Assembly (NCBI GenBank): GCA_944332485.1
Contig: CALVKB010000002.1
Span: 11,044 to 75,043, forward strand
Direction of reading: 5' to 3'
Source of the DNA: an uncultured Bacilli bacterium
Lineage (GTDB): Bacteria; Bacillota_I; Bacilli_A; RFN20; CAG-288
DNA: 64,000 nt
Shown here: positions 1 to 64,000 of the stretch, one piece after another
How positions within the stretch are numbered: the stretch's first letter is position 1
Layout of the letters: each line of letters begins with the position of its first letter
The notes under the pieces: model-generated
What the model was told of the DNA's origin: nothing
The model's database searches: none
Seen by the model: the letters and a program-made list of their open reading frames with translations, nothing else
Program-made: the position numbers and the translations under genes

Positions 1-188
1 CTTTAAATAAAGGTGAGAATTATTCACTTGAAATTTACATCGACAATAGTGCAATAGAGATATTTTTAAACAATTACAAGGACTCAATATCCTTATTGAG
101 TTTTTCAAAAGGTGACGGCTTTGAAATAATACCAAAACAAGATATCGATTTATCAATTCAAATTGCAGATTTCGATTCAGCAAAATAA
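1..188 (+). CDS. 3' end (partial) of an upstream gene; C-terminal beta-sandwich resembling GH32 sucrose-6-phosphate hydrolase / beta-fructofuranosidase
   Basis: Frame 3 is open from the window edge to TAA at 186-188. The translation ...NKGENYSLEIYIDNSAIEIFLNNYKDSISLLSF... resembles the GH32 C-terminal LxxFVDRSSVEVFxNDG motif. Confidence 0.4.
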   Translation, partial: LNKGENYSLEIYIDNSAIEIFLNNYKDSISLLSFSKGDGFEIIPKQDIDLSIQIADFDSAK

Positions 189-330
189 ATTGTCAATTTA
201 TTCTTACACGCTTTAATAAAGTAAAATTTATATTAGAACAACCACACTTTATTCAAATTTCATACCATGAAAAAGAATAAATTTTCTCTTGCAAAAATCT
301 ATTAATATTGATAACATTAATTAAGTGTCT

Positions 331-406
331 GGTCCGTTAGCTCAGTTGGTAGAGCAACTGACTCTTAATCAGTGGGTCAAAGGTTCGAGCCCTTTACGGA
401 CCACCA
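331..406 (+). tRNA. tRNA-Lys (anticodon CTT)
   Basis: Cloverleaf read by eye: acceptor GGTCCGT/ACGGACC, D-arm GCTC-AGTTGGTA-GAGC, anticodon stem ACTGA/TCAGT with loop CTCTTAA (U33, CTT at 34-36, A37), T-arm AAAGG-TTCGAGC-CCTTT, encoded CCA. Confidence 0.85.
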
Positions 407-645
407 TTAGAGTTAAGTATAGTCGATACGAAAGTATTGGCTGTTTTTTTCATTTCTAGGGATAAATACTGCAAATATTAATGATTTTATTGGTATTTTG
501 GCCCTAGAAATAGAAAAAGTAGAAGATATATCTATAGTAACAATAATATATATATAAAATCAAATCGTTATTATTATTAATTGTTAAACTACTACTTACT
601 ATATATAGGCATATATAAGAATATGTATTTTTTCAAGTATACCCC

Positions 646-671
646 CACGTGATACGTGACAAACGTGACAC
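646..671 (+). promoter_or_regulatory. Direct repeats of ACGTGA(C/T) (CACGTGATACGTGACAAACGTGACAC); a fourth ACGTG overlaps the -35 at 752-756. Candidate operator for the adjacent XRE repressor.
   Basis: Three tandem ACGTGA(T/C)A units plus a palindromic CACGTG, 170 bp upstream of the xre gene. Confidence 0.35.
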
Positions 672-755
672 TTTTTTATGACCATTTCTTTTTTATAAAA
701 TAAAGGATTAAAATATATTTAATTCAACCTATAGGTTGATTTTTTATCAAACGTG

Positions 756-784
756 TTGACAATTTGACGAGTGGGGTGTATACT
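756..784 (+). promoter_or_regulatory. Near-consensus sigma70-type promoter (TTGACA-17 nt-TATACT) driving the xre-immA operon
   Basis: TTGACA at 756-761, a 17-nt spacer and TATACT at 779-784; RBS AAAGGAG 8 nt before the ATG at 841. Confidence 0.6.
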
Positions 785-840
785 GTGCTTGTAATCTAAG
801 AAATGACGTCAAAAATAATGATTACAAAAGGAGCGAAAAT

Positions 841-1200
841 ATGGGATACACAAAATTCGGAAAAATAGTTAGAAAAGAAATGATTGACCATGATGAAAAC
901 TTATTATCAATTGCTCAATTATTAGGCGTTACTACGTCTTTTGTTTCTGCTGTTTTAACAGGTGGTAAAAGTGTACCAGATAATTGGGTAGATGAATTAT
1001 CTAAACATTATGGTCTAAAAGGCTCTAAATATGATGAGCTTTACGATGCATATTGTGAAAATAAGAAGAATATTAGAATTGATGTTGAAAATGTTCCGTT
1101 AACTCAAAAGAAGTTGGCATTACAATTTCAAAGAAAGCTTCCTGAATTAGATGAAGATGAGATTCAATCTATCTTCGATATTTTAAAGGAGGATAAGTAA
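841..1200 (+). CDS. XRE-family helix-turn-helix transcriptional regulator (ImmR-like repressor)
   Basis: N-terminal HTH (LLSIAQLLGVTTSFVSAVLTGGK). The stop overlaps the start of the ImmA-like gene (ATG at 1200). Confidence 0.7.
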   Translation: MGYTKFGKIVRKEMIDHDENLLSIAQLLGVTTSFVSAVLTGGKSVPDNWVDELSKHYGLKGSKYDELYDAYCENKKNIRIDVENVPLTQKKLALQFQRKLPELDEDEIQSIFDILKEDK

Positions 1201-1769
1201 TGGATTATGAATCAAGATTATCTTTGAGCAGAATACAGGTAAGAGAAATATCTAAATTTGCTAGAAGGATGTTAAAAACTAAAACTGTTAAATTTCCAGT
1301 TTTAAAGGCGCTTGAAAAGTTAATAGATAAATTCCCTAATAATCTTTATTATCGTATTTTGCCCGATGATGAATTTGAGACAAATGTAATGGCAGAATTA
1401 GTTCCAGAAGGCAACGATGTTTACTGCATTAAAATACGTGAAACAGTATATGAAAAAGCAGTAAATGGTGATAGAGCTAGTCTGGGATTTATTTGCCATG
1501 AAATGTGTCATTTTATCTTGATTCATATATTTGATGCTGGCCCAGTAATGTATGTGAATGAAAGCGGGTTAGCTTATGCAAGAAGTTTTAAAGATAAAGA
1601 ATTGCCACGATATAAAAGTATGGAATGGCAAGCTATGGCACTTTGTGGGGAGATAATGATCCCTTACGAAAAATGCAAAGATTATTCATTTAAACAAATT
1701 GTCAGTAGAACTTATAGTTCTGATGAACAAACTAAATATTTCTTAAGATGGGTAGTTAAACCAGAATAG
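1200..1769 (+). CDS. ImmA/IrrE-family zinc metallopeptidase (COG2856-like anti-repressor)
   Basis: HEXXH motif in GFICHEMCHFILIH; gene order XRE-ImmA is typical of phage/ICE immunity modules. Confidence 0.7.
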   Translation: MDYESRLSLSRIQVREISKFARRMLKTKTVKFPVLKALEKLIDKFPNNLYYRILPDDEFETNVMAELVPEGNDVYCIKIRETVYEKAVNGDRASLGFICHEMCHFILIHIFDAGPVMYVNESGLAYARSFKDKELPRYKSMEWQAMALCGEIMIPYEKCKDYSFKQIVSRTYSSDEQTKYFLRWVVKPE

Positions 1770-1968
1770 TATTTATAGTAATTAAATATCTTAATTGAAA
1801 TAAAAAAGACTCAAATCATTGCAGTGATTTGAGCCGTTTAGACAGCATGCTATGATGCCATCTTCAGAAAATACATTATAGCACAACTGTCTTAAAAATA
1901 TCAACTCCTTTGCGAGATTTCCTCGTCAGAAAGGCAAGAAAAATTTTTAAATACAGGAGTTTACTATT

Positions 1969-2655
1969 ATGTACAAAAATGAAAATGATGTAGTTGAAGA
2001 TTCGTTCCAAGCGTTCTTGGTGGAAGGAGCGAACTTCACTGAAATTGAGGAATATCCGATAATTGAAGATTGGATGATTCCAGAAGTTCCGCCAAAAAAG
2101 ATTATGCCTTTTGATAAAGCATTAAATTATCAAGGCGATTTAAGTGATGTATATGTCTGCACATATGCTAGGGATTGTACTTTTGAAAGAGTAAGAAGAT
2201 ACCCAAAGAAATATTTGAACTTTTTCAAAAGATGTGCTGGGCTAATAGGATTTGATTATAGCATACATTCGGATATGCCGATAGTCAAACAAAAGGCCCA
2301 AATGAACGATAATTTATCATTATCATTTTATTATGGAAAACAAGGTAATAATCTTATTCCAAATATAAGATATGGTATTGATGAATTAGCTGATGAATTC
2401 TTAAGTGCTATTCCTAAGCATACATTGATTGCAGTAGGCACACACGGATTCATTAAAGAGACATACAAAAAAGCTGAATGGTATTGTTTCTTAGAAAAAA
2501 TTATAAGTGCATTAGAACCATCAGGTATCATTGCTTATGGTAAACTTAGTGGAAATATCTTTAAAGATTTTGAAGAAAAGTGTAAGTTTTATTATTATGA
2601 ACCATGGATCTACTCTAATCGTAAGAAAAAAGGAGGAGATTCAGATGGCAACTAA
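1969..2655 (+). CDS. hypothetical protein (228 aa), first gene of a translationally coupled trio
   Basis: Intact ORF with RBS AGGAG. No motif recognised with confidence (possibly DUF4417-like). Its stop overlaps the next start by 11 nt. Confidence 0.5.
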   Translation: MYKNENDVVEDSFQAFLVEGANFTEIEEYPIIEDWMIPEVPPKKIMPFDKALNYQGDLSDVYVCTYARDCTFERVRRYPKKYLNFFKRCAGLIGFDYSIHSDMPIVKQKAQMNDNLSLSFYYGKQGNNLIPNIRYGIDELADEFLSAIPKHTLIAVGTHGFIKETYKKAEWYCFLEKIISALEPSGIIAYGKLSGNIFKDFEEKCKFYYYEPWIYSNRKKKGGDSDGN

Positions 2656-3025
2656 AGGTGCAAGTTATAGATATGGAAACACTAAGGGTTCAAATCATCA
2701 AGGAAAAGCAACTGAACATATTAACTATGCTTGGGCTAAAGCTTTTAATAAAGGCGGATTAGATAGACATTTTAGAGATCATGGCAAAGAATTTGATTGT
2801 AAGACTAAAGAAGAATTTGAAGCTAAAGCTTTGAAATTTGCTAATACAGTTGATCGAGAAAATTGTAAAAGTGTTATTGATAAAAATGGCACAACGTATA
2901 AATATAATCCTAAGACCAATGTGTTGGTAGAAGTTACAAAAGATGGCTATATAGTGTCATATAGGCATTATGGTAAGAGCATATGGTATATTTCTAAGAA
3001 AGGAGAAAAGAAATGGATAAAATAA
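2645..3025 (+). CDS. small basic His-rich hypothetical protein (126 aa; start revised to the ATG after AAAGGAGGA)
   Basis: Strong RBS aaaggaggagattcagATG at 2645. Motif GGLDRHFRDHGKEF...YKYNPKTNVLVEVTKDGYIVSYRHYG resembles small standalone nuclease/toxin-like domains (unverified). Confidence 0.5.
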   Translation: MATKGASYRYGNTKGSNHQGKATEHINYAWAKAFNKGGLDRHFRDHGKEFDCKTKEEFEAKALKFANTVDRENCKSVIDKNGTTYKYNPKTNVLVEVTKDGYIVSYRHYGKSIWYISKKGEKKWIK

Positions 3026-3516
3026 ATAAAAAATTTAAACCAATGATGTGTCCTGTCTGCGATGGCATGTATTTTTCAAGGCCAAATAAAAATTCATTCG
3101 ATGAAGATTTAGAAGAATATTTAAATGGTGAAGTACAATGTAGGCATTGCGGATGGATTTATGATTTGCATCAAGCTGAAAATCCTGATTCTAAAGAAGG
3201 ATTCAATGAAATGTCAGTTAATGAATATAAGGAATGGTTTGATAACAAAATTAAAGAAAACCCAAACTATGATTATTTTGAAGAACATATGCCTGAACCA
3301 ACGCCGCATAAATGTCCTGTTTGTGGAGAATTTGAATTTGCTGATGAATTATCATCTGATATATGCCCAGTTTGTGGTTGGGAAGATACTGGGTTTGAAG
3401 ATATGCCTGATGAAAAGCCTAGTGAATATATGATGTCATTTAATGAAAGATTTTCTTGGTTTAAAGAAAAAAGAAAAAATAATCCTAAATATAGATGGGA
3501 CAAGGATGATGATTAA
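3013..3516 (+). CDS. cysteine-rich protein with tandem CPCC-type zinc-ribbon motifs
   Basis: Motifs CPVCDG...CRHCGWIYDL and CPVCGEF...CPVCGWEDTGFEDMP match the CPCC-family pattern (C-P-x-C ... C-x-x-C-x-W-E-D). The start overlaps the upstream stop. Confidence 0.55.
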   Translation: MDKINKKFKPMMCPVCDGMYFSRPNKNSFDEDLEEYLNGEVQCRHCGWIYDLHQAENPDSKEGFNEMSVNEYKEWFDNKIKENPNYDYFEEHMPEPTPHKCPVCGEFEFADELSSDICPVCGWEDTGFEDMPDEKPSEYMMSFNERFSWFKEKRKNNPKYRWDKDDD

Positions 3517-3791
3517 AAAAATGACTCACTGCAAATAGATTAATTTCTAAATGTGGTGAGTCTTTTTAATTGTATTATAAAATTTGATAACACTAGTCAA
3601 GTATAAAATTAAGTAAAATTGTTTGAATTTTTTCCATAACAAAAGATTATCTAATTTACTAGACGCTTTAATTTTTCATTAATAAATCTTTCAATTAAAA
3701 CAACAAGTTTAGTCAATCTACTTTCAAAATATAAGAAAATTTAGATGCTAAAGCGTAATAATAACTATCAATTAAAAAGCAAAGTGATAAT

Positions 3792-3985
3792 ATGAAATGG
3801 GATTACAAAGCTGTAAATATAGTTTATGGTTTAAAACTGGCAGTAGTATAGAAACACTTTTTCAAGAAACTCTGGAACAATATGCTAGAAATGGATGGGA
3901 GTTAGTCACATTCCAATTCTATGATGCTAAATTTATGTTAGTTTTAAAAAAATTAATTTTGGTTTTTTTTAGCAAGTTTAATTGA
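3792..3985 (+). pseudogene. DUF4177-family gene disrupted by a frameshift
   Basis: ATG at 3792 encodes MKWDYKAVNIVYGLKLAVV then TAG. The +2 frame continues ...SIETLFQETLEQYARNGWELVTFQ...FMLVLKK, matching the DUF4177 pattern (MKWEYK...GWELVsv...FKR). Confidence 0.5.
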
Positions 3986-4045
3986 TTAGGTAGCATTTTT
4001 TTATACCGCACATTTCAAAAAATAAAATATAAGTGTGAAAAGAAA

Positions 4046-4520
4046 ATGAAAAAGTATGAAGATTCCTTTTGAAACAAAATCGAAGATTTGCATAACAACC
4101 AGGGAATTAGTATTACAAAATTATCAAAAGATTATCATTTTGATAAACAAACCTATTAAAATTGGTGTGTTAAAAAAAATACGCAAAATAAAGATGAATA
4201 AGATGAAATAATTTTCGATAATCTTGATGATGCTATGAAAGAAATTCTCAAATTAAGACAAACAATTAAAATTGAAAGAGAGAAGGTAAGAGTTTTAAAA
4301 AAAGTAAAGGCAATTGTTCAAGAAGATACAGACTTGCAACATTAAAAGAAATCATTAGCGACAGTTTTCTTTCAATTAGAAGTCTTTATTCCATATTTGA
4401 ATACAATAGAAGAACTTTTTACAATAATTTTGAAAAGAAAAAGAAGTATCTGAAACAAGAAAAACTATCAAAGACTTAACAATTGCCGAATTAGAAGCAA
4501 GTCACAACAAATTTAATAAT
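4046..4520 (+). mobile_element. IS3-family transposase remnant (OrfA region and start of OrfB), with multiple stops and frameshifts
   Basis: Frames give KIEDLHNNQGISITKLSKDYHFDKQTY*NWCVKK (IS3 OrfA HTH, in-frame stop) and leucine-zipper-like ...LKLRQTIKIEREKVRVLKKVKAI..., then YSIFEYNRRTFYNNF (OrfB N-terminus). No DDE domain follows, because the ATPase gene starts at 4523. Confidence 0.6.
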
Positions 4521-4522
4521 GT

Positions 4523-7006
4523 CTAAGTTAAACGTGGTTCTTCAAATTCAAATTTTTTTAAAATTATCTTCCTATATACGTAACTTTTATATTTAAGCAA
4601 AAATCTAAACAAAAACAACAATGAGACTACTAAAACAGGCACTGAAATTAAATAGATTAATATACTCATCCACATGTTGAAATTCAATGTGGTTACATCA
4701 ATTCCAGAGATTTCATATGTCTTATCTTTAAGCACAACAGGTCCGACAAAAACATATATAAAAGCAATTATGATAACTCCAAGAATTATCATCAAAGACC
4801 ATTTGTTAAATGGATAGGAAATTATAAACAACAATGTCCAATTAACAAACAACATACCTATGACAATCGAAGTATTAAGCCCACATGTAAGAACATCGTT
4901 TGCGTTTCCTATAACTGCAATTCCACTGAAGAAATTTGAATAATTCATCAGTAATCCCGCAACAACAACAAAGCACATTCCTATACACCCAGGGAAACTT
5001 TCAAATATCATCTTTTTATAAAAGTCCTTTTTAATCAAAGCATCGTTTGGTCTTAATGCTAGCAAAACACCAGGAACACCTATTCCACATACACTTATCA
5101 AATAAAGGTTGTTCGTTGTAAACATGGATGTGACATTCATCGTCAATCCAAGTATGTTGGTTAAAAATGTTATAAATATACTGAAGAAAGTTCTACTGAG
5201 AAACAAAGATGAACTAGCTTGAATATTATTGATGACTTGTCTTCCTTGTTTAACAACAAATGGCAGTCTGTTAAAATCGTTATCAAGCAAAGTGATGTCA
5301 GCTAAACTCTTTGCAGCTTGACTACCTTCTCCCATAGCAATTGCACAATCAGATTTTTTCAAAGCTAACAAATCGTTGACTCCATCACCTGTCATTCCAA
5401 CATAACTTCCATGCTTTTTCAATTCATCAACAATAACTTCTTTCTGTTCAGGTGAAACTCTGGCAAAAATAGAATATTTTAAAGCTAGTCTTCTTGTTTC
5501 CTCTAAATCGACATTTTGTAAACTAATGCCGTTTTTATATTCCATAAATCCGACTCTTTTAGCTATCTGTTGCACAGTTTGCAAATTATCTCCAGAGATA
5601 ATTTTCAAGTTCACTTCATTTTTATAAAACCATTCTAGAGTATTTTTAACATTCTTTCTCAACTCTTCCAAAATAACGATTACACTTATTAATTTTGTTT
5701 TATCATTATCTTTTTCAACAAAAAATAAAACTCGTTTGCCGCCATCTCTATACTTTGCTAATAAATTGGTAATTTCTTTATTATTTTTAAAATCAAATAC
5801 ATACTCAGGAGCACCTAATATGTATTCAACATTTTCAATCTTCATTTTGCTACATTTTGAAACTGAATCAAATTCACAAACTTCACTAACATTTAGATGT
5901 TCATATTCCTTATTAAAATAAATTTGTAAACTTTGCATCGTTAAATTAGCATCAGCAAAATTATGAACAAAATTATTCATGATATTTTCATAATTTCGAT
6001 CTTTTGACAAATATAAAATATTCTCAACTGTCAATTTATTGGTGGTTAACGTTCCTGTTTTATCCAAACAAAGACAGTCGACTCTCGCTAAGTTCTCTAT
6101 GCTGTAAAGATTATTCACCAAAGTTTTCTTTCTTGCTAAACTGATAACACCTTTTGCCAAAGCCACACTTGTGAGTAAAAACAACCCACTTGGAATCATT
6201 CCAACAACACCACCTGCTGTTTTACTAATGGCATAGGATAAAGGATTATCAAAAGCTAAAATAGGAGTATTGAAATCACCCTGTGGATGCAAAAAATAAT
6301 TATTATAAAAAGCCCAAATAGCTAAAGGTATCAAAATAATCGTTATTATTTTTATCAACTTATTCAATGTTTTGAAAATAGAGGAATTGATGGATTTATG
6401 TTTTTTTGTTTTGTTTTGTAAATTTGATATATATGTTCCATCACCAACTTTTGTTGTTAACATATATCCACTTCCTTTGATAACATATGACCCTGATAAC
6501 AAAAGATCTTCTTTTTTCTTATGCACATCATTGGCTTCACCAGTTAACATGCTCTCATCAACGAACACTTCACCTTGAAGCAAAACACCATCAACAACAA
6601 TCTGTTGCCCGCTTTTAATAAATAATACATCGTTCAAAACAACATCTTCTTTATCAATAGATGTTTTCTTATCATTTCTTACAACTTCAATTTTAGAATC
6701 CGAAACTAATTTCAATTTTTCAATCTGCTTTTTAGCTCTTATCTCTTGAATAATTGCAATCAAAGTATTCAAAACAACAATGACAAAAAAGAATGTCTGA
6801 AAATACCTTTGGCAGATGATCAAAACAATGAAAATTGCAAAAAGTAAAATGTTGAAAAATGTAAAGACATTTCTAAAAACAATATTCAAATAATCGTGTT
6901 GTTTTTTTAATTTAGTTTTATTTGTATTGCCACTTGCAATTTGTTTATAAACTTCTTCATCAGTCAAAGATTGAACTTTATTGCTTTTATAAGTGAACTG
7001 CATCAT
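4523..7006 (-). CDS. cation-transporting P-type ATPase (P2-type, PacL-like), paralog 2
   Basis: CLCLDKTGTLT phosphorylation site, TGDGVNDLLALK hinge, multiple TM helices. The actuator motif reads TGEA instead of TGES. Confidence 0.9.
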   Translation of the reverse strand: MMQFTYKSNKVQSLTDEEVYKQIASGNTNKTKLKKQHDYLNIVFRNVFTFFNILLFAIFIVLIICQRYFQTFFFVIVVLNTLIAIIQEIRAKKQIEKLKLVSDSKIEVVRNDKKTSIDKEDVVLNDVLFIKSGQQIVVDGVLLQGEVFVDESMLTGEANDVHKKKEDLLLSGSYVIKGSGYMLTTKVGDGTYISNLQNKTKKHKSINSSIFKTLNKLIKIITIILIPLAIWAFYNNYFLHPQGDFNTPILAFDNPLSYAISKTAGGVVGMIPSGLFLLTSVALAKGVISLARKKTLVNNLYSIENLARVDCLCLDKTGTLTTNKLTVENILYLSKDRNYENIMNNFVHNFADANLTMQSLQIYFNKEYEHLNVSEVCEFDSVSKCSKMKIENVEYILGAPEYVFDFKNNKEITNLLAKYRDGGKRVLFFVEKDNDKTKLISVIVILEELRKNVKNTLEWFYKNEVNLKIISGDNLQTVQQIAKRVGFMEYKNGISLQNVDLEETRRLALKYSIFARVSPEQKEVIVDELKKHGSYVGMTGDGVNDLLALKKSDCAIAMGEGSQAAKSLADITLLDNDFNRLPFVVKQGRQVINNIQASSSLFLSRTFFSIFITFLTNILGLTMNVTSMFTTNNLYLISVCGIGVPGVLLALRPNDALIKKDFYKKMIFESFPGCIGMCFVVVAGLLMNYSNFFSGIAVIGNANDVLTCGLNTSIVIGMLFVNWTLLFIISYPFNKWSLMIILGVIIIAFIYVFVGPVVLKDKTYEISGIDVTTLNFNMWMSILIYLISVPVLVVSLLFLFRFLLKYKSYVYRKIILKKFEFEEPRLT

Positions 7007-9920
7007 TTACCTTTCGAGGGGCTTTTTTAGTATTAGATTCACTTGAATCAGATTCATCATTATTCTCTTCTTCTTTGCTCTCTTCTGTATTTTCTTTTTT
7101 ACTTTTATCTTTCTTTTTACGTTTGAAAATGTTTCCTAAATATGGTCTATTTTTCTCGTTATTTTCTCTTTCTAAACGATTTAAATCATCTCTGAATAAA
7201 CTGAAGAAATAATCCAAACCTGTAGTCAATAAAGGCAAAGCGAAGACTAAAACAAAGAACATCAACCATGCAATCTTGTTCATCGTTGTGTAATCAAAAC
7301 CAACTAAGAATGAAGGCAATGTGAATGCACAAACGATTGTGGCTGCTAACATTGTGACAAATAATATCATTCGATAAATATTGAATGGAGTACATTGAAT
7401 GTAAAGCATACTCAATGATACAATCAACAAACCGAAAACTTCCAATGTTCTAACGCAATTATAACCAGTTTCAACACCGCCCAACTCAAAGAATCCGTTA
7501 ATATATAACAAACTGACACAACCGACCATAACCAACATCGCTATAGATCCTGGTAATGCTCTTAGAAGTGTGTTCTTCAAGAAATGACCTTTAATAAGAT
7601 TCTTGTTAGGTTGTAAAGCTAAGAAGAATGATGGAATACCAATTCCAAACACTTCCATCAAAATCAAGTTGCTTGGCTGGAATGGATAACTGACCATTTT
7701 ATTCGCCAAATTGATGATGATTATAAATAATGTCAAGCAAACGGTGAAGATAGTCTTCATCAAGAATAAAGATGAAGATCTTTGAACGTTATTGATAACC
7801 CTTCTACCTTCCTCAACAACTTTTGGCATACTGGCAAAATTACTATCAAGCAAGACTAAATGTGCGACATTTTTTGCTGCATCTGCACCAGCGGCCATAG
7901 CAATTGAACAATCAGAATTCTTCATGGCTAAGATATCATTGACACCATCACCAGTCATGGCAACAGTTTTACCATTTGCCTTAAGTGCTTGAACTAATGC
8001 TGCTTTTTGTTCAGGACTGACACGACCGAACACTGTGTATCTTGTTGCCAATTCCTTAGTTTCTTGAATGGAAACACCTTCCAAAGAAACACACTTATCA
8101 GCATCATTGACTCCACAGTTAGCTGCAATGTTACTAGCAGTATATGGATTATCACCGGAGATGATTTTAACGTCAACACCATTTTCATTAAACCATTTGA
8201 TAGTAGCAGGAGCTTCCTTACGGATATGATCCAACAAAATAAAGATTGCAATTGGTCTTGCAGAACCATCGAAACTTCCATCTTTGATGTAAGCTTCGGA
8301 TTTACAAAGCATCATAACACGATATCCAAGTTTCTGCCTTGTAGCGATCAATTTTTTAATCTCTTCATCATTACCTTTATAAACAAATTCCGGAGCACCT
8401 AATAAATATGTTCCGTTATTTTCAAATGAAACTGCTGAGAACTTTCTAGCACTTGAAAATGGGATGGTACTTATAGCACGGTATGTTGTTTTTAAAGGAT
8501 AATAATTTGCTAAAGCGATACTTGTTTGATTGGATTCCTCAAAGGAAGATAAATAGCTTCCCATGATGTCTTCCATCTTTTTGCTATTATCAAAGATAAC
8601 TACTTCACTAACTTTCATCGTACCATCGGTCAGTGTTCCAGTTTTATCTAAACACAGACAATTTGTACGTGCGAGCATTTCAATACAATATAACTCTTGA
8701 ACTAAGGTTTTTGATTTTGACAATCTTAAAATTCCAGCCGCTAAAGCCATGGAAGTTAAAAGGAACAAACCTGCAGGAATCATACCGACCAAGCTACCAG
8801 CGGTAGATGCGATAGCAACGGCAACCTTTCCAGTTTGACCCCATATTTCAGTGACATTAGCACTGCGGTAATTTATCCAAAATAAGATAATACCGATTGG
8901 AATAATGATTATGGATATAACTTTGATAATTCCGTTCAAACTTTTAACTAACTCACTTTTCGGTTTTGAATATTTTTTTGCTTGTTGTTGCAAAGCGTTG
9001 GCATAACAAAGAGAACCGACTCTTTCAACTTGACATGTACAAGAACCAGAGACAACGAATGATCCAGCTAAAACCATATCACCGACTTTCTTTTTAACAG
9101 CTAAACTTTCACCTGTCAAAAGTGATTCATTAACTTCGATTTGACCAAATTTAACAATTGCATCAGCACCGATTTGATTACCAGTTGAAAGTAACATTAT
9201 GTCATCCAAAACTAATTCTTCAGTTGGGATGTTCAACATTTCACCATCACGGATAACCTTGGCATTAGGTGCTGTAACCAATTTTAATTTATCGATTGTT
9301 TGTTTAGCTCTGACTTCTTGAATAATTCCGATGACAGTATTTGCAATAGCAATAATCATGAAAAAGCAATCTGATATCTTTCCAACAGAAAGCAAAGCGA
9401 CTGCTATTGCAAGCAAAAGAATATTGAAGAATGTGAATACATTCGTATATATAATTTTCCAGTAAGTTTTAGTTCCAGAATTTGGCTGTTTATTTGTTAA
9501 ATCGTCCTTAATTCTTTGTTCAACATCACTTTTCTTCAAGCCTATTTCAATTTCAGGAAGATATCTAACTGCATTTAAAAGCTTATTTTTCTCTTTGTTG
9601 GAAAGTTCCTCTTCACTTTCTTTCTTCTGTTTTTTTCTAGCGTTTTTCTCAAGTTTTCGCAAAACTTTCTCTTCCATCTCAGCTTTATTAGCTGCTAAAG
9701 AATCATCATTTGAATTGATGGTTTTATTTTTAACAGTTTTTGTTTTTGATAAACTACCTTTTTTATTCTTCTCTTTAGCCTCTTTCAAAGCTTTAGCAAT
9801 GTCCTCTTTACTCATAACTTGAGTGGATTTTATTTGACTTTGCTCCTGATTTTTCAAGTTTTGTTTAACTACTTTGACCTCGTTGGTACTTTCAGCAGAA
9901 TTGTTTGTTTTCTCTTCCAT
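6987..9920 (-). CDS. cation-transporting P-type ATPase (P2-type, PacL-like), paralog 1, with a ~150-aa K/E-rich N-terminal extension
   Basis: TGES, CLCLDKTGTLT, MTGDGVNDILAM. It overlaps the downstream paralog by 20 nt. Charged low-complexity tails at both termini. Confidence 0.9.
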   Translation of the reverse strand: MEEKTNNSAESTNEVKVVKQNLKNQEQSQIKSTQVMSKEDIAKALKEAKEKNKKGSLSKTKTVKNKTINSNDDSLAANKAEMEEKVLRKLEKNARKKQKKESEEELSNKEKNKLLNAVRYLPEIEIGLKKSDVEQRIKDDLTNKQPNSGTKTYWKIIYTNVFTFFNILLLAIAVALLSVGKISDCFFMIIAIANTVIGIIQEVRAKQTIDKLKLVTAPNAKVIRDGEMLNIPTEELVLDDIMLLSTGNQIGADAIVKFGQIEVNESLLTGESLAVKKKVGDMVLAGSFVVSGSCTCQVERVGSLCYANALQQQAKKYSKPKSELVKSLNGIIKVISIIIIPIGIILFWINYRSANVTEIWGQTGKVAVAIASTAGSLVGMIPAGLFLLTSMALAAGILRLSKSKTLVQELYCIEMLARTNCLCLDKTGTLTDGTMKVSEVVIFDNSKKMEDIMGSYLSSFEESNQTSIALANYYPLKTTYRAISTIPFSSARKFSAVSFENNGTYLLGAPEFVYKGNDEEIKKLIATRQKLGYRVMMLCKSEAYIKDGSFDGSARPIAIFILLDHIRKEAPATIKWFNENGVDVKIISGDNPYTASNIAANCGVNDADKCVSLEGVSIQETKELATRYTVFGRVSPEQKAALVQALKANGKTVAMTGDGVNDILAMKNSDCSIAMAAGADAAKNVAHLVLLDSNFASMPKVVEEGRRVINNVQRSSSLFLMKTIFTVCLTLFIIIINLANKMVSYPFQPSNLILMEVFGIGIPSFFLALQPNKNLIKGHFLKNTLLRALPGSIAMLVMVGCVSLLYINGFFELGGVETGYNCVRTLEVFGLLIVSLSMLYIQCTPFNIYRMILFVTMLAATIVCAFTLPSFLVGFDYTTMNKIAWLMFFVLVFALPLLTTGLDYFFSLFRDDLNRLERENNEKNRPYLGNIFKRKKKDKSKKENTEESKEEENNDESDSSESNTKKAPRKVNDAVHL

Positions 9921-10083
9921 AATAAATCTCCTGAATCGTGTGATTATTGTTCAATTTTCACTTATTTTATTATAAACAATAAGAATATTGTTTAAGTATT
10001 ATCAATAAAATAAAGCTTGTTTTTCATTTGATAATAATTGAACTTTAAATTTTGTAAAATAAATAAAGCTCAAGGTAAGGAAA

Positions 10084-10743
10084 ATGAGAAATCTAAGAAT
10101 TTGTTTTGATTCAACACTCGATAAAGATTTTATGGAAGGCGTGATTGATTCATTGAATTTCAATGGTCTTTCAAAAGAACTTTTCGTCATCTGTGGAGGT
10201 GGTAATAATTTTTATCTCACTTTGAAATTAAACAGCAAGAAAATTTATAAAGAAGAGATTGATTACTACAAATCAATACCTAACACTATCACTAAAGAAG
10301 AACCTTACTTTTTTGTTTGCTTAACTGAGATTAAAGCCAATGAAAACATCAAAAAACCTCAGTATTTTTTCTTGAATATGAAGGAGAAAAATTACTGTTT
10401 GAAACTTTTGATGGCTGGTAAATTGTACGTTGAAAATAAATCTTTGATAGGTAATTACTATTACTGCTCCCCTCGCTACACCGATATAATCGGTATGTTT
10501 CCGATGTTCTCCGATTACACAAAATTTCTTGGAATAATCGTCTGCAAAAAAGAAAATGTCAATTATATAAAAGAATTATTGAAAAATACCCCTTGTTTCA
10601 TAATGCTGCTTGTTCAAGAAGATTCTACATATGAAAGTGGGGTCAAACAAGCTTCAGTTTTAGCAAAATTTATCAAATCAAACAAACTTTTAAAAAATGT
10701 GAACTCATTACAAAATACCATCGTTGAAAATTACGATTTATAG
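10084..10743 (+). CDS. hypothetical cytoplasmic protein (219 aa)
   Basis: Intact ORF with RBS AAGGAAA, no recognisable motif; first gene of a tightly packed five-gene + strand operon. Confidence 0.5.
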   Translation: MRNLRICFDSTLDKDFMEGVIDSLNFNGLSKELFVICGGGNNFYLTLKLNSKKIYKEEIDYYKSIPNTITKEEPYFFVCLTEIKANENIKKPQYFFLNMKEKNYCLKLLMAGKLYVENKSLIGNYYYCSPRYTDIIGMFPMFSDYTKFLGIIVCKKENVNYIKELLKNTPCFIMLLVQEDSTYESGVKQASVLAKFIKSNKLLKNVNSLQNTIVENYDL

Positions 10744-10751
10744 GAGATTAT

Positions 10752-11498
10752 ATGGAAACTCTTTTGAAAGATTACTTAAGTAAAATTCGTGACGAAAATT
10801 CAAACTACTTCGCTGGAAGTGCCTGTTTCTTAATCGAATACCTCGAATTATCAAAAATCAAATACATGTTCAATAATATCACATTGCCATCATTGGATAA
10901 AACAAGATATTATGTATTAAATATGATCGATGAAGATAGTAAATTATTCGATTTAACATCTTCAAATAATAAAGATAAGATGGTTGAAGATTATCAAATT
11001 GTAACATCATCAGTTGATAATATTCTAGGGCTGTATAATTCCTGCAAAGAATGTTCTACTATCATTAACAACTACCCTTATCTTTTGGAAGCTAATATCT
11101 ATTTGAAATCCCTTATCAACGATTCTTTACTTGAACATCCATATGATCTTAGCGACATTTCAGTCAACATTGATTTACCTTGCTTCACAACTGATGTGAC
11201 AAAATTAACAAAAAAGTATATCGCTTTAACTACCATAGCATTATTTGAAAAACTCGTAAAAAGAAAAAGAAGATTTAAAAATGTCGATAACTTACCTTTA
11301 GATGAAACACTGATATTGACTGATAAAATCTTAACTAATAGCAGTTATACAACTGAAGAACTTAACAAATTGAAAAAATATCTTTTGATAATTCAAGGAA
11401 AGATAAAATCATCTATTAAGAAAGATTATCTTCTCTGCTACAAAATCTTAAAACAAATCTTACAGGAGGAAGAATACAATGCACAATTATTTTTCTAA
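10752..11498 (+). CDS. hypothetical cytoplasmic protein (248 aa)
   Basis: Intact ORF with RBS TAGGAGA; no recognisable motif. Confidence 0.5.
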   Translation: METLLKDYLSKIRDENSNYFAGSACFLIEYLELSKIKYMFNNITLPSLDKTRYYVLNMIDEDSKLFDLTSSNNKDKMVEDYQIVTSSVDNILGLYNSCKECSTIINNYPYLLEANIYLKSLINDSLLEHPYDLSDISVNIDLPCFTTDVTKLTKKYIALTTIALFEKLVKRKRRFKNVDNLPLDETLILTDKILTNSSYTTEELNKLKKYLLIIQGKIKSSIKKDYLLCYKILKQILQEEEYNAQLFF

Positions 11499-11814
11499 AT
11501 TTGAAACATTGATCGATTTACAAAACTCAAAATACGCTCAAGCTTATCGTTATAAAAATAACACTTTTTACATTGAAAACAATTTCAATGAAGTTTTCAC
11601 CAGATTAGAAAAGATCCTTCCTGAAGAATTTGAATTAATTAAGAAGGAACTATTCAATCAGATTGAAAAAAACAAATTAGTTGTATTTTGTATAAATGAA
11701 GAATACACTCCAATATACAGACCAGATGCAATATTTTTGACATTGATTGATTTAGCGAATAAAGTCAACGTCGATATTGAAAACAAATCTCGTGGAAGCG
11801 ATTATGGCGACTAG
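11479..11814 (+). CDS. hypothetical protein (111 aa)
   Basis: Intact ORF with RBS CAGGAGGAAG; overlaps both neighbours. Confidence 0.45.
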   Translation: MHNYFSKFETLIDLQNSKYAQAYRYKNNTFYIENNFNEVFTRLEKILPEEFELIKKELFNQIEKNKLVVFCINEEYTPIYRPDAIFLTLIDLANKVNVDIENKSRGSDYGD

Positions 11815-13306
11815 AAAAACTTTTAAAAAAGTTACTGTTTGTATATTACTATCTTTCACTTTGCAAAGTTGTTCTCTTTTTGATAAACAAGTTTTAGTTG
11901 ATATTCCGCAGGATGTTTTAAATTTACCATTAAAACAAGCCAAACAAGAAAATCTGCTTGAAAACGAATTTAATCCAACAACTGTCGATAATAAGCTGTA
12001 TAACAAAATTAAGGATTCAAATGAAATCTTGGTTTTACCATATGAATATTTAGAACAAACTGCACCAATAAATTCATATTCAGCTATAAACTTTGCTTTC
12101 AATTCACAAACCGAAATATACGTTGGAGTAAAGCCGTATTTTCAAAACACATCAAACAATTTAAACTTAGATTTTAAAATTGCTACTGATGCAAATAACA
12201 ATTATTATAATTCTAATTTTAAATTTGTTGAAACCGCACAGAAATTTATTGATGATAATAAATCCGATTTACTTTTAACTTATTTAATTTATGATGGTTT
12301 GAACAATTACAAAACTTTAACCAATACTAACTTAGAAGAACTATACGATTCAAATAATGATGGATATATCGATTCAATCTTCTTCACGCCTTTTTTAAAT
12401 CATTTTTCAAAATCCACATTTTCTGAAACTTTGAAAAATCTTTTAACTTCTAAAACATTCACTTACACACCAACTCAAGCCGATCAAATCAAATCTGAAA
12501 TAGAAGAATACACAAATAGAACTTTCGATTTCACAATCTCTACTGCCTCCTTTTCTTCGTTTTATTATTTAACTGAAGTTAATGATTTGTATAGGGTGAA
12601 TGGTCTCTCCTGTTACAATCATCAATTTATCTATGAAATTGCCAGACAATTCAATATGTCGAATTTACAAGGAAACGATAAAACAAATCCGCTTGGCATG
12701 AACTTTTTATCCTCTGGGATGGTTGGAGATATCGATGCATTCAATAAAATTAAAATGGGTTTAACAACTCCCTATATTATCAACAGTGAAGGCAAGTATG
12801 AATTGAAACAAGATTCAAATTACGTATATTTAATTCCAAAAAAACTCAACTACAATATCAATTCAATTTACGATGAGTATCTTTTAATCACATATTACGA
12901 TGGAATGAAAAATCCAAATATTCATAAAGACACTGGATTTTACTCAAATTATGTGCTGAATAACAAATCTGGGTTCATCGTATTTGCCTGTGACAATAGA
13001 CTCCAATATTTAAAGAACAATCTTTATCAAACCTTAAATACTCAAACAGATAATTACGATCCAAACACAGAATATGTCAATGTTACTTCACAGAAAGTTG
13101 AAAATAAAAATTACTTGGTTCAAATTCTAGATGAAAATAACGACAACTCTATTCTTAAAAATGGCATAATTAAAGACTCTGATTTCTTCATTGATAGAAC
13201 ATCTTTGTTTGTAAATACATTCACTAATTTTACATTTTCAACTGAAATTGACTACAAATTGTACTTTCAAGAAGCAAACGAAATATTTTATTTATACTTA
13301 AAATAA
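11804..13306 (+). CDS. lipoprotein, catalytically degenerate paralog of the downstream M6-like metalloprotease lipoprotein
   Basis: Start revised to MATRKTFKK...LSFTLQSCSLF (lipobox). It shares the DSNNDGYIDSIFF motif with the next gene, but the zinc motif is degenerate (FIYEIARQF versus FIHETGHML). Confidence 0.6.
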   Translation: MATRKTFKKVTVCILLSFTLQSCSLFDKQVLVDIPQDVLNLPLKQAKQENLLENEFNPTTVDNKLYNKIKDSNEILVLPYEYLEQTAPINSYSAINFAFNSQTEIYVGVKPYFQNTSNNLNLDFKIATDANNNYYNSNFKFVETAQKFIDDNKSDLLLTYLIYDGLNNYKTLTNTNLEELYDSNNDGYIDSIFFTPFLNHFSKSTFSETLKNLLTSKTFTYTPTQADQIKSEIEEYTNRTFDFTISTASFSSFYYLTEVNDLYRVNGLSCYNHQFIYEIARQFNMSNLQGNDKTNPLGMNFLSSGMVGDIDAFNKIKMGLTTPYIINSEGKYELKQDSNYVYLIPKKLNYNINSIYDEYLLITYYDGMKNPNIHKDTGFYSNYVLNNKSGFIVFACDNRLQYLKNNLYQTLNTQTDNYDPNTEYVNVTSQKVENKNYLVQILDENNDNSILKNGIIKDSDFFIDRTSLFVNTFTNFTFSTEIDYKLYFQEANEIFYLYLK

Positions 13307-13343
13307 AACATTAGTAAAATATATCTACCTGGAGGAAGATACT

Positions 13344-15044
13344 ATGAAGAAAAAAATAATCAAATCTTTTTTCACTCTTGGAATATTAATTTCTGCCTGT
13401 TCAACAACAAGTTGTTCTTTTATTGCTCAAATACTTTCTGATATTTCAGCAAACAACTCATTCAGCAGCAATGATAATTCTTATGTAAAAACAACACATA
13501 ACAGATCGAGTTATTCAAAAACTGGAGTTTACAATGCAAATTTACCAACCGCACCTAACTCCTATAATTTGAGTGATATAAAATACAAAGGAAATTATTT
13601 AACAAATCATGATCTTGGATTGATGAACGATTTAAATTACGCACCATCAACAGGAGACACAAGATTTTTAGTAGTTCCAGTTATTTTCAATCAATCAACC
13701 AATTATCAAGGTGATTACTCCCAAAATTTCGTCTCTAAATTGGATGATGTCTTTTTCAGTGAGACATCTATAACTGACAACTGGGAATCAGTTCATTCAT
13801 TCTATGATAAATCCAGTTATGGATTATTAAATATCAATGGTGAAGTTGCAGAACCGTATTATATAAACAAATCATTTGATGAAGTTGTGCGTTCATTCAG
13901 AAATGAAAACGATGCGTACAATTATGTTTCAAGCTTAGTCAACACTATTGCTAAAAAATATAAGAGTCAAGTATCCAACTTTGATTCAAACGATGATGGT
14001 TGCTTTGATGGCATATGGTTAGTTTACAATGTCAATGATTATTACAATCAAAGAAGAGAATATTCAAACTATGATGCTGATATTCTCTGGGCCTACACAT
14101 CATATAACACCGCTGACTCATTAGCTCCTATTTATGCTTGGGCAAGTTACGATTTTATGCAACACACAAGTGAATCGACATCAGGTGCAATAAAAACATA
14201 TACAAAAGATGCTCACACTTTCATTCATGAAACTGGTCATATGTTAGGATTAGATGACTACTACAATTACGATTCAACAGCTGAAGCATATAACTCACCT
14301 GTTGGTGGTCAATCGATGATGGATGCCAATATCGGAGATATGGATCCACATAGTAAGTTTTTACTTGATTGGATCAATCCAAAAGTTGTAAACAGCGTTG
14401 GTCGTTTTACTTTGAAATCATTCTCTGAAACAGGTCAAACTGTCATCATTCCAAGTACAGCTGGTTTTGATAATACTGTTTTTGATGAGTATTTGATGTT
14501 GGCTGTCTATGATCCAAGTGATGAATTGCAAAAGGAAGATTCAACTTACGTTTATGAAGGTGTTTCTTTACCAACTGAAAGAGGCTTACAAGTTTTCTAT
14601 GTTAACTCCAAATTAGGTTTGATCAAAGAAGCTGTTTACGGTAATGATTTGTATTACATCAATGCATCATATTTGGATTCATCTGATATTACTGACACGT
14701 TAGTTAAATCCAACAATATGGTACAAATTATCAATTCCAATTCACCAAGCTGGTCCTACAATCCACCAATTTCAAATCTTCAAGAGAATGTAAATAAACT
14801 TGAACTTATCTCAAAAGATTACAATATCCGTAGTTCATCTTACGCTCAATATTCTAATTTAAATAATGCTTATGCATATCCAAGTTATGCAAACAGCGAT
14901 CTTTACCAAAAAAATGATAGTTTCATGTCTTTGAAAGTTGGTAGAAGAAAGAATGTATTCTCATTTGGTGAAATTGCCTATAGTTTCAGTGTCGTTGATG
15001 ATGATGGTGAAACCATGACAATTGAAGTGACACAAGTATCTTAA
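13344..15044 (+). CDS. lipoprotein zinc metalloprotease (HEXXH, M6/M64-like)
   Basis: Signal peptide + lipobox (LISACSTTSC); FIHETGHMLGLDDYYNYD resembles the InhA/M6 HEYGHNLGLPDEY and M64 HEXXHXXGXXDEY motifs. Confidence 0.6.
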   Translation: MKKKIIKSFFTLGILISACSTTSCSFIAQILSDISANNSFSSNDNSYVKTTHNRSSYSKTGVYNANLPTAPNSYNLSDIKYKGNYLTNHDLGLMNDLNYAPSTGDTRFLVVPVIFNQSTNYQGDYSQNFVSKLDDVFFSETSITDNWESVHSFYDKSSYGLLNINGEVAEPYYINKSFDEVVRSFRNENDAYNYVSSLVNTIAKKYKSQVSNFDSNDDGCFDGIWLVYNVNDYYNQRREYSNYDADILWAYTSYNTADSLAPIYAWASYDFMQHTSESTSGAIKTYTKDAHTFIHETGHMLGLDDYYNYDSTAEAYNSPVGGQSMMDANIGDMDPHSKFLLDWINPKVVNSVGRFTLKSFSETGQTVIIPSTAGFDNTVFDEYLMLAVYDPSDELQKEDSTYVYEGVSLPTERGLQVFYVNSKLGLIKEAVYGNDLYYINASYLDSSDITDTLVKSNNMVQIINSNSPSWSYNPPISNLQENVNKLELISKDYNIRSSSYAQYSNLNNAYAYPSYANSDLYQKNDSFMSLKVGRRKNVFSFGEIAYSFSVVDDDGETMTIEVTQVS

Positions 15045-15145
15045 TAAAAAATATTAAATAATTTATTAAAATAACTCAGATTCACTGAGAGGTACCCCAA
15101 ATCCTAGACATTAGGAAAGGGGTACATTTCACGACTCTGATTTTT

Positions 15146-15940
15146 TTATACTTCAGCAATGATATATGAATAATTATCTTTAGATTTTAACTTGAAAATA
15201 TAATCTTCTAATTTTTGAGCAATATGAGATAACTTTCTATATTTGAAACATCTTCTCAAACTGGTCAATTTTACAAAATCACTCACTCCATCGGAGCAGA
15301 TGAATATATATTTTAGTTTATCTTTCATCTCTTTTATATTATATACAAAACTGTGAATTTTCTCTTCGTTGAAGTGCTCATTTCCTAATGCATTGAAAAT
15401 GATATTCTTGTTATATGGCATTTTCTCAATATCGCTTCTTTTTATGATATTCTTTGAGAAAAGATAATTAGCCAAACTATCGTCGTAACTTATCTGTTCG
15501 ACTGGGTTATTTTCATAAACAAAATAAACTCTCGAATCACCAACGTTGAAAACATATATATAATTTTTTAAAAATAGAACACCTGCTATTGTTGTTCCTG
15601 AGAATCTGCTTTGTTCCAAATTACAAAGTTTGTTTGATATGTATTCATTGCAATTTATAATAAATTGATTGATCTCCTCCAAACTTTTGTACTTCATCAT
15701 CTTTTCATAATTCATCAAGGAAAAATCACCACCGTAACTTGAAGCAAGCTCTCCATATTTTTCACCACCCATACCATCCAAAATGGCGAGATAGTTGAAA
15801 TCTTCACTATAAAGAACAGTGTTTATTTCATCTTTAAATAAAAGATTATTAACAACTACACAATCTTCATTTTTGTTTCTTACAAAACCTTTCGATGTTC
15901 TAATTGTCGCTTTTTTCATAAAATTCGCTTGTCGTTCCAA
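15146..15940 (-). CDS. PP2C-family serine/threonine protein phosphatase
   Basis: Motifs RNKNEDCVVV, ILDGMGGEKYGELAS, FICSDGVSDF and a C-terminal DN motif. It overlaps the end of fruK. Confidence 0.8.
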   Translation of the reverse strand: MERQANFMKKATIRTSKGFVRNKNEDCVVVNNLLFKDEINTVLYSEDFNYLAILDGMGGEKYGELASSYGGDFSLMNYEKMMKYKSLEEINQFIINCNEYISNKLCNLEQSRFSGTTIAGVLFLKNYIYVFNVGDSRVYFVYENNPVEQISYDDSLANYLFSKNIIKRSDIEKMPYNKNIIFNALGNEHFNEEKIHSFVYNIKEMKDKLKYIFICSDGVSDFVKLTSLRRCFKYRKLSHIAQKLEDYIFKLKSKDNYSYIIAEV

Positions 15941-16839
15941 ACTTTGAACATCTTTAAACTATCTTTGAAGCATTGTTCTAAATCCACGTTTTCAAGTACT
16001 GCACGATCTTTAGTTATATTTTTTAAAATCATAGCTAAGATCGCATCCCCATTACCGTATTCACATTTCAATTTCTCTATTTGTTCAACATCAATTTTCT
16101 TAAATGAATTTGAAGTTGTTAAACTGTAAAAGCAAGCTTCGGCACCATTCGTTATGAAGAAATTTGTACGTTTGAGAATATTCTTATCAAAGATATTATT
16201 AAGAATATTAAGTAACTCTTGGTCATTCTTATTTTCCTTTGATAAGTCGTAGGCTTTCAAAATTTCATCCATATTAACTTTGACTAAAAATGGTGTTGTA
16301 TCCTCAATTATGTCTTTCAAGCAATAATTGGTGTCGACGATCACATCGCATTTATTTTTCACATATTTACATGTTTTATAAATTAAATCTGGTTTCTCAC
16401 AACTTCCTGTTAAAACCAAAATATCCTCTTTTTTAATACTGAGTTCATCTATCGATTTTTTCACAATTGAAAAATCGATTGTGAAAGGTTTTTGATTTAT
16501 CTCAAAGAGAAATTTTCTATCACAATTTCTAATTTTATAATTACATCTTATATCAGTTATATCATCGATTTTGACACACTTGAAAGTTTCCTCAACTTTC
16601 TGTTTTGAATATTTATCTATCAATTTTTCCTTGTATGATAATTTGTAATTATCAAAAATCAAAGTTTTGAATTCACCATATAAATCGTATAAAACATTTG
16701 ATACATTGATAGCTTTTCCACCTAAACAGACCTTTTTATCTGTGTAAATATTTGGAAACAAAGAAGATGTTGATAAATTTTGCTCACTGAGTGTTATATC
16801 AATGTCTAAACAACTGGAAAATCCAACGATGTAAATCAT
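15916..16839 (-). CDS. fruK: PfkB-family sugar kinase, 1-phosphofructokinase / tagatose-6-P kinase-like
   Basis: N-terminus MIYIVGFSSCLDIDITL (FruK/LacC start MIYTVTLNPSIDY), CLGGKAINVS (GGKGxN) and C-terminal GNGDAILAMIL (GAGD). Confidence 0.7.
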   Translation of the reverse strand: MIYIVGFSSCLDIDITLSEQNLSTSSLFPNIYTDKKVCLGGKAINVSNVLYDLYGEFKTLIFDNYKLSYKEKLIDKYSKQKVEETFKCVKIDDITDIRCNYKIRNCDRKFLFEINQKPFTIDFSIVKKSIDELSIKKEDILVLTGSCEKPDLIYKTCKYVKNKCDVIVDTNYCLKDIIEDTTPFLVKVNMDEILKAYDLSKENKNDQELLNILNNIFDKNILKRTNFFITNGAEACFYSLTTSNSFKKIDVEQIEKLKCEYGNGDAILAMILKNITKDRAVLENVDLEQCFKDSLKMFKVWNDKRIL

Positions 16840-16842
16840 ATA

Positions 16843-17628
16843 TTATTCCTTACTTTCCTGTTTTAAACTTAAATGTTTAATCAAATTCACATATTTTGCA
16901 GGAATCTCATCGGTTATTAAACAAATCTTGTTGAATGATGAGAAAGTTGCACTGGAAATATTATCAAATTTATTGTGACTTGCTAATATGTAAACGGAGT
17001 AACATTTTGATATTGCCTTCATTTTTATACTGGCTTCGGATGGATCTGGCGTTGTAAAACCACTGGTTGGATGAATACCATTTGTTCCGAAAAATCCCAA
17101 ACTGAAGTTGAACTTATCTAAAAAATCCAAAGCATAACCACCAATATACGCATTAGTTGTCAGTTTCAATTCACCACCAGTTACATATACTCTATGTCCT
17201 AACTCAGACAACTTAATCGCTAAGTTTGGAGAATTGGTTACAAAATAAGTATTGCTAAGTAAAGGCAAATACGGAATCATACTTGCAACAGTTGTACTAG
17301 CATCCAAATAAACGCACATGTTCGATTTTACAAGTTTACTGGCGTATCTTGCGATGGCATTTTTAATATCGATATCAGTCTCTTCTCTTTCAAAATATTC
17401 CTTATCGACACGATCGAATGTAATCTCACCAAGATATCCTCCGATACTTGTTGCACCTCCGTGAATTTTCACAAGCTTGTGCTCTTTGTTCAATCTATTA
17501 AGATCACGGCGTATCGTCGATTCAGAAATATCAAAAAACTTCGCTAGTTCTTCGACTGACGCTCTTTGATTTTTCGCTTTTTGGATGTACTCTATTATTT
17601 TTTCATCTCTGATAAAATTAATTGCCAT
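16843..17628 (-). CDS. DeoR-family transcriptional regulator (FruR/LacR-like)
   Basis: HTH VEELAKFFDISESTIRRDLNRL plus a DeoR C-terminal sugar-phosphate-binding domain; located upstream of fruK. Confidence 0.75.
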   Translation of the reverse strand: MAINFIRDEKIIEYIQKAKNQRASVEELAKFFDISESTIRRDLNRLNKEHKLVKIHGGATSIGGYLGEITFDRVDKEYFEREETDIDIKNAIARYASKLVKSNMCVYLDASTTVASMIPYLPLLSNTYFVTNSPNLAIKLSELGHRVYVTGGELKLTTNAYIGGYALDFLDKFNFSLGFFGTNGIHPTSGFTTPDPSEASIKMKAISKCYSVYILASHNKFDNISSATFSSFNKICLITDEIPAKYVNLIKHLSLKQESKE

Positions 17629-17631
17629 AAA

Positions 17632-18084
17632 CTACCCACCACAAACATTATTTTCTGTTTTATGCTCTTTAATAAATTTGATGATATTTTCAACATCAAC
17701 ACGAATTTGATTTAAATCTTCATTTTGAATGCTGGCTTCTTCCATCGGACAGATAACATCTTTTTTGACATAAATGTAATCAATCATGTTCTCGTATTCA
17801 ACTTCAACATTGTTCTTTGTCAAAAGTTCATAACCTCTTTTTGTTATATTTGTTGCAACAACTTTTTTAATATGACCTAAGATCAAGAAAGTTGCAGCTG
17901 CACCACCAATTTCATAACAATAACAAGTGGCATTATCAAGCAATTCAAGTTTCTTATGAAAAAGAAAATTGAATGGTCTTATACCATAGGAGTTATCATT
18001 GAAAACTTCCTTACCATCAGAATCTAAAATTACACATGTTTCATCTTTTTTCAATTTCATATTACTTAACCTCTTTAAAATCAT
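17632..18084 (-). CDS. hypothetical protein (150 aa)
   Basis: Intact ORF; no motif recognised. Confidence 0.4.
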   Translation of the reverse strand: MILKRLSNMKLKKDETCVILDSDGKEVFNDNSYGIRPFNFLFHKKLELLDNATCYCYEIGGAAATFLILGHIKKVVATNITKRGYELLTKNNVEVEYENMIDYIYVKKDVICPMEEASIQNEDLNQIRVDVENIIKFIKEHKTENNVCGG

Positions 18085-18721
18085 TTATGTTGTCTTTTTT
18101 ACCGATGACAACGATCTTATCATTCTCACAGAACACGTACTCCGGTTCCATCTCAGTTGAAAGGACATTATTATGATCTATGGCGATGATGTTCAGATGG
18201 TACTTGCTTCTAAAATTACTATCTTTCAAACTTGTTCCAACTAAAGATTTAGGAATCAAAATCTCATTGATCTCAATATCGTTGTTCAACTCCAAAAAAT
18301 CCATAACATTATGATAAATTAGTTTCTTAGCAACTCTAACTGCCATATCTCTTTCTGGATAAACAACTTCAGCTCCTAATTTTTGAAGAATATCTCCCTG
18401 TTCCTGATTGATCGCTTTTGAGATCACCCTTTTTACACCGAGATTCTTAACAGTCAAGGTTGTTAAGATACTTTTTGCAATATCTTCACCGATGCAGACA
18501 ACCACGATTGAACATCTATCAATTCCGATACTTGTCAAAGTCTCAACTGATGTATCATCGCAAAGAAAAGCATTATCGGTATAATTCATCATATTCTTAA
18601 CTTTCTTCTCTTCAATATCACAAACTATAACTTCAACATTGTTCAAACATAACTCAATGGCTAAAGCCATTCCAAATCTTCCAAGTCCGATAATACCTAC
18701 AATTTCCTTTTCGTGTTTCAT
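18062..18721 (-). CDS. trkA: Trk/Ktr potassium uptake system NAD-binding subunit (TrkA/KtrA)
   Basis: Rossmann motif IVGIIGLGRFG plus an RCK_C domain; adjacent to trkH. Confidence 0.8.
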   Translation of the reverse strand: MKHEKEIVGIIGLGRFGMALAIELCLNNVEVIVCDIEEKKVKNMMNYTDNAFLCDDTSVETLTSIGIDRCSIVVVCIGEDIAKSILTTLTVKNLGVKRVISKAINQEQGDILQKLGAEVVYPERDMAVRVAKKLIYHNVMDFLELNNDIEINEILIPKSLVGTSLKDSNFRSKYHLNIIAIDHNNVLSTEMEPEYVFCENDKIVVIGKKDNINDFKEVK

Positions 18722-18730
18722 AATAACCTC

Positions 18731-20086
18731 CTATCCGATTGAAATACTTTCATCTAAATATCTCGCTGTTGATAAATTCTCTTTTCGTTTCCATAATGTT
18801 GCAATTGTCATAGGACCCAAACGCCCGATGAACATAACAATAATTAGTATTAATTTGCTCCCCCAATTGAAAAACGGAGTAAAACCTGTTGATAAACCAA
18901 CTGTTCCAAAAGCACTAGCACATTCAAAGAAATAGTCTAGCATATCATACCTTCTCCCGCTTAATAGTTGCACACCTTCAATAGCAGTGATGGCGAAGGT
19001 TGATAATCCGATCAATATAATTCCCAAAATAACAATACCGAAGGCTTTCTTGATAATCTCATCTTTTATACTTCTTTTGAAAATCTGGTTCCTAGAGCTT
19101 GTTATTGTTGATTTAATTGAAAGCATAATAACAAAGAATGTTGTTACTTTAATACCACCACCTGTTGAACCAGGAGCTGCACCAACAAACATCAAAAAGA
19201 TGATAACTAATAATGTCCCTTGCTTCATATCTCCAACAGGGAATGTTGAAAATCCAGCTGTACGGCTTGAGACAGAGAAAAACCATGAACCTAACCATGA
19301 GATATTATCCCACTCGCAAAGTTTGATTAAGAAGAACCCTAAAACCCACAATATAACACTGATCAAAAGGACAATCTTGGTGTGAAGTTTAAATTTCTTG
19401 ATGTTGAATTTGCACTTGATCATATCTAAGACAACCAAAAATCCAATACCACCTAAGATGATCAATAAGCAAGTGACAATATTTAAAAATACATCATTAC
19501 GATAGTCAAACAATGACTTATATCCACCAAGAATATCAAAACCTGAGTTATTAAAAGCAGCGATTGAATGGAAAAAAGCTGTTCCAAAAGCTCTATCAAG
19601 TGGCATATGTTGAGCAAAACTTATAACAGATAAGAATGCTCCGATAAGTTCGACAACCAAAGTGTAAAGAAGCACTTTTATAAAAATACTCTTCAAGTCT
19701 TTAAATGTATCAATATTCCACGCTTCTTTTAAAATAGTTGACTGCCTAACTGATAAATTTCCGTTACTAATCAAAATCAACCCGATACTGAATGTAGTGA
19801 CACCCAATCCTCCAACTTGAATCAATATAGCTAATACTATTCTTCCAAAAACATTGAATGTATCATAAGCATCAGCACTTACTAGACCAGTGACACAAAC
19901 CGCACTAACTGATGTAAACAAAGAGTCGATGTAACTTATCGATGCACCATCATTCAAAGAGAATGGACATATAAGCAAAACACTTCCAACGAGAATAACC
20001 AATAAAAAAGATATAGCAATAATGGCACCTGGACGTAGGAAGAACTTACGTGACTTTCCTTTATTAACACTATTTGTCATATACAT
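18731..20086 (-). CDS. trkH: Trk/Ktr potassium transporter membrane subunit (TrkH/KtrB)
   Basis: Polytopic membrane protein with repeated glycine-rich pore-loop motifs (GLVSADAY, GGLGVTTF, SRTAGFSTF, APGSTGGGIKVTTF). Confidence 0.8.
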   Translation of the reverse strand: MYMTNSVNKGKSRKFFLRPGAIIAISFLLVILVGSVLLICPFSLNDGASISYIDSLFTSVSAVCVTGLVSADAYDTFNVFGRIVLAILIQVGGLGVTTFSIGLILISNGNLSVRQSTILKEAWNIDTFKDLKSIFIKVLLYTLVVELIGAFLSVISFAQHMPLDRAFGTAFFHSIAAFNNSGFDILGGYKSLFDYRNDVFLNIVTCLLIILGGIGFLVVLDMIKCKFNIKKFKLHTKIVLLISVILWVLGFFLIKLCEWDNISWLGSWFFSVSSRTAGFSTFPVGDMKQGTLLVIIFLMFVGAAPGSTGGGIKVTTFFVIMLSIKSTITSSRNQIFKRSIKDEIIKKAFGIVILGIILIGLSTFAITAIEGVQLLSGRRYDMLDYFFECASAFGTVGLSTGFTPFFNWGSKLILIIVMFIGRLGPMTIATLWKRKENLSTARYLDESISIG

Positions 20087-20340
20087 TAAATTATATATAA
20101 AAATAAATATTTTTTTAAAATAGCTAGTGATTACAAAATATTTTTATATGAAAAAATACATCTTTTTTGTCTAACATTAAGTAAATTTTACTTTGAAAAT
20201 TCTAATAACTTAGTTAGAAATATTATTTAACAATTTTAGTATAAAATTTTAAAATGCTTTCCAAATAAAATTATTTTAAATAAAATAAAAAAAGAGTTTG
20301 TCTATTTAACAAACTCTTTTGAATAAATATAACTTTTTCT

Positions 20341-21672
20341 CTACTTAGCTAATGTTCCAAGTGGATCCCATGGAAGCAACTCCACTGGTTTTTTAAGTAA
20401 GCTTTCAGCCTCAGTTTGATTTAAATAAACTTTCTTTATAACGGCTTGATAAACATAAAGATCAAAAAAGGAATCACTCATAACATAAAAACCTTTTCTA
20501 CCTTTATCATCACCCCAGGAATTTTCAATTTTCCATCTAATAGGCTTCTCATCTTCATCTAGCATAACACCTGTTATAACCATAGCATGGTTCATAACTG
20601 ATTCTCTGAAATTGAGTGCATCATCTTTGTTCATAGCAAAATCAACACCAAGCAAACTCTTGTAATCAAATAGTTTGTCATCCCAAATACCTTCAGTTCT
20701 TTCGCCATAATGGGAAACATCACTACCGAACCAAACAAGTTCACCTTCTTTAAGTGATTTTATGATTAGTTGTTTCAATCTTTCCATCTCAACATTCAAG
20801 TGAGTTACTGTCTTACCATTTATAACGTTTCCTAAATATTTCACAGTGTAGGTCTTGTTGAATGGTTTATCCTTTGTTGGAGCATTGACAACACTTTGAT
20901 ATTCATCGACCAGATCCATAACACCGTATTGTTTGGCAAATTCAACCGGTGTAATAGCATTTTCACAGACTACAACTTCACCATCTTTCGGTTTGTAAGT
21001 GAAAACAAATTTCTGTGGTGGAACACCGAACAAATTACAAAGCATAGTGTAAAATTTTGCCAAGTAAGTTTCCCTCAACTTCAAACATTCCTTTTCAGAT
21101 TTTTTGTGTGTTTCACAAGCGAATTGTCTTAATGTTGCATTGATCAATTTGTCAGAGATCAAAGTTTTATTACTTTGTGCTGTTTCAAAGAAATTTTCCT
21201 TTGGCATCACACCGTATTTTCTGACCAATGAAACGAACATATCCCACTGACCACCATCGCCAACAGGTGTATTTAAAATAAAATCGAGTTCTCTATCACC
21301 GATGTCTTTATCCTTTAAATCGATCAATACATTCATCACATAATTGCATTTTTCCAATTTGTCATAAAACGACATGTAATTTTGTGATAACTCAAATTGT
21401 TCTAAATTCAACTGTTTTGCTATATGCTCTCTTAACAAATTTAAGCTTGCAAAAATCCAGCATCTTCCTGATTGCTTTTGATTGCAAACGTTCATCGTTT
21501 TAACTTCAACATTAAAATAATCTTTAGTGTGGTCAGTTTGTTCAGATACATAAACCAAATCATTTATATCTGTCTTACTTAAAGCATGACGTTTTACATC
21601 ATTTGTTTTATCACTTAGATAATTTTTTCTTAAGGAAGTTAATTCCTCTTGACTGATTGCATAATTCTTCAT
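20341..21672 (-). CDS. pepC: aminopeptidase C (bleomycin hydrolase family, peptidase C1B)
   Basis: Active-site motif QKQSGRCWIFASLN. The start is revised to MKNYAISQEEL, which has GGAGG 6 nt upstream (the track start at 21690 lies upstream of that RBS). Confidence 0.85.
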   Translation of the reverse strand: MKNYAISQEELTSLRKNYLSDKTNDVKRHALSKTDINDLVYVSEQTDHTKDYFNVEVKTMNVCNQKQSGRCWIFASLNLLREHIAKQLNLEQFELSQNYMSFYDKLEKCNYVMNVLIDLKDKDIGDRELDFILNTPVGDGGQWDMFVSLVRKYGVMPKENFFETAQSNKTLISDKLINATLRQFACETHKKSEKECLKLRETYLAKFYTMLCNLFGVPPQKFVFTYKPKDGEVVVCENAITPVEFAKQYGVMDLVDEYQSVVNAPTKDKPFNKTYTVKYLGNVINGKTVTHLNVEMERLKQLIIKSLKEGELVWFGSDVSHYGERTEGIWDDKLFDYKSLLGVDFAMNKDDALNFRESVMNHAMVITGVMLDEDEKPIRWKIENSWGDDKGRKGFYVMSDSFFDLYVYQAVIKKVYLNQTEAESLLKKPVELLPWDPLGTLAK

Positions 21673-21739
21673 AAAAAACCTCCAAAACAATATTAATTAT
21701 ATTACTTTGAAGGTGTTAAATATTTAGAATGCGTTATTA

Positions 21740-22582
21740 TTAATAACTATATTTTCTTTGAGGTAACAAAAAATAACTTTGTTTGCTATTTATTTGAACT
21801 GTTTCATTCAAAGTGATCATGTATTCAGTTGATCCATTTTTAATAATAACGTAGTCACCAACTTTTTGCTGTGGATAATAACTAAAACTTCCATACCAGC
21901 TTTTGCCCATAGCATCACCATTAATACCTACATAATTCAAATATTCACTAAAATCCTCATAATGTGAATCTGTATAATAAACGGCATCTTTTGTATAGTC
22001 ATAATTACCTACAGAATATACCAATCTTATAGCACCACGATTTTGTCCAGCTTCTGTGAAACTTTGATCGTTAACGTATAAATCCATCTCTCTATAGGTG
22101 TAGTCCGGATCTAAAAGACCTTCCTTATTTTGGAAAACAGAGCTTCCATATAACATACAATTGCTACCTAATTGTGAGACACATGTACTACGACTACTAG
22201 CACTGTAATAATTACTTGGCATCTTCTTAAAAGCTATAACATAAGCCATAACATCCTGTTTTTTAATGTAATACTGATCTTCATAAATTGTTTTGGTTGT
22301 TCCAGGAATTGTGTAACTATCAAATTGTCTTGGAATAGCTAATTTTGTAATAGTTCTATCTAAATCCTCAGTTATCGAAGATGAACTTGATGAACTTGAT
22401 GAACTAATTGTACTTGTTATACTGGTTGCTGTACTATCTGAAACACTTGATGTTGAATCTAATGAAGTCGAGATTGAAGAATCCTGTGAGGAACTAGTTG
22501 AATCACTTTGAAAAAGTGAACATTGTGACAATGAAAAAGATAACATAGTAGCAAATCCTAATAAACTTAATATTTTATTCAT
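21740..22582 (-). CDS. secreted lipoprotein ribonuclease, barnase/RNase Sa (N1/T1) family, with a Ser-rich linker
   Basis: Lipobox MLSFSLSQCSLF and a poly-Ser/Thr linker. The catalytic region VFQNKEGLLDPDYTYREMDLY...NRGAIRLVYS...YYTDSHYEDF aligns to barnase FSNREGKLP...WREADIN...RNSDRILYS...YKTTDHYQTF. Confidence 0.85.
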   Translation of the reverse strand: MNKILSLLGFATMLSFSLSQCSLFQSDSTSSSQDSSISTSLDSTSSVSDSTATSITSTISSSSSSSSSSITEDLDRTITKLAIPRQFDSYTIPGTTKTIYEDQYYIKKQDVMAYVIAFKKMPSNYYSASSRSTCVSQLGSNCMLYGSSVFQNKEGLLDPDYTYREMDLYVNDQSFTEAGQNRGAIRLVYSVGNYDYTKDAVYYTDSHYEDFSEYLNYVGINGDAMGKSWYGSFSYYPQQKVGDYVIIKNGSTEYMITLNETVQINSKQSYFLLPQRKYSY

Positions 22583-22882
22583 ACTTAAACTCCATTTCTC
22601 TTAGGTATAAAAATTATAGATTATTAAAGCTTAAAAAACGAAATTATAATATTATAAAACAACTTTTATTATTAATATTAAATTGTAAAATATAAAATAA
22701 TATATGAAAATAGCAATATTTTATTCATTGTAATTTTGATGAAAGAATTTGACACAAAATCATAAATTCATAAACAAATTTTCATATATATTAATAATCT
22801 GTCATTTTACATAAGTAAACTTATTTAAAATTTAACATTCCTCTTTTGATATACTTTTAATTAACCGTAAAGGAGAGCGTTA

Positions 22883-24541
22883 ATGAAAAATATTTTCAAA
22901 TATTTATCCTCGTTTTTAATAGCTTCAGTGATGACAAGTTGTTCATTATTCGAAAATAATTCCTCAACATCTTCCACAACAACTTCCACAACATCTTCAA
23001 CCACCACATCAAGCACAAGTCAAAATATCACATCCAGTTCACATGAAGAAACACCAACACCATCAAGTAATCCAAGAATTAAAGAATATTCTTATGTGGA
23101 TGATGCAAACTACAACATTGTTGTTGCACACTCAAACTTCCAACTGAGTTCAAAACCGAATGAATTTACAGTTTATGCGGTTACTGATGTTCACGGAAAA
23201 ATTGATTTCCAAGAAGAACAATATACAGGATTAGCTCAACTTGATTACAACATCAAACATGATGCTAATTACTCTTTAGAAAATTCAATATTGATAAGTT
23301 CTGGTGATATGTACCAAGGTTATGGAATTTCAAACTACTATGAAGGAATTCCGATGGTTGATGTTTTCAATATGATGGGAATGGTTTCTAATACAATTGG
23401 AAACCACGAGTTCGATTGGGGTATTGATACATTAACTTCAACAGCAAAATACAGCTTAGATAATACAGGTTTTGTCACATTAGGTAGCAACATATACAAT
23501 CAAAAAACTAATCAAAAATTGGACAATGTCTATGATGCTCTTATCTATGATATGGACAATTTTAAAGTAGGTATTGTCGGAGTTATCGGTCAACTTGAAA
23601 ATTCCATATCAACAAAAGCTTTGGGTGATTACAAATTCAACACAGATGTTTCTAATACAACTGCTCTAGGTACAACATTGAAAAATACCTATGACTGCGA
23701 TTTGGTTGTCTTAGCTGCTCATGAATCTATCGATGCAAGCTTTATATCAACCATTTCAAATTCTATATCAAGTCCTTTTGATATCATCTTCGGTGGACAT
23801 AGTCACGCATTTAACGATATGTCAACCAACAATGTTCCATATTTACAAGCTTATTGTGATTCAAATGGATATTCTGTTGCTAACTTCACATTAAATAATG
23901 GCGATTATCACATGAATGAAGGTTACAACCAATATTTAACAAGCCCTACACAAATAGCAGATTCGCTTCTTGATCAGGACATTTTAAATTACATCAATTC
24001 AATTGATAGAAGTTTTTTAAATCGTGTTCTTGCAAATATAACCTTTGATTTAAAACGCTATCCTAGATCAGACGAAGATGGAAATTTGATCCAATTTATT
24101 CTCAAAGCAATGTATAACTCCTACAAGGATTTGCATCCGGAAGATACTAACAATATCATCACAATTCACAACAACGGTGGAGTTAGAGGTGATATCTACA
24201 AAGGAGATGTTACCGTAAATGATATTTTTACAGTTTCGCCGTTTGATAATAGAGTTGTTAAAGTCGTAAAATCCGGTGATAAAGTTTACCGTCAAACCGT
24301 CAATAACTCTTCAAATTCCTACTATACCAACGGAGTTGAAGTGACAAATTCCAGAAGTACAACCTGGACAGTTATAACAATAGATTATCTAACAACAAAT
24401 CAATCCTTCCCAGATCTTTATGATGCTAACAACGGTGGTGAAGATATACTTCCAAACGGCAATAGTTACTATATAAGAGACTTGTTGATAAATTATATTG
24501 ACAATACATTACATAACGTTATCAAACTTTCCGATTGCTAA
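22883..24541 (+). CDS. lipoprotein 5'-nucleotidase / 2',3'-cyclic-nucleotide phosphodiesterase family (calcineurin-like metallophosphoesterase)
   Basis: Lipobox VMTSCSLF with a Ser/Thr-rich linker; motifs VTDVHGKI (DxHG), SSGDMYQG, IGNHEFDWG (GNHE). Confidence 0.85.
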   Translation: MKNIFKYLSSFLIASVMTSCSLFENNSSTSSTTTSTTSSTTTSSTSQNITSSSHEETPTPSSNPRIKEYSYVDDANYNIVVAHSNFQLSSKPNEFTVYAVTDVHGKIDFQEEQYTGLAQLDYNIKHDANYSLENSILISSGDMYQGYGISNYYEGIPMVDVFNMMGMVSNTIGNHEFDWGIDTLTSTAKYSLDNTGFVTLGSNIYNQKTNQKLDNVYDALIYDMDNFKVGIVGVIGQLENSISTKALGDYKFNTDVSNTTALGTTLKNTYDCDLVVLAAHESIDASFISTISNSISSPFDIIFGGHSHAFNDMSTNNVPYLQAYCDSNGYSVANFTLNNGDYHMNEGYNQYLTSPTQIADSLLDQDILNYINSIDRSFLNRVLANITFDLKRYPRSDEDGNLIQFILKAMYNSYKDLHPEDTNNIITIHNNGGVRGDIYKGDVTVNDIFTVSPFDNRVVKVVKSGDKVYRQTVNNSSNSYYTNGVEVTNSRSTTWTVITIDYLTTNQSFPDLYDANNGGEDILPNGNSYYIRDLLINYIDNTLHNVIKLSDC

Positions 24542-24665
24542 TTTAAAAATTTCAAATAAAAAAACTTAACTTATATATTGTTTATTTGATTTGAACTATG
24601 TACTTTAAATTTCAGTAGATACTTCAAATCTCATCTGTAAGTTAAGTTTTTTATTTTAAATATTT

Positions 24666-25880
24666 TTAGTTATTGAATAAATCGATCAAAACTTCAACCA
24701 TTTTCAAAGCTTGATCAACATCGACAAATTCATATCTTCCGTGGCAATTATAATCACCTGTTCCTAAGTTTGCACATGGTAAGCCCATGAAGCTTAGATG
24801 AGCACCAGTTGTTCCACCTCTTATAGCTTCCATCTTATACTCAAGATTCAAACGCTTGTAACTATTTATGACATTTTGTACGATATGTGGATTTTTATCT
24901 AAAGCTTCTTTCATATTTAAATAGGTCTCTTCAATTGATAATTCGACTATATCATAACCTTTGTTGTAGGTTTTGTTGATATTTTGAGCAATTTGTTTAG
25001 CATAATCGATCTTCTTATGTAATTCTTTCAAATCAAAATCGCGGATTATATATGTTAATGTTGTTAATTCCTCGTTTCCTTTGATGTCCAAAAGATGATA
25101 AAAGCCTTGTTTATGTTCAGTATGTTCAGGTCTCTGATCTTTTGGCAACTTGTTGTGGAAATCCATAGCGACATTTATAGCATTGATCATCTTATCTTTA
25201 GCAGAGCCTGGATGAATGCTAATACCTTTTACAGTGACAACCATCGAATAAGCGTTGAAGTTCTCGTTGGAAATATAAAGAATATCTCCACCATCAATTG
25301 TGTATCCGTATTTACTTACCAATTTATCTAAATCAACATGAAATGCATCTACACCAATTTCTTCATCAGTTGTAAATAATATCTCAAGTGAATGTTTAAA
25401 TGTATTTCTGTCAAAGTTAGTTAGTAAATCCATGATAATAGCTATTCCAGCTTTATCATCTCCACCTAAAAGAGTCGTACCATCGGTCACAATCAAACTA
25501 TGACCAAGACATCTATTCAAACTTGGAAATTCATTAGGGTTTAATGATGTTGCATCATTTAATTTGATAACTTTTCCATCGTATTTTTCAATAATACGAG
25601 GTTTAATATTAAATCCACTACATGATGGTGATGTATCCATATGTGCTAATAAACATATGCTGTTTTTCAAATCAGAATCTTGTTTTGATTTGAAAACGGC
25701 GTGAATAGTACCGAATTTGTTAGTTTCCAATATATCAGGGTTATATTTTTTCAATTGTTCAACTAAATAATGGCCCAAAACATATTGATTTTCACAACTG
25801 GCCTTGTTTTCTTGTGGTTCACCAGCAGTTGTATCAAAGCTCACATATTTTAAAAAATTGCACACAAAATTGTTTTTCAT
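24666..25880 (-). CDS. pepT: peptidase T (tripeptide aminopeptidase, M20B)
   Basis: Motifs LLAHMDTSP and LIVTDGTTLLGGDDKAGIAIIMD. Confidence 0.9.
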   Translation of the reverse strand: MKNNFVCNFLKYVSFDTTAGEPQENKASCENQYVLGHYLVEQLKKYNPDILETNKFGTIHAVFKSKQDSDLKNSICLLAHMDTSPSCSGFNIKPRIIEKYDGKVIKLNDATSLNPNEFPSLNRCLGHSLIVTDGTTLLGGDDKAGIAIIMDLLTNFDRNTFKHSLEILFTTDEEIGVDAFHVDLDKLVSKYGYTIDGGDILYISNENFNAYSMVVTVKGISIHPGSAKDKMINAINVAMDFHNKLPKDQRPEHTEHKQGFYHLLDIKGNEELTTLTYIIRDFDLKELHKKIDYAKQIAQNINKTYNKGYDIVELSIEETYLNMKEALDKNPHIVQNVINSYKRLNLEYKMEAIRGGTTGAHLSFMGLPCANLGTGDYNCHGRYEFVDVDQALKMVEVLIDLFNN

Positions 25881-25917
25881 AAATACCTCTTAAATATTCT
25901 TAATTCAAAAATTTATC

Positions 25918-26571
25918 TTATTTTCCTTCAGCTTCAAAGAAAAGATCATAAATTGTAAAGTAATCCAAATTTGTAATTATATTATTTGAATCGTTTTTAT
26001 CTACTAATGAAACAGTAATTAAAGAAGTTTCTGGTAAAAATATTTGTAAATCCTTCTTTATTTCAAAATTAGTAATACCATCTATGCTACCTTTACTACT
26101 ATAGTTCACAGTAATTGAACCAGATGGATCAGTTGGGACTGAACCAAGGTCATAGATATCATACAAATCACTCTCGTATGACAATGTCATCGGCATATCG
26201 AAACTTGTGTCACCAGTTTGAACTGTCAAAGTAAAATTGGAAGATTCACTCTTAATGTAAAAATGAGCATCTTTCAAAGCATCCAAAACTTTTGCTTTTG
26301 CATAATAGTAAGTGCAATTGAGAGCATCTTCAACAGAAGTTACTGGTTCTTGAGTAAAACTACTAAAATCGATCACATCCAAAGAATCTTTGATAATATC
26401 GTACAGAGTTTTATTATTAAAAATATTTCTCTTCAGATCATCCGCAGTAATTTGTTTTACTCCTGAAGCTTGAAAACTTAAAGATTTCAATTCTTCTTTC
26501 TGTGCACCAACTCCAGAGCAAGATGTCATAAAAAATGTCAAACACATAAGGGCTTTTGCTATTTTCATCAT
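25918..26571 (-). CDS. hypothetical lipoprotein (217 aa)
   Basis: Signal peptide + lipobox LTFFMTSCSGV; no catalytic motif recognised. Confidence 0.55.
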   Translation of the reverse strand: MMKIAKALMCLTFFMTSCSGVGAQKEELKSLSFQASGVKQITADDLKRNIFNNKTLYDIIKDSLDVIDFSSFTQEPVTSVEDALNCTYYYAKAKVLDALKDAHFYIKSESSNFTLTVQTGDTSFDMPMTLSYESDLYDIYDLGSVPTDPSGSITVNYSSKGSIDGITNFEIKKDLQIFLPETSLITVSLVDKNDSNNIITNLDYFTIYDLFFEAEGK

Positions 26572-26678
26572 TTAATGCCTCCTTTAATTAATTATAAAAG
26601 GAAAATAATATTTAAAAAAGCATTCTGTACATCTTCACAGAATGCTTGTTATAAAAATACAAAGAAAAACGATCGTTT

Positions 26679-27368
26679 TTACTTCTCTTCGTTATCACCG
26701 AAGAAAGTTCCCCTCGCCTGCTTTTTAACTTCAAAACTTGTTGAGAATGGAACTCTTGTTGTGTAACCGTTTTTAGCAGCAACAATCATCTTTGTTGGCC
26801 AAGCTTGGATATCTTTATTCCATTGATAAACAGAATCATTGTAAATGTCTCTAGCAGCAGTGATTTCTTTTTGTAAATAACTGTTTTGTTGCATAGCTTC
26901 ACGGATATCAGCATGGCTTTGTAAATCTGGATATCTTTCAAAAGTCATAGCTAAACCACGATTGATGACATTGAGATCTTGAGATGTTTGATTTCTTGCC
27001 ACATCAGCATCGTTATCTTTAACACCACCACGAGCTTTAGCAACTGCAATCATAACTTCCTTATCCAATTTGATACTTTTATCAACCAATTGAGCGCAGT
27101 TAGATAAAACAACAACTCTCTGCTCCAAATAATTATCGATTTGCGAGGCGTTAGCTTGTATTTTCTGTTCAAGCTGTCTTAAGTAAACTCCGGCCTTAAT
27201 CTTCATAAACAAGAAAATTAAACCTGGGAAAATACCACAGATCCAAAGGATAACTTCAAAGATAGTTGATCCGATTCCAACCTTAACCGGTAATTTTTTC
27301 TCTATAACATTAACATCATTTCCATTAGGATTAACATAATCATGTAATTCGTCTAAACCATTAGCCAT
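26679..27368 (-). CDS. lemA: LemA-family membrane protein
   Basis: One TM followed by the LemA domain (FERYPDLQSH...LQKEITAARDIYNDSVYQWNKDIQAWPTKMIVAAKNGY). Confidence 0.8.
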   Translation of the reverse strand: MANGLDELHDYVNPNGNDVNVIEKKLPVKVGIGSTIFEVILWICGIFPGLIFLFMKIKAGVYLRQLEQKIQANASQIDNYLEQRVVVLSNCAQLVDKSIKLDKEVMIAVAKARGGVKDNDADVARNQTSQDLNVINRGLAMTFERYPDLQSHADIREAMQQNSYLQKEITAARDIYNDSVYQWNKDIQAWPTKMIVAAKNGYTTRVPFSTSFEVKKQARGTFFGDNEEK

Positions 27369-27422
27369 ATTTTTTTCTCCTTACTCATATAATTATAACT
27401 TAAGTCTATTTTAAAATTATCT

Positions 27423-29330
27423 TTATTTCGTGTTGAGAATGTTGTTCAAGTCATTTTCTACAGCAGCACTATTAGTTGATTGTTGTGCATTAGCAACACA
27501 ATCAGGATCATCGAACAAATATGAGATGAAATTTCTAGCATTTGATTCAATTTTCGAAGTGTCGGTTTGTTTTTGATTGAACATCGATTCGACAAGCTCT
27601 TCAAGTTTATAATCAATGCCTTTTTCAAATTGCTTCTCATTAACCGGATTCTGTCGGCTACACTTCAAATAAGTGGTTCTAGAAACCGGTATATATTCAA
27701 TCCAACGAACCGGGACTGAGTGAACTTTACCATCTGCTCCAGTCATGGCAACATAATCTATTCTAGGTATTCCATTAAAACCATTTGCTGTGACATTAAC
27801 TAAATCAAAATTATCATTCTTTGATACAAACTCTGTTTTACATATACAATCTGTATAACAACTGCTTGGAGCCAAATAATGTCTGTTGTATTGATTTGCG
27901 ATGAATTCATATTCATAACTATTTAAGTTTTGTTTGTGGTCTTTTGGTTCATACTTTGTAGATGGGAATGTTGTTTGATACAAAGGAACCGATAACAAAG
28001 GTGCTAAATCAAAATAGAAATTCTCAAAATATTTACACATGTAATCAACGAAAAATGTCCTTGCTAAGGCAACTGAGTGTGAAACGAACAACTTTGGATT
28101 ACAGGAATAATCGAAGTTTTGCGAATGCATAGAAGATATATAATTCAATTTGTTTCTCTTCATAAAGATGAAATCATCTCCGAATGGTTCGTGTGTTGTC
28201 AATAGATCAACCATATTCTGTTGTGCGAGTGGTGTGAACATCATTCTAAATTGCAACTCGTTATCACGGTTAGTTGCTCCAAACAAAGCTTCAAAATCTT
28301 CATTTGACATCTTTGTGAAGGACTTTCCTTCTGTAACTGCTTCTCTTGAAAGCTTATCCATCTTCTTGCTTTGTTTGTCGATGAACTTTTCTATCTGTTT
28401 TTCATTTTTTCCTTTAACACCAGAAGCATTTCTATCGAATGTTAAATCAGGAGCTCCTTCATTACCATATACAATGTAGGTTTTGTTGTAAAAATGAGGG
28501 AAAGGTTTAGCTAAAGTAGCAGTTAAAACTTGTGTTCTTGTCTCTGTTCTTGTTCCACCCCTTCCATCACTGACTCTGACTGTGTAGGTGATTGTTAAAT
28601 GACCATAATATGTTCTAAGGATCATCTCCATACATTTTCTTTTTTGTAGAAGGAAAGGATTACCCATCAAATCACCGTAGACTAAATTAACAACCGATTC
28701 TGTTTCATCGTTATTCTCCAGTAATCCATAGCGTTCGTTGAAACAACAAAAATCTTCATATGTAAATTGTGGTTTTAATGTGATAATTGGAGTTGTTAAC
28801 TTAATAAGACGATGGATCATATCCCAGGTGTATAAACTGTTCAATGGTTCCATTTGGTTTAAGCAATTCTGATAGACTTGATTTGTTTTTTGAACCAAAT
28901 TATCATAATTTGATTTCAACTTCTTACTTCTTTTTTTCAATACAGTGAATAGTAGAATCAATATAACTCCACTGCAAATTAAACTAACTATTCCACCTAT
29001 CACACAATTCAAACTTGAATTATCGTTGACTTCCATCTTTTCAGATACTGTTGGGATAAAAGCTACAAGTAAATATATACCAACAGCTATACCAGCTAAC
29101 ATCAACATAGTTAAAAAAATAATCAGAATCTTGTTCCAAAAAACCTTCTTTCTCGCTTTTTCCTTCTCTGAATTCAACTTATCATATTTTTGAACTAAGA
29201 TTTTATTTTCATTTTCATCAACTTTGGATAACTTAAGCAAATTATTGAAAAAATTTAATGCGTTTTCTTTAAATTTATCTTTTAGATGTTTTTCATACAT
29301 CTCTCTTGGTTCGAAAATCATCTGTTCCAT
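27423..29330 (-). CDS. large membrane protein (635 aa): N-terminal coiled region, two-TM hairpin, ~480-aa C-terminal domain of unknown function
   Basis: Two hydrophobic helices (ILIIFLTMLMLAGIAVGIYLLVAFI and CVIGGIVSLICSGVILILLFTVL); no catalytic motif; lies immediately upstream of lemA. Confidence 0.55.
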   Translation of the reverse strand: MEQMIFEPREMYEKHLKDKFKENALNFFNNLLKLSKVDENENKILVQKYDKLNSEKEKARKKVFWNKILIIFLTMLMLAGIAVGIYLLVAFIPTVSEKMEVNDNSSLNCVIGGIVSLICSGVILILLFTVLKKRSKKLKSNYDNLVQKTNQVYQNCLNQMEPLNSLYTWDMIHRLIKLTTPIITLKPQFTYEDFCCFNERYGLLENNDETESVVNLVYGDLMGNPFLLQKRKCMEMILRTYYGHLTITYTVRVSDGRGGTRTETRTQVLTATLAKPFPHFYNKTYIVYGNEGAPDLTFDRNASGVKGKNEKQIEKFIDKQSKKMDKLSREAVTEGKSFTKMSNEDFEALFGATNRDNELQFRMMFTPLAQQNMVDLLTTHEPFGDDFIFMKRNKLNYISSMHSQNFDYSCNPKLFVSHSVALARTFFVDYMCKYFENFYFDLAPLLSVPLYQTTFPSTKYEPKDHKQNLNSYEYEFIANQYNRHYLAPSSCYTDCICKTEFVSKNDNFDLVNVTANGFNGIPRIDYVAMTGADGKVHSVPVRWIEYIPVSRTTYLKCSRQNPVNEKQFEKGIDYKLEELVESMFNQKQTDTSKIESNARNFISYLFDDPDCVANAQQSTNSAAVENDLNNILNTK

Positions 29331-29557
29331 ATTGAATTAATCCTTTATATCTAAATATTATAAAAAAATAAAAATATTCAATTTAACATTTATTAAATCT
29401 TTTAAATATACAATTTTTGCCCAATGTATATATATTCAAAATTAGATCAATTTACAATATTAGCAATTTTAATTTATATATAAAAAATGTTTTGTATAAA
29501 TTACTAATCTAGAAAGTTTTTTATCAATAATTTAAAATAATTCAACAGGTTATTGAT

Positions 29558-30082
29558 ATGAACGAACTTAAATTATTGATATGTAGTGATATTCACGGGA
29601 ATTACGAAAAATTAAAAAAATTGATCAATTGTTACTTCACGAAAGTTAATTTTGATTATTTGATCATTCTTGGTGATTTATATTATTCTGGAGCAAGGAA
29701 TATTCCCCCTCAAAATTACAGTCCAAAACAGTGTGTTGAATTATTAAATTCATTCAGCGACAAAATAATCTGTGTTAAAGGAAATTGTGAAGCTGAGGTC
29801 GATCAAATGGTTTCCAATTTTAAAATTAAACCTTATGTAAAAAGAAAATTTTTAAATAAAGTCTTCTTTTTTGAACATGGACATAAAGAATATTACAAAA
29901 AACAAATTGATAATTTAGATTACATATTTTTCGGTCATTCACATATTAAAAGATTTGAGAAAATTAATAATGCATATATAATCAACCCAGGAAGTGTCGG
30001 ACTACCAAAAGACAATAGTGCATCTTTCTGCGTTGTTAGATTAACAAACGATGATGTTGATATAAAATTAGTTGACTTATAA
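29558..30082 (+). CDS. YfcE/MJ0936-like metallophosphoesterase
   Basis: LLICSDIHGN (DxH), LIILGDLYYSG (GD) and GHSH motifs. Confidence 0.75.
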   Translation: MNELKLLICSDIHGNYEKLKKLINCYFTKVNFDYLIILGDLYYSGARNIPPQNYSPKQCVELLNSFSDKIICVKGNCEAEVDQMVSNFKIKPYVKRKFLNKVFFFEHGHKEYYKKQIDNLDYIFFGHSHIKRFEKINNAYIINPGSVGLPKDNSASFCVVRLTNDDVDIKLVDL

Positions 30083-30084
30083 TT

Positions 30085-30882
30085 ATGGGGAAAGTTTCAA
30101 AAATTAAAACAATCCGCGTCAACGAAGGTCTTTCCAAAAAGGAGATGTCTAAGTTGACAAAGATTCCGTATAAAAGATACAAATTAATAGAAAAAGACCA
30201 ATCTTTAGCAACTAAAGATGAGCTTTTTGTTATCGCACATTACTTGGACATCCCAAAAACTGTTTTTGGTTTGGATATTGACTATCGTCCACGTACGAGA
30301 ATGGATGACTTTATTCCAGATAAAAACCATCAATTTCAGTTTCAAAATCCAACTTTAGATACATACAAAAATTTCGACATAAATGTGCAAATTAAAAACA
30401 CAAATTCCTTTTTCTTAATCAATATTTTGTTCACAATCTTGGATTTACTATTCTCTTTCTTAGTTATTTGGCTATTTTATAATCGATTGACCTACAACAT
30501 TAATTTTTCAAATTTTGATAACTTCTCTTTTATATTCAATCAGTTTATCAACGAGGAAGCTTATTATGTTTTAAGTACTTCTTTTGCTCTGTCTTTGGTA
30601 GTATTTTTCCTATGTTTAGCTGAAACTTTCAACTTTAAAATAAGAACGAACATATTAACAAAAATTTTATCAAACGCTCTTCCATCATTGATGTTTATTT
30701 TTATGTTAGCAAGCGTTCTTGTTTTAATTGAAAAATATAAAAATGAAAGTCTCGATTACTTCGATTACACAGTAATCGTGATAATTTCTGTTGTCATAAT
30801 TCTCCCCTTGTTTGTCACCTATAGAAAAGTGCAATTCTACAAATCAGAGCAAATAATATTCAAAAACAAGCGTTACAATTAA
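30085..30882 (+). CDS. membrane-anchored XRE-type HTH protein
   Basis: N-terminal HTH (GLSKKEMSKLTKIPYKRYKLIEKDQS) followed by ~4 hydrophobic helices. Confidence 0.55.
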   Translation: MGKVSKIKTIRVNEGLSKKEMSKLTKIPYKRYKLIEKDQSLATKDELFVIAHYLDIPKTVFGLDIDYRPRTRMDDFIPDKNHQFQFQNPTLDTYKNFDINVQIKNTNSFFLINILFTILDLLFSFLVIWLFYNRLTYNINFSNFDNFSFIFNQFINEEAYYVLSTSFALSLVVFFLCLAETFNFKIRTNILTKILSNALPSLMFIFMLASVLVLIEKYKNESLDYFDYTVIVIISVVIILPLFVTYRKVQFYKSEQIIFKNKRYN

Positions 30883-32015
30883 TTTACCTTATTATCTTCA
30901 ACGGAATTTTTCGCTTTAAAATTGTTATAAGGTAAAACTCTCATCAAATTTAACATCATAGGAATTTTTTCTAAACTACAAAATTCCTCATGACATCTTC
31001 GTATAAGCTCATTTAAAGTGGAAATATTCTCGTCAAATAAAAAATCATTATTGGCACCATAAACAAAAACATACAATTTATCATGTGAAAAATAAAACAT
31101 GAAAGTTCCCATGATAGATTCACATATAGTATTGATGTTCTCGACAAATTTTTTACTGACAATCAAAGATATATCCTCGCCTTTAGTAACATAGGTGTCA
31201 AAAACATGATAATATTCCGCCATCCTTCTTGGTGACTTTTCTTCAAATGTATCCGGAATTTGCAAATAATCGAAACTCTTCTCTTTTACGATCACTTCAA
31301 AATCCAATTTGAGATTTCCAAAATACTCATAAGTCAATATCACACCTTCGAATTTATCATAGTAATCTTTAACTTTCTTCGAATAACATACAACGTCAGC
31401 ACATTCAAAATTAACATTGTTATGCTTACCGACAATGTAGTCTTCCTGAATGAATTTTTCGATAGTTTTATTCTTGAAAAGATCGAGCTTTTCAATAGGA
31501 TTCTCTTTGTAACCACCTAATGGATCATACTGAACTTCCCCATCAAAAAGGCATCTTAAAACATAATCAGCACAATACAAACGGAATTGTTCAGACTTCA
31601 AGAGTTGATTACCTAACTTTGATCTCTTGCTTTTATAAATTGCATTCAATATTTCAAATGTTATTCCAAAAAAAGCAAATAAACACGTCAAAGTGAGAAA
31701 TACAATAAAATCGATTTTTTTTGTATCGATGGTGTTGTTCTTTTGCAACTGTGACAAAATAGCATAAGTTATGCCTGCAACAACAGCAAATCCGAAAAAC
31801 ACATAAGTTAAATATTTGCAAACATTGCTGAAAGTTTTCAAATTATCAAGTCTCGGTTCTAACTTTCTTGTTTCCATATCGAATGTTTTTTTGAAATAAG
31901 GATCATCGTAAAATTTGTCCACATTGTAATTTGGATTGATGAATGTTTTATCAATAACTTTCATAGAGTAAGTATCCTCGCTTTTTATAATTTTACTAAA
32001 ACAAAAATTTATCAA
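30879..32015 (-). CDS. membrane protein (378 aa) with a two-TM hairpin and C-terminal domain, possibly DUF3137-like
   Basis: TM helices LTYVFFGFAVVAGITYAILS and IDFIVFLTLTCLFAFFGITFEIL; same architecture as the 635-aa protein near lemA. Confidence 0.5.
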   Translation of the reverse strand: MINFCFSKIIKSEDTYSMKVIDKTFINPNYNVDKFYDDPYFKKTFDMETRKLEPRLDNLKTFSNVCKYLTYVFFGFAVVAGITYAILSQLQKNNTIDTKKIDFIVFLTLTCLFAFFGITFEILNAIYKSKRSKLGNQLLKSEQFRLYCADYVLRCLFDGEVQYDPLGGYKENPIEKLDLFKNKTIEKFIQEDYIVGKHNNVNFECADVVCYSKKVKDYYDKFEGVILTYEYFGNLKLDFEVIVKEKSFDYLQIPDTFEEKSPRRMAEYYHVFDTYVTKGEDISLIVSKKFVENINTICESIMGTFMFYFSHDKLYVFVYGANNDFLFDENISTLNELIRRCHEEFCSLEKIPMMLNLMRVLPYNNFKAKNSVEDNKVN

Positions 32016-32074
32016 AAAGAAAAAGCGAGTTAAACTCGCTTTGTATGATATATATATAATAACTAAGCTAAGAA

Positions 32075-33652
32075 TTATTTAACTAATTCAATTGCAGTGA
32101 TATAGAATCTACACTTGCTTGCTTGACCTGCAGCAACAGTGATTGTTTGTGAGGCTTCAGAAAGGTCATATGTTAAAACTGTACTTTCTGTTGTTGTTGC
32201 ATCAGTAGCTTCTAAAATTGTACCATTGACAGAAACCTTAACAGCATCTCCAGTGTTATAACGAATAACAGTTACTTTAACTTGAGTAACAGCTTCACTT
32301 AAGTTAAATGTAACAGTACCTGCTACACTGGAAGAACTGAACTTCAAACCATAACCTGCTTTACCAGCATAAACTTTTAATAATGAAGAAACACTTTTTA
32401 CTAAACCACCGGTATTGGAAATAAGAGTATCAAATGCTGAAAGTGCAATATCGTTTGTTGCATCAGAACCAGTTGTACTAAGTGTTGTCAAATCTAAGGT
32501 AACGCTGGTTTGTTCAACCAGTTGTTCATATGTAACACCTTCACCAACTGTAACTGTGTAAACATCTCTATTCTCACCTGCATCGTTTGCCCATTTAACA
32601 GATAATGTTATTGTAGCAGGAGCTGCTAATTCTTCATAAGTGGCAATCGCAAAGGTGGTTGTTGTACCTTCAGTTGAAGCTGTAACAGTACAATTGTTAT
32701 CAGCAGTTGCAGTAATTTCATCTGTAACTGTTAAATTTGTAGGATTTGTGACAGCAATATTGAAGATAAATTCTCTCTTTTCATTAGCCTTAACTTCACC
32801 ACCAGTAATGGAAATTGTCTTACCTTCTACTGTATGAGTTAATTCACCAGCTAATGTTGATGCAGAAACAGCAGTACCGGAGTAGTTTTGTCTTTCAACA
32901 AGAGTAACTTCAATTTGATCAGGATCATAAACATAGTATTTACTTCCTGTGGTGATGACACCTAATTTGATGGTAACTTTATCACCTTCAACACAGTTTG
33001 TAAATTTGTTGTAGACTGATTCAACAGTTGCACCTCTAGAAAGAATAGCCAAATCTGTTTCGTTATATCTTAAATTAATTGTAATTGAATTTGTTTTATC
33101 ACCAGTAACGCTGACAAATTCAGCATCTGTAACTTTGATACCAAGACCCGCGTTAGCTGCAATAACTTCTGAAGTAAGTGAACTCAATTCAAATGGTGTA
33201 GCTACAACAGTTGCAACTTCCTCAACTTTCATAATATCAACTTCGATAGAACCGTTAATATCTGAAGCATCTTTCTTACCACCATAAATAGAATAAGTTT
33301 TACCAACTTCTACTGTTTCAGTTGTTAATAAATTACAGTTTGTAACACGGTATCCGTAATTACCATCTTGAACATATAAATTGTAGTTTGAACCAGATGA
33401 GAATCTTTCAATTGCAACGACTGTTCCTTGAATGTGTGCTTGACCATCAGCTGCAACAGCTTCCCATTCTGCTCTTCTTTGATCTGGTGTAGCCTCTTCA
33501 GTTGTTGTTGAACTTGTTGTTGATGAATCTGGTACTACTGTAGAAACCGTCGAATCAGATGAAACATCATTAGTTGGATTACATGAAGCAAGACCTGTTG
33601 ATAATAAACCCAATGCAAGTAAGCCTGCTAAGAATTTTTTACCTTTTGCCAT
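32075..33652 (-). CDS. surface lipoprotein (525 aa), Thr/Val/Ala/Gly-rich and compositionally atypical
   Basis: Signal peptide MAKGKKFLAGLLALGLLSTGLASCNPT (lipobox); noticeably higher GC and a different amino-acid composition from its neighbours. Confidence 0.65.
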   Translation of the reverse strand: MAKGKKFLAGLLALGLLSTGLASCNPTNDVSSDSTVSTVVPDSSTTSSTTTEEATPDQRRAEWEAVAADGQAHIQGTVVAIERFSSGSNYNLYVQDGNYGYRVTNCNLLTTETVEVGKTYSIYGGKKDASDINGSIEVDIMKVEEVATVVATPFELSSLTSEVIAANAGLGIKVTDAEFVSVTGDKTNSITINLRYNETDLAILSRGATVESVYNKFTNCVEGDKVTIKLGVITTGSKYYVYDPDQIEVTLVERQNYSGTAVSASTLAGELTHTVEGKTISITGGEVKANEKREFIFNIAVTNPTNLTVTDEITATADNNCTVTASTEGTTTTFAIATYEELAAPATITLSVKWANDAGENRDVYTVTVGEGVTYEQLVEQTSVTLDLTTLSTTGSDATNDIALSAFDTLISNTGGLVKSVSSLLKVYAGKAGYGLKFSSSSVAGTVTFNLSEAVTQVKVTVIRYNTGDAVKVSVNGTILEATDATTTESTVLTYDLSEASQTITVAAGQASKCRFYITAIELVK

Positions 33653-33856
33653 ATTATTTTCGCAGTAGGGAACTGCAATTTCTCCTTGTTGTCTCCCTAT
33701 TTAGTTAGTTCAAAAGAATCTAACATTTATAGTTTAATTCTTTTTTATAGTTTTTTAAACCCTTTCACAAAATAACTTATTCTTTTTATTTTCATTTTCT
33801 TTCAAAATGTAAAAACATAAATAAATAGGAATTTTTTCATATAATTTTAATGTAGT

Positions 33857-34123
33857 ATGAAAAACAAAAAAGACAAAACTTTGAAAGTATTAACAAAAAA
33901 AGGACAGAAGATTTTTCTCATTATTGGGTTATTTTGTTTAAAAATTTTTATCTTCTGTCTTAGTTTTATTTTGATGGTTTTATTTGGAGCCATAGATTTT
34001 TCTTCAACTTTAGGTAATCAACTTGGAATTTATATTCCACTTGGTATATTGATTTTAGATTTCATAGCCTTTATCATTTCAAGTATAGTGATAAAAATAA
34101 AATGCTCTGAAACTATCGACTAA
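33857..34123 (+). CDS. small membrane protein (88 aa), hypothetical
   Basis: Two hydrophobic helices after a Lys-rich N-terminus. Confidence 0.4.
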   Translation: MKNKKDKTLKVLTKKGQKIFLIIGLFCLKIFIFCLSFILMVLFGAIDFSSTLGNQLGIYIPLGILILDFIAFIISSIVIKIKCSETID

Positions 34124-34623
34124 ATCATATTTATTTCCAAATCGGACATCTCGTAAATTTTATTCTGTTTTAATGACTTTTTAACATCGATGAATCTTTG
34201 GTTTGAACTTCCTTTAAAAAGCAAACTAAGATCCATCTTTTCATATATAAATTTTCCATCCACTAAATAATCGATGTAATTTAAAATTTCGTTAAAATTA
34301 CTTTTGACATCTTCAAAATCGTAACCGGTGTACAAAATGATATCCAAATTTGAAAATTTCTCTTTTATCATTTTACAAACAGACAATGCATCTTCGTATT
34401 GATCTAGTGGATCTCCACCAGTTAAAGTTACTCCGTCAATATGTTTGTCTTTTCTAATTAGTTCTTCTATTTTTTCAATGCTGTATTCTTTACCTTTTTC
34501 AAAATCCCAGGAGTTTGGATTATGACATTTGAAACAATGATGTGAACATCCTTGAAAAAAGATCGCTAATCTTATTCCAGGACCATCCACAATACTCTCA
34601 TCTACAATTCCGTATAGTCTCAT
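34120..34623 (-). CDS. nrdG: anaerobic ribonucleoside-triphosphate reductase activating protein (radical SAM)
   Basis: GPGIRLAIFFQGCSHHCFKCHNP (Cx3Cx2C cluster motif); immediately downstream of nrdD. Confidence 0.85.
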   Translation of the reverse strand: MRLYGIVDESIVDGPGIRLAIFFQGCSHHCFKCHNPNSWDFEKGKEYSIEKIEELIRKDKHIDGVTLTGGDPLDQYEDALSVCKMIKEKFSNLDIILYTGYDFEDVKSNFNEILNYIDYLVDGKFIYEKMDLSLLFKGSSNQRFIDVKKSLKQNKIYEMSDLEINMI

Positions 34624-34628
34624 ATTTA

Positions 34629-36971
34629 TTAATCATCAAGATTAATCGTGTGTTTTACCCTTGCTTTCTCCTCAGCTTTTTTAGCGTTGTTAAATCTATC
34701 AAGTGTTCCAACTAAATAACCTGTGATTCTCCTAATTCTTTCAAATTTACTCTGCTCTGTTTCTTTTCTGTGGCATTTTGGACATTCATTGTCGATGATT
34801 CCGTTATAACCACATTCCGGATCTCTATCAACTGGATGGTTGATTGCACCATAACCAACACCAGCATCATGCATATGTCTGACAACTTTCTCATATGCTT
34901 TTATATTTTTAGCTGTATCACCATCCATCTCGATGTATGTGATGTGACCGGCTAATGTGTATTTATGATATTCTGACTCAATATCAATTTTATCGAACAT
35001 TGAAATAGGGTAATAAACAGGAACATGCATTGAATTTGTATAGAATTCCTTGTCAGTAACACCTTCGATAATTCCGTATTTCTTCTTATCAAGTTTGATG
35101 AATCTTCCGGAAAGTCCTTCAGCGGGTGTAGCAATAATTCCAAAGTTGAGATTGTGCTTTTTAGTTTCTTTATCAGCACGATCTTTCATAAATTTAACAA
35201 TCTTCAAACCTAATTCCTGAGCTTCTTTTGATTCACCGTGGTGTTTTCCAATCAAAGCAACCAAAGCTTCAGCTAAACCGATAAAACCATAAGTCAAAGT
35301 ACCATGTTTGATAACTTCTTTAATCTCATCGTCAGCTTTCAATTTATCAGAATCAATCCACACACCATTACCCATCAAAAATGGCATATTTTTAGCTTTT
35401 CTGTGAGCTTGAACATCAAATCTATCCAACAATTGTTTGGTCACCAAAGTCATTGTATCATCGAGCTTTTTGAAGAACAAATCAACATCGTGATGTGATT
35501 CTATGGCTAATCTTGGCAAATTAATCGAAGTAAAAGAGAGATTTCCTCTACCAGAAGTTACTGCTTTATTTGGATCGTAATGGTTTTCAAAAACTCTTGT
35601 ACGGCAACCCATATATGCGACTTCATGTTCATAATCACCATATTTCCACTCTTTTCTTGCGTTGAATGGAGCATCTAAGAATGAGAAGTTAGGGAATAAA
35701 CGTTTGGATGAGCAAACCATCGATTCGATAAGTAAATCGTAGTTTGGATCTTCTTTGTTATAAGAGATTCCTTCTTTCACTTTGAAAATTTGAATTGGGA
35801 AAATAGGTGTTTCACCATCTCCTAAACCAGCTTCTGTAGCTCTTAATAACTGTTTGACAACCAAACGGCCTTCATTTGATGTATCTGTACCATAGTTCAA
35901 AGATGAGAATGGAACTTGAGCACCAGCTCTGGAGTGCATTGTATTCAAATTATGAATCAAAGCTTCCATAGCTTGATATGTTGCATCAACAATATCTTTG
36001 TTTGAATCTTTGATAATAGCCTTTTTACCTTTCTCCCAGGAAATTTCTGGAATTTCTTTTTCGAGTAACTTAAATGTTCTCTCTATAGATTCATCATTCA
36101 AATAACGAGGTTCTTCATCTTTAGATATGAGATCTTTGAAGATCTTTTTAAGTTTCTCTTCATAAGAATTTTCACCATCGGTTTCAAAATCAGCATATTT
36201 TATACAGTTGTTTCTGAATATTTTATTGAATGATTTGATAACACCTGGAGCCATAGCAAAATCGAAGTTTGGAATAGCTTGTCCGCCGTGCATATCATTC
36301 TGATTGGCTTGGATAGCTATACAAGCTAAGGCGGCGTATGTTCTTATATCATTTGGTTCACGGATGAATCCATGACCGGTTGAAAATCCGTTTTTGAACA
36401 ATTTTAAAAGATCGATTTGACAGCATGTCAAAGTCAAGGAATAAAAGTCCAAATCATGAATATGAATATCACCTTCTATATGTGCTTTAGCGATGTCTTT
36501 ATCAATCATATTATTAAGATAGAAATCTTTTGCGGTCTCAGAACCATATTTGAGCATAGTACCCATTGGGGCATCACCATCAACATTCGCATTTTCCCTT
36601 TTATCATCGTTGACTTTACTATCTTGGAATGTGATGTTTTTAATAGAAGTCATCAAACGCGATTTAGCTTCACGAATTTGATTTCTTTGAGCACGATATG
36701 AGATATATTCCCTTGCTGTTTTACTGTAATCTAAATCTATTAAAACTTCCTCAACGATATCCTGAACTTGCTCAACAGTTGGTAAGTTTTCCTTATTATC
36801 ATATTTAGCATTAATTCTTTTTACAACTTCATCGGTTACTTTTCCAATGGAAATGTCCTCCTGTGTAACTTCACAAGCTTTTTCAATGGCGGCCATTATT
36901 TTAGAAGAATCAAATTTGACAATTCTGCCGTCTCTTTTAACAATTTTCTTGATCATTTTAAATACCCTCAC
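34629..36971 (-). CDS. nrdD: anaerobic ribonucleoside-triphosphate reductase (class III)
   Basis: N-terminal ATP-cone (KIVKRDGRIVKFDSSKI), C-terminal Zn ribbon CPKCH and glycyl-radical motif RITGYLVG. Confidence 0.9.
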   Translation of the reverse strand: MRVFKMIKKIVKRDGRIVKFDSSKIMAAIEKACEVTQEDISIGKVTDEVVKRINAKYDNKENLPTVEQVQDIVEEVLIDLDYSKTAREYISYRAQRNQIREAKSRLMTSIKNITFQDSKVNDDKRENANVDGDAPMGTMLKYGSETAKDFYLNNMIDKDIAKAHIEGDIHIHDLDFYSLTLTCCQIDLLKLFKNGFSTGHGFIREPNDIRTYAALACIAIQANQNDMHGGQAIPNFDFAMAPGVIKSFNKIFRNNCIKYADFETDGENSYEEKLKKIFKDLISKDEEPRYLNDESIERTFKLLEKEIPEISWEKGKKAIIKDSNKDIVDATYQAMEALIHNLNTMHSRAGAQVPFSSLNYGTDTSNEGRLVVKQLLRATEAGLGDGETPIFPIQIFKVKEGISYNKEDPNYDLLIESMVCSSKRLFPNFSFLDAPFNARKEWKYGDYEHEVAYMGCRTRVFENHYDPNKAVTSGRGNLSFTSINLPRLAIESHHDVDLFFKKLDDTMTLVTKQLLDRFDVQAHRKAKNMPFLMGNGVWIDSDKLKADDEIKEVIKHGTLTYGFIGLAEALVALIGKHHGESKEAQELGLKIVKFMKDRADKETKKHNLNFGIIATPAEGLSGRFIKLDKKKYGIIEGVTDKEFYTNSMHVPVYYPISMFDKIDIESEYHKYTLAGHITYIEMDGDTAKNIKAYEKVVRHMHDAGVGYGAINHPVDRDPECGYNGIIDNECPKCHRKETEQSKFERIRRITGYLVGTLDRFNNAKKAEEKARVKHTINLDD

Positions 36972-37284
36972 TCTTTAAAATTTTTATTGCTTCTAACTTA
37001 GTTGCAAAAAATTAATGTAAAAAAATTATATTCACTCTACCACTATGTTTCAACAAGAAAACACCTATTAAAAAACAATTAGTAAACGAGTTTAAAGTTG
37101 GTAATTTTTATCTAACTTGTCAAATAAGATTTTTATTTTTTAAAGCTGTAAAAATCTCTGTCAAAATTTTTTTAAAAAATTTTTTAAAAAGGAAATTTGA
37201 AAGCATGAAAATTAAGGTTTAAAAATTAATGTTGTGACAACTTTATAAATTAAACTAAAATTGTTAAAAGTTTTTAATAAAAAT

Positions 37285-37312
37285 AAAAAGCCACTTTTGT
37301 GGCTTTTGTTTT
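37285..37312. terminator. rho-independent terminator (bidirectional hairpin AAGCCAC-TTTT-GTGGCTT flanked by A/T runs)
   Basis: Perfect 7-bp stem with a 4-nt loop and a T-run; sits 25 nt below the SOR-like gene stop. Confidence 0.6.
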
Positions 37313-37335
37313 ACAAATATCAATTTTTTATTTAA

Positions 37336-37746
37336 TTAATCTAATTTTTTAGCACAACCAGGAGTGTAGGTTCTTGTGAAAAGACCATCACGATTACAAT
37401 AGGCGTACATCTTGTCGATCTTCTCATCTTTCGACAATGAAAAATCAGCTACAGGTTCTTTTAATCCACCGATTTGAATTACATGCAAACCGAAGTTTGT
37501 TTGAACAGCGATCCAATCGATGTAATGGAAGTTAATTGTTGGATGATTTTCAACAACTATTCTCCATTGATTCATAGTTTTGTGATAAACTTCAATCTTA
37601 TGTTTATCATCGATGTTATCCTCTTGTTCAATCTCATGCATAACATGATTGTTTGATTTTAATTTACTGTCATAGTTAGACAATTTGATAACTACATCTT
37701 TACCATCATCGGATTTGTAAAAATGTACCTTTTCATTTTCTCTCAT
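37336..37746 (-). CDS. divergent superoxide-reductase-like (desulfoferrodoxin Fe-binding domain) paralog
   Basis: Aligns to the SOR at 57050-57418 (HFYKSDDGK / KFYKDKNNG; NHPTINFHYIDWI / HPMTEAHLIDLI; YAYCNRDGLF / YEHCNLHGLW). It lacks EKHVP and has Asp in place of the last His ligand. Confidence 0.6.
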   Translation of the reverse strand: MRENEKVHFYKSDDGKDVVIKLSNYDSKLKSNNHVMHEIEQEDNIDDKHKIEVYHKTMNQWRIVVENHPTINFHYIDWIAVQTNFGLHVIQIGGLKEPVADFSLSKDEKIDKMYAYCNRDGLFTRTYTPGCAKKLD

Positions 37747-37805
37747 AAATTTATCCTCTCTTCACTTTTATTTTAATTTATAAAAATTATACAAATCAAT
37801 TATTT

Positions 37806-38942
37806 TTAGTTTTGATAATATCTAACTGGTGTTATCAATTGCAGATTGCTCTCATCGCTTGAGACAACTCTGAACATTCTAACTTCACCGGAGAACAAGA
37901 TTGTAATATCATCACTTGTATGAGCTTTACAAGCATCTTTGACAAAATCTGCGTTGAAGTAGATTGTGAACTTATCACCTTCGAATTCGCAGTTATCCAA
38001 TCTTTCAACAGAATAACCATAAGATGGACTTCTTGATGAGATTTCGACCTTACTACCATCATAGACTAATTTTGCATTCTTAATGATACTTTTATCATCA
38101 CCGGAAACTATACAAACTCTATCTAAAATATCGACAAGTTCCTTTGAGGAACATTTAAGTTTATATGGGTAAACACTAGGTAAGATTTTTTCTGCTTCTG
38201 GGAATTCACCTGGAATTGTCTTTGCACTAATTGTGACAGAACCAACAGTGAAGCTAACTTTATCAGCACCAACACGGATTCTAACAACTGGAAGATGTTC
38301 CAATTTGTTTATAACTGATAAAACTTTCAATGAGCAGTTGAAAGAGACCATGACATTGCTTTGTAAAGGTAATGTTTTTCTAGCTAATCTGCAGGTGTCA
38401 GAAGCTGTGAAGGAAATCTTATGATCAAAACATTTGATGTTGATTCCTAAAAACATATCTCTGTTACTTTTTTGTGCAACAGCAAAGTAAGTTGCATCAT
38501 ACAATGTCTTGAAGTCTTCTGGAGAAAGTTCAATCTCTTCACCAACATGTGTACCAAGTTCAATATCAGGATATTCATTGCCAGGTTTGGTGTTGATATT
38601 GTAAGTTGTTCTATCATCGGATATTGTCAATAAAGAGGAATCCACTTGCTCAAGAGTTATCACTTCACCTGCAACTTTGGCAATAATCTCACGTGATAAT
38701 TTAGCAGGAAGTTGAATGGAACCTTCTTGAGAATCTAAAATAACTTCATTACCATCGGTATCTTTGTTGAATTGATTAACTTTGATTGTTATTTTTCCAT
38801 CAGAAGCAAGGATGTTGCATCCTTCATCTGTAATTGTTAATAAAAAGTTTAAAAAACAAGCTTCAGTAGATTTACTAGGGATTGCATCCATAGCGATGTT
38901 TAACATTTTTAATAATGATTGTTTTTTAATTACTAATTTCAT
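37806..38942 (-). CDS. dnaN: DNA polymerase III beta subunit (sliding clamp)
   Basis: 378 aa. N-terminus MKLVIKKQSLLKMLNIAMDAIPSKSTEACFLNFLLTITDEGCNILASDGKITIKV with a three-domain beta-clamp layout; divergent from dnaA. Confidence 0.8.
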   Translation of the reverse strand: MKLVIKKQSLLKMLNIAMDAIPSKSTEACFLNFLLTITDEGCNILASDGKITIKVNQFNKDTDGNEVILDSQEGSIQLPAKLSREIIAKVAGEVITLEQVDSSLLTISDDRTTYNINTKPGNEYPDIELGTHVGEEIELSPEDFKTLYDATYFAVAQKSNRDMFLGINIKCFDHKISFTASDTCRLARKTLPLQSNVMVSFNCSLKVLSVINKLEHLPVVRIRVGADKVSFTVGSVTISAKTIPGEFPEAEKILPSVYPYKLKCSSKELVDILDRVCIVSGDDKSIIKNAKLVYDGSKVEISSRSPSYGYSVERLDNCEFEGDKFTIYFNADFVKDACKAHTSDDITILFSGEVRMFRVVSSDESNLQLITPVRYYQN

Positions 38943-39099
38943 TTTATATACCTCATATAACTTAAATTATTATATCAATAATAAGTGCAATTCTTGTGGG
39001 AATGAATTTAAAAGTGAACTGATTTTTCAGAAACTGAAAGTTTAATTTAAATTATTTTTAATCTTTAAATTTTATATTCATTATTATGTTTTAATTTTC

Positions 39100-39700
39100 T
39101 GTTAATAACTCAAAAAAATGAATATATAAAGAAAAAAGGTTGTTTTGGTTGTTAGTAAATTGTTGATAATCGATATAAATTTGTTAGTAAGTCTGTTAGT
39201 AAGTTGAGTTACTAACAACTTGAAAAGGGTGAAAATTAGCTTAAAAAAGAAACTTGAAAAATTTATAAGAAAAAAATGATGAAAAAATTGTAAAAAGCAC
39301 TCCGTGAAATAATCAACTTTTATTTCACGATGAAAATAATTAAAAAACGAAGAAACAACTTAAAAATACTAACACGTTGCAAGTTAGTAACATGATTTAC
39401 TAACAACAATAAATATATAAAAATTCAAAATATTAAAAAAAAGTATCATTTTTGGATTTTTTATCAACAATTTATTCACATGAAATAAATTCGAAGTTAC
39501 AAACAAATTACCAACATGTTAGTAACTTTTAAAAAATTCGATAACACCTTTAAAATTCTTTAAAATAAATGCTTTTTTCAAATTTCAATTGTTAGTAACT
39601 TGTTGATAACTTGTTAGTAAGTGAAAAAACGATTGATAAATGATTTTTAATAGGTGAAAAAAGCACTATTTATATCGAAAAAACACGTTAGTTTTAATGT
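39100..39700. promoter_or_regulatory. oriC: DnaA-box cluster and AT-rich unwinding region between divergent dnaN and dnaA
   Basis: Perfect TGTTAGTAA at 39150, 39182, 39194, 39517, 39590 and 39612 (forward) and at 39209 and 39397 (reverse). Near copies at 39367 and 39382. TTATCAACA-type boxes at 39161 (rc), 39461 and 39601 (rc), and TTATTCACA at 39472. AT-rich stretches at 39225-39360 and 39410-39460. Confidence 0.75.
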
Positions 39701-39729
39701 TATAATTTAGAAGAAATAAGAGGTTATAT

Positions 39730-41121
39730 ATGGAAGAAGAAATCAACTCATTGGATCTTATTTGGGAAAATGTAACAAATCACTTGCAGGAAATTTTCGG
39801 ACGTCCATCATACGAAGCATATATTGAAAATATATGCCATCTTATGAAAATTGAGAAAAACAACGCCTATGTTGTTTGTGATCAAAAAGTTTCACTTAAG
39901 ATTCTCTCTCAGGATAGTCAGCTTGATAAATTCAAAAAAGCATTTGAGGAAGCAACTGGAACAAATTACAACGTTTTATTTTATTCTCAAAAAGATTACG
40001 TCAATTTAGACAAAAAGAAAGAGAAGAAAGAAACAAGCAAACCGGATCTTTTTGATCAGTACATCATCAGCCCAAAAGATACTTTTGATACTTTCGTGGT
40101 TGGTCAATCGAATAAACAAGCTTATTTAGCTTGTAATTTGCTTTGCGAAGATAAAGTTACATTTAACCAATTATTCATATATGCCGATTCTGGATTAGGA
40201 AAAACACACTTACTTTCCGCAATTTACAATAAATATAGGGAAGTTCATCCTGATAAGAAGATTAAATACGTTTGTATTAATGATTTTATAGAATTGTACA
40301 TACGATACGTCAGAGAGGAACAGAATAAAACAGGTGATGCAAAAGTAAGTGATATAAAAGATTATTTTGTTGATTTGGATTGTGTTTTATTCGATGATAT
40401 TCAATTTTTAACTGCTAAAAGAAAAACCCAAGAAGTTTTCTTCGATATATTTAACAAATTGCAGATGAGAAATGTCATAGTTGTTATGACATCAGATTGC
40501 TCACCGGATCATATTCAAGATTTAGATAAAAGATTAGTATCAAGATTTTCCTCTGGTTTATCCTGTTTTATCAAGATTCCAGAAAGATCTACAATGATCG
40601 ATATTCTCAAAAAGAAGATTGAACTTAACGGATTAGATATAAACATGTTTCCAGATGAAGTTTTGGATTACATCGCTTCTAAAAATTCCAACAACGTCAG
40701 ATTGTTGGAAGGTGCTTTGAATAGACTATTATTCTTATTAGCTTTACATAAGGATGTAGATAAAGTTGATATGAAATTTGTCCGTATGGCTTTTGAAGAT
40801 AACCGAAGTTACTCCAAAGAGCTTGATCAAGATCATGTTTTGGATGTTGAGGATATCATCTCCGAAGTTGCAAATCAGTTCAATTTGACAATAGGGCAAC
40901 TTAAATCGAAAGTTAGAACCTCACAGATTTCTTACGCACGACAAATCGCTATGTATTTATGCCGAGATCTTTTAAATGAAAGTTTGAACGATATAGGAAG
41001 AGTTTTTGGAAAAGACCATTCCACCGTTTTGGATGCTTGTAAAAAGATAACAAAAAGGATGGAAGAAGATGTCAATTTGAAAAAGACAATCAAGAAGTTG
41101 AAGGATAAATTGAAAAAATAA
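39730..41121 (+). CDS. dnaA: chromosomal replication initiator protein DnaA
   Basis: AAA+ Walker A YADSGLGKTHLL, Walker B VLFDDIQF, sensor and box VII regions, and a C-terminal DNA-binding domain (IAMYLCRDLLNESLNDIGRVFGKDHSTV). Confidence 0.95.
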   Translation: MEEEINSLDLIWENVTNHLQEIFGRPSYEAYIENICHLMKIEKNNAYVVCDQKVSLKILSQDSQLDKFKKAFEEATGTNYNVLFYSQKDYVNLDKKKEKKETSKPDLFDQYIISPKDTFDTFVVGQSNKQAYLACNLLCEDKVTFNQLFIYADSGLGKTHLLSAIYNKYREVHPDKKIKYVCINDFIELYIRYVREEQNKTGDAKVSDIKDYFVDLDCVLFDDIQFLTAKRKTQEVFFDIFNKLQMRNVIVVMTSDCSPDHIQDLDKRLVSRFSSGLSCFIKIPERSTMIDILKKKIELNGLDINMFPDEVLDYIASKNSNNVRLLEGALNRLLFLLALHKDVDKVDMKFVRMAFEDNRSYSKELDQDHVLDVEDIISEVANQFNLTIGQLKSKVRTSQISYARQIAMYLCRDLLNESLNDIGRVFGKDHSTVLDACKKITKRMEEDVNLKKTIKKLKDKLKK

Positions 41122-41609
41122 TGTTTGAAGTTATAAAAGATATTTATATAGGAAATGAGGATGACTTTTATAACTGTGCGAAATACGATGATAGTTTCAA
41201 TGTAATTCATGCTAAAAGTGAACCATATTTTGTCCAAGGTTTAAGTTATCTTTCTCAAAATCCAACATTATTGAAAAAACTTTACGGACACAGATATTTG
41301 TACTGCAGAGGGGAACTATGTTTAGATTTCCCTTCACCCTTTTATTATGATGATAAAACTCATCTGATGTTTGATGAAGCTTGTGAATATATAAAAAGAA
41401 CTTTAAGCCAAAACAAAAAGATTTTGATACATTGTGCAAATGGGTTTCAAAGAAGCCCAGCGGTACTTTTTTATTACTTTTTAAAAACAGGTTATATTAA
41501 AAATGATGACTTCTCAACAGCTTTGAATAAATTTTATGTTCTCTATCCTAGCTTCACTCCAACAAGAACAATGTTAGAATTTTTTCAAAATGAATTTTTT
41601 AAAAAATGA
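41121..41609 (+). CDS. dual-specificity / protein-tyrosine phosphatase (CX5R)
   Basis: Catalytic loop HCANGFQRS (C-x5-R). Its start overlaps the dnaA stop (TAATG). Confidence 0.7.
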   Translation: MFEVIKDIYIGNEDDFYNCAKYDDSFNVIHAKSEPYFVQGLSYLSQNPTLLKKLYGHRYLYCRGELCLDFPSPFYYDDKTHLMFDEACEYIKRTLSQNKKILIHCANGFQRSPAVLFYYFLKTGYIKNDDFSTALNKFYVLYPSFTPTRTMLEFFQNEFFKK

Positions 41610-41760
41610 AAATTTAATAAAATAATTAAGTTGATTGAAAAAAGTATGAATAGAATTAAAATTATGAATATTGTCAAACGATTGACCTTCATTTACAAAA
41701 AAGACTCTTAGCTATATAAATTTTTAGCTTTGAAAAATTTAATGAAAGGAAAATTAGAAT

Positions 41761-42852
41761 ATGGATTATATGATTGAAAGCTTAAAAGCTATGAAACAAA
41801 GAATGTCAGATATCGATGAACAATTGATGACAAATAAAGATCATCACGGAAACGAATTGGATCCTGAAGATTATAAAAAATTGACTATTGAAAGAAGTTC
41901 TTTAGAGGAGCCTATGGAACTTTACAAGCAATATGAACAACTTGAACAAGATTTGGAAAGTGCAAAGGAACTTTCAAAAGAACAAGATAAAGAACTTAAA
42001 GAATTCGCATTAAGTGAGATTAATAGAATTGAAAAGGAATTACCTGAACTTTACTCAAAATTGCAGATAGCTTTATTACCAAAAGATGCTAACGATGATA
42101 AAAATGTCATTATGGAAATCAAAGGAGCTGTCGGTGGTGAGGAAGCCTGTATATTCGCTGGAGATCTTTTCAGAATGTATTCAAAATATGCTGATAAAAA
42201 AGGTTGGAAAATTCAGATGATTGATGAACAACCGACAAGTCTAGGTGGTTTTTCAAATGTCTCATTTATGATAAAAGGGAAAGGCGTGTATTCACGTTTA
42301 AAATTTGAATCCGGCTCTCACAGGGTTCAAAGAGTTCCGGCTACTGAAGCAAGTGGAAGAATTCACACTTCAACATCCACAGTTTTAGTTATGCCAGAGA
42401 CAAAGGAAATCGATATTGTTATAAATCCTGCTGATTTGGAAATTGACACCTATAGAAGCTCTGGTGCTGGTGGTCAAAATGTCAATAAAACAGAATCTGC
42501 TGTACGTATAACACATAAGCCAACAGGTATTGTGGCAGCTTGCCAAGTTGAAAGATCACAAATGCAAAACAAAGAGATCGCTATGAATTTATTGAAAGCT
42601 CGTTTACAAGCAAAATATGATGAAGAGAGAAATCAACAAATAACATCTGAACGTCGTCTGAAAGTCGGTACTGGTGAAAGAAGTGAGAAAATTAGAACAT
42701 ATAACTATCCTCAAAATCGTGTTACCGACCATAGAATAGGATTCTCAGTTTTAAAATTGGATAGAGTGATGGATGGTGATTTGGACGATATTTTAGATGC
42801 TTTGAAAGATGCAAACCAAGCTGACTTGATCAAAGCTTCTATGGAGAAATGA
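41761..42852 (+). CDS. prfA: peptide chain release factor 1
   Basis: GGQ motif ([19 protein letters not shown]) and the RF1-type PAT tripeptide ([10 protein letters not shown]). Confidence 0.95.
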
Positions 42853-42853
42853 A

Positions 42854-43666
42854 TTGATGACTTTGAAAAACTTCATCAATAAAATGAAAGAATATAATGT
42901 TGAAGTTTGTGATCAATATTTTCTTATTGAGAAAATCTTCAACATTAAAAAAGAAGACATATTTTTAAAAAGTGATATTGAATTAGATGAAGTTTTAGTT
43001 GATAAGATAATTTCAGATATTGCAAAAGAAAAACCAATTCCATATATAACAAAAGAAGTTGTTTTCTACAATAACACTATATTTTTAGATGAAAATTGTC
43101 TCATACCAAGAGTGGAAACTGAAGAGTTAGTTGATATTGTTGTAAAAGATAATTTATGTAATAAAGAAAAGAGTCTAAAAATTTTAGATCTGTGTTCAGG
43201 GTCTGGTTGTATCGGCATAAGTTTGGCAAAACTTTTTAAAAACTTTTCAGTGACTTTAGTTGATATACAACAAGAGTGCTTAGACATCTCAAAAAGATCA
43301 GCAAAGTTCAACAAAGTGAATAATGTAGAATTTTTAAAATCTGATTTTTTGTTAGATATTTATCAGTCTTTCGATATTATTGTTTGTAATCCTCCTTATA
43401 TTAAGGAAGATACAAAAATTATCACAAAATATGAAAACCCATTATGTCTTTTCTCTGGAAAAGATGGATTAGATAGTTTTAAAAAAATATTTTCTGAATT
43501 AGATAGATGCACAAATAAAAAAGCGAAGGTATATTTTGAATGTGAAGCTAGCAACATGGATAATTTAATAGTTTTATATAAAAACACTATTCAAGATATT
43601 TTCGCTTACAAAATTTTAAAGGACATGTCTGGAAAACAACGTTTCCTATTTTTAGAAAAAATATAA
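42854..43666 (+). CDS. prmC: release factor glutamine N5-methyltransferase (HemK/PrmC)
   Basis: SAM-binding LDLCSGSGCIG and NPPY motif (CNPPYI); located downstream of prfA. Confidence 0.9.
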   Translation: MMTLKNFINKMKEYNVEVCDQYFLIEKIFNIKKEDIFLKSDIELDEVLVDKIISDIAKEKPIPYITKEVVFYNNTIFLDENCLIPRVETEELVDIVVKDNLCNKEKSLKILDLCSGSGCIGISLAKLFKNFSVTLVDIQQECLDISKRSAKFNKVNNVEFLKSDFLLDIYQSFDIIVCNPPYIKEDTKIITKYENPLCLFSGKDGLDSFKKIFSELDRCTNKKAKVYFECEASNMDNLIVLYKNTIQDIFAYKILKDMSGKQRFLFLEKI

Positions 43667-43667
43667 A

Positions 43668-44522
43668 TTAATCGCAATTTTGTACAAGTTCGTACATCAT
43701 ATTTTTCTTATCAGGATACATTTTAAGCAAGATATTCACGATAGATTTATTTGATAATTTCTCTTTTTTCATTTGAGATATTATCTCTTTTAATTTTAAT
43801 AGATCCATTTCATCAAACTCGTTTTTATTACCTTCAATAACAACCACACACTCACCTTTGATAAAACTAAGATCGTTATCTTTTAATTCTTTGTTAGTAC
43901 CTCTTATATATTCTTCATGAATTTTTGTTAATTCACGACAAACACAGATATTTCTTTCACCAAGTGCATCAAAAGAAGCAGTGATAAATTCTTTTATATT
44001 TAATGCTGTAGCGAAGAATATCAAAGTTTCTTTATTTTTTCTATATTGAGAAATTTGGGATACCATCTGAGAATATTTTTTAGAAATAAAACCTATGAAA
44101 GTGAATCTAGATGTATCAAATCCTGACATTATCAAAGCAGAGATGGAACTTGTTGGGCCAGGTATAAAGGACACCGGAATATTTCTTTGAATGGCTTGCT
44201 GAATTAAAATGGAACCAGGATCTGATATACCGGGAGTTCCAGCATCAGAAACATAGCACAAAACAAGATCTGATGAATCGACTTCATCGAGGAGTTTTTT
44301 TGATTTTTCAATCTCGTTTTGGGAATATAAAGAGATTAAACGAGGATGTTTAATTTCATATTTATTTAAAAGCACTTCACTGACTCTTGTATCTTCACAA
44401 CAGATAATATCGGCTTGCTTTAAAGTTTCAATCGCTCTTAAAGATATATCGGAAAGATTACCGATTGGAGTACTTACAAGTATGACCTTCTTTTTATATT
44501 CAAATGGTTTATTTCTTGTCAT
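43668..44522 (-). CDS. rsmI: 16S rRNA (cytidine1402-2'-O)-methyltransferase
   Basis: Tetrapyrrole-methylase fold N-terminus LVSTPIGNLSDISLRAIETLKQADIICCEDTR. Confidence 0.85.
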   Translation of the reverse strand: MTRNKPFEYKKKVILVSTPIGNLSDISLRAIETLKQADIICCEDTRVSEVLLNKYEIKHPRLISLYSQNEIEKSKKLLDEVDSSDLVLCYVSDAGTPGISDPGSILIQQAIQRNIPVSFIPGPTSSISALIMSGFDTSRFTFIGFISKKYSQMVSQISQYRKNKETLIFFATALNIKEFITASFDALGERNICVCRELTKIHEEYIRGTNKELKDNDLSFIKGECVVVIEGNKNEFDEMDLLKLKEIISQMKKEKLSNKSIVNILLKMYPDKKNMMYELVQNCD

Positions 44523-45681
44523 TTTTGTTATTCTCGTAGATATTTCCTAAATAACCTTGTTTATCATTGTCTTTCTTTTTGAAACGATCGAAGAAACTTG
44601 GGCGAGTATCATTTTTTGTTTGTTTATTATTGGTATGATTATTTCTGTTGTAATCATGCTTTTTGTAGTCATTGTTTTTATTGTTGTTTTTCTGTTTGAA
44701 GTTATTGTGTTGCACATTTTGTTTGGCTGGTTCTTCTGTTTGAGTGGTTTCTTTGATATAGATAGACTCAAAGCGATTGTTATTGTTGATAACAGGTTTT
44801 TCAGACGAAGATTTATTGAATAATCTTTGAGATAATTCAACTTTAGTCATATCATCACTGTGGCTGTATTTAAGTGTGTTATATTCTTCTAAATTTAATG
44901 TTTTGTAATCAGTATTATCAACTTGAACAACAATCTTATTTGAAAGATAGTTTATTGAAGTAACTTTGTAATTTTGATTGTTTCTATTAATTTCCTCGTT
45001 GAAAATTGGATAACCTTTTTTAAGTTCGTTGTACAATTCATCTTCATATTTCAAACAACAGATGAATTTTCCACATTGTCCTGTTATCTTTGAATTATTC
45101 AAAGAGAGATTTTGGTTACGTGCTAAGTTTATTGTAATACCATCAAAAACCTTTAAAAAGTTTGAACAGCAAATAGGTAATCCACATATTCCAAGGCCAC
45201 CTTTCAGTTTGGCTTTATCTCTAGCTCCGATTTGTCTTAATTCAATTTTGAAGTTGTAAATAGTTTTTAAAACTTTCAAAAGCTCTCTAAAATCAACCTT
45301 ATCGTCAGCGGTGTAAACAATCAGAAGTTTTGAATAATCAATTGTGTAATGGCAGGAAACCAAACGCATATTCAAATTTAATTTATCAGATTCAGCTTGA
45401 ATTCTTACTTTATCTTTCAATGCTAATTGAATTTGCTTTTGATAATTTTTCAAGTCATCATTGTTGGCTTGACGGATGATAGTTGGATATATTGAAGGTT
45501 CATCACTGACAATTTGAGCTGGTTTGAACTTCTGCTTGTAATTGATAGTTCCTAAAACCAAACCGTAATCAGCTTCAATAATAACTTGAGAGCCGACTTC
45601 AAGTTCATCATTGTTGGTTTGGAAGTATCTTATGCCATCAAAATCAGAAACTACACCGATTAAGTAAATATTTAAGTTCAT
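44509..45681 (-). CDS. ricT: PSP1-domain protein (RicT/YaaT-like)
   Basis: PSP1 C-terminal Cys-rich region GLGICGLPICCSNFLKVF...CGKFICCLKYE; conserved position between holB and rsmI. Confidence 0.75.
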   Translation of the reverse strand: MNLNIYLIGVVSDFDGIRYFQTNNDELEVGSQVIIEADYGLVLGTINYKQKFKPAQIVSDEPSIYPTIIRQANNDDLKNYQKQIQLALKDKVRIQAESDKLNLNMRLVSCHYTIDYSKLLIVYTADDKVDFRELLKVLKTIYNFKIELRQIGARDKAKLKGGLGICGLPICCSNFLKVFDGITINLARNQNLSLNNSKITGQCGKFICCLKYEDELYNELKKGYPIFNEEINRNNQNYKVTSINYLSNKIVVQVDNTDYKTLNLEEYNTLKYSHSDDMTKVELSQRLFNKSSSEKPVINNNNRFESIYIKETTQTEEPAKQNVQHNNFKQKNNNKNNDYKKHDYNRNNHTNNKQTKNDTRPSFFDRFKKKDNDKQGYLGNIYENNKNDKK

Positions 45682-45692
45682 CTGTCACCTCC

Positions 45693-46640
45693 TTATTTCA
45701 ATAATATATAGTTTATTTGACCGATAATACCGATCATATTAAGATTTGCTTGTTGTTTATAAATAGCTTGATTCAACAAATTGATTATAGAGATTATTTT
45801 ATCTTTTTTCTCAAATAAAAGTTCCTTATTAAGATTGAAAGGATTGGAATTTTGTTTGTTTATTGAATCGATAAGAATTATAGAAAGTACTTTGTAAAAA
45901 AGAAGTGCTTTAGATTGTTGTTTGAAGTTTGCGATAGCCTCATTTAAAAGAACAAACGTCGCTTGTTTTTCATTTGTTTGTAAAGAAGACATAAAATGTA
46001 AGCAAACTCCAACCATGGTTAAAAACTCTGTTGAATTTGCCAATTGAAGAATCTGCTGTTTATTTCCAGTGATATTAGATATAACTGTGGAAACAGCTGT
46101 ATTTTGCGTGATTTTGTAAATATCAGAATATATATCTTCATCAACTTTGATATTCACCAAACTGCTTCGAGATACGATTGTTGGCAGGACTTTGGTGATA
46201 TTTGTTGTTGTCAGTATTGCGACAACATTGACTTTTGGTTCTTCAAAAAACTTCAACAAAGCGTTGCTTGCTTCAGAAGTTATATTCTGTATTTCATTGA
46301 TGATGTAGACAACAGTTGTGTCATTTTCAATAGCACCCAAGGAGAAGTGATTTTGAAGTTCATCGACCTCCTCTTTTTTAATGGTGTGATCACTTCCATC
46401 TATAAAATGAAAATCAGGATGAATTTGTTTATCAAATTTCTCACATCTTGGACAATTGTTACAGGCGAAAGTATCCTCTTTACAGTTGATAGATTTTGCT
46501 AAATAAAAAGCGATATCCAATAAATTTGCTTTTGGATCGGAGTGCAAAAGTATCAGATGTGGAATTTTATTTTTAGTTTTAGCATTTTCAAAGAAAGTGA
46601 ATAAGATGTTTTGCTTTTTTTCAATGTACTCTTTATTCAT
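45693..46640 (-). CDS. holB: DNA polymerase III delta' subunit
   Basis: KIPHLILLHSDPKANLLDIAFYLAKSINC (degenerate P-loop), zinc module CNNCPRCEKF and an SRS-type motif TIVSRS. Confidence 0.8.
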   Translation of the reverse strand: MNKEYIEKKQNILFTFFENAKTKNKIPHLILLHSDPKANLLDIAFYLAKSINCKEDTFACNNCPRCEKFDKQIHPDFHFIDGSDHTIKKEEVDELQNHFSLGAIENDTTVVYIINEIQNITSEASNALLKFFEEPKVNVVAILTTTNITKVLPTIVSRSSLVNIKVDEDIYSDIYKITQNTAVSTVISNITGNKQQILQLANSTEFLTMVGVCLHFMSSLQTNEKQATFVLLNEAIANFKQQSKALLFYKVLSIILIDSINKQNSNPFNLNKELLFEKKDKIISIINLLNQAIYKQQANLNMIGIIGQINYILLK

Positions 46641-47271
46641 TCAACAATTTCTCTATTTGTTCTATACAATCTTTTGTGACTTCTTCAATCGATTTTGAAG
46701 CATCGATAATATGGATTCTCTCAGGGAACAATTCCTTCAATTTCAAATAACCTTTTCTCACTTTGTTGTGGAATTCCAAAGTTTCTAAGTCCAGTCTGTT
46801 GACTTCTCTTTGAGAGTTTTTGTTGATTCGTTGTAATCCAATTTTTGGATCGATATCTAAAATCAAAGTGAGTTTTGGTAAAGTGTTATCAATTGCGAAT
46901 AAATTGATATTTAAAATTTCATCCATGCCGATATTTCTTGCATAACCTTGATAAACCAAAGATGAATCAAGATAACGATCGGAGATGACAATTTTACCTT
47001 TTTTAAGATTAGGAATAACTTTTTCAACAAGATGTTGACGTCTTGAAGCTGCGTATAATAAAGCTTCTGTTTTGCCATCCATGTTGGTATTTTTCTTATC
47101 TAAAATGATGTTTCTAATATCTTCTGCAATTCTAACACCACCAGGTTCTCTTGTTTTGACAACCTCATAGTTGTTTTTTTCTAAATATTCGATGATGTTA
47201 GTTAAAATGGTTGACTTACCAGAACCTTCTCCACCTTCCAGAGTTATAAATAATCCGTTTTTAAAATTCAT
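46633..47271 (-). CDS. tmk: thymidylate kinase
   Basis: P-loop ITLEGGEGSGKST and DRY motif (ISDRY). The start is revised to MNFKNG, which has GGAGG 6 nt upstream (the track start at 47304 lies inside recR). Confidence 0.85.
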   Translation of the reverse strand: MNFKNGLFITLEGGEGSGKSTILTNIIEYLEKNNYEVVKTREPGGVRIAEDIRNIILDKKNTNMDGKTEALLYAASRRQHLVEKVIPNLKKGKIVISDRYLDSSLVYQGYARNIGMDEILNINLFAIDNTLPKLTLILDIDPKIGLQRINKNSQREVNRLDLETLEFHNKVRKGYLKLKELFPERIHIIDASKSIEEVTKDCIEQIEKLLNE

Positions 47272-47923
47272 CTGTTTCCTCCTTTGAAAAAGTGGATGAA
47301 CCACTTTGATTTGACTCAGTCTTAATTTGAATTCTTTGTCTTAGTGAAGAGGAGAGTGTTTCCTCATCTAGATATTCAAGTTGACTGTTGATAGGTATAC
47401 CATATGCCAAACGTGATAATTTGACATCTATTTTGTTGGCTTTCAACAATTTAGTTATATACATAGTTGTTATTTCACCTGTGATATCCGGTGAAAAAGA
47501 GAAAATGATTTCCTTGAATGAATTCTCTTTGATATGCTTCAGCAATTTATCAACACCTATTGTTGAAGGGAGATTTCCAACAGAAGGATTGATCAAACCA
47601 TCCAAACAAAAATACTGACCGAAATATTGGTTGGTATTTTCAAACTGCATGATATTTTTACTATCGGAAATGACCATCAATGTTTGTTTATCTCTTGTTT
47701 GATCAGAACATATCGGGCATACATCATTTTCATAAAGATTATGACAGATTGGACAAACGTGAATCTTCTCTTTGATTGATGCAAGATCGTTTGAGAATTT
47801 CTTTAATTCCTCAGATGATAAATGCAAACAACTGTAAGCTAATCTTAAAGCAGTTTTTCTTCCAATAGAAGGGAGTTTGATGAAATCTTCGACAAGTTCT
47901 TGAATAATTTTAGGATGTTCCAT
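47261..47923 (-). CDS. recR: recombination protein RecR
   Basis: N-terminal HhH (LPSIGRKTALRLAY), C4 zinc finger CPICHN...CPICSD and a Toprim domain. Confidence 0.9.
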   Translation of the reverse strand: MEHPKIIQELVEDFIKLPSIGRKTALRLAYSCLHLSSEELKKFSNDLASIKEKIHVCPICHNLYENDVCPICSDQTRDKQTLMVISDSKNIMQFENTNQYFGQYFCLDGLINPSVGNLPSTIGVDKLLKHIKENSFKEIIFSFSPDITGEITTMYITKLLKANKIDVKLSRLAYGIPINSQLEYLDEETLSSSLRQRIQIKTESNQSGSSTFSKEETDEF

Positions 47924-47931
47924 ACAAACCT

Positions 47932-49575
47932 CTACTTAAGAATATCACTTAAAAAAGCATCGGAATTAGAAACTTTGCTCTTTTTTTGTTTTGAAGCATA
48001 TTTGTCCAATTTATTCTCTTTTTTAAGTTGCACATATAAGTTTTTATAATCTTCGAAGGATGAATCAGTTAAGAACAGAACTTTTGTAATTTTCTTGGTT
48101 GGATTGAGAAGTTTGAAGATATTAATAAGATCTTTTTGATTCTTCTCAAGGATCAATTTTTGGAATTTGCTATTATCGGAGCATCTTAAAACAACAGTGT
48201 CCATGCTGTAAAGAAGAACTATGCATGATTCAAGTAAATTCATGATATATGCATTGATATCTAATAGTTTCCTTGATTGAAAATTCTCCTGCAATAATTT
48301 GTTGAAATTCATGGCGAGATCTTTGTTGTTGTTATGCATCAATTCGATAATTGTATCATTGTCATATTGAACATAGTTAGGTTGTGGTTCTTCAGTCATT
48401 GCTTGAGTTGGAATAGTGCTTTGTGTTGTTTCAACAGGTTTAGATGAAACAGTTTGAACTGAAGTTATCGGTTTAATTGGTTGTGCAGCTTGAAATTTGC
48501 TAGTATTCAAAGTGAAAATATTGATCAAAACCATCTCGAAATTATCATAGATGGAGCTTGCTTTTTTGTAATCTTGACGTCCTTTTAACAAAAGCATCAA
48601 ATTTTTATTCGCTTCTTCAGCACTCAAATTCAAATTTTTATAGATTTGTTTGTTTATTATTTTGAACAAAGATTCATCCTTTGTCAAAGAGTAAATCAAA
48701 TAATCCTTGTAAATCAATGTAAGATCATCATGTAACTTCAATAAATCAATACCTTTGGAATAATCCTCGTTCAATTTTTTCAAACAATTATCAAGATCGT
48801 TATTGTGAAGATATTCAACATATTTCAATTTTTCTGATAAAGTTAACAATCCGAAAAGATTGTTGATATCATCTAATGTGATATTTTTATCAACATATGC
48901 TAAAACTTGATCCAATAAACTTAATGAGTCTCTAACACCACCATCAGCTAAAGAAGCAATCTGATACAAGGCTTCCTCAGTGTAACTGACTTTCTCTTTT
49001 TTGAGGATGGTTTCCATATTTGCGATAAGGTCTTTGTTGCCGACTTTGGAAAAATCAAATCTTTGAACACGAGAAAGAATGGTTGGTAAAAGTTTGTTTG
49101 GTTCAGTTGTACACAATATAAAAACGCAGTATGATGGGGGTTCTTCCAATGTTTTCAAAAGAGCATTGAATGCAGCGTTGGACATATTGTGAACTTCATC
49201 GATTATATAAACTTTGTATCGGCCTAAAATAGGTTGATAATTCACCTGTTCGATCAACTCTCTTACTGAATCTACACCACTATTACTAGCTGCATCAATT
49301 TCAATGACATCTGGATGATCACCGTTGTTGATACTTACACAAGATGAACATTTATTACATAGAAATTCATCTTTATTATCAAGACAATTTAAAGCTTTAG
49401 CAAAAAGCCTTGCTAGAGTTGTTTTTCCGGTTCCTCTTGGGCCACAGAAAAGATAAGCGTGCGAAATTTTGTTCTCTTTAATCGCGTTTTTAAGTGTTTT
49501 TATAATAATTTGCTGACCTACGACCTGCTCGAAAGTTTGCGGGCGGTAGGTACGATACATCACTTTATAGGCCAT
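47932..49575 (-). CDS. dnaX: DNA polymerase III subunit gamma/tau
   Basis: Walker A CGPRGTGKTT, zinc module CLDNKDEFLCNKCSSC and SRC/SRV box LPTILSRVQ. Confidence 0.9.
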   Translation of the reverse strand: MAYKVMYRTYRPQTFEQVVGQQIIIKTLKNAIKENKISHAYLFCGPRGTGKTTLARLFAKALNCLDNKDEFLCNKCSSCVSINNGDHPDVIEIDAASNSGVDSVRELIEQVNYQPILGRYKVYIIDEVHNMSNAAFNALLKTLEEPPSYCVFILCTTEPNKLLPTILSRVQRFDFSKVGNKDLIANMETILKKEKVSYTEEALYQIASLADGGVRDSLSLLDQVLAYVDKNITLDDINNLFGLLTLSEKLKYVEYLHNNDLDNCLKKLNEDYSKGIDLLKLHDDLTLIYKDYLIYSLTKDESLFKIINKQIYKNLNLSAEEANKNLMLLLKGRQDYKKASSIYDNFEMVLINIFTLNTSKFQAAQPIKPITSVQTVSSKPVETTQSTIPTQAMTEEPQPNYVQYDNDTIIELMHNNNKDLAMNFNKLLQENFQSRKLLDINAYIMNLLESCIVLLYSMDTVVLRCSDNSKFQKLILEKNQKDLINIFKLLNPTKKITKVLFLTDSSFEDYKNLYVQLKKENKLDKYASKQKKSKVSNSDAFLSDILK

Positions 49576-49577
49576 GT

Positions 49578-50627
49578 TTAGGTTCGAGCTTGATATAGAG
49601 GTTTATTGTCGTCGTTATCTATATCTTTCATCTTCTTAGCAGCGAAGAAGTATCTAGCGACACAGGCTAATAAGAATATAAAACCAACAATCATTGTTGA
49701 TGGAAGGAAGAAACTGACGATAAAAGCGATGATACCAGGGGTGAATGTGAACATATAACCGACTTTTGTTGCACCCCAGAAAGACATATCTTTGTAAAGT
49801 GATTTTTTACCACGTGATGAGATGAAGAATAAAACGCCAATCACGAAGGAAATTACAAATACACCAACTTCATAGGATATTATACTCACCATGAATGTGT
49901 TCTTCTGAATTGGATAGTAACAATCGTTGAGGAATGTTTGCCAGTTTGCAAAAATTGTTGCATCAGTTATATTAACATCATCTTTAAGGAGGATATTTTT
50001 GAATGTTCCAGTTTTAACAACATCAAAGTATCCTGAAAAATTAGCGACATATTGTGAATCTTTTGTCAGATCGCTAACAGGATATAAGGAAATTTGAATT
50101 GTTGTTGGAGTAATTATCATGTAGGAATATTTTGCAATATCAGTAGTTCCATTATTACCATCAGAAGCTTTGAAGATGCTTTCTGATAAATTCTGATAAC
50201 CTTCTCTACCTTCATTGGTTAAAGGATCAGCATCATAATAAAACACTTTCATGACTTGAACTTCTTTATCTTGTTGTTTTGTTTTAATAGAAATTCCACC
50301 AGTGTATGTTTCTAAATTGTATGTAGCAAGTTCTTTGAATGTTTCACTTGGTACAAAATAATGGTCATCAGATATTGAACTATCTTGAAAACCGTATTCT
50401 GTGTTGGAAACAAGCTGGACTAATGCTGTATCAACACCGGAGGTTGTTCCGATTGCTTGACTTCCTTTGGTGGAAGTGAAGGTGTAATAAGGTGGAATCC
50501 AAACTAAACCTAGCAAAATTACGATGTAAATTAAGGCAAAATACCAAGGTCTTCTATAGTTATTGATACATTCTTTGTTGCTGAACATACCAACGAAAAA
50601 ACTTTTTATTGCTGCTAAAGCTCTCAT
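49578..50627 (-). CDS. hypothetical membrane protein (349 aa) at the head of the dnaX operon
   Basis: N-terminal TM, ~200-aa extracytoplasmic region and C-terminal TM helices; separated from dnaX by 2 nt. Confidence 0.5.
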   Translation of the reverse strand: MRALAAIKSFFVGMFSNKECINNYRRPWYFALIYIVILLGLVWIPPYYTFTSTKGSQAIGTTSGVDTALVQLVSNTEYGFQDSSISDDHYFVPSETFKELATYNLETYTGGISIKTKQQDKEVQVMKVFYYDADPLTNEGREGYQNLSESIFKASDGNNGTTDIAKYSYMIITPTTIQISLYPVSDLTKDSQYVANFSGYFDVVKTGTFKNILLKDDVNITDATIFANWQTFLNDCYYPIQKNTFMVSIISYEVGVFVISFVIGVLFFISSRGKKSLYKDMSFWGATKVGYMFTFTPGIIAFIVSFFLPSTMIVGFIFLLACVARYFFAAKKMKDIDNDDNKPLYQART

Positions 50628-51097
50628 ATAGCTCTCCTTTAATCAAATAATAGATAATAATTTAAATAATATCTTATTTAGTAATATCTATGTAATTATA
50701 CAAAAAATATTAACAAGAAAAAATTAAGGTTATATTGACATAAAATATTTTTGATATATTTAATTTGGTTTGAGAGTTGAAAATACTTAACCTGTTAGAA
50801 TTTGACTATGAAAAATTAAGAGCAAATAGAAATTTTAATTAAAAATTTAAAGGATATTTTGTTGAGGTTTTCTAACAACTTTAAGTTATTTATTAAAGTT
50901 GTATGTTGTGCACTTTATCATATTCGTTAAATTCAAAACACTGTATAAAGGCTTGTAAATTTTAATTAAAACAGTAAAAAATAAAGATACAATTTTATTT
51001 TTAAATATGGTTGTAACCTTCAAAAAAGTATTTATTTAATTGACTTTTTTAAAAAATTAAATTAAACTTATCTTGTTCAAAAAATCGGAGGTTTAAA

Positions 51098-51739
51098 ATG
51101 AAACAAAGAAGTACACCACGTTACTTAAAAATTGCTCAAGACATCTGTGGTAAGATCTTAACAGGTCACTACACCGAAGGTCAATTATTAAAAGGTAGAT
51201 CTGTTTTAGGTGCTGAATATGCAGTTAGTCCAGAGACAGTTAGAAAAGCATTAAATATTTTGGAAAAAGAGAAGATCGTCTCTTCAAAAAGAGGTGTTGG
51301 CGTATTCGTAGAATCCGTTTTACATGCTCAACAATTCGCTTCCAGATGGAAGAGTGAAACACAAGTTAAAAACAAATATCAAAACTTGATTACATTATTG
51401 AATTCCAAGAAAGAACTTGATGACAAGATTTTGGCTGCTATTGATGATATGAGAGATTCATTCCAATATCAAACAACTGAAGCAGTTAAATTCTCAGAAG
51501 TTGAAATTCCTGAAGGTTCATGGATTGATGGTAAGAAGATCGGTGAAGTTTATTTCTGGAACTACACTGAAGCAACAATCGTTGCAGTTGTCGGTGCTGA
51601 TGGTATAGCTCAACAATCTCCAGGCCCAGAATTTGAATTACATGTCGGCGACAAATTGTTGTTTGTTGGTAAAGATAAATTGACTTTCGATCGTGTCTTG
51701 TCATTCTTGACATACGGCGTCCTTGAAGGAAACGAGTAG
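51098..51739 (+). CDS. GntR-family HTH regulator fused to a TrkA-C (RCK_C) domain
   Basis: Winged HTH (VSPETVRKALNILEKEKIVSSKRGVGVFV) and C-terminal RCK_C (KIGEV...ATIVAVVGADG...HVGDKLLFVG). Confidence 0.7.
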   Translation: MKQRSTPRYLKIAQDICGKILTGHYTEGQLLKGRSVLGAEYAVSPETVRKALNILEKEKIVSSKRGVGVFVESVLHAQQFASRWKSETQVKNKYQNLITLLNSKKELDDKILAAIDDMRDSFQYQTTEAVKFSEVEIPEGSWIDGKKIGEVYFWNYTEATIVAVVGADGIAQQSPGPEFELHVGDKLLFVGKDKLTFDRVLSFLTYGVLEGNE

Positions 51740-51769
51740 TAAATTAAAAAACATTTAAATAAAAAATAG

Positions 51770-51800
51770 AGGTAATCGCAAATGGCGATTACCTTTTTTA
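51770..51800. terminator. bidirectional rho-independent terminator (AGGTAATCGC-loop-GCGATTACCT + T-run)
   Basis: Perfect 10-bp stem with a 5-nt loop, flanked by an A-run and a T-run; between the convergent GntR-like and CBS genes. Confidence 0.75.
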
Positions 51801-51804
51801 ATAT

Positions 51805-52212
51805 TTAATTTTTGATTTCATTAAGAGCGTTTTGAATAATAGCTTTTCTTGTAATGATACCAATAAAATGATCATGGTCATCCAAAACAGGCACGAAGTT
51901 TTGATTTATCGCACACGATAATAAGTTCTCCATTGTTTCAGTGGAGGAGATTGGGACACAATCATGAGAGCGAGGTATATCTAGCAATTGAATTTTTTCA
52001 GCTTCCTGCAAAGCTTTTAAATTTGATTTTTTTATGACTCTCAATATATCACCTTCTGTAATAGTGCCAACGTAATGTCCTTGTTTGTCGAGTATTGGAA
52101 GAGCAGTAAATCCATGATAATCCAATTTTTCCATAACTTGCCGTAAAGTAGAATCGCTTTCAATATAGGCAACTTGTGATTTTGGGAGCAGAAATAAAAG
52201 TATATTGTTCAT
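51805..52212 (-). CDS. CBS-domain pair protein
   Basis: Two CBS motifs (HGFTALPILDKQGHYVGTITEGDIL and NQNFVPVLDDHDHFIGIITRKAII). Confidence 0.7.
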   Translation of the reverse strand: MNNILLFLLPKSQVAYIESDSTLRQVMEKLDYHGFTALPILDKQGHYVGTITEGDILRVIKKSNLKALQEAEKIQLLDIPRSHDCVPISSTETMENLLSCAINQNFVPVLDDHDHFIGIITRKAIIQNALNEIKN

Positions 52213-52486
52213 CTATTTAAACCTCCTTATTTATTATTATAAATCAGAAAATATTTCTTAAAAATAAAATATTAGCAAAATATCGTTTTTCTTTATAAAT
52301 AGAATGGTTTTAACATTTTACAACTTTCATTTTTATAAAAGAATTGTTAAGTTTCAATTTTCAATTTTAATATCAACTTTTTGATTTTTTTAAGTTTTTA
52401 CTTTTATTTAAAATTTCATTTATAAATATATTAAAATAATATAAATCAACATTTTTTTGTGTTGTGCGAATTTAAGGAGACTGACC

Positions 52487-55400
52487 ATGAATGTTAAAAG
52501 CTTGATTAATGAGATGCTTGATTCATCGAATCTTAATAAATTACTTTACGTTCAACTTGGAAGAAACGACACATGTGCATGTTATACAAATTATTCAAAC
52601 CTATTTTATGACTTGCTGCATGGTAAACAGATTAAGATAAAACCTCTTTTTTCTTTCAATAAGGAAGATATATCGTATGAGAACGATTTACTCGATCGTG
52701 GAAATTTGAAGGATAAACAATTCTTTTTCAAGGAAGATTTGAAACAACTTGAGAAGATAGTTGATATTTCAAAAATATATTCTGAAAAAGCACTCTTTTT
52801 GCTTTGCAAGACAAATATCGCAAAGCAGATCATTGAAGATTTGACAAATCTTCCTCAAGTTTATGTCTCTTTTGTAAATTTGAGATATTATTCTGTCAAT
52901 TCTCAAGAAAACTTGATAGGTCAGTTGCTTTTCTTAAAATGTAAAGTCTTGAAACAAGGAGACGATTATGTTTTGAAAGGTGTCTCTTCCGATGTTGTTT
53001 TCAATACGACTTTATTAAATGAGATTCGAGAAGAACATAACATCGACTTAACTTATGATTATCATGATTTTGTTCTAAATAACTATGTTAAATTTGTCAA
53101 TGATAAAGTCAGTCCGTTGTTGATGAGTTGCACTTGTGATATTTTTGTAAATTCAGTCAATGTAGGTTTACAAAATTTGATTAATGCTCGTTCTGAAGTT
53201 TTGAATGATAATTTGGATAATTTATCAAATAATTTGAAAGCTATCAATGAGCACATAGATATCGATGAAAAATATGATTTTGAGAAAGAGGACTTTGGTT
53301 ATGGTGGTCCTCTTACTGTTCCTTATAAAGAGATGCGCGCAAATCTTGATAAATATGGCATTGTTAAATTGAACATTGACGATAAAAGCTTTGGCAAAGA
53401 AATTCTCAAACGTTTTAATCAGGAGATTGTTAGCAAAAAGAATTCAGTTTTATATATAGAACCTAATGAAGCTCAAGCTAAACAGCGCAGAGATGAATTT
53501 TTGCAAGAAGGTTTCAAAGGCCTTTTGAGTGAAGATAGTATCGATTCTTGCGAGATAAATTTGGTTGATTCATTTAAAAAAGCAGTAGAAATAAATCATG
53601 AAACATACTTGACAAAACAAGAGGAACAAACTTTAACTTCCTTCCTTGATTTGAAGAACAAATACATAGAAAGTAAAACAAAGGAAAGAGCCAAACTTGA
53701 TTTCCATTTAGGTGACTCTTATTTGGTTACAACAAATAAAGCTAGTTATTATTATTTGAAAAGTGATAAAATTTTCGATTTAGAAATTGAACAATATACT
53801 GATGATGATTATGCCATGGATCAAGTTTTCATCTCCAATTTGAAAAATTATGGCAAATTTATCAATACTCCATTGAAAGATAATCCGTTTTATGGTGTAA
53901 CAACTGATCTAAGCGAAAATAATTTTGCAGAGATCAAGAAAAACTGTGCAAATTTGAAGATAAAGATTGATGCTTTGAAAGAGTATATCGCAGTTGAGAA
54001 TATTGCCAGCTTCGGTTTTGGAAATGCAAATTCTATAACTGAAGTTAAAAACATCATCGATGCTTTGTATGTTTTGATCAAATATAACGGTTTTGATCTT
54101 AGATTTTTCGATATAGCTTCAAATCCTTTAACAAAATTGAAGATTGATGAGTTAGCTGAATTACAGGAACATTTGTTAGATAAAAGAAATGAACTTCAGG
54201 AATTTTTCAAAGACAAATCATTCTTGCTGGATAATGATGTTGCAACCTTGTACAACCAAATAAAGGATAAAACAAAACAGAAACGTTCAGCTAAGAAACA
54301 AATTAAAAAAGCTTTAGTGAGAAAATTCGGTGTTTTCAAGAAAGTTTACAAAATGCTTCCTGAATATATCGAATGCGATAATGAGTTTAGAAAACAATTG
54401 CCAGATTTCGAAGAGGTATTCGGTTATACCATCTATGATGTAGATGGCGTAAGTAAGATTCAACAATATATAGATTATGCTAATGAATTTATCAGTATGA
54501 AGAATACATTTGCTGATTGTGAAAATGTCAATTTTAATTCCGAATTTTTCACAAAATTCTTCACAGACCCTGAGTATCGTAGCACTGTTCGTATCGATTT
54601 ACTTCCACGATTAGAATCTTTGTATTCAGAAGTTTCTGAACAGTTCAATAGTTACAGCTTGTTATTTGATTCTGATGAACTTATCACTATGAAATTTGAA
54701 AAAGTTCTCAAGTTGATCGATAAGAAACTTAATGCAAGTTATCAAGAGTTTGTAATATACAGACAGTATATGAACGAAATTGAACACACATCTGATGTTT
54801 TCAAACAATTCCATAAAATGTTTGTTGATAAATACTTGCCGATGACAAGTATCGAGAATGATTACTTCGCATCTTTATTCAAAGGTTTATCCAATAAAGT
54901 TTATGAAGAATTGGATTTGTCAAATGAGGAGAATATCTATTTGAAATCCGATTATATCAAGCAACTTTATTTGAATAAGGATCTTTTGAACCGTTATGAT
55001 GTGATGAAGGTCACTGATTATAGAACTTCAATTTTGAATTCAGAATTATTTAAGGAGAGATTGAAGAGTTTGAAATACACATATCACTATAATCAAATTC
55101 CAAATATCGAGAAGATTGTCACTGCTTTGGATAGCTTTTACAACAGTGTTTTACCAATAACAGTTGAAACTATCGATAAAGTGCACTATTTCTCCAAATT
55201 GAATTTTGACTATTTAATCGTTGATAATAGTTCACAATTTAGTGATCAAGAATTGTTACTTTTGTTAACTTTGAATCCAAATAGCAAGATTGTCATATTA
55301 AGTTACAGTGAGACTCCAGAAATTCGTCTTAATCTTTACCCATTGGTGAGAGTCAATTTTGAATCGATACTTGGAATCCCTTATTCATATGACAAATTAT

Positions 55401-56281
55401 TCGCGTCATTTGCTAACCAAGTGGAACTTGTCAGCAACAAACATGGTTTTGAAGTTAATAACAATACCGCAAGTTTGGATCCTTTAAGTCCACCATTGGC
55501 TTTGTATAATCCTGGAATTAACAAAGTATCGCACCTATTGCTTCCTGATTGTTTATATGAAATTGATGATGTTGAAAATGTCGAATACAGTTTGAGAAGA
55601 TTTTTGTTAGATACATACAATTCAACATTGTTTGTTATCAATTCCTTGTTGATTGTTTACGAAAATCAAAAAGCTTTCAATTTAACACTTAGAGCTTATG
55701 ACCAATATTTGCAAAAGATTAAAGTTGAAGTCAAAGATGTTGAGAACCAACCAAGTGACGATTTGAAGAGTCAAGGTAGCAAGAATGAATATGAACAAAG
55801 ATTAGCTTTGTTGCAAACATGTTTCAAACTCTATCCGAAGGATGATGAAATTAATGAATTGCTTTCAAATGAAAAATATGTCGAATTACTCGGAAGAATA
55901 GTCCCATGTCATATCAGCAGCATTGAAAGACTCAACGATAGAAAATTGAATGAAGAGATCACAAAATATCTCAAATCCAATCTTTTGAGAATCAAAGATG
56001 ATATGGTTTACTTCACAGAATATGAGAGAAATGAATTCAAGTTATCATCCAACAGAACTTTATCTGATATTGATTTAAGTGAATTTGTGAATTTCATAAG
56101 AGTTTATATATCCAACTTCACATTTATCAAATGTTCCGATTTAAGAAAGATATTAGCTACAGCAGTTAATTTAGATGAAACCATGGAATCATTTATCGAG
56201 AAGTACAATCAAGCTCTCAATTACCTTGTTAGACATAGATATTGTGAACTTAATGGTGATAATATTGTATTGAAAAGATAA
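52487..56281 (+). CDS. very large orphan cytoplasmic protein (1264 aa), function unknown
   Basis: The start is taken at the ATG preceded by AAGGAG, since the track begins at a TTG. No Walker A/B, nuclease or repeat motif was recognised. One helicase-motif-II-like string (DYLIVDNSSQ) occurs without a P-loop. Confidence 0.6.
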   Translation: MNVKSLINEMLDSSNLNKLLYVQLGRNDTCACYTNYSNLFYDLLHGKQIKIKPLFSFNKEDISYENDLLDRGNLKDKQFFFKEDLKQLEKIVDISKIYSEKALFLLCKTNIAKQIIEDLTNLPQVYVSFVNLRYYSVNSQENLIGQLLFLKCKVLKQGDDYVLKGVSSDVVFNTTLLNEIREEHNIDLTYDYHDFVLNNYVKFVNDKVSPLLMSCTCDIFVNSVNVGLQNLINARSEVLNDNLDNLSNNLKAINEHIDIDEKYDFEKEDFGYGGPLTVPYKEMRANLDKYGIVKLNIDDKSFGKEILKRFNQEIVSKKNSVLYIEPNEAQAKQRRDEFLQEGFKGLLSEDSIDSCEINLVDSFKKAVEINHETYLTKQEEQTLTSFLDLKNKYIESKTKERAKLDFHLGDSYLVTTNKASYYYLKSDKIFDLEIEQYTDDDYAMDQVFISNLKNYGKFINTPLKDNPFYGVTTDLSENNFAEIKKNCANLKIKIDALKEYIAVENIASFGFGNANSITEVKNIIDALYVLIKYNGFDLRFFDIASNPLTKLKIDELAELQEHLLDKRNELQEFFKDKSFLLDNDVATLYNQIKDKTKQKRSAKKQIKKALVRKFGVFKKVYKMLPEYIECDNEFRKQLPDFEEVFGYTIYDVDGVSKIQQYIDYANEFISMKNTFADCENVNFNSEFFTKFFTDPEYRSTVRIDLLPRLESLYSEVSEQFNSYSLLFDSDELITMKFEKVLKLIDKKLNASYQEFVIYRQYMNEIEHTSDVFKQFHKMFVDKYLPMTSIENDYFASLFKGLSNKVYEELDLSNEENIYLKSDYIKQLYLNKDLLNRYDVMKVTDYRTSILNSELFKERLKSLKYTYHYNQIPNIEKIVTALDSFYNSVLPITVETIDKVHYFSKLNFDYLIVDNSSQFSDQELLLLLTLNPNSKIVILSYSETPEIRLNLYPLVRVNFESILGIPYSYDKLFASFANQVELVSNKHGFEVNNNTASLDPLSPPLALYNPGINKVSHLLLPDCLYEIDDVENVEYSLRRFLLDTYNSTLFVINSLLIVYENQKAFNLTLRAYDQYLQKIKVEVKDVENQPSDDLKSQGSKNEYEQRLALLQTCFKLYPKDDEINELLSNEKYVELLGRIVPCHISSIERLNDRKLNEEITKYLKSNLLRIKDDMVYFTEYERNEFKLSSNRTLSDIDLSEFVNFIRVYISNFTFIKCSDLRKILATAVNLDETMESFIEKYNQALNYLVRHRYCELNGDNIVLKR

Positions 56282-56309
56282 TAAAAAAATAGCAAAGTTC
56301 AACACTTTG

Positions 56310-56678
56310 CTATTTTTTATTGACGAAACTATCAATTTTATAATCTATATTTTTCGCTTGTTGTTCACTGAAGTAATAGATAGGATTCAGTTTGTATTTC
56401 CCTAACAAGCAGAATATGATATCAAGGATGTTCCAAACAACACCGATTATGATTATTGAGCAGATAAGTTTACAAATAAACCAGAAGACACTTTCTTTGC
56501 TGGCTCTGCCAAAATACAATTTATCTAATCCGAGATAACCAACAAAGATACATAGTAACAAAAGGATAAATGTGTTAGGAATTTTACTTAATTTGTCATT
56601 ATCTTGTGAGCCATCAACGAATGTTTGATCGCTCAAAGCTGGTTCTTCAGATATTTCTTCTTCATTATTTTCAATCAT
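56310..56678 (-). CDS. TM2-domain small membrane protein (122 aa)
   Basis: CIFVGYLGLDKLYFGRASK matches the TM2 GxxGxxRFYLG-type motif between two helices; acidic N-terminal tail. Confidence 0.6.
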   Translation of the reverse strand: MIENNEEEISEEPALSDQTFVDGSQDNDKLSKIPNTFILLLLCIFVGYLGLDKLYFGRASKESVFWFICKLICSIIIIGVVWNILDIIFCLLGKYKLNPIYYFSEQQAKNIDYKIDSFVNKK

Positions 56679-56680
56679 AT

Positions 56681-56926
56681 TTATTCGAAATAATCTCTAA
56701 AATCAAATTTATATTTACATCTTAAGATCATTATTAAATCGATAATGTTGTAAAAGATACCGACAATAATAAGAAAAGACAAAAATTTAATAAGAGCAAA
56801 TTTCCAGGTTTTCTTCCATGTTTTTGCATAATAGAATTTGTCCATGCCAAACCAACCGAAGAATAAACAAATGAAAAATAAGCCAAGATCTATTTTAGGT
56901 TTTTCCAATGTTTGAATTTCTGCCAT
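56681..56926 (-). CDS. TM2-domain small membrane protein (81 aa), tandem paralog
   Basis: CLFFGWFGMDKFYYAKTWKK TM2 motif; C-terminal NIIDLIMILRCKYKFD parallels NILDIIFCLLGKYKLN in its neighbour. Confidence 0.6.
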   Translation of the reverse strand: MAEIQTLEKPKIDLGLFFICLFFGWFGMDKFYYAKTWKKTWKFALIKFLSFLIIVGIFYNIIDLIMILRCKYKFDFRDYFE

Positions 56927-57049
56927 AGCTTTTCACCTCGAGATATAATTATATAAATTTTTGTTTTTAATATGAAGAATATAAATTATATAACAAAATA
57001 TAATTAAAAAAGGTCAGGATTAGCTGGCCTATATTTTAGATATTTGAAC

Positions 57050-57418
57050 TTAATTTATTTTTTTAACCCAAAGTCCATGCAAATTGCAGTGCTCGTAGAC
57101 ATTTTGAACTGTTTCATTTGCACCGACTGTGAATTTTGCTTTAGGTTCTTCGTTAGGTGAAAGTTTTCTAACATAGACAGATTTATCAGTTTCAACGACG
57201 ATCAAATCAATCAAGTGAGCTTCGGTCATCGGATGCAAAACCTCACCTACAACAACGCTTACTTCACAACCTTCGATGTGAACTACAGGAACATGTTTTT
57301 CAACTGCAGCATCAGTTGTGTTTGCTTTTACTTCTGTTAAGGAAGTGACATCAACTTCATTTAATGAAGCTAAAGCGTGGATGCCATTATTTTTATCTTT
57401 ATAAAATTTTAAACTCAT
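57050..57418 (-). CDS. superoxide reductase (1Fe-SOR / neelaredoxin type) with a ~38-aa N-terminal extension
   Basis: Signature EKHVPV, HPMTEAH and C-terminal YEHCNLHGLW (four His plus one Cys iron ligands). Confidence 0.85.
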   Translation of the reverse strand: MSLKFYKDKNNGIHALASLNEVDVTSLTEVKANTTDAAVEKHVPVVHIEGCEVSVVVGEVLHPMTEAHLIDLIVVETDKSVYVRKLSPNEEPKAKFTVGANETVQNVYEHCNLHGLWVKKIN

Positions 57419-57971
57419 TTTATTATTTCTCCTTGTAGTTTAATTATATGACAAAAGTTATATTGCAGGTTAGTAAATGCAACATTATATTTAAATAAAA
57501 ATGTACAATAGGTTTTGTTTAAAAAATACGGAGAATATGGACAGTTAGTATCGAATAAATTGTTGTTATTTTTGTAATAAAACGAAAGGTTAAGACATTA
57601 GTAATTTTCACAAGATTCAGTGAAATTGTAGCAATAAATTTATTGTTTGAGTTATTTACAATAATTAAAGTTGCGGTATAAAATTAAAAGATTTTATTTT
57701 TTATCATTTTTAAATTAGATTTTATAATTAACGATTATATTATTTGCTTAAAATCAATCTATATTGAATATAAATCTTATTTTAAAATGAAAATTTTAAT
57801 GTTCCAATTTTTATAAAATATTAAAAGTTGATTTTAAATATTTAAAATAAACATTCTCACTTTATAAATTTAATATCAGTTTTGTGAAGCTAAGGAGAAC
57901 CGCGATTAAATTTAAAGATATTAATTTAATTTAATATTTACTAAAATATTTTAGTTATTTAGGAGGCGTTT

Positions 57972-59678
57972 ATGAAAAACGGTGATTCTAATTCAGATGT
58001 TTTCTCATTGAAGGTCTATAAAGGAAAGACACGATTTGTGTCCTACTTTAAAAACACAATAATGCCAACACTGATTTATGGATTTTTTATCGGTGTTGTT
58101 GTCGGCGTTGTTGTATTTGGCTTTAATTTAATGGCAGAATTTTTGGTGGAACAATCAAAAGAAATTTATTTTTATGTTTCACAACATTTACAATATTTGC
58201 CAGTTTTATTATTAGGTTTAGCAGTTCTTGGTTTCTTTTCTTATTTGATTGCTAAACTTGTCCCTGACTCACAAGGATCCGGTATTCCATATACTGAGGG
58301 AGTTATGCAGGGTAAAATTAAGTTCCAACCAACAGAGATGGCAGGTGCAATCTCCTCAAGTGCTTATTTGACTTTTGCCGGTGGTTTACCATTAGGTGGT
58401 GAAGGACCAAGTGTTACACTCGGTGGTGTTTTAGGACTTTTTGTCAATCGTGTTGGACAGAAAGCTTTCAAACGTGGTAAAGAATATGAAAGAATGTCAG
58501 TAACTAGTGGTGCAAGTGCTGGTTTAGCCGTTGCTTTTAATGCTCCATTGACAGGAATTTTATTTTCCTTAGAAGAAGGTAGTAAGAAGATATCAGCTCC
58601 TATTGTTTTGTCTTGTTGCACAACTGTTATGTTTGCAACTTTAACTTCAAGTGTTTTAAACTTCTTCGTTTCTGGTGAGTTTAGACCTTTGTATTTCAAT
58701 GCTATAGGTGAAACAATGACCGGTATCGACATTCAATATATTTGGATGATGCTTATTTTGGGTATTGTCATAGGATTATGTGCAGCTGGTTTTAGTTATT
58801 TTCAAAGATTTTTTAGAAAGTTTTTCAAAAAAACTAAAATGCCATTGTGGTTAAGAATCATTTTAAGTTTCCTTTTGATCGGTGTTGTTGGTGTATTTGT
58901 TCCTGAAGTTATCGGAGGTGGTGGCAATATAATCACTATGATTGCGACAAATTACACATCACCAGAACAAATTGCAACTTGGTTTATATTGGTTATTTTA
59001 ATTTTGAGACTTGTAATTATCGGATTTTCATCTAACTCTGGATTAACAGGTGGTTTGTTTGTCCCTATGTTATGCTTGGGTGCATTGATTGGCGGATTAT
59101 TAGGTAATTTATTCATTTTGATGGGATTACCTGAAGAATCATATTCAACTGTGGTTGCTATAAGTATGGCTGCATTTATGGGTGCAGTATCAAGAGCACC
59201 TTTGACAGCTATTGTTTTGATTGTTGAAGTTACCGGTGAAGTTTCCTTAGGTTTATTGATGATGATTTTTGTTATCGTTATCAGCTATATGACAATTGAA
59301 TTAACTCATATTATTCCATTCTATGATGAATTACTTGAAGGTATTGAAGAGAGAAAATATCACAACAAGAAATTGCAAAAATTTGATCTTCTTATGAATA
59401 TAGATGAAGATTCATTTGTTGCTGGCAGAGAAATTAGAGATATCATTTGGCCATATGGTGTTTCTGTCACAAAGATTTATTCAACGAACAACGATAATCA
59501 ATTAGTTTATGAAGTCCCTGAAGGTGGACGAAGAGTTTTATATCCAGGTGATGCTATCTTGGTTAGTTGTAAAACCTACGATGATGATGAAACTTTCGAC
59601 GATTTAATCGCGATTTGTAGCTCAAGAAAACTGTACGATTATAAATTCGCGGATATTAATAAGTATTTGCTTCTATAG
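57972..59678 (+). CDS. ClC-family chloride channel / H+-Cl- antiporter with a C-terminal TrkA-C (RCK_C) domain
   Basis: Selectivity-filter motifs DSQGSGIP, GKEGP-like GGEGPS and GGLFVPML; C-terminal RCK_C (VAGREIRDIIWPYGVSV...LYPGDAILV). RBS GGAGG. Confidence 0.85.
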   Translation: MKNGDSNSDVFSLKVYKGKTRFVSYFKNTIMPTLIYGFFIGVVVGVVVFGFNLMAEFLVEQSKEIYFYVSQHLQYLPVLLLGLAVLGFFSYLIAKLVPDSQGSGIPYTEGVMQGKIKFQPTEMAGAISSSAYLTFAGGLPLGGEGPSVTLGGVLGLFVNRVGQKAFKRGKEYERMSVTSGASAGLAVAFNAPLTGILFSLEEGSKKISAPIVLSCCTTVMFATLTSSVLNFFVSGEFRPLYFNAIGETMTGIDIQYIWMMLILGIVIGLCAAGFSYFQRFFRKFFKKTKMPLWLRIILSFLLIGVVGVFVPEVIGGGGNIITMIATNYTSPEQIATWFILVILILRLVIIGFSSNSGLTGGLFVPMLCLGALIGGLLGNLFILMGLPEESYSTVVAISMAAFMGAVSRAPLTAIVLIVEVTGEVSLGLLMMIFVIVISYMTIELTHIIPFYDELLEGIEERKYHNKKLQKFDLLMNIDEDSFVAGREIRDIIWPYGVSVTKIYSTNNDNQLVYEVPEGGRRVLYPGDAILVSCKTYDDDETFDDLIAICSSRKLYDYKFADINKYLLL

Positions 59679-59683
59679 TTAAA

Positions 59684-59730
59684 AAGACTTTGGTTGTATT
59701 GATATAAATCAATCTCCAAAGTCTTTTTTA
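59684..59730. terminator. bidirectional terminator hairpin (AAGACTTTGG ... CCAAAGTCTT + T-run)
   Basis: 10-bp inverted repeat with a ~22-nt loop, flanked by AAAAA and TTTTTT; sits between the ClC stop and the convergent minus-strand gene. Confidence 0.6.
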
Positions 59731-60530
59731 TCATTTAATGAAATAAAAGATAAAGCTGTGCTCATATGATTGTTAACAAGCTTTATCAATAGAAGCAAAC
59801 AAACACTTATCAATATGAAAAACTCTTTTTCTAATCCATCACATTCGTTATTTAAGTCTATTTTAGCTACACCTAAATAATTGTTCTTAGTTTGATGAAA
59901 ATAAGAGATCTTGGCTTTAACTTGATCTAATGCGAATTCGTTTTTGTTTTCTAACTTTAAGAAATAACTCTTATCAAAAAATAATATGTCTTCGTTTTGA
60001 ATGTACATAGCATAATTTGAATTGTTGTTTTCAAATGTAATTTGCTCATCATCGTTCATTGATATGGAAGCATAAACATTGTTGTTTTTGTCTTTTATAG
60101 TCGCTTTAGCTTTTAAAAAATGGGAGATTGATATTGAAAAATTTTCGAATATTTTGTTGTTTGCAAATGAGTAATTTTTATCAAGATTAAGAGACTTAAT
60201 AAGAAATGTTTTAGGATTACCGCTGATGATATTGTTGATATAGACGGAATTTTCAAATGTTGAATTAATAGTTGTCTTGTTATTTGTAATGTCTAATTTA
60301 AGTTTTTGAAAACATTTTTTAGCTTTTAAAACTTTTTTAAATTTGTTGATTAAAAATGATTCTTCATTCAGAAATATGAAAGCTTCACGAACATTATTTA
60401 TCAAGATTATCTTATTTAAAATAGCATCCTGTATTTGCTTAACAGTTTCAACATCATTTATATTCAAATCTAATTTGTTCAACAAATCGATTATTTTTAA
60501 AACAGATTTCTTAGTCATAATATTTACCAA
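59709..60530 (-). CDS. hypothetical protein (273 aa) with a C-terminal hydrophobic anchor
   Basis: Intact ORF, Asn/Lys-rich, with a C-terminal helix FFILISVCLLLLIKLV. Confidence 0.45.
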   Translation of the reverse strand: MVNIMTKKSVLKIIDLLNKLDLNINDVETVKQIQDAILNKIILINNVREAFIFLNEESFLINKFKKVLKAKKCFQKLKLDITNNKTTINSTFENSVYINNIISGNPKTFLIKSLNLDKNYSFANNKIFENFSISISHFLKAKATIKDKNNNVYASISMNDDEQITFENNNSNYAMYIQNEDILFFDKSYFLKLENKNEFALDQVKAKISYFHQTKNNYLGVAKIDLNNECDGLEKEFFILISVCLLLLIKLVNNHMSTALSFISLNDKKDFGD

Positions 60531-60907
60531 TAAGATTATAAAAAATTACATTTGTAATTTTACATAATTAAAACAATTTGTATTTTTAATTAAAAGTTGT
60601 TTAATACTAAATCATTTCTATAACAAAGTAAATATATATTGGACAAATTTTATCTTTTTAAAATATGGGAAAAATATAGTTTTTATTTTGAACCCCAAAA
60701 ATGATAAAAGTTTGATGGTAATAATTCTTTTCAAATATTTTTACAGAATTAATTTAGGAGTGATTTAAACATGCCAAAATCTCATGAAAAATTAGCAAAA
60801 AATAATATTAAATTGATATTTTATATATTTATATTTATAATAATACGAGTTTATTTTTAGTTTTTTGCAACTTTAAAAGTAAATGTAATCAATTTAGGAG
60901 GAATATT

Positions 60908-61042
60908 ATGAAAAGAACTTATCAACCAAGTAAGATTAAAAAGGCTCGTACTTGTGGTTTTAGAGCTCGCATGGCTACAAAAGATGGTAGAAATGTTTTA
61001 GCAAGAAGAAGAGCTAAAGGCAGATATCAATTGGCTGCTTAA
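60908..61042 (+). CDS. rpmH: 50S ribosomal protein L34
   Basis: 44-aa [47 protein letters not shown] with RBS AGGAGG. It is below the ORF-track length cutoff. Confidence 0.95.
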
Positions 61043-61045
61043 TCC

Positions 61046-61390
61046 ATGATAAAAAAATTTCGTCTTTGTAAACAAACAGATTTTCAGAATACCATCAAAG
61101 GTAAAACAAGAATGAAAACCGATTCATTCTCGATAATTTTAAATAAAAATAAACAAAATAAATCCGCTCGTTATGGGATATCCGTAAGCAAGAAACTTGG
61201 AAATGCCGTTGTGAGAAACAGAGTGAAAAGACAAGTGAGAAGCATGATCGGTGAGATTGATTTATTCAAAGAGAAGATCGATGTGATAATTGTTATCAAA
61301 GACGGTTATTTTTCTAAAACATATTTTCAAAACAAAGATATTTTGGAAAATATGTTGAAGCAAACTATTACAAGAGAGGTAAAAAGATGA
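61046..61390 (+). CDS. rnpA: ribonuclease P protein component
   Basis: Basic RNR-like motif VVRNRVKRQVR; located between rpmH and yidC. Confidence 0.9.
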   Translation: MIKKFRLCKQTDFQNTIKGKTRMKTDSFSIILNKNKQNKSARYGISVSKKLGNAVVRNRVKRQVRSMIGEIDLFKEKIDVIIVIKDGYFSKTYFQNKDILENMLKQTITREVKR

Positions 61391-62898
61391 GTCGTACTAC
61401 TAAAAAAATTGCGGTTTTCTCAAGTTTTATCTTTTCTACTGCATTAGTTACATCATGTAGTTTAACTAAACCTTTTTGCTCAAATTTTGATAAAACTCAG
61501 CAAATGTATACCTATTACACTGAGAATGTCGTTAAAAGTACCAAAAATGATGATGGAATTTATGAGATAGAATTTGATGATAATAACCACACTTCTTTCA
61601 GTGACACATTCGTTAATAGTGTAAAAGAATCAAACTTATTTTTACCAAGTGTAGAATTCACCAATTTTATCGATGACAAAGTTGAAGCTTATATTCAAGT
61701 TGATTCAAATTTCAATGAGAGCGTTTTGAATTTGGCATCTGAACATGAGAATGCAATACTCGTTGATAAAGTAAAAAGATCATTAGCATTGTTCGGAGGA
61801 TTTGAAGAGGATCCAAACGAACAGGTTTTGTGGCTTAATTTTAACGGTTGGGTTGATGAATTTGCAACTTTGCACAAGGATAATTTAACCTTAGTTCCTA
61901 GTACAGGATATATAAATTACTTTCAAACACAAATCAATAACGGTGTCAGTCAAATGCAAGCATGTTTGACTCCAACCGATGGTATTTTCAATATGGGTAA
62001 TACCTATATTGAAGGTAAAACCTGGGGACAAGCATTCACTGAATATGGTCCGTTGGAAGGTTTGTTAGTTTATCCAACAGGAATTATGTTGCACTATTTT
62101 GCAACTTGGATGGGTAACACTGGAATCGGTCAAGTTTTCGCTATATTGTTCGTTACTATCATAGTTAGATTGATCATCGTTGTATTCTCTATTTTCTCCA
62201 CTAAGAGTCAAAATAGAATGACAGAATTACAACCAGAAATTGCCGCTTTGCAACAAAAATATCCAAATTCTGACAACGATAAAGAACAAAAAGCAGCATT
62301 GAGCCGTGAAACGATGAATTTGTATAAGAAGAACGGAGTCCATCCATTCTTATCAATTCTCATTTTGATCATTCAGTTCCCAATCTTCATCTCGGTTTGG
62401 TCGGCTATGCAAGGCTCCGCTATCTTAACTGATGGTAGTGTTTTAGGTCTAAGCTTAACGACAACTATCAGTCAAGGTATCACAAGTTTGAGTTCAGCAA
62501 CACCATTAGCTGTGATTCTATTTATAATTTTGTGTATATCGCAATTTATATCTACAAGATTACCTGCTTGGTTCCAGACTTGGCAAACAGAGAAATTTGT
62601 CCGTGTAACTGTTCAAACTGACTCCGGTCAAAAGAGCAGGAAGATGATGAATTATGTCAGCTATTTCATGATTGTATTCATCTGTTTCATGGGCTTCACT
62701 TTGCCATCAGCGATGGCTATGTATTGGTTCTTCGGTTCACTTATCTCTATCGCTCAAACCATAATCACTCAATATGCCATGAAGCGTAGAAGAAGACGTG
62801 GTGGTAAAGGTGGTGATGGTTCAACATTAGCAAGTCAAAGAAGAAGTAAAAATCACACAACAAAAACAAAGACGAAGTCAATTCGTTCAAGTCGATAG
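61387..62898 (+). CDS. yidC: membrane protein insertase YidC (lipoprotein-type, with a basic C-terminal tail)
   Basis: Lipobox ALVTSCSL, large extracytoplasmic N-domain, five C-terminal TM helices and tail KRRRRRGGKGG; ATGA overlap with rnpA. Confidence 0.9.
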   Translation: MSRTTKKIAVFSSFIFSTALVTSCSLTKPFCSNFDKTQQMYTYYTENVVKSTKNDDGIYEIEFDDNNHTSFSDTFVNSVKESNLFLPSVEFTNFIDDKVEAYIQVDSNFNESVLNLASEHENAILVDKVKRSLALFGGFEEDPNEQVLWLNFNGWVDEFATLHKDNLTLVPSTGYINYFQTQINNGVSQMQACLTPTDGIFNMGNTYIEGKTWGQAFTEYGPLEGLLVYPTGIMLHYFATWMGNTGIGQVFAILFVTIIVRLIIVVFSIFSTKSQNRMTELQPEIAALQQKYPNSDNDKEQKAALSRETMNLYKKNGVHPFLSILILIIQFPIFISVWSAMQGSAILTDGSVLGLSLTTTISQGITSLSSATPLAVILFIILCISQFISTRLPAWFQTWQTEKFVRVTVQTDSGQKSRKMMNYVSYFMIVFICFMGFTLPSAMAMYWFFGSLISIAQTIITQYAMKRRRRRGGKGGDGSTLASQRRSKNHTTKTKTKSIRSSR

Positions 62899-62913
62899 AA
62901 AGGTGGAAGTAAA

Positions 62914-63660
62914 ATGAGAGAATTTGAAGGTCAATCTGAGCAAGAATGTTTGAAATTAGCCTCAGAAGCATATAAACTTCCTGTTGAGAAGATAAATTAC
63001 ACCGTTTTGAAGGATGTAACTACTGGTGGATTTTTCAAAAAAACACACTTGGTAGTTATCGGTTGTCCTGATATTCAAGATTTGTTTTACGATGTTTCTA
63101 AATATATATCTTTCATATTGGAAAACATCGGTGTTACAACAACTCCAACTTACACTTATGAATTCAATCCTGAGACTGATATTGTTGTTTTCAGAATTTC
63201 AATTGATGATCGTCAAGATAAGAAATTATCAAGTAAAGTTATCGGATTCCAAGGACGAACTCTCAATGCCATCAATGTTTTATTGAGATTATTTATTCAC
63301 AATAAATACAATCATTCTTATCGTATTTTGTTGGATTGCAACAATTACAAACAACGTAAATATGAACAATTCACCCACTTAGCTTACAGCATCGGTAATG
63401 AAGTTAAAAAAACTCGCAAAGATGTCGAGTTAACTCCGATGACCAGCGATGAAAGAAGAATCATTCACAACATTATCGCAAAGATAAATTACTGTGAATC
63501 TGAATCAATTGGTGCTGGTAAATCAAGACATATTGTTATTAAATACAATCCTAATAAAATTGTTAAAAGAACTAAGTTCAATAAGAATGCAGCATTGGAA
63601 GATATAATATCCGCCGAGGAAATTCACTCAGAATCTGAGGAAGTTGAAGCAGAGAAGTAA
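62914..63660 (+). CDS. khpB: RNA-binding protein KhpB/Jag (KH + R3H)
   Basis: Jag_N, KH-like domain and C-terminal R3H (MTSDERRIIHNIIA); canonical position after yidC. Confidence 0.85.
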   Translation: MREFEGQSEQECLKLASEAYKLPVEKINYTVLKDVTTGGFFKKTHLVVIGCPDIQDLFYDVSKYISFILENIGVTTTPTYTYEFNPETDIVVFRISIDDRQDKKLSSKVIGFQGRTLNAINVLLRLFIHNKYNHSYRILLDCNNYKQRKYEQFTHLAYSIGNEVKKTRKDVELTPMTSDERRIIHNIIAKINYCESESIGAGKSRHIVIKYNPNKIVKRTKFNKNAALEDIISAEEIHSESEEVEAEK

Positions 63661-63667
63661 AATTTAT

Positions 63668-63695
63668 AGCGATATGGTTTCATATCGCTTTTTTA
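63668..63695 (+). terminator. rho-independent terminator (AGCGATATG-GTTT-CATATCGCT + TTTTTT)
   Basis: Perfect 9-bp stem with a 4-nt loop and a T-run, immediately after the khpB stop. Confidence 0.8.
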
Positions 63696-63711
63696 AAAAA
63701 GAGGGTATGGT

Positions 63712-64000
63712 ATGTTGGTTTTTGATACTATTGTCAGTTTAGCTACTCCTAGGATGACAGCAGCATTAGCTATAGTTAGAATGAGTGGAAGTAAAGCTAT
63801 TGAAATTTTAGATAAAGTTTTAAACACTGATGCTTTTAAAATGGAAGCTAATCATTCATATTTACGAAAACTTTATAAAGATGGTAAAAATAAGAAAAAT
63901 ATGATTGATGAAGCATTAGTAACTGTTTTCAAAGCTCCAAACTCATACACCGGTTTTGATTTAGTGGAATTCAGTTTACATGGTTCAATGTTGATTGTTG
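63712..64000 (+). CDS. mnmE: tRNA modification GTPase MnmE (5' portion; continues beyond the window)
   Basis: N-terminus MLVFDTIVSLATPRMTAALAIVRMSGSKAIEIL matches the MnmE N-terminal domain; RBS GAGGG. Confidence 0.85.
   Translation, partial: MLVFDTIVSLATPRMTAALAIVRMSGSKAIEILDKVLNTDAFKMEANHSYLRKLYKDGKNKKNMIDEALVTVFKAPNSYTGFDLVEFSLHGSMLIV

Follow-up and report, generated by a model that had tools for sequence, protein, structure and literature searches.

The segment at positions 401–3582 of the window, the whole 64,000-nucleotide (64-kb) stretch that was analysed, is in our judgement likely to be the stranded part of a mini-island, and its cargo one self-contained, regulated toxin–immunity conflict cassette. 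An earlier note had described a decayed island beside tRNA-Lys(CTT), holding a prophage-like immunity pair and moron genes; as a whole that reading is partly supported, and its island part is largely right. Most of the features it listed were present. The tRNA, the ACGTGA repeats, the gene order, the three overlapping open reading frames and the ATPase start at 4523 are as it stated. The one coordinate slip concerns an inverted repeat, which is real but had been placed at ~454–500. The features are listed below; L029, L030 and L031 are loci from genomes of three other species.

331–406, + strand: tRNA-Lys(CTT) (ARAGORN; Rfam tRNA 73 bits), with the element inserted at its 3′ end
401–3582, + strand: shared mobile unit, apparently from a serine-recombinase mini-island of which the left part is retained (blastn against L029, L030 and L031)
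419–451, + strand: element-borne hairpin and T-run, now terminator of the tRNA (terminator scan); conserved in L029–L031 right after unrelated tRNAs
453–461 and 502–510, unstranded: inverted repeat TTTCTAGGG / CCCTAGAAA, left arm (read from the sequence)
647–652, 654–659 and 663–668 (region 647–669), + strand: three ACGTGA(C) direct repeats, candidate end-binding sites
724–739, unstranded: palindrome TCAACCTATAGGTTGA, candidate XRE operator, 17 nt upstream of the −35 box
756–784, + strand: sigma-70-type promoter TTGACA-17-TATACT, for the XRE and protease genes (promoter scan)
841–1200, + strand: XRE-family helix-turn-helix repressor, 119 aa (Pfam HTH_31 E 0.0015, below cutoff; PHROG 'transcriptional repressor' 1.6e-5)
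1200–1769, + strand: ImmA/IrrE/CapP-like zinc metallopeptidase, 189 aa, protease core only (motifs and predicted fold)
1800–1961, unstranded: structured intergenic element with three hairpins (fold z-score, pair conservation)
1810–1833: hairpin 1
1840–1892: long inverted repeat with extended −10 boxes on both strands (promoter and terminator scan)
1903–1961: hairpin pairing with the DUF4417 ribosome-binding site
1969–2655, + strand: DUF4417 protein, 228 aa, TIM-barrel-like fold, the toxin's constant partner
2645–3025, + strand: predicted polymorphic toxin, 126 aa, a Gly/Ser-rich leader (MATKGASYRYGNTKGS) followed by a CdiA-CT/MuF-type domain
3013–3516, + strand: predicted cognate immunity protein, 167 aa, double CPCC zinc ribbon (PF14206, 3e-13)
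3523–3567, + strand: cassette terminator hairpin GACTCAC...GTGAGTC and T-run (from sequence); IS3-family insertion target in some strains
3583–4522, unstranded: non-shared spacer, not assignable to the element (no similarity to L029–L031)
3792–3985: frameshifted DUF4177 remnant (frame-repaired peptide, PF13783 E 3.4e-5, 24.4 bits against a cutoff of 25)
4046–4520: stop-riddled IS3-OrfA-like debris (NCBIfam transpos_IS3 E 7e-4, the only match, at the correct N-terminal positions)
4523–7006, − strand: P-type ATPase, chromosomal flank (E1-E2_ATPase 1e-34)

A shared unit at tRNA 3′ ends

Comparison by blastn delimited a discrete unit of 3.2 kb, 401–3582, which recurs in L029, L030 and L031 at nucleotide identities of 98.5%, 96.4% and 95.6% respectively. 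Outside these positions the rest of the 64-kb window had no match to the three loci. The copies sit behind tRNA-Pro, tRNA-Tyr and tRNA-Glu, and in all three the left edge of homology falls exactly on the terminal 3′ ACCA of the tRNA. Cassette relatives were also found 370–440 nt behind tRNA-Trp, tRNA-Cys and one tmRNA gene. Conspecific contigs (L001–L005, L008 and L009) have an arrangement identical to that of the window.

L029 carries an intact 522-aa large serine recombinase with Resolvase, Recombinase and Zn_ribbon_recom domains. The protein is CcrB-like (1.5e-35), and its gene ends 27 nt beyond the point where homology to the window stops. In L030 and L031 only residues 480–522 of the recombinase (the last 43 codons) are left, together with the common right end. 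The intact L029 element is only ~6 kb long and consists of the cassette, the recombinase gene and two or three small open reading frames; serine recombinase homologues also lie near cassettes in the loci of at least four further genomes. As the earlier note had it, the recombinase is missing here: tblastn detected no homologue of the relatives' serine recombinase in the 64-kb window, and other recombinase types were screened for in this region only. Because the window lacks the gene that L029 has, it would appear to hold a stranded derivative in which the recombinase gene and the right end are gone and the cargo has been left behind. These sequence comparisons support integration of an element at the tRNA 3′ end and, in this genome, loss of the element's recombinase. 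The full island would measure about 6 kb and would have been inserted by the large serine recombinase, which would target the position immediately behind the 3′ CCA of a tRNA or tmRNA gene; as the gene is intact in one relative only, its role in tRNA-end targeting is one that we infer. The direct repeat of the tRNA 3′ end that had been suggested as an attR was not found in the 64-kb window, with up to three mismatches allowed, and because the recombinase is of the serine type no such copy is expected.

As for the inverted repeat at 453–510, a CCCTAG...CTAGG motif is met again in L029–L031, in the stretch that separates the immunity and recombinase genes. The hexamer CGTGAC/GTCACG occurs five times in the whole 64 kb, two of these at the 647–669 repeats, and is found two or three times, inverted (GTCACG), at the right end of the L029–L031 elements. 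To the right of the unit, the frameshifted DUF4177 gene and the IS3 remnant that had been counted as parts of the island are present, but lie outside the shared unit. The DUF4177 assignment is borderline, and the debris at 4046–4520, which has no Pfam match and no plasmid match, may derive from an IS3 element. At 3530, contigs L006 and L010 depart from the window sequence and continue into the C-terminal end of an IS3 OrfB (rve_2, 3.5e-10).

The five-gene cassette and its control regions

The order XRE, protease, DUF4417 and two small genes was found in eight unrelated contexts and in nearly all of 80 GTDB loci; in almost every locus the protease gene is immediately preceded by an open reading frame of ~120 aa. 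The pair of XRE repressor and ImmA/IrrE-type HEXXH peptidase is supported, though both proteins fall short of Pfam's curated thresholds; Peptidase_M78 gave E 0.19 for the window protease and a weak match in 17 of 28 relatives (best 2.4e-5). The invariant residues of the protease are H100-E101-x-x-H104 and E142-W-Q-A..A-L-C-x-E151, and the top two PDB folds for its AlphaFold model (pLDDT 90) are CapP 7T5T and IrrE 3DTI (probability 1.0, TM 0.51–0.55). The model makes the HExxH protein a minimal zinc protease of the ImmA/IrrE/CapP type. Upstream, the promoter at 756–784 has 11 of 12 matches and is the best promoter-like site of the region, and its TTGACA is conserved in relatives. Of 77 loci, 21 have AACC-N4/5-GGTT in the corresponding position (background 0.0057 per 180 nt), with conserved arms and a variable spacer; in the window the palindrome occurs once, where about one copy is expected by chance.

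Genes 4 and 5 are, from their sequences, a polymorphic toxin and its cognate immunity protein. Gene-4 products were collected from the loci (64 non-redundant products in 18 C-terminal families), and their Pfam matches include LHH (1.4e-27), Tox-GHH (5.7e-16), EndoU (1.9e-15), DUF6883 (1.6e-13), PBECR1 and Ntox24, while those of gene 5 include SUKH_5 (2.5e-31), DUF4926 and CPCC. Pairing between gene-4 and gene-5 families is strict (Fisher p 3e-170): different toxin families had a gene-5 family in common in none of 1634 pairs, and the CPCC family was present in all nine loci with the window's toxin family. DUF6883 and DUF4926 are a published BECR toxin–immunity pair (bioRxiv 10.64898/2026.08.28.747851); CPCC is absent among the immunity families named in a 2012 survey of polymorphic toxins. 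The window's toxin domain matches PDB 8EY4, a PT-VENN (CdiA) protein, with E 0.013 over 80 residues; in Phage_Mu_F, RHS and VG15 proteins it occupies the very C-terminal end. Its leader MATKGASYRYGNTKGS is nearly invariant within the family. Additional orphan immunity genes follow some cassettes, such as those of L032 and L025.

The third gene encodes a TIM-barrel protein whose nearest fold is TGT/DpdA. Residues 2–16 of the gene-4 products contain 23% glycine, compared with 5.8% in background open reading frames (p 1e-30), and 53 of 64 begin with the motif M-[GAS]-x-[GRK..], compared with 77 of 1415 background frames. A conserved Gly/Ser-rich N-terminal leader is the feature common to many otherwise unrelated toxin domains. 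DUF4417 paired with an "MGGRG..." toxin was found in all five phages examined, from Mycobacterium, Gordonia and Streptococcus, and adjoins terminase genes in four. The gene after DUF4417 begins MGGRGG in Mycobacterium phages WideWale, Artemis2UCLA and LilDestine and in Gordonia phage Remus; it encodes a VIP2-like toxin in WideWale, an HExxH peptidase in Artemis2UCLA and an ADP-ribosyltransferase in Remus. In Streptococcus phage A25, gene 23 is a homologue of a cassette toxin. We found no description of this pairing, and DUF4417 recurs in gut bacteria and phages as a partner, apparently undescribed so far, of toxins with a glycine-rich start.

The intergenic element at 1800–1961 has a fold z-score of −4.2 on either strand, and 81% of its cells are paired, compared with 35–41% in slid controls. 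Both sides change in 20 of its 26 pairs, a result reached by none of 500 shuffles. No Rfam family matches it. Control by the XRE promoter might extend to the DUF4417 operon; that the two gene sets are separated by a hairpin and by additional promoter-like sites counts against this.

Competing readings and comparison with known systems

XRE and ImmA form the classical switch of ICEBs1 and phage phi105. The region could accordingly be a prophage or ICE eroded down to its edge, with a lysogeny or immunity switch and three unrelated surviving morons, and the tRNA, the missing recombinase, the DUF4417 and similar toxins of phages and the presence of the protease family on a few viral contigs would all fit. 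We consider this quite improbable. Across more than 100 genomes the five genes are passed on as one block, which for the most part lies in an ordinary chromosomal setting and has neither phage nor conjugation genes as neighbours, and the intact relative is very short. The phage-database comparison proposed earlier found protease relatives on only 4 of 2.9 million IMG/VR contigs, and the supposed morons are DUF4417 and a strictly paired toxin and immunity protein. A vertically inherited core operon, its mobility only apparent through genome rearrangement or metagenome mis-assembly, might be argued from protease identities that grade smoothly from 98% to 40% across MAGs and from the like arrangement of all conspecific contigs. 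Nevertheless, a unit about 95.5–98.5% identical in DNA lies between unrelated flanks, and in four cases, each with a different and complete tRNA, its left junction coincides with the final bases of that tRNA, as mis-assembly would not bring about; these sequence features largely refute the core-operon reading. DUF4417 similarity, moreover, does not follow protease similarity, and the cassette is spread over both Bacilli and Clostridia. We give this reading hardly any credence.

The remaining alternatives concern what the cassette does. The toxin–immunity pair could stabilize the mini-island by post-segregational killing, with DUF4417 as an accessory without a role in delivery; the XRE/COG2856 pair, a predicted toxin–antitoxin pair, would perhaps take part. 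The toxins are small and cytoplasmic-looking and have no signal peptide, the immunity gene is always directly downstream, and the cassette is carried by a mobile element and persists here despite loss of the recombinase. Such an addiction module is nonetheless improbable, as the domains (CdiA-CT, MuF, RHS, LHH, GHH, EndoU) belong to polymorphic toxins that are secreted or injected, some cassettes are followed by orphan immunity genes, and a conserved leader with a conserved DUF4417 partner, a combination also seen beside phage terminase genes, points to processing or delivery. Inducible abortive infection, with XRE and protease as sensors of infection in the manner of CapH and CapP in CBASS and a DUF4417-armed toxin that, once induced, would kill or arrest the infected cell, is unlikely, though it draws on the CapP-like fold and on Cap10, a defence component with a TGT fold that holds a Gly-rich N-terminus (doi 10.1101/2025.04.06.647259). 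Several genomes with more than one cassette, module shuffling and mobile-element carriage also favour it. Against it, the five proteins have no match among the PADLOC defence models, suicide would be blunted by co-transcription of an immunity protein, and lytic and temperate phages carry the same DUF4417–toxin pair.

We return to the stranded mini-island with its regulated conflict cassette. The probable binding site of XRE is the AACC-N4-GGTT palindrome, which closely precedes the repressor's own TTGACA/TATACT promoter. The protease would cleave XRE in response to stress, for example DNA damage or invading DNA; such induction would set free or arm the toxin, and the immunity protein would guard the carrier. 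DUF4417 would act on the toxin leader by binding, modifying or loading it; the toxin's target and delivery route we likewise infer. The repressor-cleavage step is modelled on ImmA–ImmR, IrrE–DdrO and CapP–CapH. IrrE and CapP have a C-terminal sensor domain, whereas the window protease has none.

An island behind tRNA-Lys that has lost its recombinase

The G+C content of the window is about 30%, and its genetic code is the standard bacterial one. The features that the earlier note had described at tRNA-Lys(CTT) were recovered as it gave them, apart from the position of one arm of the inverted repeat. The locus is laid out as follows.

Features of the locus at tRNA-Lys(CTT), with window positions and, for genes, strand
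331-406: tRNA-Lys(CTT)
419-451: hairpin and T-run, 3′ of tRNA-Lys
453-461 and 502-510: arms of the inverted repeat TTTCTAGGG/CCCTAGAAA
647-668: three ACGTGA repeats
724-739: perfect 16-nt palindrome TCAACCTATAGGTTGA
756-784: sigma-70-like promoter TTGACA-17-TATACT, the top-scoring promoter of the region
841-1200, plus strand: gene 1, predicted XRE/HTH, 119 aa
1200-1769, plus strand: gene 2, HExxH protease, 189 aa
1969-2655, plus strand: gene 3, DUF4417, 228 aa
2645-3025, plus strand: gene 4, predicted toxin, 126 aa
3013-3516, plus strand: gene 5, predicted immunity protein, 167 aa
3523-3567: terminator of the cassette
3792-3985: DUF4177-like remnant, frameshifted
4046-4520: stop-riddled debris
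4523-7006, minus strand: P-type ATPase

A search of positions 1-12000 against Rfam returned this tRNA and matched no other family. All matches in exact-protein look-ups were metagenome contigs of one population, in which the order was the same as in the window: GH32 hydrolase, tRNA-Lys, the five genes and the ATPase. Two P-type ATPase paralogues lie in tandem on the minus strand, at 4523-7006 (827 aa) and 6987-9920 (977 aa), with a 20-nt overlap, and share an 89-nt stretch with 71% DNA similarity.

GTDB was scanned with one genome per species, yielding 108 relatives of the 189-aa protease. Three of the species genomes (L029, L030 and L031) carry a near-identical copy of the window from 401/403 to 3582, with nucleotide identities of 98.5%, 96.4% and 95.6% respectively, and their loci do not match the rest of the 64-kb window. 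These copies sit behind tRNA-Pro(CGG), tRNA-Tyr(GTA) and tRNA-Glu(TTC) respectively, and in each of them the alignment starts at the terminal ACCA of tRNAs that are otherwise unrelated. More remote cassettes of the same clade, with 83-90% identity across the regulatory genes, are placed 370-440 nt behind tRNA-Trp, tRNA-Cys and a tmRNA gene.

On the right-hand side, the similarity among the three copies continues past the point at which the window diverges. A 522-aa minus-strand gene in L029 ends 27 nt beyond this point; its product contains Resolvase, Recombinase and Zn_ribbon_recom domains and is closest to CcrB. Only codons 480-522 of this recombinase remain in L030 and L031, followed by a common right end that is the counterpart of L029 13194-13336. 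The right end holds GTCACG two or three times; this is the inverted form of the ACGTGAC repeat found in the left arm. Past it, each of the three loci has its own hairpin and T-run resembling a tRNA trailer, as expected if the element entered between the tRNA and its terminator and brought the replacement terminator at 419-451 with it. The inverted ACGTGAC copies lie at 13206-13225 in L029, 10526-10545 in L030 and 3484-3503 in L031, and the window retains the left set only (647-669). Their arrangement is that of candidate terminal sites for a recombinase accessory factor or regulator.

No recombinase homologue was detected across the 64-kb window by tblastn with the L029 protein as query, and the right end of the element is absent from the window. 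The earlier note had looked to a direct repeat of the tRNA 3′ end downstream (attR) as a mark of the island. No second copy of the tRNA 3′ end was found in the 64 kb with up to three mismatches allowed, and a general repeat scan gave chance-level matches only. Serine recombinases do not generate direct repeats of the tRNA end, and the lack of a flanking repeat is therefore expected. The proposal of an island at a tRNA without its integrase was itself borne out by the comparison with related genomes that the note had advised: the same unit occupies different tRNA sites, L029 has an intact recombinase and the window has none. The window thus holds a stranded serine-recombinase island whose integrase is gone; insertion at a tRNA or tmRNA 3′ end and differing sites among related genomes are both observed, and of the marks of an island a recombinase at one end is missing from the window.

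Two further observations concern the junctions. The sequence at 300-326, upstream of the tRNA (TATTAATATTGATAACATTAATTAAGT), has 78% identity to that at 3576-3602, at the end of homology (TATAAAATTTGATAACACTAGTCAAGT), which could be chance in AT-rich DNA or a trace of the event that deleted the right half. The tRNA-Glu copy (L031) has coding sequence of much higher G+C after a GNAT gene, from about 4200 to 9509; this MAG contig may be part chimeric, and the element junctions are unaffected.

The DUF4177 remnant and the IS3-like debris had been counted as parts of the island. Both lie outside the unit common to the window and L029-L031, and are not assignable to it. When frame-repaired, the DUF4177 peptide matched PF13783 with an E-value of 3.4e-5 and 24.4 bits, just under the cutoff of 25; its single frameshift lies between 3836 and 3845. 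The IS3 assignment of 4046-4520 comes from one weak NCBIfam match (transpos_IS3, E 7e-4, 18.9 bits against a cutoff of 160, model positions 10-90). This debris had no Pfam match and no plasmid match by tblastn, and no intact copy of it was found in the window or in the fetched loci. In certain strains of the window's population, the terminator hairpin of the immunity gene is interrupted at 3530/3531 by an IS3-family element (contigs L006, 12332-12629, and L010, 4697-4994; OrfB C-terminus, rve_2 3.5e-10, minus strand). Metagenome contigs break at this element, indicating that it is multi-copy and recently active.

A conserved five-gene cassette and its predicted XRE/protease pair

Homologues of the protease with 46-88% identity retain the gene order of an approximately 120-aa HTH protein, protease, DUF4417 and two small genes. 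This order is conserved in eight unrelated chromosomal neighbourhoods, between housekeeping genes (uvrD/asnS, holA, alaS and an H+-pyrophosphatase gene). Among the GTDB loci the upstream HTH ORF is near-universal and DUF4417 comes next in most; loci missed by the narrow DUF4417 model have a divergent DUF4417 subfamily at that position. The hosts include Anaeroplasmataceae and other Bacilli, Lachnospiraceae including Butyrivibrio isolates, Ruminococcus flavefaciens FD-1 and Oscillospiraceae. The five genes form one cassette unit. Searches of the five proteins with PADLOC and NCBIfam gave nothing usable.

These observations bear on what the locus is. A core operon or an assembly artefact is excluded by the junctions at tRNA ends. 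The reading of the earlier note, in which an immunity pair and a trio of morons mark the edge of a prophage or ICE, gave way at its central point, since the five genes stay together as a conserved cassette across unrelated neighbourhoods; such an edge is unlikely because the cassette is constant and the intact relative is only about 6 kb long. Two other explanations concern the use of the cassette: the same parts could possibly serve as an addiction module, or as an inducible abortive-infection system.

A phage origin of the whole cassette was considered separately and rejected. The protease family was found in only two phage records and four IMG/VR contigs, and the comparison loci L112 and L113, when inspected, had no obvious phage genes beside the cassette.

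The similarity of DUF4417 across loci does not track that of the protease, and the start of DUF4417 is the breakpoint at which module variants diverge in their DNA. The regulatory pair therefore recombines as one module and the effector set as another. Two cassettes are present in some genomes and on one contig. Differing cassettes in the same contig or MAG were seen at 1240-2654 and 6899-8365 of L083, and in the paired loci L040 with L049 and L051 with L078, which suggests that several variants accumulate per genome, like other toxin-immunity or defence modules.

The protease has the invariant motifs H100-E-x-x-H104 and E142-W-Q-A-x-A-L-C-x-E151-x-M-I-P, the ImmA/IrrE signature; H100, E101, H104, E142, A147, L148 and E151 are invariant in 28 relatives, with M-I-P next. 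Pfam PF06114 (Peptidase M78) matched the window protease with an E-value of 0.19 and 11.9 bits, under the cutoff of 22, and gave a weak match in 17 of the 28 relatives (best 2.4e-5). Profile-versus-PDB sequence searches with the protease and DUF4417 returned noise only. When a model of the protease (pLDDT 90) was compared with the PDB by Foldseek, CapP (7T5T) ranked first and IrrE (3DTI) second, with a probability of 1.0, TMq of 0.51-0.55 and E-values of only about 1e-2. The protease is predicted from this model to have an ImmA/CapP-type fold, and consists of the core alone, without the sensor domain of CapP and IrrE.

In nearly all loci, the HTH ORF (about 120 aa) ends in a stop codon that overlaps the start of the protease gene. 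In the window, the 119-aa protein, a putative repressor, gave a weak but consistent XRE/HTH match (HTH_31, E 0.0015, 19.3 bits, cutoff 27) and matched PHROG 1468, 'transcriptional repressor' (1.6e-5). Of 77 loci, 21 have an AACC-N4/5-GGTT palindrome some 20 nt upstream of the -35 box, against a background of 0.0057 per 180 nt; between loci the arms are kept and the spacer varies freely. The palindrome at 724-739 is taken as the predicted operator, the single copy in the window not being significant alone. XRE would repress from this site, and the protease would remove XRE upon a stress or invasion signal.

The region between the protease and DUF4417 genes (1800-1961) is conserved and structured, with strong covariation, and folds well on either strand (z-score -4.2). 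Twenty of 26 pairs are altered on both sides, which was reached in none of 500 shuffles, and 81% of alignment cells are paired, compared with 35-41% in slid controls. RNAalifold on the intergenic alignment gave the first hairpin only, and the second required a hand-supplied structure. Within the region are facing extended -10 boxes (TGCTATGAT on the plus strand and TGCTATAAT on the minus strand). The minus strand also has a conserved -35 box and, as a predicted terminator, a hairpin with its T-run; in a further hairpin the ribosome-binding site of DUF4417 is paired. Rfam had no match for 1800-1961. One product of the region could be an RNA of about 65 nt from the minus strand (roughly 1868 to 1800); alternatively, the region could be a leader or switch of the effector operon.

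Predicted toxins, their glycine-rich leader and DUF4417

The gene-4 products, 64 after removal of redundancy, fall into 18 unrelated C-terminal families. Their domains include LHH and GHH HNH-type nucleases, bacterial EndoU, PBECR1, DUF6883, Ntox24, and C80- and JAB-like peptidases, and those of the gene-5 products include SUKH/SMI1-KNR4, DUF4926 and CPCC. DUF6883 is a published BECR RNase, with DUF4926 as its partner (bioRxiv 10.64898/2026.08.28.747851). Loci with the same toxin family had a gene-5 family in common in 144 of 196 pairs, and loci with different toxin families in 0 of 1634. Judged from their sequences, genes 4 and 5 are paired, predicted toxin and immunity genes.

Residues 40-119 of the window toxin align with the PT-VENN (CdiA) protein 8EY4, including the H-x-x-K-H-G-K-E-F motif, with an E-value of 0.013. 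No Pfam model covers this domain. In a profile search of 1.8 billion representatives it was found at the extreme C-terminus of longer proteins, some of which carry Phage_Mu_F (two of ten), RHS or VG15. A CPCC protein is encoded next in all nine loci with the toxin family of the window. From this domain sharing and the CPCC neighbour we read 2645-3025 as a probable toxin and 3013-3516 as its probable immunity protein, the latter by position and co-variation only. No trafficking domain was found by Pfam in the gene-4 products (120-210 aa), which have the leader alone. Fusion of DUF4417 to the toxin by programmed frameshifting was set aside, the toxin (in the +1 frame) having its own strong ribosome-binding site and ATG. 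Some cassettes close with two or three extra immunity-type genes (comparison loci L032, 9849-11154, and L025, 11777-13048), including a homologue of the CPCC gene of the window behind a different toxin family; these look like orphan immunity arrays.

Despite their unrelated domains, the gene-4 products start alike: MGAGFHGGFGNT, MGGRGTFASG, MGSRGAF, MSSRGSY, MGTGKSGRY and MNHGNSGLAHGTSGS, with MATKGASYRYGNTKGS in the window. Glycine makes up 23% of residues 2-16, compared with 5.8% in other ORFs (p ~1e-30), and 54 of the 64 products have G, A or S as their second residue. Apart from the leader, only DUF4417 is constant in the effector set. In the literature it is either a phage-enriched fusion partner of ParB-CTPase folds (bioRxiv 10.1101/2025.10.10.680097) or a plain hypothetical protein. 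By tblastn, DUF4417 was found in 314 phage records, and in all five phages that were opened the gene after it encodes a toxin-like protein.

Phage genes following DUF4417
WideWale gp3: VIP2-like toxin, start MGGRGGKGG
Artemis2UCLA gp2: HExxH peptidase, start MGGRGGGGG
Gordonia phage Remus gp2: ADP-ribosyltransferase, start MGGRGSGGGG
LilDestine gp115: follows the DUF4417 gene gp114, start MGGRGGGGGG
Streptococcus phage A25 gene 23: homologue of a cassette toxin, with its own start MSDKGDKYG

Thus the leader and DUF4417 occur together in bacteria and in phages. In four of the five phages the pair is followed by a small gene, by an HNH gene if there is one, and by the terminase or tail genes. 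The exception is the Mycobacterium phage LilDestine (L119, 2270-3318), in which the pair lies amid a large tRNA gene array, a position that would fit a nucleic-acid- or tRNA-directed activity of DUF4417. The possibility that the leader is an artefact of overlapping frames was rejected: the overlap in the window is 11 nt, and the LilDestine genes do not overlap, yet the product starts with MGGRGGGGGG. In another Streptococcus phage, SpGS-1 (L118, 1976-3797), the gene for a ParB-DUF4417 fusion precedes that for a 248-aa protein bearing a JAB-like HNHPxGS..S.D motif. In this protein as annotated the leader motif GGGRGANF is not N-terminal but internal, at about residue 65, so that either the annotation has the wrong start or removal of a pro-peptide exposes the glycines.

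The invariant residues of DUF4417 (D69, D96, S98, H100, D102, N132, R134 and K163) lie just past predicted strands. We infer that DUF4417 may bind, modify or load the toxin via the leader, and that the immunity protein would shield the carrier. A more specific reading, drawn by analogy with Cap10-CdnD and in our judgement rather unlikely, is that DUF4417 would be a remodelled transglycosylase-fold enzyme in which the glycine-rich N-terminus of the toxin occupies the old nucleobase pocket and is coupled covalently to a nucleobase or nucleic acid. Phage toxins would then be tethered to or loaded beside packaged DNA and injected with the genome, and the chromosomal toxin would be armed or addressed once the switch had acted. 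If true, this would be a second and much wider family of protein N-terminus-nucleobase conjugation, and polymorphic toxins would have a new principle of delivery.

Significance and relation to known systems

The locus thereby passes from a vague "island remnant" to one with exact boundaries, a named lost recombinase and predicted functional cargo. The cassette is common in gut and rumen Firmicutes, in more than 100 species genomes, and is absent from current defence catalogues. Its parts are of known kinds, namely XRE/ImmA switches, polymorphic toxin-immunity pairs and serine-recombinase islands. Neither the defence catalogue nor the searchable literature describes such a five-part assembly, or a short glycine-rich leader as the constant part of a toxin, and searches of the literature for DUF4417, DUF6883/DUF4926, the VIP2-like toxin and mycobacteriophage polymorphic toxins found no account of DUF4417 as a dedicated partner of the leader in bacteria or phages. 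The cassette gives DUF4417 a first functional context, as the constant partner of a large predicted toxin family that shares only the leader. DUF4417 is present in hundreds of sequenced phages, including well-studied mycobacteriophages, and this context is directly testable, since the pair of genes is also present in M. smegmatis phages and in Streptococcus phage A25. It may be linked to a recently discovered chemistry, the handling of a protein N-terminus by a TGT-fold protein, and the role of DUF4417 is potentially the much more novel aspect. A serine-recombinase element that lands behind many different tRNAs is also unusual, and could be of interest as an integration tool.

The regulatory pair resembles ImmR/ImmA of ICEBs1 and phage phi105, DdrO/IrrE of Deinococcus and CapH/CapP of CBASS: in each the XRE gene is directly upstream of, and translationally coupled to, the gene for a HExxH peptidase, and here too there is a palindromic, predicted operator beside the promoter. 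As with CapH/CapP, the pair adjoins an effector module. The window protease differs from IrrE and CapP in being just 189 aa long, without a GAF-like sensor domain, and too divergent for Pfam M78. Whereas those pairs are associated with excision, conjugation, repair or CBASS genes, this one regulates or accompanies a predicted toxin-immunity set, with cleavage of the repressor as the candidate mechanism.

As in the MuF toxins of temperate phages (Jamet 2017, PMC5576092) and in CdiA-CT/CdiI, a constant N-terminal part precedes swappable C-terminal toxin domains. The cognate immunity gene is always next in polymorphic toxin systems, with orphan immunity genes at times, as in the cassettes, and the predicted toxin domain of the window is common to MuF, RHS and CdiA proteins. 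In place of the trafficking modules of MuF, LXG, RHS, T5SS, T6SS and T7SS proteins, however, the constant part is a Gly/Ser-rich leader of about 15-40 residues. The constant partner has a gene of its own, DUF4417, the set is predicted to be controlled by an XRE/protease switch, and there is no evident secretion route.

In Cap10-CdnD of type IV CBASS, as may be the case for DUF4417 and the predicted toxin, a TGT-fold protein lies beside a partner with a conserved N-terminal M(G/S)G(G/S)GG-type glycine motif, and in Cap10 this N-terminus occupies the former nucleobase pocket (Wassarman et al., doi 10.1101/2025.04.06.647259). The cassette, by contrast, has no QueC-like Cap9 or CD-NTase, none of its five genes matching, and DUF4417 has 228 aa compared with at least 325 aa in members of the TGT family. 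We regard this resemblance as a lead, not as membership. In the DNA-guanine transglycosylase system DpdA/DpdB, DpdA works with the ParB-like protein DpdB. DUF4417 is likewise often fused in phages to a ParB-CTPase fold (bioRxiv 10.1101/2025.10.10.680097), as in SpGS-1. It differs from DpdA/DpdB in having no 7-deazaguanine synthesis genes nearby and no sequence-level similarity, and its partner is a predicted toxin, not a restriction module.

The mobile unit itself resembles SCCmec elements of the Ccr type and tRNA/tmRNA islands, which have small cargo, a CcrB-like large serine recombinase at one end, as in L029, a fixed insertion point beside conserved RNA genes, and decayed recombinase-less derivatives such as the one in the window. 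Elements that target the 3′ ends of many different tRNAs or of a tmRNA typically use tyrosine integrases, each of which recognises a single gene. In contrast, the element described here has no flanking direct repeats and a serine-type recombinase, and in near-identical form it uses at least four different tRNAs.

Follow-up and report, generated by a model that had tools for sequence, protein, structure and literature searches.

Are five closely packed genes of an uncultured low-GC gut bacterium of the Bacilli one dedicated machine, or do they form a composite in which only some members work together? I analyzed a window of 64,000 nucleotides of its DNA, in which genes A to E (Table 1) had been described, from the letters alone, as an undescribed surface-protease system: two metalloprotease-like lipoproteins, one with and one without a zinc site, served by three small cytoplasmic proteins. 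The reading preferred here, to which I assign a probability of roughly 55%, is a lineage-specific and probably co-transcribed five-gene cluster that would be composite rather than one dedicated machine, with D and E as its core.

Is the cluster a single transcription unit? The five open reading frames lie on the plus strand, with gaps of 8 nt between A and B and 37 nt between D and E, and with overlaps of 20 nt between B and C (11479-11498) and 11 nt between C and D (11804-11814, given the start of D at ATG 11804). The coordinates, overlaps and gaps of the original prediction were all reproduced, except that its length of 509 aa for the upstream lipoprotein is that of the longest TTG ORF; ATG 11804, which gives 500 aa, was adopted as the start of D because the alignment of orthologs supports it. 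Purine-rich stretches resembling Shine-Dalgarno sequences were found upstream of all five genes. No terminator-like site was found on the plus strand inside 10084-15044, while the hairpin 3' of gene E has an RNA folding energy of -28.9 kcal/mol (z of -5.3 versus shuffles) and is followed by UUUUUUU. With one strand, short gaps or overlaps, and a terminator only past the last gene, A to E are probably one operon, co-transcription being predicted from this layout. Each of the five genes occurs only once in the window, and no Rfam match at E <= 1 was found in the region 9800-15400.

The presumed promoter region separates gene A from a gene on the minus strand for a P-type ATPase of 977 aa. Only weak matches to a sigma-70-like promoter were found in this region (9921-10083), no more than in shuffled sequence. 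It contains a perfect 9-bp palindrome, TAAACAATA-N4-TATTGTTTA, at 9973-9994, which was not found in relatives; inverted repeats are not distinctive in such AT-rich DNA. A conserved operator upstream of A was considered and rejected, since the intergenic regions of four lineages do not align.

Table 1. Positions of the genes and sequence features of the A-E locus, numbered from the first nucleotide of the window.
Feature	Position	Strand	Remark
Divergent intergenic region, presumed promoter of A-E	9921-10083	.	163 nt, AT-rich
Gene A	10084-10743	+	219 aa
Gene B	10752-11498	+	248 aa
B conserved motif AGSACFL	10812-10832	+	
B conserved motif CKEC	11043-11054	+	
B conserved motif NLPLDET	11289-11309	+	
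Gene C	11479-11814	+	111 aa
C disordered tail KSRGSDYGD	11785-11811	+	follows a compact alpha/beta domain
Gene D	11804-13306	+	500 aa from ATG 11804
D lipobox LQSC	11861-11872	+	
D DxNxDGxxD loop, retained	12347-12373	+	residues 182-190
D degenerate zinc site YEIARQFNMSN	12632-12664	+	
Gene E	13344-15044	+	566 aa
E DxNxDGxxD loop	13983-14009	+	residues 214-222
E zinc site HETGHMLGLDD	14226-14258	+	intact HEXXHXXGXXD
Long hairpin then U-run, terminator-like	15076-15148	+	between convergent E and PP2C-phosphatase genes

What kind of protein is E? The zinc site claimed for it, FIHETGHMLGLDDYY, is complete (H295, E296, H299, G302, and D305), and H295, E296, H299, and D305 are invariant in an alignment of 30 family sequences. 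At least 946 similar proteins were found; HE[TS]GH is present in all of the best 120 of these, and a simple regex scan detected a lipobox in about 110 of the same best 120. The M6 domain model TIGR03296 matches E at an E-value of 4e-22, with residues 122-368 (247 residues) on profile positions 3-250 of 286, at a score of 79.4 bits that is under the curated cut-off of 110.8, and PF05547 does not match E itself. The relative P0008 reaches 108 bits with TIGR03296 and passes PF05547 with 35.3 bits (cut-off 22), and the close relatives of E are labelled 'M6 family metalloprotease-like' or match PF05547. Because E falls below the curated M6 thresholds while P0008 is nearer to or above them, it is defensible, on sequence grounds, to regard E as a member of an M6-like divergent subfamily. 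The M6 relationship first proposed is upheld at this level, for E by the match to TIGR03296 and for D by the profile comparison given below.

Both D and E begin with a signal peptide of the bacterial lipoprotein type, as had been predicted: a basic N-terminus leads into a hydrophobic stretch that ends at a lipobox cysteine. The lipobox of E is ISAC or TTSC (...LGILISAC/STTSC), and its C24 aligns with the invariant cysteine of the family. The N-terminus of D, MATRKTFKKVTVCILLSFTLQSC, carries an atypical Q at position -2, and the lipobox of the orthologs reads LSSC or LTSC. An LGT-domain gene is present in two related Bacilli loci, L011 and L013.

Has D lost its zinc site? At the place homologous to the zinc site of E, D has FIYEIARQFNM (Y277, E278, R281, and N287), with the changes of His to Tyr and His to Arg that were first pointed out. 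It was revealed that the first His is replaced by Tyr and the second by Arg or Lys in all four orthologs (YEIAR, YEIAK, YEISR, and YETFK), each of which is of full length with an intact ORF. Their third-ligand positions are N, D, N, and D. Direct searches with M6 and zincin models gave no match to D. D matches E by BLASTP (E 9e-15 over 278 aa, 24% identity) and matches the E-family profile by hhalign with a probability of 100% and an E-value of 2.7e-39 over 415 columns, keeping the whole domain architecture, Ca-type loop included. D is thus a full-length paralog of E, at a similarity far beyond chance. This D-S-N-x-D-G-x-x-D loop, common to D and E, accounts for the shared DSN block of the original prediction. 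Because its zinc site is replaced, D should be called an M6-like homolog and not an M6 peptidase. Since both histidines are replaced in each of the four orthologs that have sequence, D is, as judged from these sequences, a conserved pseudo-protease, as was suspected.

How widely is the gene order conserved? An exhaustive phmmer search against 1.84e9 representatives placed A in just five clusters, and A and B are restricted to the same five species-level clusters, with A always directly 5' of B. The check on gene order in relatives that had been proposed came out positive: A-B-C-D-E is the order found in each lineage that carries A and B on a contig long enough to judge it, that is, in four of the five clusters (the window, L003, L004/5/8, and L016/17), while the fifth (L015) has A-B-C only. 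When metagenomes were scanned with the alignment of B, the L008 contig alone was found again. The downstream flanks differ among lineages, with a PP2C gene on the minus strand, PfkB, peptidase C1, or UDG-serS, and the P-type ATPase gene pair, divergent and upstream of A, is as well conserved in position as A to E. Identity across lineages is 30-49% for D and 35-55% for E, a similar rate. In the outgroup L020, a B-like ORF, C, and a single M6 lipoprotein predicted to be active are adjacent in otherwise different surroundings. This suggests that D arose by tandem duplication, and because L020 has a B-like ORF, C, and only one lipoprotein, of the active type, the duplication would be later than the split from L020.

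A has no match in Pfam, NCBIfam, PADLOC, or PDB sequences and a single weak match in PHROGs (E 0.025, function not known), and no transmembrane segment was found in it. B is predicted to be an all-helical cytoplasmic protein, restricted to this lineage. None of A, B, and C has a hydrophobic segment (maximum KD(19) <= 1.35) or a Pfam or NCBIfam match. By these searches, which gave no match of fold or family, A and B appear to be genuine orphans of narrow range. Thus, the description of three orphans holds for A and B, confined to five clusters, but not for C, whose family counts at least 1759 clusters. For A to D and gene X, an origin in a defence system or a phage was considered and rejected, as PADLOC and PHROGs gave no meaningful match.

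The proteins of the C family, which come from metagenome-assembled genomes of uncultured Bacilli and Erysipelotrichaceae, are uniform in size (about 112 aa) and end in a disordered KSRGSDYGD tail that is invariant across the family; the earlier statement that C has no recognisable motif was therefore mistaken. C itself has a full-length match to the family profile, a length of 111 aa, and an intact tail. The representative of its cluster, P0127, which is 98% identical to it, gives an E-value of 4.7e-45 against a family profile that includes C of the window. Two independent members, P0121 and P0122, align with 96% of C at 29% identity and give about 2.5e-50. No Pfam model, NCBIfam model, or solved structure matches the family. 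At six further loci from uncultured Bacilli (L009-L013 and L021), the C-family gene lies after gdpP-rplI-dnaB-MBL-rlmH or thereabouts, and none of A, B, D, and E was found near it. In contrast, C in the clade of the window has B on one side and the gene of an M6-like lipoprotein on the other, and it belongs to a divergent branch (29-40% identity) with the same tail. A housekeeping role for the family is suggested by where its genes usually lie, after rlmH. Gene C exposes a large unnamed protein family with an invariant disordered C-terminal peptide.

Could D still be an enzyme, through a remodelled site made of Glu278, His273, and perhaps Tyr277, or by binding another metal? Because the catalytic Glu is kept and NHQFIYE is the most conserved stretch of the D orthologs, a non-canonical activity is conceivable; the upstream His is likewise invariant, and the third-ligand Asp is still present in two of the four orthologs. 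However, the HEXXH histidines kept in the 120 best family members and in the 30-sequence alignment are lost in all D proteins, the third-ligand position alternates between N and D, and D is left unscored by every M6 or zincin model, all of which makes a catalytic D very unlikely. Or are D and E neighbors through tandem duplication only, with D binding, say, a nutrient or a host ligand? Tandem copies are common in the E family, both members of the L018 pair are predicted to be active, and D, at 24% identity, is more distant from E than E is from family members of other genomes. On the other hand, D and E have not been separated: about 36 nt lie between them in three of the four lineages and about 150 nt in L003. 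The architecture of D is also whole over its 415 aligned columns. I regard the absence of pairing as unlikely.

It is doubtful that A to E are one functional unit, as first envisaged, in which A, B, and C serve only the D/E system from the cytoplasm, be it as regulators, chaperones, or maturation factors. The invariant order despite rearranged downstream flanks, the stop codons that overlap the next start at B/C and C/D, a narrow phyletic range common to A, B, and D, and the B-like ORF, C, and M6 lipoprotein retained side by side in L020 all speak for such a unit. The L020 arrangement is the sole support from beyond the five clusters. Against it, members of the C family normally follow rlmH with no protease, and those of the E family (at least 946 clusters) occur singly or in tandem without A to C, as in the unrelated contexts of the two E-family neighborhoods inspected. 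No motif in A to C hints at a protease-related role, and lipoprotein export is not known to require more than the Sec pathway, Lgt, and LspA. Moreover, because A and B are confined to the same five species-level clusters and the upstream ATPase pair is equally well conserved, their linkage is inseparable from plain synteny, which alone explains it. Thus, the case for A to C acting on the D/E proteases is weak. It is quite unlikely that B, C, and the M6-like lipoproteins are a functional module in which C, with A and B, controls the production, export, or activity of the surface protease and pseudo-protease; if true, gut Bacilli with reduced genomes would have an undescribed kind of protease system that reaches from the cytoplasm to the surface. 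The tail of C resembles a docking peptide under such a reading. The shared range of A, B, and D, which are always adjacent (for D, within the loci examined), and the recurrence of B, C, and an M6 lipoprotein in L020 would also fit a real link between cytoplasmic proteins and lipoproteins.

The preferred reading, a composite cluster, may be put as follows. D and E would be the functional core. From its family membership, E is most likely a membrane-anchored surface zinc metalloprotease that degrades extracellular proteins or peptides. D would be a tandem duplicate, made after the separation from L020, that lost both zinc-binding histidines and kept its ORF; since it is kept intact despite this loss, it may now work without catalysis, most likely, on the cell surface, as a subunit of E that binds substrate or acts as its partner. 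C would be a relocated member of a widespread small-protein family whose usual home is downstream of rlmH. A, B, and C would share a tightly coupled message with D and E, with the stop codon of C overlapping the start of D.

How does the D/E pair compare with known systems? Uncultured low-GC Bacilli of the gut have M6-like lipoproteins in abundance, which, to my knowledge, are unstudied in them. Peptidase family M6 (Pfam PF05547, NCBIfam TIGR03296) includes InhA of Bacillus thuringiensis/cereus and PrtV of Vibrio cholerae, which are larger, secreted, and processed proteins with extra C-terminal domains. I know of no pseudo-enzyme partner described for InhA or PrtV, and D beside E would be, as far as I know, the first in the M6-like family. 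E shares with these peptidases the HEXXHXXGXXD motif and an upstream DxDxDG-type loop, but it is a lipoprotein of about 550 aa from a divergent subfamily, whereas PrtV is a secreted metalloprotease of the M6 family (PMC2613228). The findings leave the major open questions unchanged; D/E may serve as a simple case in which to test how surface proteases of bacteria acquire subunits that lack catalysis.

In Clostridioides difficile, the dead paralogs CspC and CspA are sensors or regulators of the active CspB of the same family (PMC6636752, PMC7200643). The Csp proteins are, however, subtilisin-like serine proteases in spore germination, a context that the organism with D/E does not show. The M16B heterodimers, the alpha and beta subunits of the mitochondrial processing peptidase, and FtsH/FtsHi resemble D/E in that a paralog lacking the zinc motif is kept by selection beside or with an active copy. 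M16 pairs are frequently encoded by tandem genes. The FtsHi proteins are FtsH homologs without the zinc-binding motif that have important functions (PMC8197885). The putative D/E pair differs from these metalloprotease pairs in fold and family, being M6-like, lipid-anchored, and extracytoplasmic.

The best-supported reading, with a probability of roughly 0.55, is that genes A to E form a composite, probably co-transcribed cluster. E would be an active M6-like protease exposed as a surface lipoprotein, and D would be a conserved paralog that has lost catalysis and most probably serves for binding or as a partner subunit. C would belong to a widespread family of small proteins and have been relocated, and A and B would be clade-specific cytoplasmic proteins. 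The five genes have gaps of 8 and 37 nt and overlaps of 20 and 11 nt, and each is preceded by a Shine-Dalgarno-like sequence. No terminator-like site was found on the plus strand inside the unit; in the gap that separates E from the PP2C gene converging on it, a long hairpin (dG -28.9 kcal/mol, z -5.3) leads into a U-run. The GC content (about 28-31%) is the same as that of the surroundings, and an Rfam search of the region gave no match. The tightly packed, operon-like layout of the original prediction was thus recovered, except that its upstream lipoprotein of 509 aa is the longest ORF from TTG 11777, over which the ortholog alignment favours the ATG start of D.

Features of the five-gene region and of compared loci (L004, L016, L020: loci from other genomes)
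Locus	Feature	Position	Strand	Description
Window	gene A	10084-10743	+	219 aa
Window	gene B	10752-11498	+	248 aa
Window	gene C	11479-11814	+	111 aa
Window	gene D	11804-13306	+	500 aa from ATG 11804
Window	gene E	13344-15044	+	566 aa
Window	P-type ATPase	4523-7006	-	827 aa
Window	P-type ATPase	6987-9920	-	977 aa
Window	palindrome	9973-9994
Window	hairpin	15076-15148
Window	TM1506-like/DeoR/PfkB/PP2C block	15146-18084	-
Window	DnaA ORF	39730-41121		Bac_DnaA, E-value 1e-42
L004	TM1506-like-to-PP2C block	13115-16141	+
L004	gene 5' of A	5486-6610
L016	gene 5' of A	5443-6519
L020	gene 1			SIR2 gene
L020	gene 2			155-aa ORF; matches N-terminal half of B profile (E-value 5e-5); motif SEYYCGSACFL
L020	gene 3			124-aa ORF; B-like KTASLKTDY motif, by eye only
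L020	genes 2 and 3	8078-8912		B-like region
L020	gene 4			C
L020	gene 5			3 nt after C; single 524-aa M6-like lipoprotein, HETGH intact; 37% identical to E, 24% to D
L020	two adjacent ORFs	10916-17751		1134 and 1143 aa, Cys-rich

The NCBIfam M6 domain TIGR03296 matches residues 122-368 of E (E-value 4e-22) with 79.4 bits, short of the 110.8 set as the curated cut-off; E itself has no match to Pfam PF05547. Since E lies under the curated thresholds, its proper label is an M6-like divergent lipoprotein subfamily. A database search found at least 946 homologs, several of which carry PF05547 or the label "M6 family metalloprotease-like". HE[TS]GH is present in all of the best 120, and a simple regex scan found a lipobox Cys in about 110 of these. 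H295, E296, H299, and D305 are invariant in a 30-sequence alignment, giving the extended motif HEXXHXXGXXD.

D has no direct match to any M6 or zincin model. By sequence comparison, it is a full-length paralog of E (BLASTP E-value 9e-15); when the profile of the D orthologs was compared with that of the E family in hhalign, the probability was 100% and the E-value 2.7e-39 over 415 columns. The zinc site of D reads YEIARQFNMSN. In all four D orthologs, the first zinc His is replaced by Tyr and the second by Arg or Lys (YEIAR, YEIAK, YEISR, YETFK), the third-ligand position being N, D, N, and D. As the defining zinc site is absent, the name M6 peptidase is not appropriate for D. D keeps the catalytic Glu, an upstream His, and the DxNxDGxxD loop, and it is very unlikely that D is still active with a remodelled site. 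At 30-49% identity, the D orthologs have diverged about as far as those of E (35-55%) and are all intact; D has therefore been kept by selection as a probable pseudo-protease. The pairing originally predicted, a mutated pseudo-protease paralog followed by an M6-like lipoprotein with a full zinc site, thus agrees with the profiles and alignments.

Exact-sequence look-ups and locus scans found the A-E order in L003 (E 55% identical to that of the window), in L004-L008 and L014 (an "uncultured Bacillales bacterium" human-gut MAG; 39-42%), and in L016 and L017 (35%). Only A-B-C is visible on the short contig L015. An exhaustive phmmer search with A and B against 1.84 billion representatives found just five clusters per protein; thus, A and B are known from no lineages other than these and the window. 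On the 3′ side, the window has PP2C on the opposite strand, whereas L003 has PfkB and DeoR, L004 peptidase C1, and L016 UDG-serS. The A-to-E block is intact despite these rearranged flanks, but so is the upstream, divergently transcribed ATPase pair, and therefore conserved order by itself is no proof of a functional unit.

The ATPase genes, overlapping by 20 nt, adjoin the cluster wherever a contig extends upstream of A, which is the case in four lineages. Both products score under every subtype-specific NCBIfam cut-off, and the larger has a long N-terminal extension rich in Lys/Glu. The divergent promoter region contains a perfect palindrome of 9 bp (TAAACAATA AGAA TATTGTTTA; spacer of 4 nt); no counterpart was observed at the equivalent place in relatives, and it may be a chance occurrence in AT-rich DNA. 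L004 and L016 have an extra gene of 358-374 aa directly 5′ of A, without a family match; the window and L003 lack it, and it was thus lost or gained within the clade. The TM1506-like-to-PP2C block is reversed relative to the protease cluster between the window and L004, and the peptidase C1 gene next after E in L004 is missing in the window, which places an inversion or deletion breakpoint right after E. Farther away, the cumulative GC skew has its minimum near 38 kb, and the probable site of the chromosomal replication origin is at about 38-39.7 kb, some 25 kb from the cluster.

A and B match nothing in Pfam, NCBIfam, PADLOC, or PDB sequences; PHROGs gave a single weak match to A (E-value 0.025) and none to B, and neither has a membrane segment. 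In contrast, a profile search with C retrieved at least 1759 clusters of proteins almost uniformly 112 aa long from Bacilli and Erysipelotrichaceae MAGs. C thus belongs to a large family that has no name and is structurally unassigned; hence, of the three proteins first regarded as orphans, only A and B are so. The exact C-terminal end VEDKSRGSDYGD occurs in 105 of 120 listed family members. The AF2 model of C (pLDDT 89.9) is confident except for this tail, for which disorder is predicted.

In four loci (L009, L010, L012, and L021), gdpP-rplI-dnaB-MBL-rlmH ends with the C homolog, which in some cases overlaps rlmH by 4 nt and is thereby coupled to it; L011 and L013 have the homolog a few genes further on in the same gdpP-rlmH region. 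A, B, D, and E are absent from the vicinity in all six loci. The L009 and L010 contigs carry typical low-GC Bacilli genes (dnaB, rlmH, C family) in bins of Prevotella sp. CAG:755 and Bacteroides uniformis, which is probably mis-binning. E-family genes also occur without A-C, alone between yceD and mraZ in L019 and as two active tandem copies in L018. These distributions count against the "dedicated cytoplasmic accessory factors" of the original prediction.

That A-C nevertheless serve the D/E pair as one integrated system is unlikely, though the translational coupling of C and D and the outgroup locus L020 (GCA_964427595.1) speak for it. There, the gene order places B-C-M6 adjacency before the five-species clade, with a C 40% identical to that of the window. 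A real B-C-protease module, with the invariant C tail as a docking peptide, is very unlikely. L020 has a single M6-like gene, and D would accordingly have arisen later by tandem duplication and then lost the zinc site. That D and E have no partnership at all is quite unlikely. The two B-like ORFs of L020 indicate either that B is a fusion or that the L020 gene was split. The large ORFs 3′ of its lipoprotein gene have no Pfam match and no obvious signal peptide.

M16 heterodimers are pairings of an active and an inactive metalloprotease and resemble the dead/live pairing of D and E, although they belong to another family. The same holds for FtsH/FtsHi (PMC8197885) and the Csp pseudoproteases (PMC6636752, PMC7200643); a complex of D and E is hypothetical. 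E is homologous to M6 peptidases such as InhA and PrtV (PMC2613228) and would work like them.

Follow-up and report, generated by a model that had tools for sequence, protein, structure and literature searches.

A barnase-family ribonuclease encoded beside a 5′-nucleotidase-family lipoprotein in an uncultured gut-type bacterium, and the repeated association of both families across genomes

We analysed a 64-kb stretch of DNA (64,000 nucleotides; hereafter the window) from an uncultured low-GC gut-type bacterium, in which a ribonuclease (RNase) gene and a 5′-nucleotidase gene are divergently transcribed. The features of the locus are as follows.

20341..21690, minus strand: pepC (aminopeptidase C; PF03051, E = 8.5e-149), 49 bp downstream of the RNase gene; context only.
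21740-22582, minus strand: RNase open reading frame (ORF), 280 aa; coordinates exact.
21743..21943, minus strand: RNase residues 214-280, C-terminal extension, from motif counts, alignments and pLDDT.
21944..22360, minus strand: RNase residues 75-213, subfamily N-terminal beta-hairpin (about 75-108) and barnase core, from PF00545, alignments, AF2 and Foldseek.
22361..22519, minus strand: RNase residues 22-74, Ser/Thr-rich low-complexity tether.
22520..22582, minus strand: RNase residues 1-21, signal peptide read from the sequence (MNK, a hydrophobic core and a lipobox-like LSQC with Cys21).
22583..22882, no strand: divergent intergenic region, 300 bp, AT-rich, containing the two ribosome-binding sites and presumably the two promoters.
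22883-24541, plus strand: nucleotidase ORF, 552 aa, a complete 5′-nucleotidase/UshA-family dimetal phosphoesterase lipoprotein.

Residues 119-213 of the RNase matched PF00545 in Pfam (E = 1.8e-9; 38.4 bits against a cut-off of 24), and phmmer gave binase as a PDB match. In barnase catalysis, Glu73 is the general base and His102 the general acid, while Arg83 and Arg87 bind the phosphate. On alignment of the RNase with barnase, binase and RNase Sa, E154 (in NKEG), R182 and R186 (in RGAIR), and H207 and Y208 (in DSHY) were invariant. E165 (in YRE) fell in the column of barnase and binase E73, where RNase Sa was out of register. The equivalents of barnase E60, E73, R83, R87, H102 and Y103 are all kept, in agreement with a preliminary description of this DNA that had assigned a barnase/RNase Sa catalytic set to the 280-aa protein. 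Across 15 subfamily members, E165, H207, R182 and R186 were invariant. The guanine-recognition loop, FQNKEG in the RNase, aligned with FSNREG in barnase (S57-N58-R59-E60). The RNase thus shares with barnase, binase and balifase (guanyl-preferring RNases secreted by Bacillus; N1/T1 superfamily, PF00545) the fold, the equivalents of E73, R83, R87, H102 and Y103, and the FxN[RK]EG guanine loop, at about 23-26% identity. Its core also contains Cys134 and Cys142, which are absent from barnase.

The AlphaFold (AF2) model of the RNase had a mean pLDDT of 75.8, with values of 87-95 in the core except for one block at 77. When the model was compared with the PDB using Foldseek, the top 34 matches were all barnase or binase entries (probability 1.00), two of them engineered barnase fusions; plain chains gave TM values of 0.64-0.69 on the target. 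By the model and Foldseek together, the core tests as an alpha+beta barnase fold.

Lys27 of barnase is not conserved, the aligned position in the RNase being Ala128, and the mature domain is near-neutral (20 K+R against 22 D+E) where that of barnase is cationic. Lys27 has a role in transition-state stabilisation, and the residue is not defining across the wider RNase N1/T1 family. Both differences would fit a protein that is catalytically weak or inactive and acts at the surface by binding RNA or nucleotides. We consider this very improbable, since the whole subfamily retains the general acid, the general base and the two arginines unchanged, and since a basic residue (R131), conserved as Arg or Lys, occurs three residues past the Lys27 position, one helical turn on. 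The residues retained argue instead for an active barnase/binase-type endoribonuclease, probably with a guanyl preference.

Outside the core, the RNase differs from barnase in having a hairpin added at the N-terminus and an EYLNYYGGWG extension at the C-terminus. The latter had been described as a domain of ∼70 aa. There is indeed extra C-terminal sequence, but it consists of a subfamily-conserved part of ∼25 residues (EYLNYVG...GKSWYGSF; pLDDT ∼73) and a lineage-specific tail, residues 252-280, with pLDDT <50, so that the last ∼30 residues are badly modelled. The extension had no match in a Pfam search. Between the signal peptide and the hairpin lies the Ser/Thr linker of ∼50 residues noted previously; 66% of its 53 residues are Ser or Thr, and it holds a 9-nt in-frame length difference relative to the sister lineage.

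Lipoboxes were judged by PROSITE PS51257-type and G+LPP rules, with the pattern [LIVMFWSTAG](2)-[LIVMFYSTAGCQ]-[AGS]-C. The nucleotidase begins with a signal peptide whose lipobox, VMTSC (Cys20), passes the pattern, followed by a Ser/Thr linker that ends near residue 75. In the RNase, the lipobox SLSQC has a non-canonical Gln at −1, and the protein therefore fails strict lipoprotein membership under these rules. The export signal first proposed for it stands, with a lipobox-like sequence at its end. A canonical lipobox was found in 63 of 83 RNase homologues, and the RNase and the nucleotidase have the same ‘CSLF’ behind the Cys. Lipidation at Cys21 is likely; the protein has a lipoprotein-type signal and Ser/Thr tether where the barnase type is freely secreted.

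The nucleotidase matched PF02872 (47.4 bits against 23.6) and Metallophos, PF00149 (22.5 against 21.5), and all of the metal-ligand motifs are present (DVHG102, GDMYQG141, GNHEF173 and GGHSH304). A divergent 5′-nucleotidase-family lipoprotein 300 bp from the RNase, recognized originally by its GNHE motif, is thus confirmed. The best NCBIfam matches were UshA and the 5′-nucleotidase (5′-NT) half of YfkN; the UshA model gave 86.5 bits and CpdB 36.5 bits, all far under the equivalog cut-offs. Relatives in the PDB were 3ivd, NadN, UshA and CD73 (best E = 7.8e-13; ∼25% identity at most). Like Bacillus subtilis YfkN and Escherichia coli UshA and CpdB, the protein combines Metallophos and 5_nucleotid_C domains with all metal-binding motifs and an extracytoplasmic location. 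It differs from them in its low identity to any solved member (∼25%) and in its predicted lipid anchoring via a Ser/Thr linker.

In the intergenic region, AAGGAGAG precedes the ATG at 22883 and GGAG precedes the ATG at 22582 on the minus strand. Promoter-like matches in the 300-bp spacer were no commoner than in shuffled sequence, and a terminator scan of it was also at chance level. A riboswitch or other RNA element was considered, and no Rfam family matched the spacer. Pho-box-like repeats were viewed there by eye only, in a region too AT-rich to judge.

The RNase belongs to a large subfamily in gut Bacillota, undescribed until now, with at least 439 genomic matches. Its members are recognizable by a lipoprotein signal, by a hairpin conserved at the N-terminus and by an extension, HYxDFxEYLNYYGGWG, at the C-terminus; 78 of 83 homologues contain the motif HYxx[FY]x[EQ]Y. 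In the Clostridia branch, alignment showed the guanine-recognition loop to be swapped for a longer insert. Related strains carry three natural, mutually independent nonsense alleles of the RNase gene, seen in ERZ16268070, ERZ16268219 and ERZ26859178, indicating that the enzyme is dispensable in some settings. One of these, the split gene at locus L008, aligned as a clean TAT to TAG change; phase variation by poly-A slippage at IKKQ was ruled out there, the alignment containing no frameshift. A 147-aa ORF (P0200) from the sister lineage, considered as another disrupted allele, the third, was rejected as lying on a chimeric scaffold, and two further short RNases (P0186 and L098) are cut by contig ends rather than disrupted.

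The RNase and nucleotidase families are recurrently coupled in genomes. They are fused as a single lipoprotein ORF in two separate metagenome-assembled genomes (MAGs), at L016 (926 aa) and L048 (916 aa). Both fusions comprise Metallophos, 5_nucleotid_C and a barnase-like domain, with an OB-fold added in L016, and both retain the catalytic residues. Among 81 non-redundant loci (1.22 Mb), 10 have a 5′-NT homologue ≤10 kb from the RNase gene, a co-occurrence whose enrichment estimate uses an assumed background density. The arrangements seen include a divergent pair with a 79 bp gap (L009), a tandem pair with a 44 bp gap (L020) and clustering at 2.7-5.5 kb. In Clostridia, the RNase lipoprotein gene adjoins surE (40 loci) and DHH/DHHA1 NrnA-like genes (37 loci; two such genes in the clusters), counts that are not independent because many of the loci probably share ancestry; some of these loci add udk, a deoD-like PNP, deoC, tdk, an HD hydrolase and a 5′-NT lipoprotein. 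On the basis of the fusions, the adjacent pairs and the Clostridia nucleotide-salvage clusters, the functional link between RNase and nucleotidase has support beyond adjacency.

At the locus itself, all contigs of the source species and its sister lineage retain the pair, which is conserved solely among close relatives (92% nt and 58% aa). The nucleotidase neighbour is absent from the next Bacilli relatives (L001 and L011-L015; 36% identity), whose RNase gene has pepC and pyrG on its flanks. The gene pepC, which adjoins the RNase gene in L001, L007, L008, L013 and L015, even at 36% identity, is the more deeply conserved neighbour. The adjacency might thus be functionally meaningless and the substrates unrelated, with the nucleotidase acting on, for example, host ATP, AMP, NAD or UDP-sugars. 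Enzyme chemistry could also be cited for this, since barnase-type RNases yield 2′,3′-cyclic and 3′-phosphates, a mismatch with 5′-NT specificity. The fusion proteins in two MAGs argue against it, as do three additional, independent layouts (divergent, tandem and clustered), and we consider it unlikely. A functionally linked pair, as first suggested, is accordingly upheld by the comparative data, but the proposed conversion of RNA to nucleosides has a chemical gap, because the neighbour of an enzyme type producing 3′-phosphates looks UshA-like (5′), scoring nearer to UshA than to CpdB.

No barstar (PF01337) match was found at E ≤ 0.018 among the 48 ORFs of 70-200 aa in the window, so the reported lack of an adjacent barstar applies to the whole 64 kb, and none lies beside about 80 lipoprotein-type relatives. 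There was at most one barstar among 103 flanking ORFs, and at most one in the flanks of the 81 loci, at L040; it lies immediately downstream of the only barnase sampled that is canonical and lacks the lipoprotein character. When 145 flanking ORFs were clustered all against all, in search of a conserved small neighbour that might be a non-barstar inhibitor, the one large family consisted of surE and its shadow ORFs. The missing linked barstar had been presented as a puzzle, which was overstated: the barnase and binase genes are likewise not in an operon with the inhibitor gene, and only that of balifase is (PMC5021464). The unlinked state therefore says little here, absence of a neighbouring inhibitor gene is not unusual, and the puzzle is weak. 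The producer most likely requires no linked inhibitor for protection, since the pre-protein would leave the cell unfolded, and an unlinked barstar may lie elsewhere in the genome.

Barnase-fold domains with barstar immunity are known from polymorphic toxin systems (PMC3482391), with which the RNase shares its catalytic domain, and the nonsense alleles hint at a cost of carrying it. The RNase might then be an antibacterial or polymorphic toxin whose immunity protein is unlinked or not barstar-like. This appears highly unlikely: Pfam found no delivery or pre-toxin domains and the protein has only a lipoprotein anchor, the neighbouring genes are metabolic, the flanking ORFs contain no conserved small family, and at most one barstar, at L040, occurs among 103 flanking ORFs. 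A different, somewhat speculative reading takes the lipoprotein barnases with hairpin and EYLNYYGGWG extension as a distinct, barstar-free clade (hundreds of species-level matches in gut Bacillota) with self-protection inherent in the protein itself or in the way it is exported. The enzyme would fold or become active only after export and lipidation, or the extensions would be autoinhibitory, and the nonsense alleles would reflect the residual cost of an unguarded RNase. We regard this reading as improbable.

The explanation that we favour, with moderate confidence, is that the pair serves to obtain nucleosides and phosphate from RNA outside the cell. The RNase would leave the cell by Sec export, probably be lipid-anchored at Cys21, and be kept off the cell surface by its tether. 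There it would cut extracellular RNA to short 3′-phosphorylated or 2′,3′-cyclic products. The divergent nucleotidase, likewise anchored, would strip phosphate from nucleotides, and the nucleosides and phosphate would then be imported. Sec export and an assumed role in nutrient (phosphate) scavenging are also features of barnase, binase and balifase. No nucleoside transporter was identified within the window; a nucleoside ABC transporter operon guessed from ORF sizes at 44.5-50.6 kb proved by Pfam to be dnaX, holB and PSP1.

Nuclease and adenosine synthase pairs do host-directed work in staphylococci and streptococci, and the present pair could similarly act mainly on the host, degrading extracellular or immune-stimulatory RNA and making adenosine. 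Both enzymes are predicted to be surface-exposed, the source is apparently gut-type metagenomes, and the 5′-NT of Mycoplasma is a virulence factor (PMC11729948). Nothing, however, points to a pathogenic organism, and the clusters of the relatives abound in genes for cytoplasmic salvage and catabolism (udk, deoD, deoC, tdk, surE and nrnA-like), indicating a metabolic role. A mainly host-directed function is thus quite unlikely.

Nucleoside harvesting has a counterpart in Mycoplasma bovis, where the MnuA nuclease and 5′-NT lipoproteins serve nucleotide salvage (PMC11729948). In both systems a surface lipoprotein nuclease accompanies a surface lipoprotein 5′-NT, the salvage role being a proposal here, and truncated natural alleles are found in the nuclease and none in the 5′-NT. 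Mycoplasma membrane nucleases are of the TNASE_3, EEP or YqaJ type, the barnase type being absent from the list in a 2025 review (PMC12115388). The present system differs in having its two genes side by side, with fused forms in relatives; its source organism has the standard genetic code and only a distant relationship to mycoplasmas.

Established principles are unchanged by these findings; what is new is a large RNase subfamily in gut Bacillota, together with comparative support for its coupling to a nucleotidase. The subfamily lends itself to studying how cells make a highly toxic RNase fold when no inhibitor gene is adjacent, and the nucleotidase and RNase fusion is a natural Rosetta-stone for biochemistry. 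If the favoured explanation is true, it would assign a function to a large group of lipoproteins now called ‘hypothetical’, and many uncultured gut Bacillota would feed extracellular RNA into nucleoside salvage via a tethered barnase-fold enzyme, in a role equal to that of the thermonuclease- and EEP-type lipoproteins in mycoplasmas.

The window has a G+C content of ~30%, and the standard bacterial code translates it cleanly. The genes around which the analysis was built are arranged as follows.

20341-21690, minus strand: pepC, aminopeptidase C (PF03051, E=8.5e-149), 49 bp after the RNase gene and on the same strand
21740-22582, minus strand: the RNase, 280 aa
22883-24541, plus strand: the nucleotidase, 552 aa

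The spacer between the RNase and nucleotidase genes is 300 bp long and AT-rich, with one Shine-Dalgarno sequence per gene. The divergent pair reported in the preliminary description was confirmed, by PF00545 and aligned catalytic residues for the RNase and by PF02872/Metallophos for its neighbour. A third predicted lipoprotein lies near the pair (25918-26571, minus strand, 217 aa, lipobox FMTSC) and has no Pfam family match. The pepC gene also adjoins the RNase gene in relatives at 36% identity (L001, L013 and L015), where the relative orientation varies; this neighbourhood may reflect old synteny or a functional link.

The catalytic domain of the RNase is clearly a member of the barnase family. 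PF00545 matched residues 119-213 with 38.4 bits against the Pfam cut-off of 24, and phmmer with the RNase as query retrieved binase from the PDB. Alignment to barnase, binase and RNase Sa placed the catalytic residues proposed earlier in the right columns: E154 (FQNKEG) with barnase E60; E165 (YRE) with E73, a column where RNase Sa is out of register; R182 and R186 (RGAIR) with R83 and R87; and H207-Y208 (DSHY) with H102-Y103. All of these are invariant across 15 diverse relatives, E154 being the exception. The column of barnase K27 holds an alanine, and a conserved Arg/Lys occurs three residues downstream. An AlphaFold model of residues 75-280 had a mean pLDDT of 75.8; most of the core scored 87-95. 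All 34 significant Foldseek matches in the PDB were barnase or binase entries (two are engineered barnase fusions), with a TM-score on the target of 0.64-0.69 for plain barnase or binase chains.

The RNase shares its catalytic domain family with barnase and differs from it by an anchor, a tether and two extensions. The signal peptide, residues 1-21, has LSQC at its end; residues 22-74 are 66% Ser/Thr. They are followed at 75-108 by a confidently modelled beta-hairpin that barnase does not have. Past the catalytic His there is a conserved extension, EYLNYVG...GKSWYG (pLDDT ~73). The C-terminal domain of 70 aa described earlier therefore stands in part, as this family-hallmark extension, but the remainder is a poorly modelled, lineage-specific tail (residues 252-280, pLDDT below 50). 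The lipobox has Gln at −1, against the PROSITE rule; a canonical lipobox is found in 63 of 83 RNase homologues and in the neighbouring nucleotidase (VMTSC), and CSLF follows the Cys in both window proteins. Lipidation of the RNase is likely.

An exhaustive HMMER search with the RNase gave 149 cluster representatives at E<=0.001, and two motif patterns yielded at least 439 confirmed matches among GTDB species genomes. The nearest relatives have in common a lipoprotein signal, the N-terminal hairpin and the motif HYxDFxEYLNYYGGWG, and the C-terminal motif was present in 78 of the 83 RNase ORFs recovered. All 80 retained loci come from uncultured Bacillota, nearly all MAGs, with isolate labels that point to gut and faecal samples. 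The RNase subfamily is large and undescribed. Thirteen public metagenome contigs encode the identical protein, and its neighbours are the same on all of them. The best genome match to the RNase is only 36% identical, and the named relatives of the window DnaA ('Bacilli bacterium' and 'Erysipelotrichaceae bacterium' MAGs) are all at <=43%; the host therefore represents a deep branch of Bacilli that has been poorly sampled. The dnaA gene itself lies at 39730-41121, close to an rnpA-type ORF and dnaX/holB, with a cumulative GC skew minimum at ~38-39.7 kb (window 38000-41121); the origin of chromosome replication probably lies within the window. It also encodes an anaerobic ribonucleotide reductase, nrdD (780 aa, within 34120-36971), accompanied by an ORF with 4Fe-4S/radical-SAM domain matches, a putative nrdG activase. 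The host is therefore an anaerobe able to make deoxyribonucleotides from ribonucleotides.

No barstar adjoins the RNase gene, as the preliminary description had stated: PF01337 gave no match at E<=0.018 among 48 window ORFs of 70-200 aa. In a jackhmmer search of 89 loci and the window with two barstar seeds, a single barstar was found, in L040 (PF01337 E=1.7e-11). It is directly downstream of a canonical, non-lipoprotein barnase, the only such barnase in the set, and served as the positive control. Among 103 small ORFs beside the other RNase genes, Pfam identified at most one barstar, that of L040, and clustering of flanking ORFs revealed no other conserved small partner. Given these searches, lack of a linked barstar is a trait of the whole lipoprotein subfamily. 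It is also normal for the archetypes: neither barnase nor binase is encoded in an operon with the inhibitor, balifase being unique in that respect (PMC5021464). The puzzle of how the cell is protected was thus not established, the search of this genome for barstar having covered the 64-kb window.

The nucleotidase scores over threshold for PF02872 and Metallophos and has the full set of metal-ligand motifs. Its NCBIfam scores (120.5 bits for the YfkN 5'-nucleotidase half, 86.5 for UshA and 36.5 for CpdB) are all far under the equivalog cut-offs, the first two families being nearest, and solved structures are distant (best 3ivd, E=7.8e-13). Its specificity matters because the products of barnase-type enzymes are 2',3'-cyclic and 3'-phosphates, not 5'-phosphates. 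Most public contigs annotate the protein as 536 aa from Met17 (window 22883-22933), whereby the lipoprotein signal peptide is lost. The 552-aa start at 22883 is preceded by a good ribosome-binding site (AAGGAGAG) and is for that reason probably the true one.

Conservation of the divergent pair proved partial. The order nucleotidase / RNase / pepC is kept in the sister lineage (92.5% nucleotide identity), and in L009, a relative at 58% amino acid identity, a divergent Metallophos gene lies 79 bp upstream of the RNase; but the Bacilli relatives that come next, at 36% identity, lack the nucleotidase beside the RNase, which is flanked there by pepC and pyrG. L009 carries two tandem RNase paralogues downstream of its divergent nucleotidase (L009:1555-1989), the second paralogue being cut by the contig end. 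In two MAGs, both families are found in one lipoprotein of 916-926 aa (Metallophos, 5_nucleotid_C and a barnase-like domain with its catalytic residues kept), a natural Rosetta-stone fusion.

L016:6798-9575: nucleotidase-family enzyme and barnase-like RNase, with an OB-fold in between
L048:7727-10474: nucleotidase-family enzyme and barnase-like RNase

Nucleotidase and RNase lipoproteins are in tandem in L020, 44 bp apart. At six Clostridia loci the nucleotidase is 2.7-5.5 kb from the RNase, and both share a cluster with surE, a pair of DHH/DHHA1 (NrnA-like) genes and an HD hydrolase; the cluster of L085 also holds uridine kinase, a purine-nucleoside-phosphorylase-type gene, deoC and thymidine kinase. 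In L043 the HD, DHH, DHH, surE and RNase genes are all co-directional. Near the RNase, surE occurs in 40 and DHH genes in 37 of 81 loci, many probably of common ancestry, so that the counts are not independent. Ten nucleotidase genes occur within 1.22 Mb of RNase flanks, which would be several-fold above the density expected of a typical genome.

A lipoprotein of ~1000-2000 aa, with aBig_2 as its sole Pfam match, has homologues within the RNase flanks in 46 of 81 loci (L085:5387-8713, L030:4170-7433, L043:7833-11120 and 43 others) and directly adjoins the RNase in the loci inspected; the window has no homologue.

Natural nonsense alleles of the RNase were found on three contigs.

L008:9650-10483: TAT to TAG at codon 111; sister lineage, long contig, other sample
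L095:2515-3348: CAA to TAA at codon 134; sister lineage, long contig, other sample
L097:836-1591: GAA to TAA at codon 76; species with the 36%-identical RNase

The gene is intact on one sister-lineage contig (L007). The L008 and L095 alleles differ from each other at the two stop sites alone, and L097 and L001 are identical at all but one base of 756, the GAA to TAA change, where coverage is ~2x. The three stops are independent, and each by itself, or almost by itself, sets its allele apart from an intact one. A random substitution in one of these genes creates a stop in 4-7% of cases, giving a joint chance of ~2e-4 for all three, a post-hoc figure that depends on assembly accuracy. A further candidate, L099:1075-1518, was ruled out as a chimeric metagenome scaffold, in which unrelated high-GC sequence follows the 5' half of an RNase gene and so imitates a truncation. 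The nucleotidase beside the nonsense alleles is intact in L008 and L095, and in M. bovis field isolates mnuA is truncated in some and 5'-NT never (PMC11729948). Together these suggest that the nuclease is dispensable or costly and the nucleotidase is not.

A surface nuclease and a surface nucleotidase acting in salvage are an established concept (PMC11729948). The mycoplasma nucleases reviewed in 2025 are of the TNASE_3, EEP and YqaJ types, the barnase type not being listed (PMC12115388), whereas the window RNase is of barnase type. Its architecture and genomic setting are a variant of which we found no description in the literature. The scavenging-pair interpretation is partly supported. Its barstar side is weakened, while comparative genomics strengthens the idea of salvage: the fusion and the repeated linkage in differing arrangements support a common role for the two families, which would lie in nucleic-acid and nucleotide salvage.

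Follow-up and report, generated by a model that had tools for sequence, protein, structure and literature searches.

A candidate continuous replication origin with variant DnaA boxes between divergent dnaN and dnaA genes in an uncultured Bacilli clade

The textbook Firmicute cluster is rnpA-rpmH followed by dnaA-dnaN-yaaA-recF-gyrB-gyrA, and in the B. subtilis-type split oriC, box clusters lie on both sides of dnaA with the unwinding element beside dnaN. The DnaA box of Thermotoga maritima is a 12-mer. A continuous oriC in the dnaA-dnaN intergenic region is found in, e.g., Mycobacterium and Streptomyces (PMC4285127), the contact residues of T. maritima DnaA have diverged (PMC7561715), and the possibility of non-canonical boxes with diverged domain IV contacts was raised for Borrelia burgdorferi (PMC9879097).

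Here we analysed a 64-kb stretch of DNA from an uncultured low-GC Bacilli bacterium (the window), in which dnaN (minus strand) and dnaA (plus strand) are divergent and separated by a 787-bp spacer (38943-39729). Judged from its sequence, this spacer is likely a continuous (one-piece) DnaA-dependent chromosomal origin; it is the best oriC candidate, and the layout is a variant of a well-known system. Like the B. subtilis-type split oriC, it belongs to a Firmicute lineage and has DnaA-box clusters, an AT-rich unwinding candidate directly upstream of dnaN, a dnaA promoter bearing DnaA boxes, and the dnaX-recR-tmk-holB-ricT-rsmI neighbourhood near the origin. However, both box sets lie in the one spacer and none downstream of dnaA, because dnaA points away from dnaN; the boxes are TTACTAACA, and the dnaX block is head-on. 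With Mycobacterium and Streptomyces the window shares a single intergenic region of a few hundred bp between dnaA and dnaN with many boxes, but there the two genes are co-directional and the origin is downstream of dnaA, whereas the window origin would be upstream of both.

Gene order and neighbouring genes

The genes and related features around the spacer are as follows.

34120-34623, minus strand: nrdG (PF13353/PF04055)
34629-36971, minus strand: nrdD (PF13597, 671 bits)
37286-37307, minus strand: intrinsic-terminator-like hairpin (9-bp stem, 4-nt loop, T-run), at the end of the dnaN/SOR-like transcription unit
37336-37746, minus strand: superoxide reductase (SOR)-like ORF, 136 aa (PF01880)
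37806-38942, minus strand: dnaN, sliding clamp, with all three clamp domains (TIGR00663, 160 bits)
39730-41121, plus strand: dnaA, initiator (TIGR00362, 382 bits)
41121-41609, plus strand: dual-specificity (CX5R) phosphatase (PF00782)
41761-42852, plus strand: prfA (TIGR00019, 494 bits)
42854-43666, plus strand: prmC (TIGR03534, 197 bits)
43668-50627, minus strand: rsmI-ricT-holB-tmk-recR-dnaX and a 349-aa ORF without assignment
57050-57418: canonical SOR (PF01880, 60 bits; EKHVP, HPM...AH, CNLHG)
60909-63660, plus strand (that of dnaA): rpmH (60909-61043)-rnpA-yidC-jag block, about 20-21 kb downstream of dnaA

All coordinates and gene calls of an earlier note on this DNA were reproduced, including dnaN pointing away from dnaA, the terminator behind the SOR-like ORF, the rpmH-rnpA block about 20 kb further right in the orientation of dnaA, and the absence of recF, gyrB and gyrA, none of which was found among ORFs of at least 100 aa in the 64 kb. 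Instead of recF-gyrB-gyrA, dnaN is followed in the window by the nrdD-nrdG side. Compared with the textbook cluster, dnaA and dnaN are not in tandem on one strand, rpmH-rnpA is not divergent directly upstream of dnaA, and recF-gyrB-gyrA does not lie downstream of dnaN.

The same order is found in six independent assemblies of the window species (L002-L007), in L008, L015 and L016 (DnaA 67% identical) and in L010 (DnaA 48% identical). The anaerobic ribonucleotide reductase pair nrdD/nrdG forms a conserved left flank, kept in position in L002-L005, L008, L010 and L015, and the rsmI...dnaX block is conserved in L002-L007, L010 and L015.

The SOR-like ORF starts 59 nt after dnaN. The two genes had been called co-operonic, with which the terminator-free gap agrees; however, a TATAAT within the gap may give the ORF a promoter of its own. 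Its naming as SOR-like is right as regards the fold, with a PF01880 match of 23.4 bits (cutoff 22.2 bits) and PDB 1Y07 as best structural-database match (E=2e-5), but the defining iron ligand is missing. The motif CNRDG stands in place of C-N-x-H-G, the histidine of C-x-x-H is absent in all eight family members, and two further histidines are lost in P0125-P0128. Thus the Fe(His)4Cys centre (K-H, H-P, H-x, C-x-x-H) is incomplete in this ORF and complete in the one at 57050-57418. Shared with the class III superoxide reductase of T. pallidum (1Y07) are an N-terminal domain lacking the FeCys4 site and the HPxxxxHYIxWI and C-N motifs; in contrast, the final histidine of C-x-x-H is Asp, other ligands are lost in some family members, and a complete SOR gene exists separately. 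Nothing points to a function of the pairing with dnaN: homologues with about 55% identity are located after tuf or ldh, and the link appears incidental.

On the other side, the phosphatase start codon overlaps the dnaA stop (TAATG), as noted before. The protein has the HCX5R(S/T) signature in its P-loop IHCANGFQRS, a PF00782 score of 39.7 bits (cutoff 33.5 bits), and database matches to PDB 3LJ8, DUSP10 and VHR. In L010, an orthologue with 43% identity occupies the same position (P-loop VHCGEGICRS), and both proteins carry a YDD motif at about -28 from the Cys, the general-acid Asp being expected about 30 residues upstream. VH1/MKP-type dual-specificity phosphatases (PF00782) share the HCX5R(S) P-loop and domain size, but the window protein is bacterial, stand-alone and 162 aa long, and its gene begins in overlap with the dnaA stop. 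It is also very divergent: its nearest relative from outside the species shares 48% identity, and among 1.84 billion representatives just 22 matches had E <= 1e-10.

The spacer as a candidate origin

The spacer contains the following elements, given without strand where none applies.

38969-38977, minus strand: extended -10 element TGATATAAT, 27 nt upstream of the dnaN ATG; putative dnaN promoter
39040-39135: AT-rich stretch at the dnaN end, with the least stable 40-mer; candidate DNA-unwinding element
39150-39217: dnaN-proximal DnaA-box cluster, four TTACTAACA and one TTATCAACA
39302-39330: central inverted repeat CGTGAAATAA / TTATTTCACG, a minus-strand hairpin followed by a T-run (z = -2.4 and -3.9)
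39366-39405: middle box group, ATACTAACA, TTACTAACT/TTAGTAACA and TTACTAACA
39461-39620: dnaA-proximal box cluster, TTATCAACA, TTATTCACA, TTACCAACA, TTACTAACA, then three tandem boxes 11 bp apart (39590, 39601, 39612)
39698-39706, plus strand: extended -10 element TGTTATAAT, 24 nt upstream of the dnaA ATG; putative dnaA promoter

About 14 predicted DnaA boxes fall within 470 bp in three groups, with the consensus TTACTAACA(A) and the variants TTATCAACA, TTACCAACA and TTATTCACA. All exact TTACTAACA copies in the 64 kb (8 of 8; 1.04 expected by chance) are inside the spacer, and 500-bp bins with at least five boxes occur solely at 39.0-40.0 kb. No TTAYYAACA box was found between 39620 and 44784, i.e. 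none downstream of dnaA, and the box clusters do not flank dnaA as in a split (bipartite) oriC. The least stable 40-mer (39048-39087) lies beside the first box, and its position is equivalent in L008 and L010; the first box with its flanks (ATTTACTAACAACC) is kept in L008. DnaA-trio repeats were not recognisable in the very AT-rich spacer (79% A+T). The dnaN-side element TGATATAAT is one of five TGNTATAAT matches in the 64 kb, and TGTTATAAT on the dnaA side is a TGNTATAAT element as well. A similar hairpin was also observed in mid-spacer of L008 (z = -7.0).

Strand composition was examined on the window plus 10 kb on its left (74 kb in all). The cumulative GC skew has its minimum at 38-39 kb. 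On the left side, the skew is -0.074 for plus-strand and -0.151 for minus-strand genes, while on the right side it is +0.129 and +0.024, respectively; intergenic DNA changes likewise from -0.075 to +0.123. When a replichore term is added to a regression, the residual sum of squares falls from 210 to 78, and the fit is best for a switch at 36-39.5 kb. The sign change at about 36-39.5 kb is therefore independent of gene strand; however, with single codon positions the estimate moves, to near 32 kb for the third and near 41.5 kb for the first, so that the switch is pinned only to about 32-42 kb. The rsmI...dnaX block has a plus-strand skew of about +0.03 despite its genes being on the minus strand, and since minus-strand genes on the right are already positive, the compositional asymmetry tracks present-day replication.

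Alternatively, the origin may lie elsewhere, the spacer being a mere DnaA-regulated divergent promoter region like the non-origin DnaA-box clusters of B. subtilis, and the local skew change would then mirror gene content or an old inversion boundary. The third-position estimate near 32 kb fits this alternative, as do the window size of 64 kb and two short related loci: L010 gives no usable skew and no switch, and L015 a weak one, shifting in the expected way with its sign unchanged. Nevertheless, we consider it very unlikely, as the flip across 36-39.5 kb is independent of gene strand and seen in intergenic DNA, minus-strand genes on the right are adjusted to it, the boxes with an adjoining AT-rich stretch beside dnaA and dnaN are a standard origin signature, and the window has no second box cluster. 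The combination of a box cluster (of variant sequence, not TTATCCACA) and a strand-composition switch favours an origin in the spacer, most likely at about 39.4 kb, so the dnaX operon is head-on to replication, as the earlier note had supposed for such an origin.

At this candidate origin, DnaA would bind the three groups of boxes, oligomerise and open the AT-rich stretch at the dnaN end. The leftward fork would be co-directional with dnaN, the SOR-like ORF and nrdDG, and the rightward fork with dnaA, the phosphatase gene and prfA-prmC before running head-on into the rsmI...dnaX block. From these boxes, which have a divergent extended -10 promoter on either side, DnaA probably controls dnaN as well as its own gene.

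Age and ancestry of the layout

An assembly artefact or a recent strain-level inversion had to be weighed, the source being a metagenome assembly and the earlier note having raised misassembly. The junctions are identical in two other species and in six independent assemblies; the latter come from different samples, and their spacers match that of the window at only about 94% identity. No flanking inverted repeats were found, nor long ones of a kind that might mislead an assembler, and the composition of the head-on block is already adjusted to its position. Misassembly is excluded by the agreement among these assemblies and species, and the artefact or recent-inversion explanation as a whole is extremely improbable.

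Rather than stemming from a recent rearrangement, the divergent layout is old and has become fixed in a small clade of uncultured Bacilli. Its presence in the relatives is one part of what would be expected if the origin were elsewhere; in the window species, however, the skew switch is found at this site. The order is derived, as had been proposed: more distant Bacilli (DnaA about 43% identical) have the textbook order or at minimum dnaA then dnaN. For example, L013 and L014 contain the textbook cluster, with mnmE-jag-yidC-rnpA-rpmH pointing leftward and dnaA-dnaN-yaaA-recF-gyrB-gyrA beyond, and L011 and L012 contain dnaA followed by dnaN in the same direction.

The layout needs at least two rearrangement events, whose order is recoverable only with complete outgroup genomes; the events are old, as relatives with as little as 48% DnaA identity share the order and the skew of the head-on block has come to match the right replichore. 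One or more inversions around the origin, as suggested earlier, are plausible, although inverted repeats or scars that would support this mechanism are absent. In the simplest route from the textbook order, dnaA would have flipped relative to dnaN, so that the two parts of a split origin like that of B. subtilis came together in a single spacer, and at least one further rearrangement would have placed the dnaX block head-on and shifted rpmH-rnpA 20 kb away. This route is a reconstruction with no breakpoints behind it.

Variant boxes and DnaA recognition residues

In the spacer, TTACTAACA takes the place of the canonical box TTATCCACA. Positions 1-3 and 7-9 are unchanged, whereas positions 4 and 6, both subject to base-specific reading in E. 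coli (PMC5295017), differ. In domain IV of E. coli DnaA, six residues make base contacts, namely R399, P423, D433, H434, T435 and H439 (PMC2533591, PMC7561715). Aligned to 1J1V and 8BTG, the window DnaA departs from this canonical set with R, N, D, H, S and D, and the DnaA P0002 has R, N, D, H, T and D. Among 109 parsed of the 120 closest homologues, Asp at the His439 equivalent is found only in these two proteins, that is, in exactly the two species with TTACTAACA boxes. The sister lineage L010 has Ser at this position and TTATCCACA-type boxes, and more distant relatives have Thr, Ala, Ser, Asn or Lys and canonical boxes.

Another origin-binding protein might bind the TTACTAACA repeats, with DnaA using only the few near-canonical boxes (TTATCAACA, TTATTCACA). 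This would agree with the differences at two base-specifically read positions and with the four boxes in the window spacer within one mismatch of TTATCCACA. However, nine exact copies of TTACTAACA occur in the L008 spacer, where TTATCCACA is not found even with one mismatch allowed; moreover, TTACTAACA and TTATCAACA alternate in one 11-bp register with common flanks (TTG...AA), the TTA and ACA ends are retained, and the DnaA of exactly these two species has the unique Asp at a base-contact position. A second binding protein is thus unlikely, and DnaA itself would bind TTACTAACA.

With the chances evenly balanced in our view, the DnaA site may have been re-specified within the clade, with positions 4 and 6 of a TTATCCACA-type box altered to give TTACTAACA. 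Perhaps this came about by the single substitution of the His439 equivalent to Asp in the recognition helix; an Asp there could serve as hydrogen-bond acceptor for the amino group of C4 or A6. As in Thermotoga, and as has been considered possible for Borrelia, the box is altered and residues corresponding to the base contacts of E. coli DnaA are substituted. In contrast to those cases, the change here is small (a 9-mer keeping TTA...ACA) and recent, within one clade whose sister L010 still uses TTATCCACA-type boxes, and it is associated with one unique substitution. The variant boxes were missed by the earlier note, and the box change is a more novel point than the gene order: if true, nature would here provide a minimal pair, an essential initiator having changed along with its origin.

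The divergent dnaN-dnaA locus

The locus is well supported as a continuous oriC lying between dnaN and dnaA, which diverge from it, in a clade of uncultured Bacilli; it is a variant of a known system. Family scans reproduced the genes and coordinates called in the earlier note, and its observation of a rearranged origin gene order was borne out. The window has a G+C content of 30% and reads cleanly with genetic code 11.

Features of the locus (window positions, strand)
34120-34623, minus: nrdG
34629-36971, minus: nrdD
37286-37307, minus: terminator hairpin
37336-37746, minus: SOR-like ORF, 136 aa
37806-38942, minus: dnaN
38943-39729: non-coding spacer, 787 bp
39730-41121, plus: dnaA
41121-41609, plus: CX5R dual-specificity phosphatase
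41761-42852, plus: prfA
42854-43666, plus: prmC
43668-50627, minus: rsmI-ricT-holB-tmk-recR-dnaX and a 349-aa ORF of unknown function
60909-63660, plus: rpmH, rnpA, yidC, jag
60909-61043, plus: rpmH, by direct sequence reading

The stop codon of dnaA is overlapped by the ATG of the phosphatase gene (TAATG), and none of recF, gyrB and gyrA is found among the ORFs of 100 aa or more in the window, both as previously claimed. Rfam and tRNA scans gave no match at or near the origin locus.

DnaA of the window species (99% identical) is carried by ten contigs, six of which were read, from different samples. The gene order on both sides of the origin is identical in all six. Their spacers show about 50 differences from the 787-bp spacer of the window and therefore come from independent strains rather than one copied assembly. 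Among 5.8 billion proteins, only two closer relatives were found, one with DnaA 67% identical (locus L008, with L015 and L016 from the same species) and the other with DnaA 48% identical (L010). The synteny comparison with relatives showed that L008 and L010 share the window order, with nrdG-nrdD-SOR-like-dnaN pointing one way and dnaA-x-prfA-prmC the other, followed by the inverted rsmI to dnaX block. No long inverted repeats flank any junction; together with the same order in six independent contigs and two related species, this excludes the misassembly that the earlier note had considered. A recent inversion is excluded.

In more distant Bacilli (DnaA about 43% identical), one MAG (L013/L014) has exactly the textbook cluster, mnmE-jag-yidC-rnpA-rpmH on one side, pointing away from dnaA-dnaN-yaaA-recF-gyrB-gyrA, and in L011/L012 dnaN follows dnaA in the same direction. 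Therefore, the divergent layout is a derived trait common to a small clade, of which metagenomes are the sole source. No close DnaA turned up in a pattern scan of 185,579 GTDB species representatives, the sole match being a chance one in Prevotellaceae, and the nearest named DnaA matches are from Bacilli and Erysipelotrichaceae MAGs. A MAG1210-family protein is encoded at 27423-29330 (minus strand; 567 bits). The best models for this protein and for YidC are of mycoplasma type, which suggests Mollicutes-like members of the uncultured Bacilli.

What stands of the previously proposed inversions is that the order is derived and that inversion is the natural mechanism; the mechanism itself we infer, and the events are ancient. 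In such a scheme, dnaA with its upstream boxes and promoter would have flipped relative to dnaN. The two parts of a B. subtilis-type split origin would thereby come to share one spacer, and rpmH-rnpA, viewed from the other strand, would end up downstream of dnaA and co-oriented with it, as is observed. At least one further event would be needed to explain why 20 kb now separate dnaA from rpmH and why the rsmI to dnaX block is head-on. This block corresponds, in compact form, to the neighbourhood right of the B. subtilis origin, in which yabA lies between ricT and rsmI, whereas no yabA is found there in the window. The antiquity of these events follows from the right-replichore skew already present in the minus-strand genes of the block and from an order that is common down to 48% DnaA identity.

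Several other features of the region were recorded. RicT/YaaT (44509-45681, minus strand) has an Asn- and Lys-rich C-terminal tail of about 140 aa, and ybaB/ebfC, located between dnaX and recR in L010 (16733-17125), is missing there in the window species (47923-47932). Two P-type ATPases lie in tandem at 4523-9920 (minus strand). A 1274-aa ORF (52457-56281, plus strand) has no Pfam match, and its N-terminus resembles anti-phage ProA at sub-threshold level only; homology to the 1286-aa ORF after dnaN in L011 was considered and none was found.

Genes adjoining dnaN and dnaA

The SOR-like ORF matches PF01880 marginally (23.4 bits), and its best match in the structural database is the class III SOR of T. 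pallidum (1Y07). The His of the C-x-x-H motif is replaced by Asp, none of eight known homologues has His there, and some family members have lost further ligands. A canonical, complete 1Fe-SOR with all ligands (EKHVP, HPM..AH, CNLHG; PF01880, 60 bits) is encoded at 57050-57418 (minus strand), and the ORF beside dnaN is therefore not the SOR of the cell but a second, degenerate version of the fold. A functional link with dnaN was rejected, as homologues about 55% identical sit after tuf or ldh in other organisms. Given these homologues and the complete SOR in the window, the adjacency is clade-specific and probably incidental.

The HCX5R loop of the phosphatase is intact, and a 43% identical orthologue directly follows dnaA in L010. 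In L008 and L015 this position is taken by an unrelated ORF; the one in L008 (260 aa) has no homology to the phosphatase. Relatives of the phosphatase are few (22 matches at E <= 1e-10 among 1.84 billion representatives), and a role in replication control is no more than conceivable.

GC skew and probable position of the origin

The cumulative GC skew is lowest at 38-39 kb. Because coding strands are G-rich, gene strand was separated from position. Between 4.5 and 39 kb the skew is -0.074 for plus-strand genes and -0.151 for minus-strand genes, and to the right of 39.7 kb it is +0.129 and +0.024, respectively. Intergenic DNA has a skew of -0.075 left of the locus and +0.123 right of it. In a weighted regression that models per-gene skew by gene strand, adding a replichore term brought the residual sum of squares from 210 down to 78, with the best-fitting switch point at 36-39.5 kb. 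Codon-position skew is noisier (switch at about 32 kb by third positions and 41.5 kb by first positions). Third positions are very C-rich in dnaN, nrdD and one neighbouring ORF, probably through codon usage, which pulls the switch to 32 kb, and third-position skew was thus rejected as a stand-alone replication signal. With the codon-position fits included, the switch is placed at roughly 32-42 kb, and the spacer is the sole candidate in this range. The skew check proposed earlier, run over the 74 kb examined for the window species, puts the switch around the dnaN/dnaA locus with gene strand accounted for. The loci of relatives (12-20 kb) are too short or too weak in signal to be decisive: the skew of L015 moves only weakly the expected way, and that of L010 is not usable.

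The segment at 1-4500, beside tRNA-Lys (331-406), contains small unknown ORFs, a DUF4417 protein and a Cys-rich CPCC protein. Its skew (+0.15 to +0.25 over 1-4.5 kb) runs against the surrounding left replichore. It was rejected as a replichore boundary, since skew is back at about -0.05 in the 10 kb further left (L021), and it has the appearance of an island that was inserted or inverted.

Putative variant DnaA boxes and the probable origin

The point of greatest interest, outside the original observation, is the box variant. TTACTAACA occurs 8 times in the 64 kb (1.04 expected by chance), always within 39150-39620. Three TTATCAACA, one TTACCAACA, one TTATTCACA and several one-mismatch sites bring the spacer to about 14 boxes, and every other 500-bp bin of the window holds two at most. 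No perfect canonical box (TTATCCACA) is present in the window spacer, and the L008 spacer has nine TTACTAACA and zero sites within one mismatch of TTATCCACA. The boxes of L010 are TTATCCACA, TTATTCACA, TTTTCCACA and TTATCAACA, and L011 has seven TTATCCACA. An open-literature search found no description of TTACTAACA as a DnaA box.

The TTA of the DnaA box is read by Arg399 in the minor groove and positions 4 and 6 by the recognition helix (434-451), while position 5 is unread (PMC5742627, PMC5295017). Compared with the canonical box, TTACTAACA retains TTA and ACA and is altered at positions 4, 5 and 6. One box varies among strains, with TTACCAACA as one form; the substitution is at position 5, which is unread. 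At 39590, 39601 and 39612, TTACTAACA alternates with TTATCAACA in a single 11-bp register, and the flanks are common to both, which argues for binding by one protein.

In E. coli DnaA, six residues contact bases specifically: R399, P423, D433, H434, T435 and H439 (PMC2533591, PMC7561715). The corresponding residues are R, N, D, H, S, D in the window DnaA and R, N, D, H, T, D in P0002, the DnaA of a second species with variant boxes. Among the 109 parseable sequences of the 120 closest DnaA homologues, only these two have Asp at the 439 position, and the others have Thr, Ala, Ser, Asn or Lys. The association of the variant box with this Asp is only suggestive, because it amounts to a single evolutionary event.

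The sole TTACTAACA copy outside the spacer in L008 is upstream of nrdD (5786), and a weaker TTACTAATT-like site lies at the matching place in the window (37079-37090). These boxes hint that DnaA may regulate the ribonucleotide reductase genes.

Within the spacer, the 40-mer of lowest stability (39048-39087) is at the dnaN end, adjoining the first box, likewise in L008 and L010. This placement corresponds to that of the B. subtilis unwinding element, just upstream of dnaN. A search by eye downstream of the dnaN-proximal box found no convincing 5'-CTA-type DnaA-trio repeats, AT-rich sequence limiting their recognition. The window holds only five copies of TGNTATAAT, of which one precedes the dnaN ATG by 27 nt and another the dnaA ATG by 24 nt. 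(G)GTGAAAA(A) motifs are repeated between box clusters in all three species (window 39229-39260 and 39622-39662; L010 8140-8190). An inverted repeat (CGTGAAATAA / TTATTTCACG) lies mid-spacer at 39302-39330, with an L008 counterpart at about 8008-8036. Read on the minus strand, it folds into a hairpin of 11-12 bp with a T-run behind it, which is kept in L008 (z = -7.0). Its half-sites resemble not only parS halves (TGTTTCAC) but also the TnCACA half of the DnaA box. This repeat could be a terminator of an antisense transcript or a protein-binding site.

Origin gene order is variable among bacteria (PMC4285127), and in Borrelia gyrB is divergent from dnaA (PMC9879097). Since such variation is known, the rearrangement alone is of modest interest. 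Our literature search found no paper joining dnaA and dnaN, divergent transcription and oriC.

The dnaA-dnaN tandem is among the most conserved bacterial gene pairs and a routine origin marker. A stable divergent pair, together with a stable head-on essential clamp-loader operon, indicates that neither the tandem nor co-directionality is required, and the clade is a counter-example for origin-prediction tools. Why Firmicute origins are split or continuous is still an open question (PMC4285127), for which this clade is a natural case of two origin halves in one spacer. In scale, this is still a well-understood system in variant form, from an organism that is uncultured; if its DnaA binds the variant box, the case would offer a hypothesis on the residue that sets specificity at positions 4-6.
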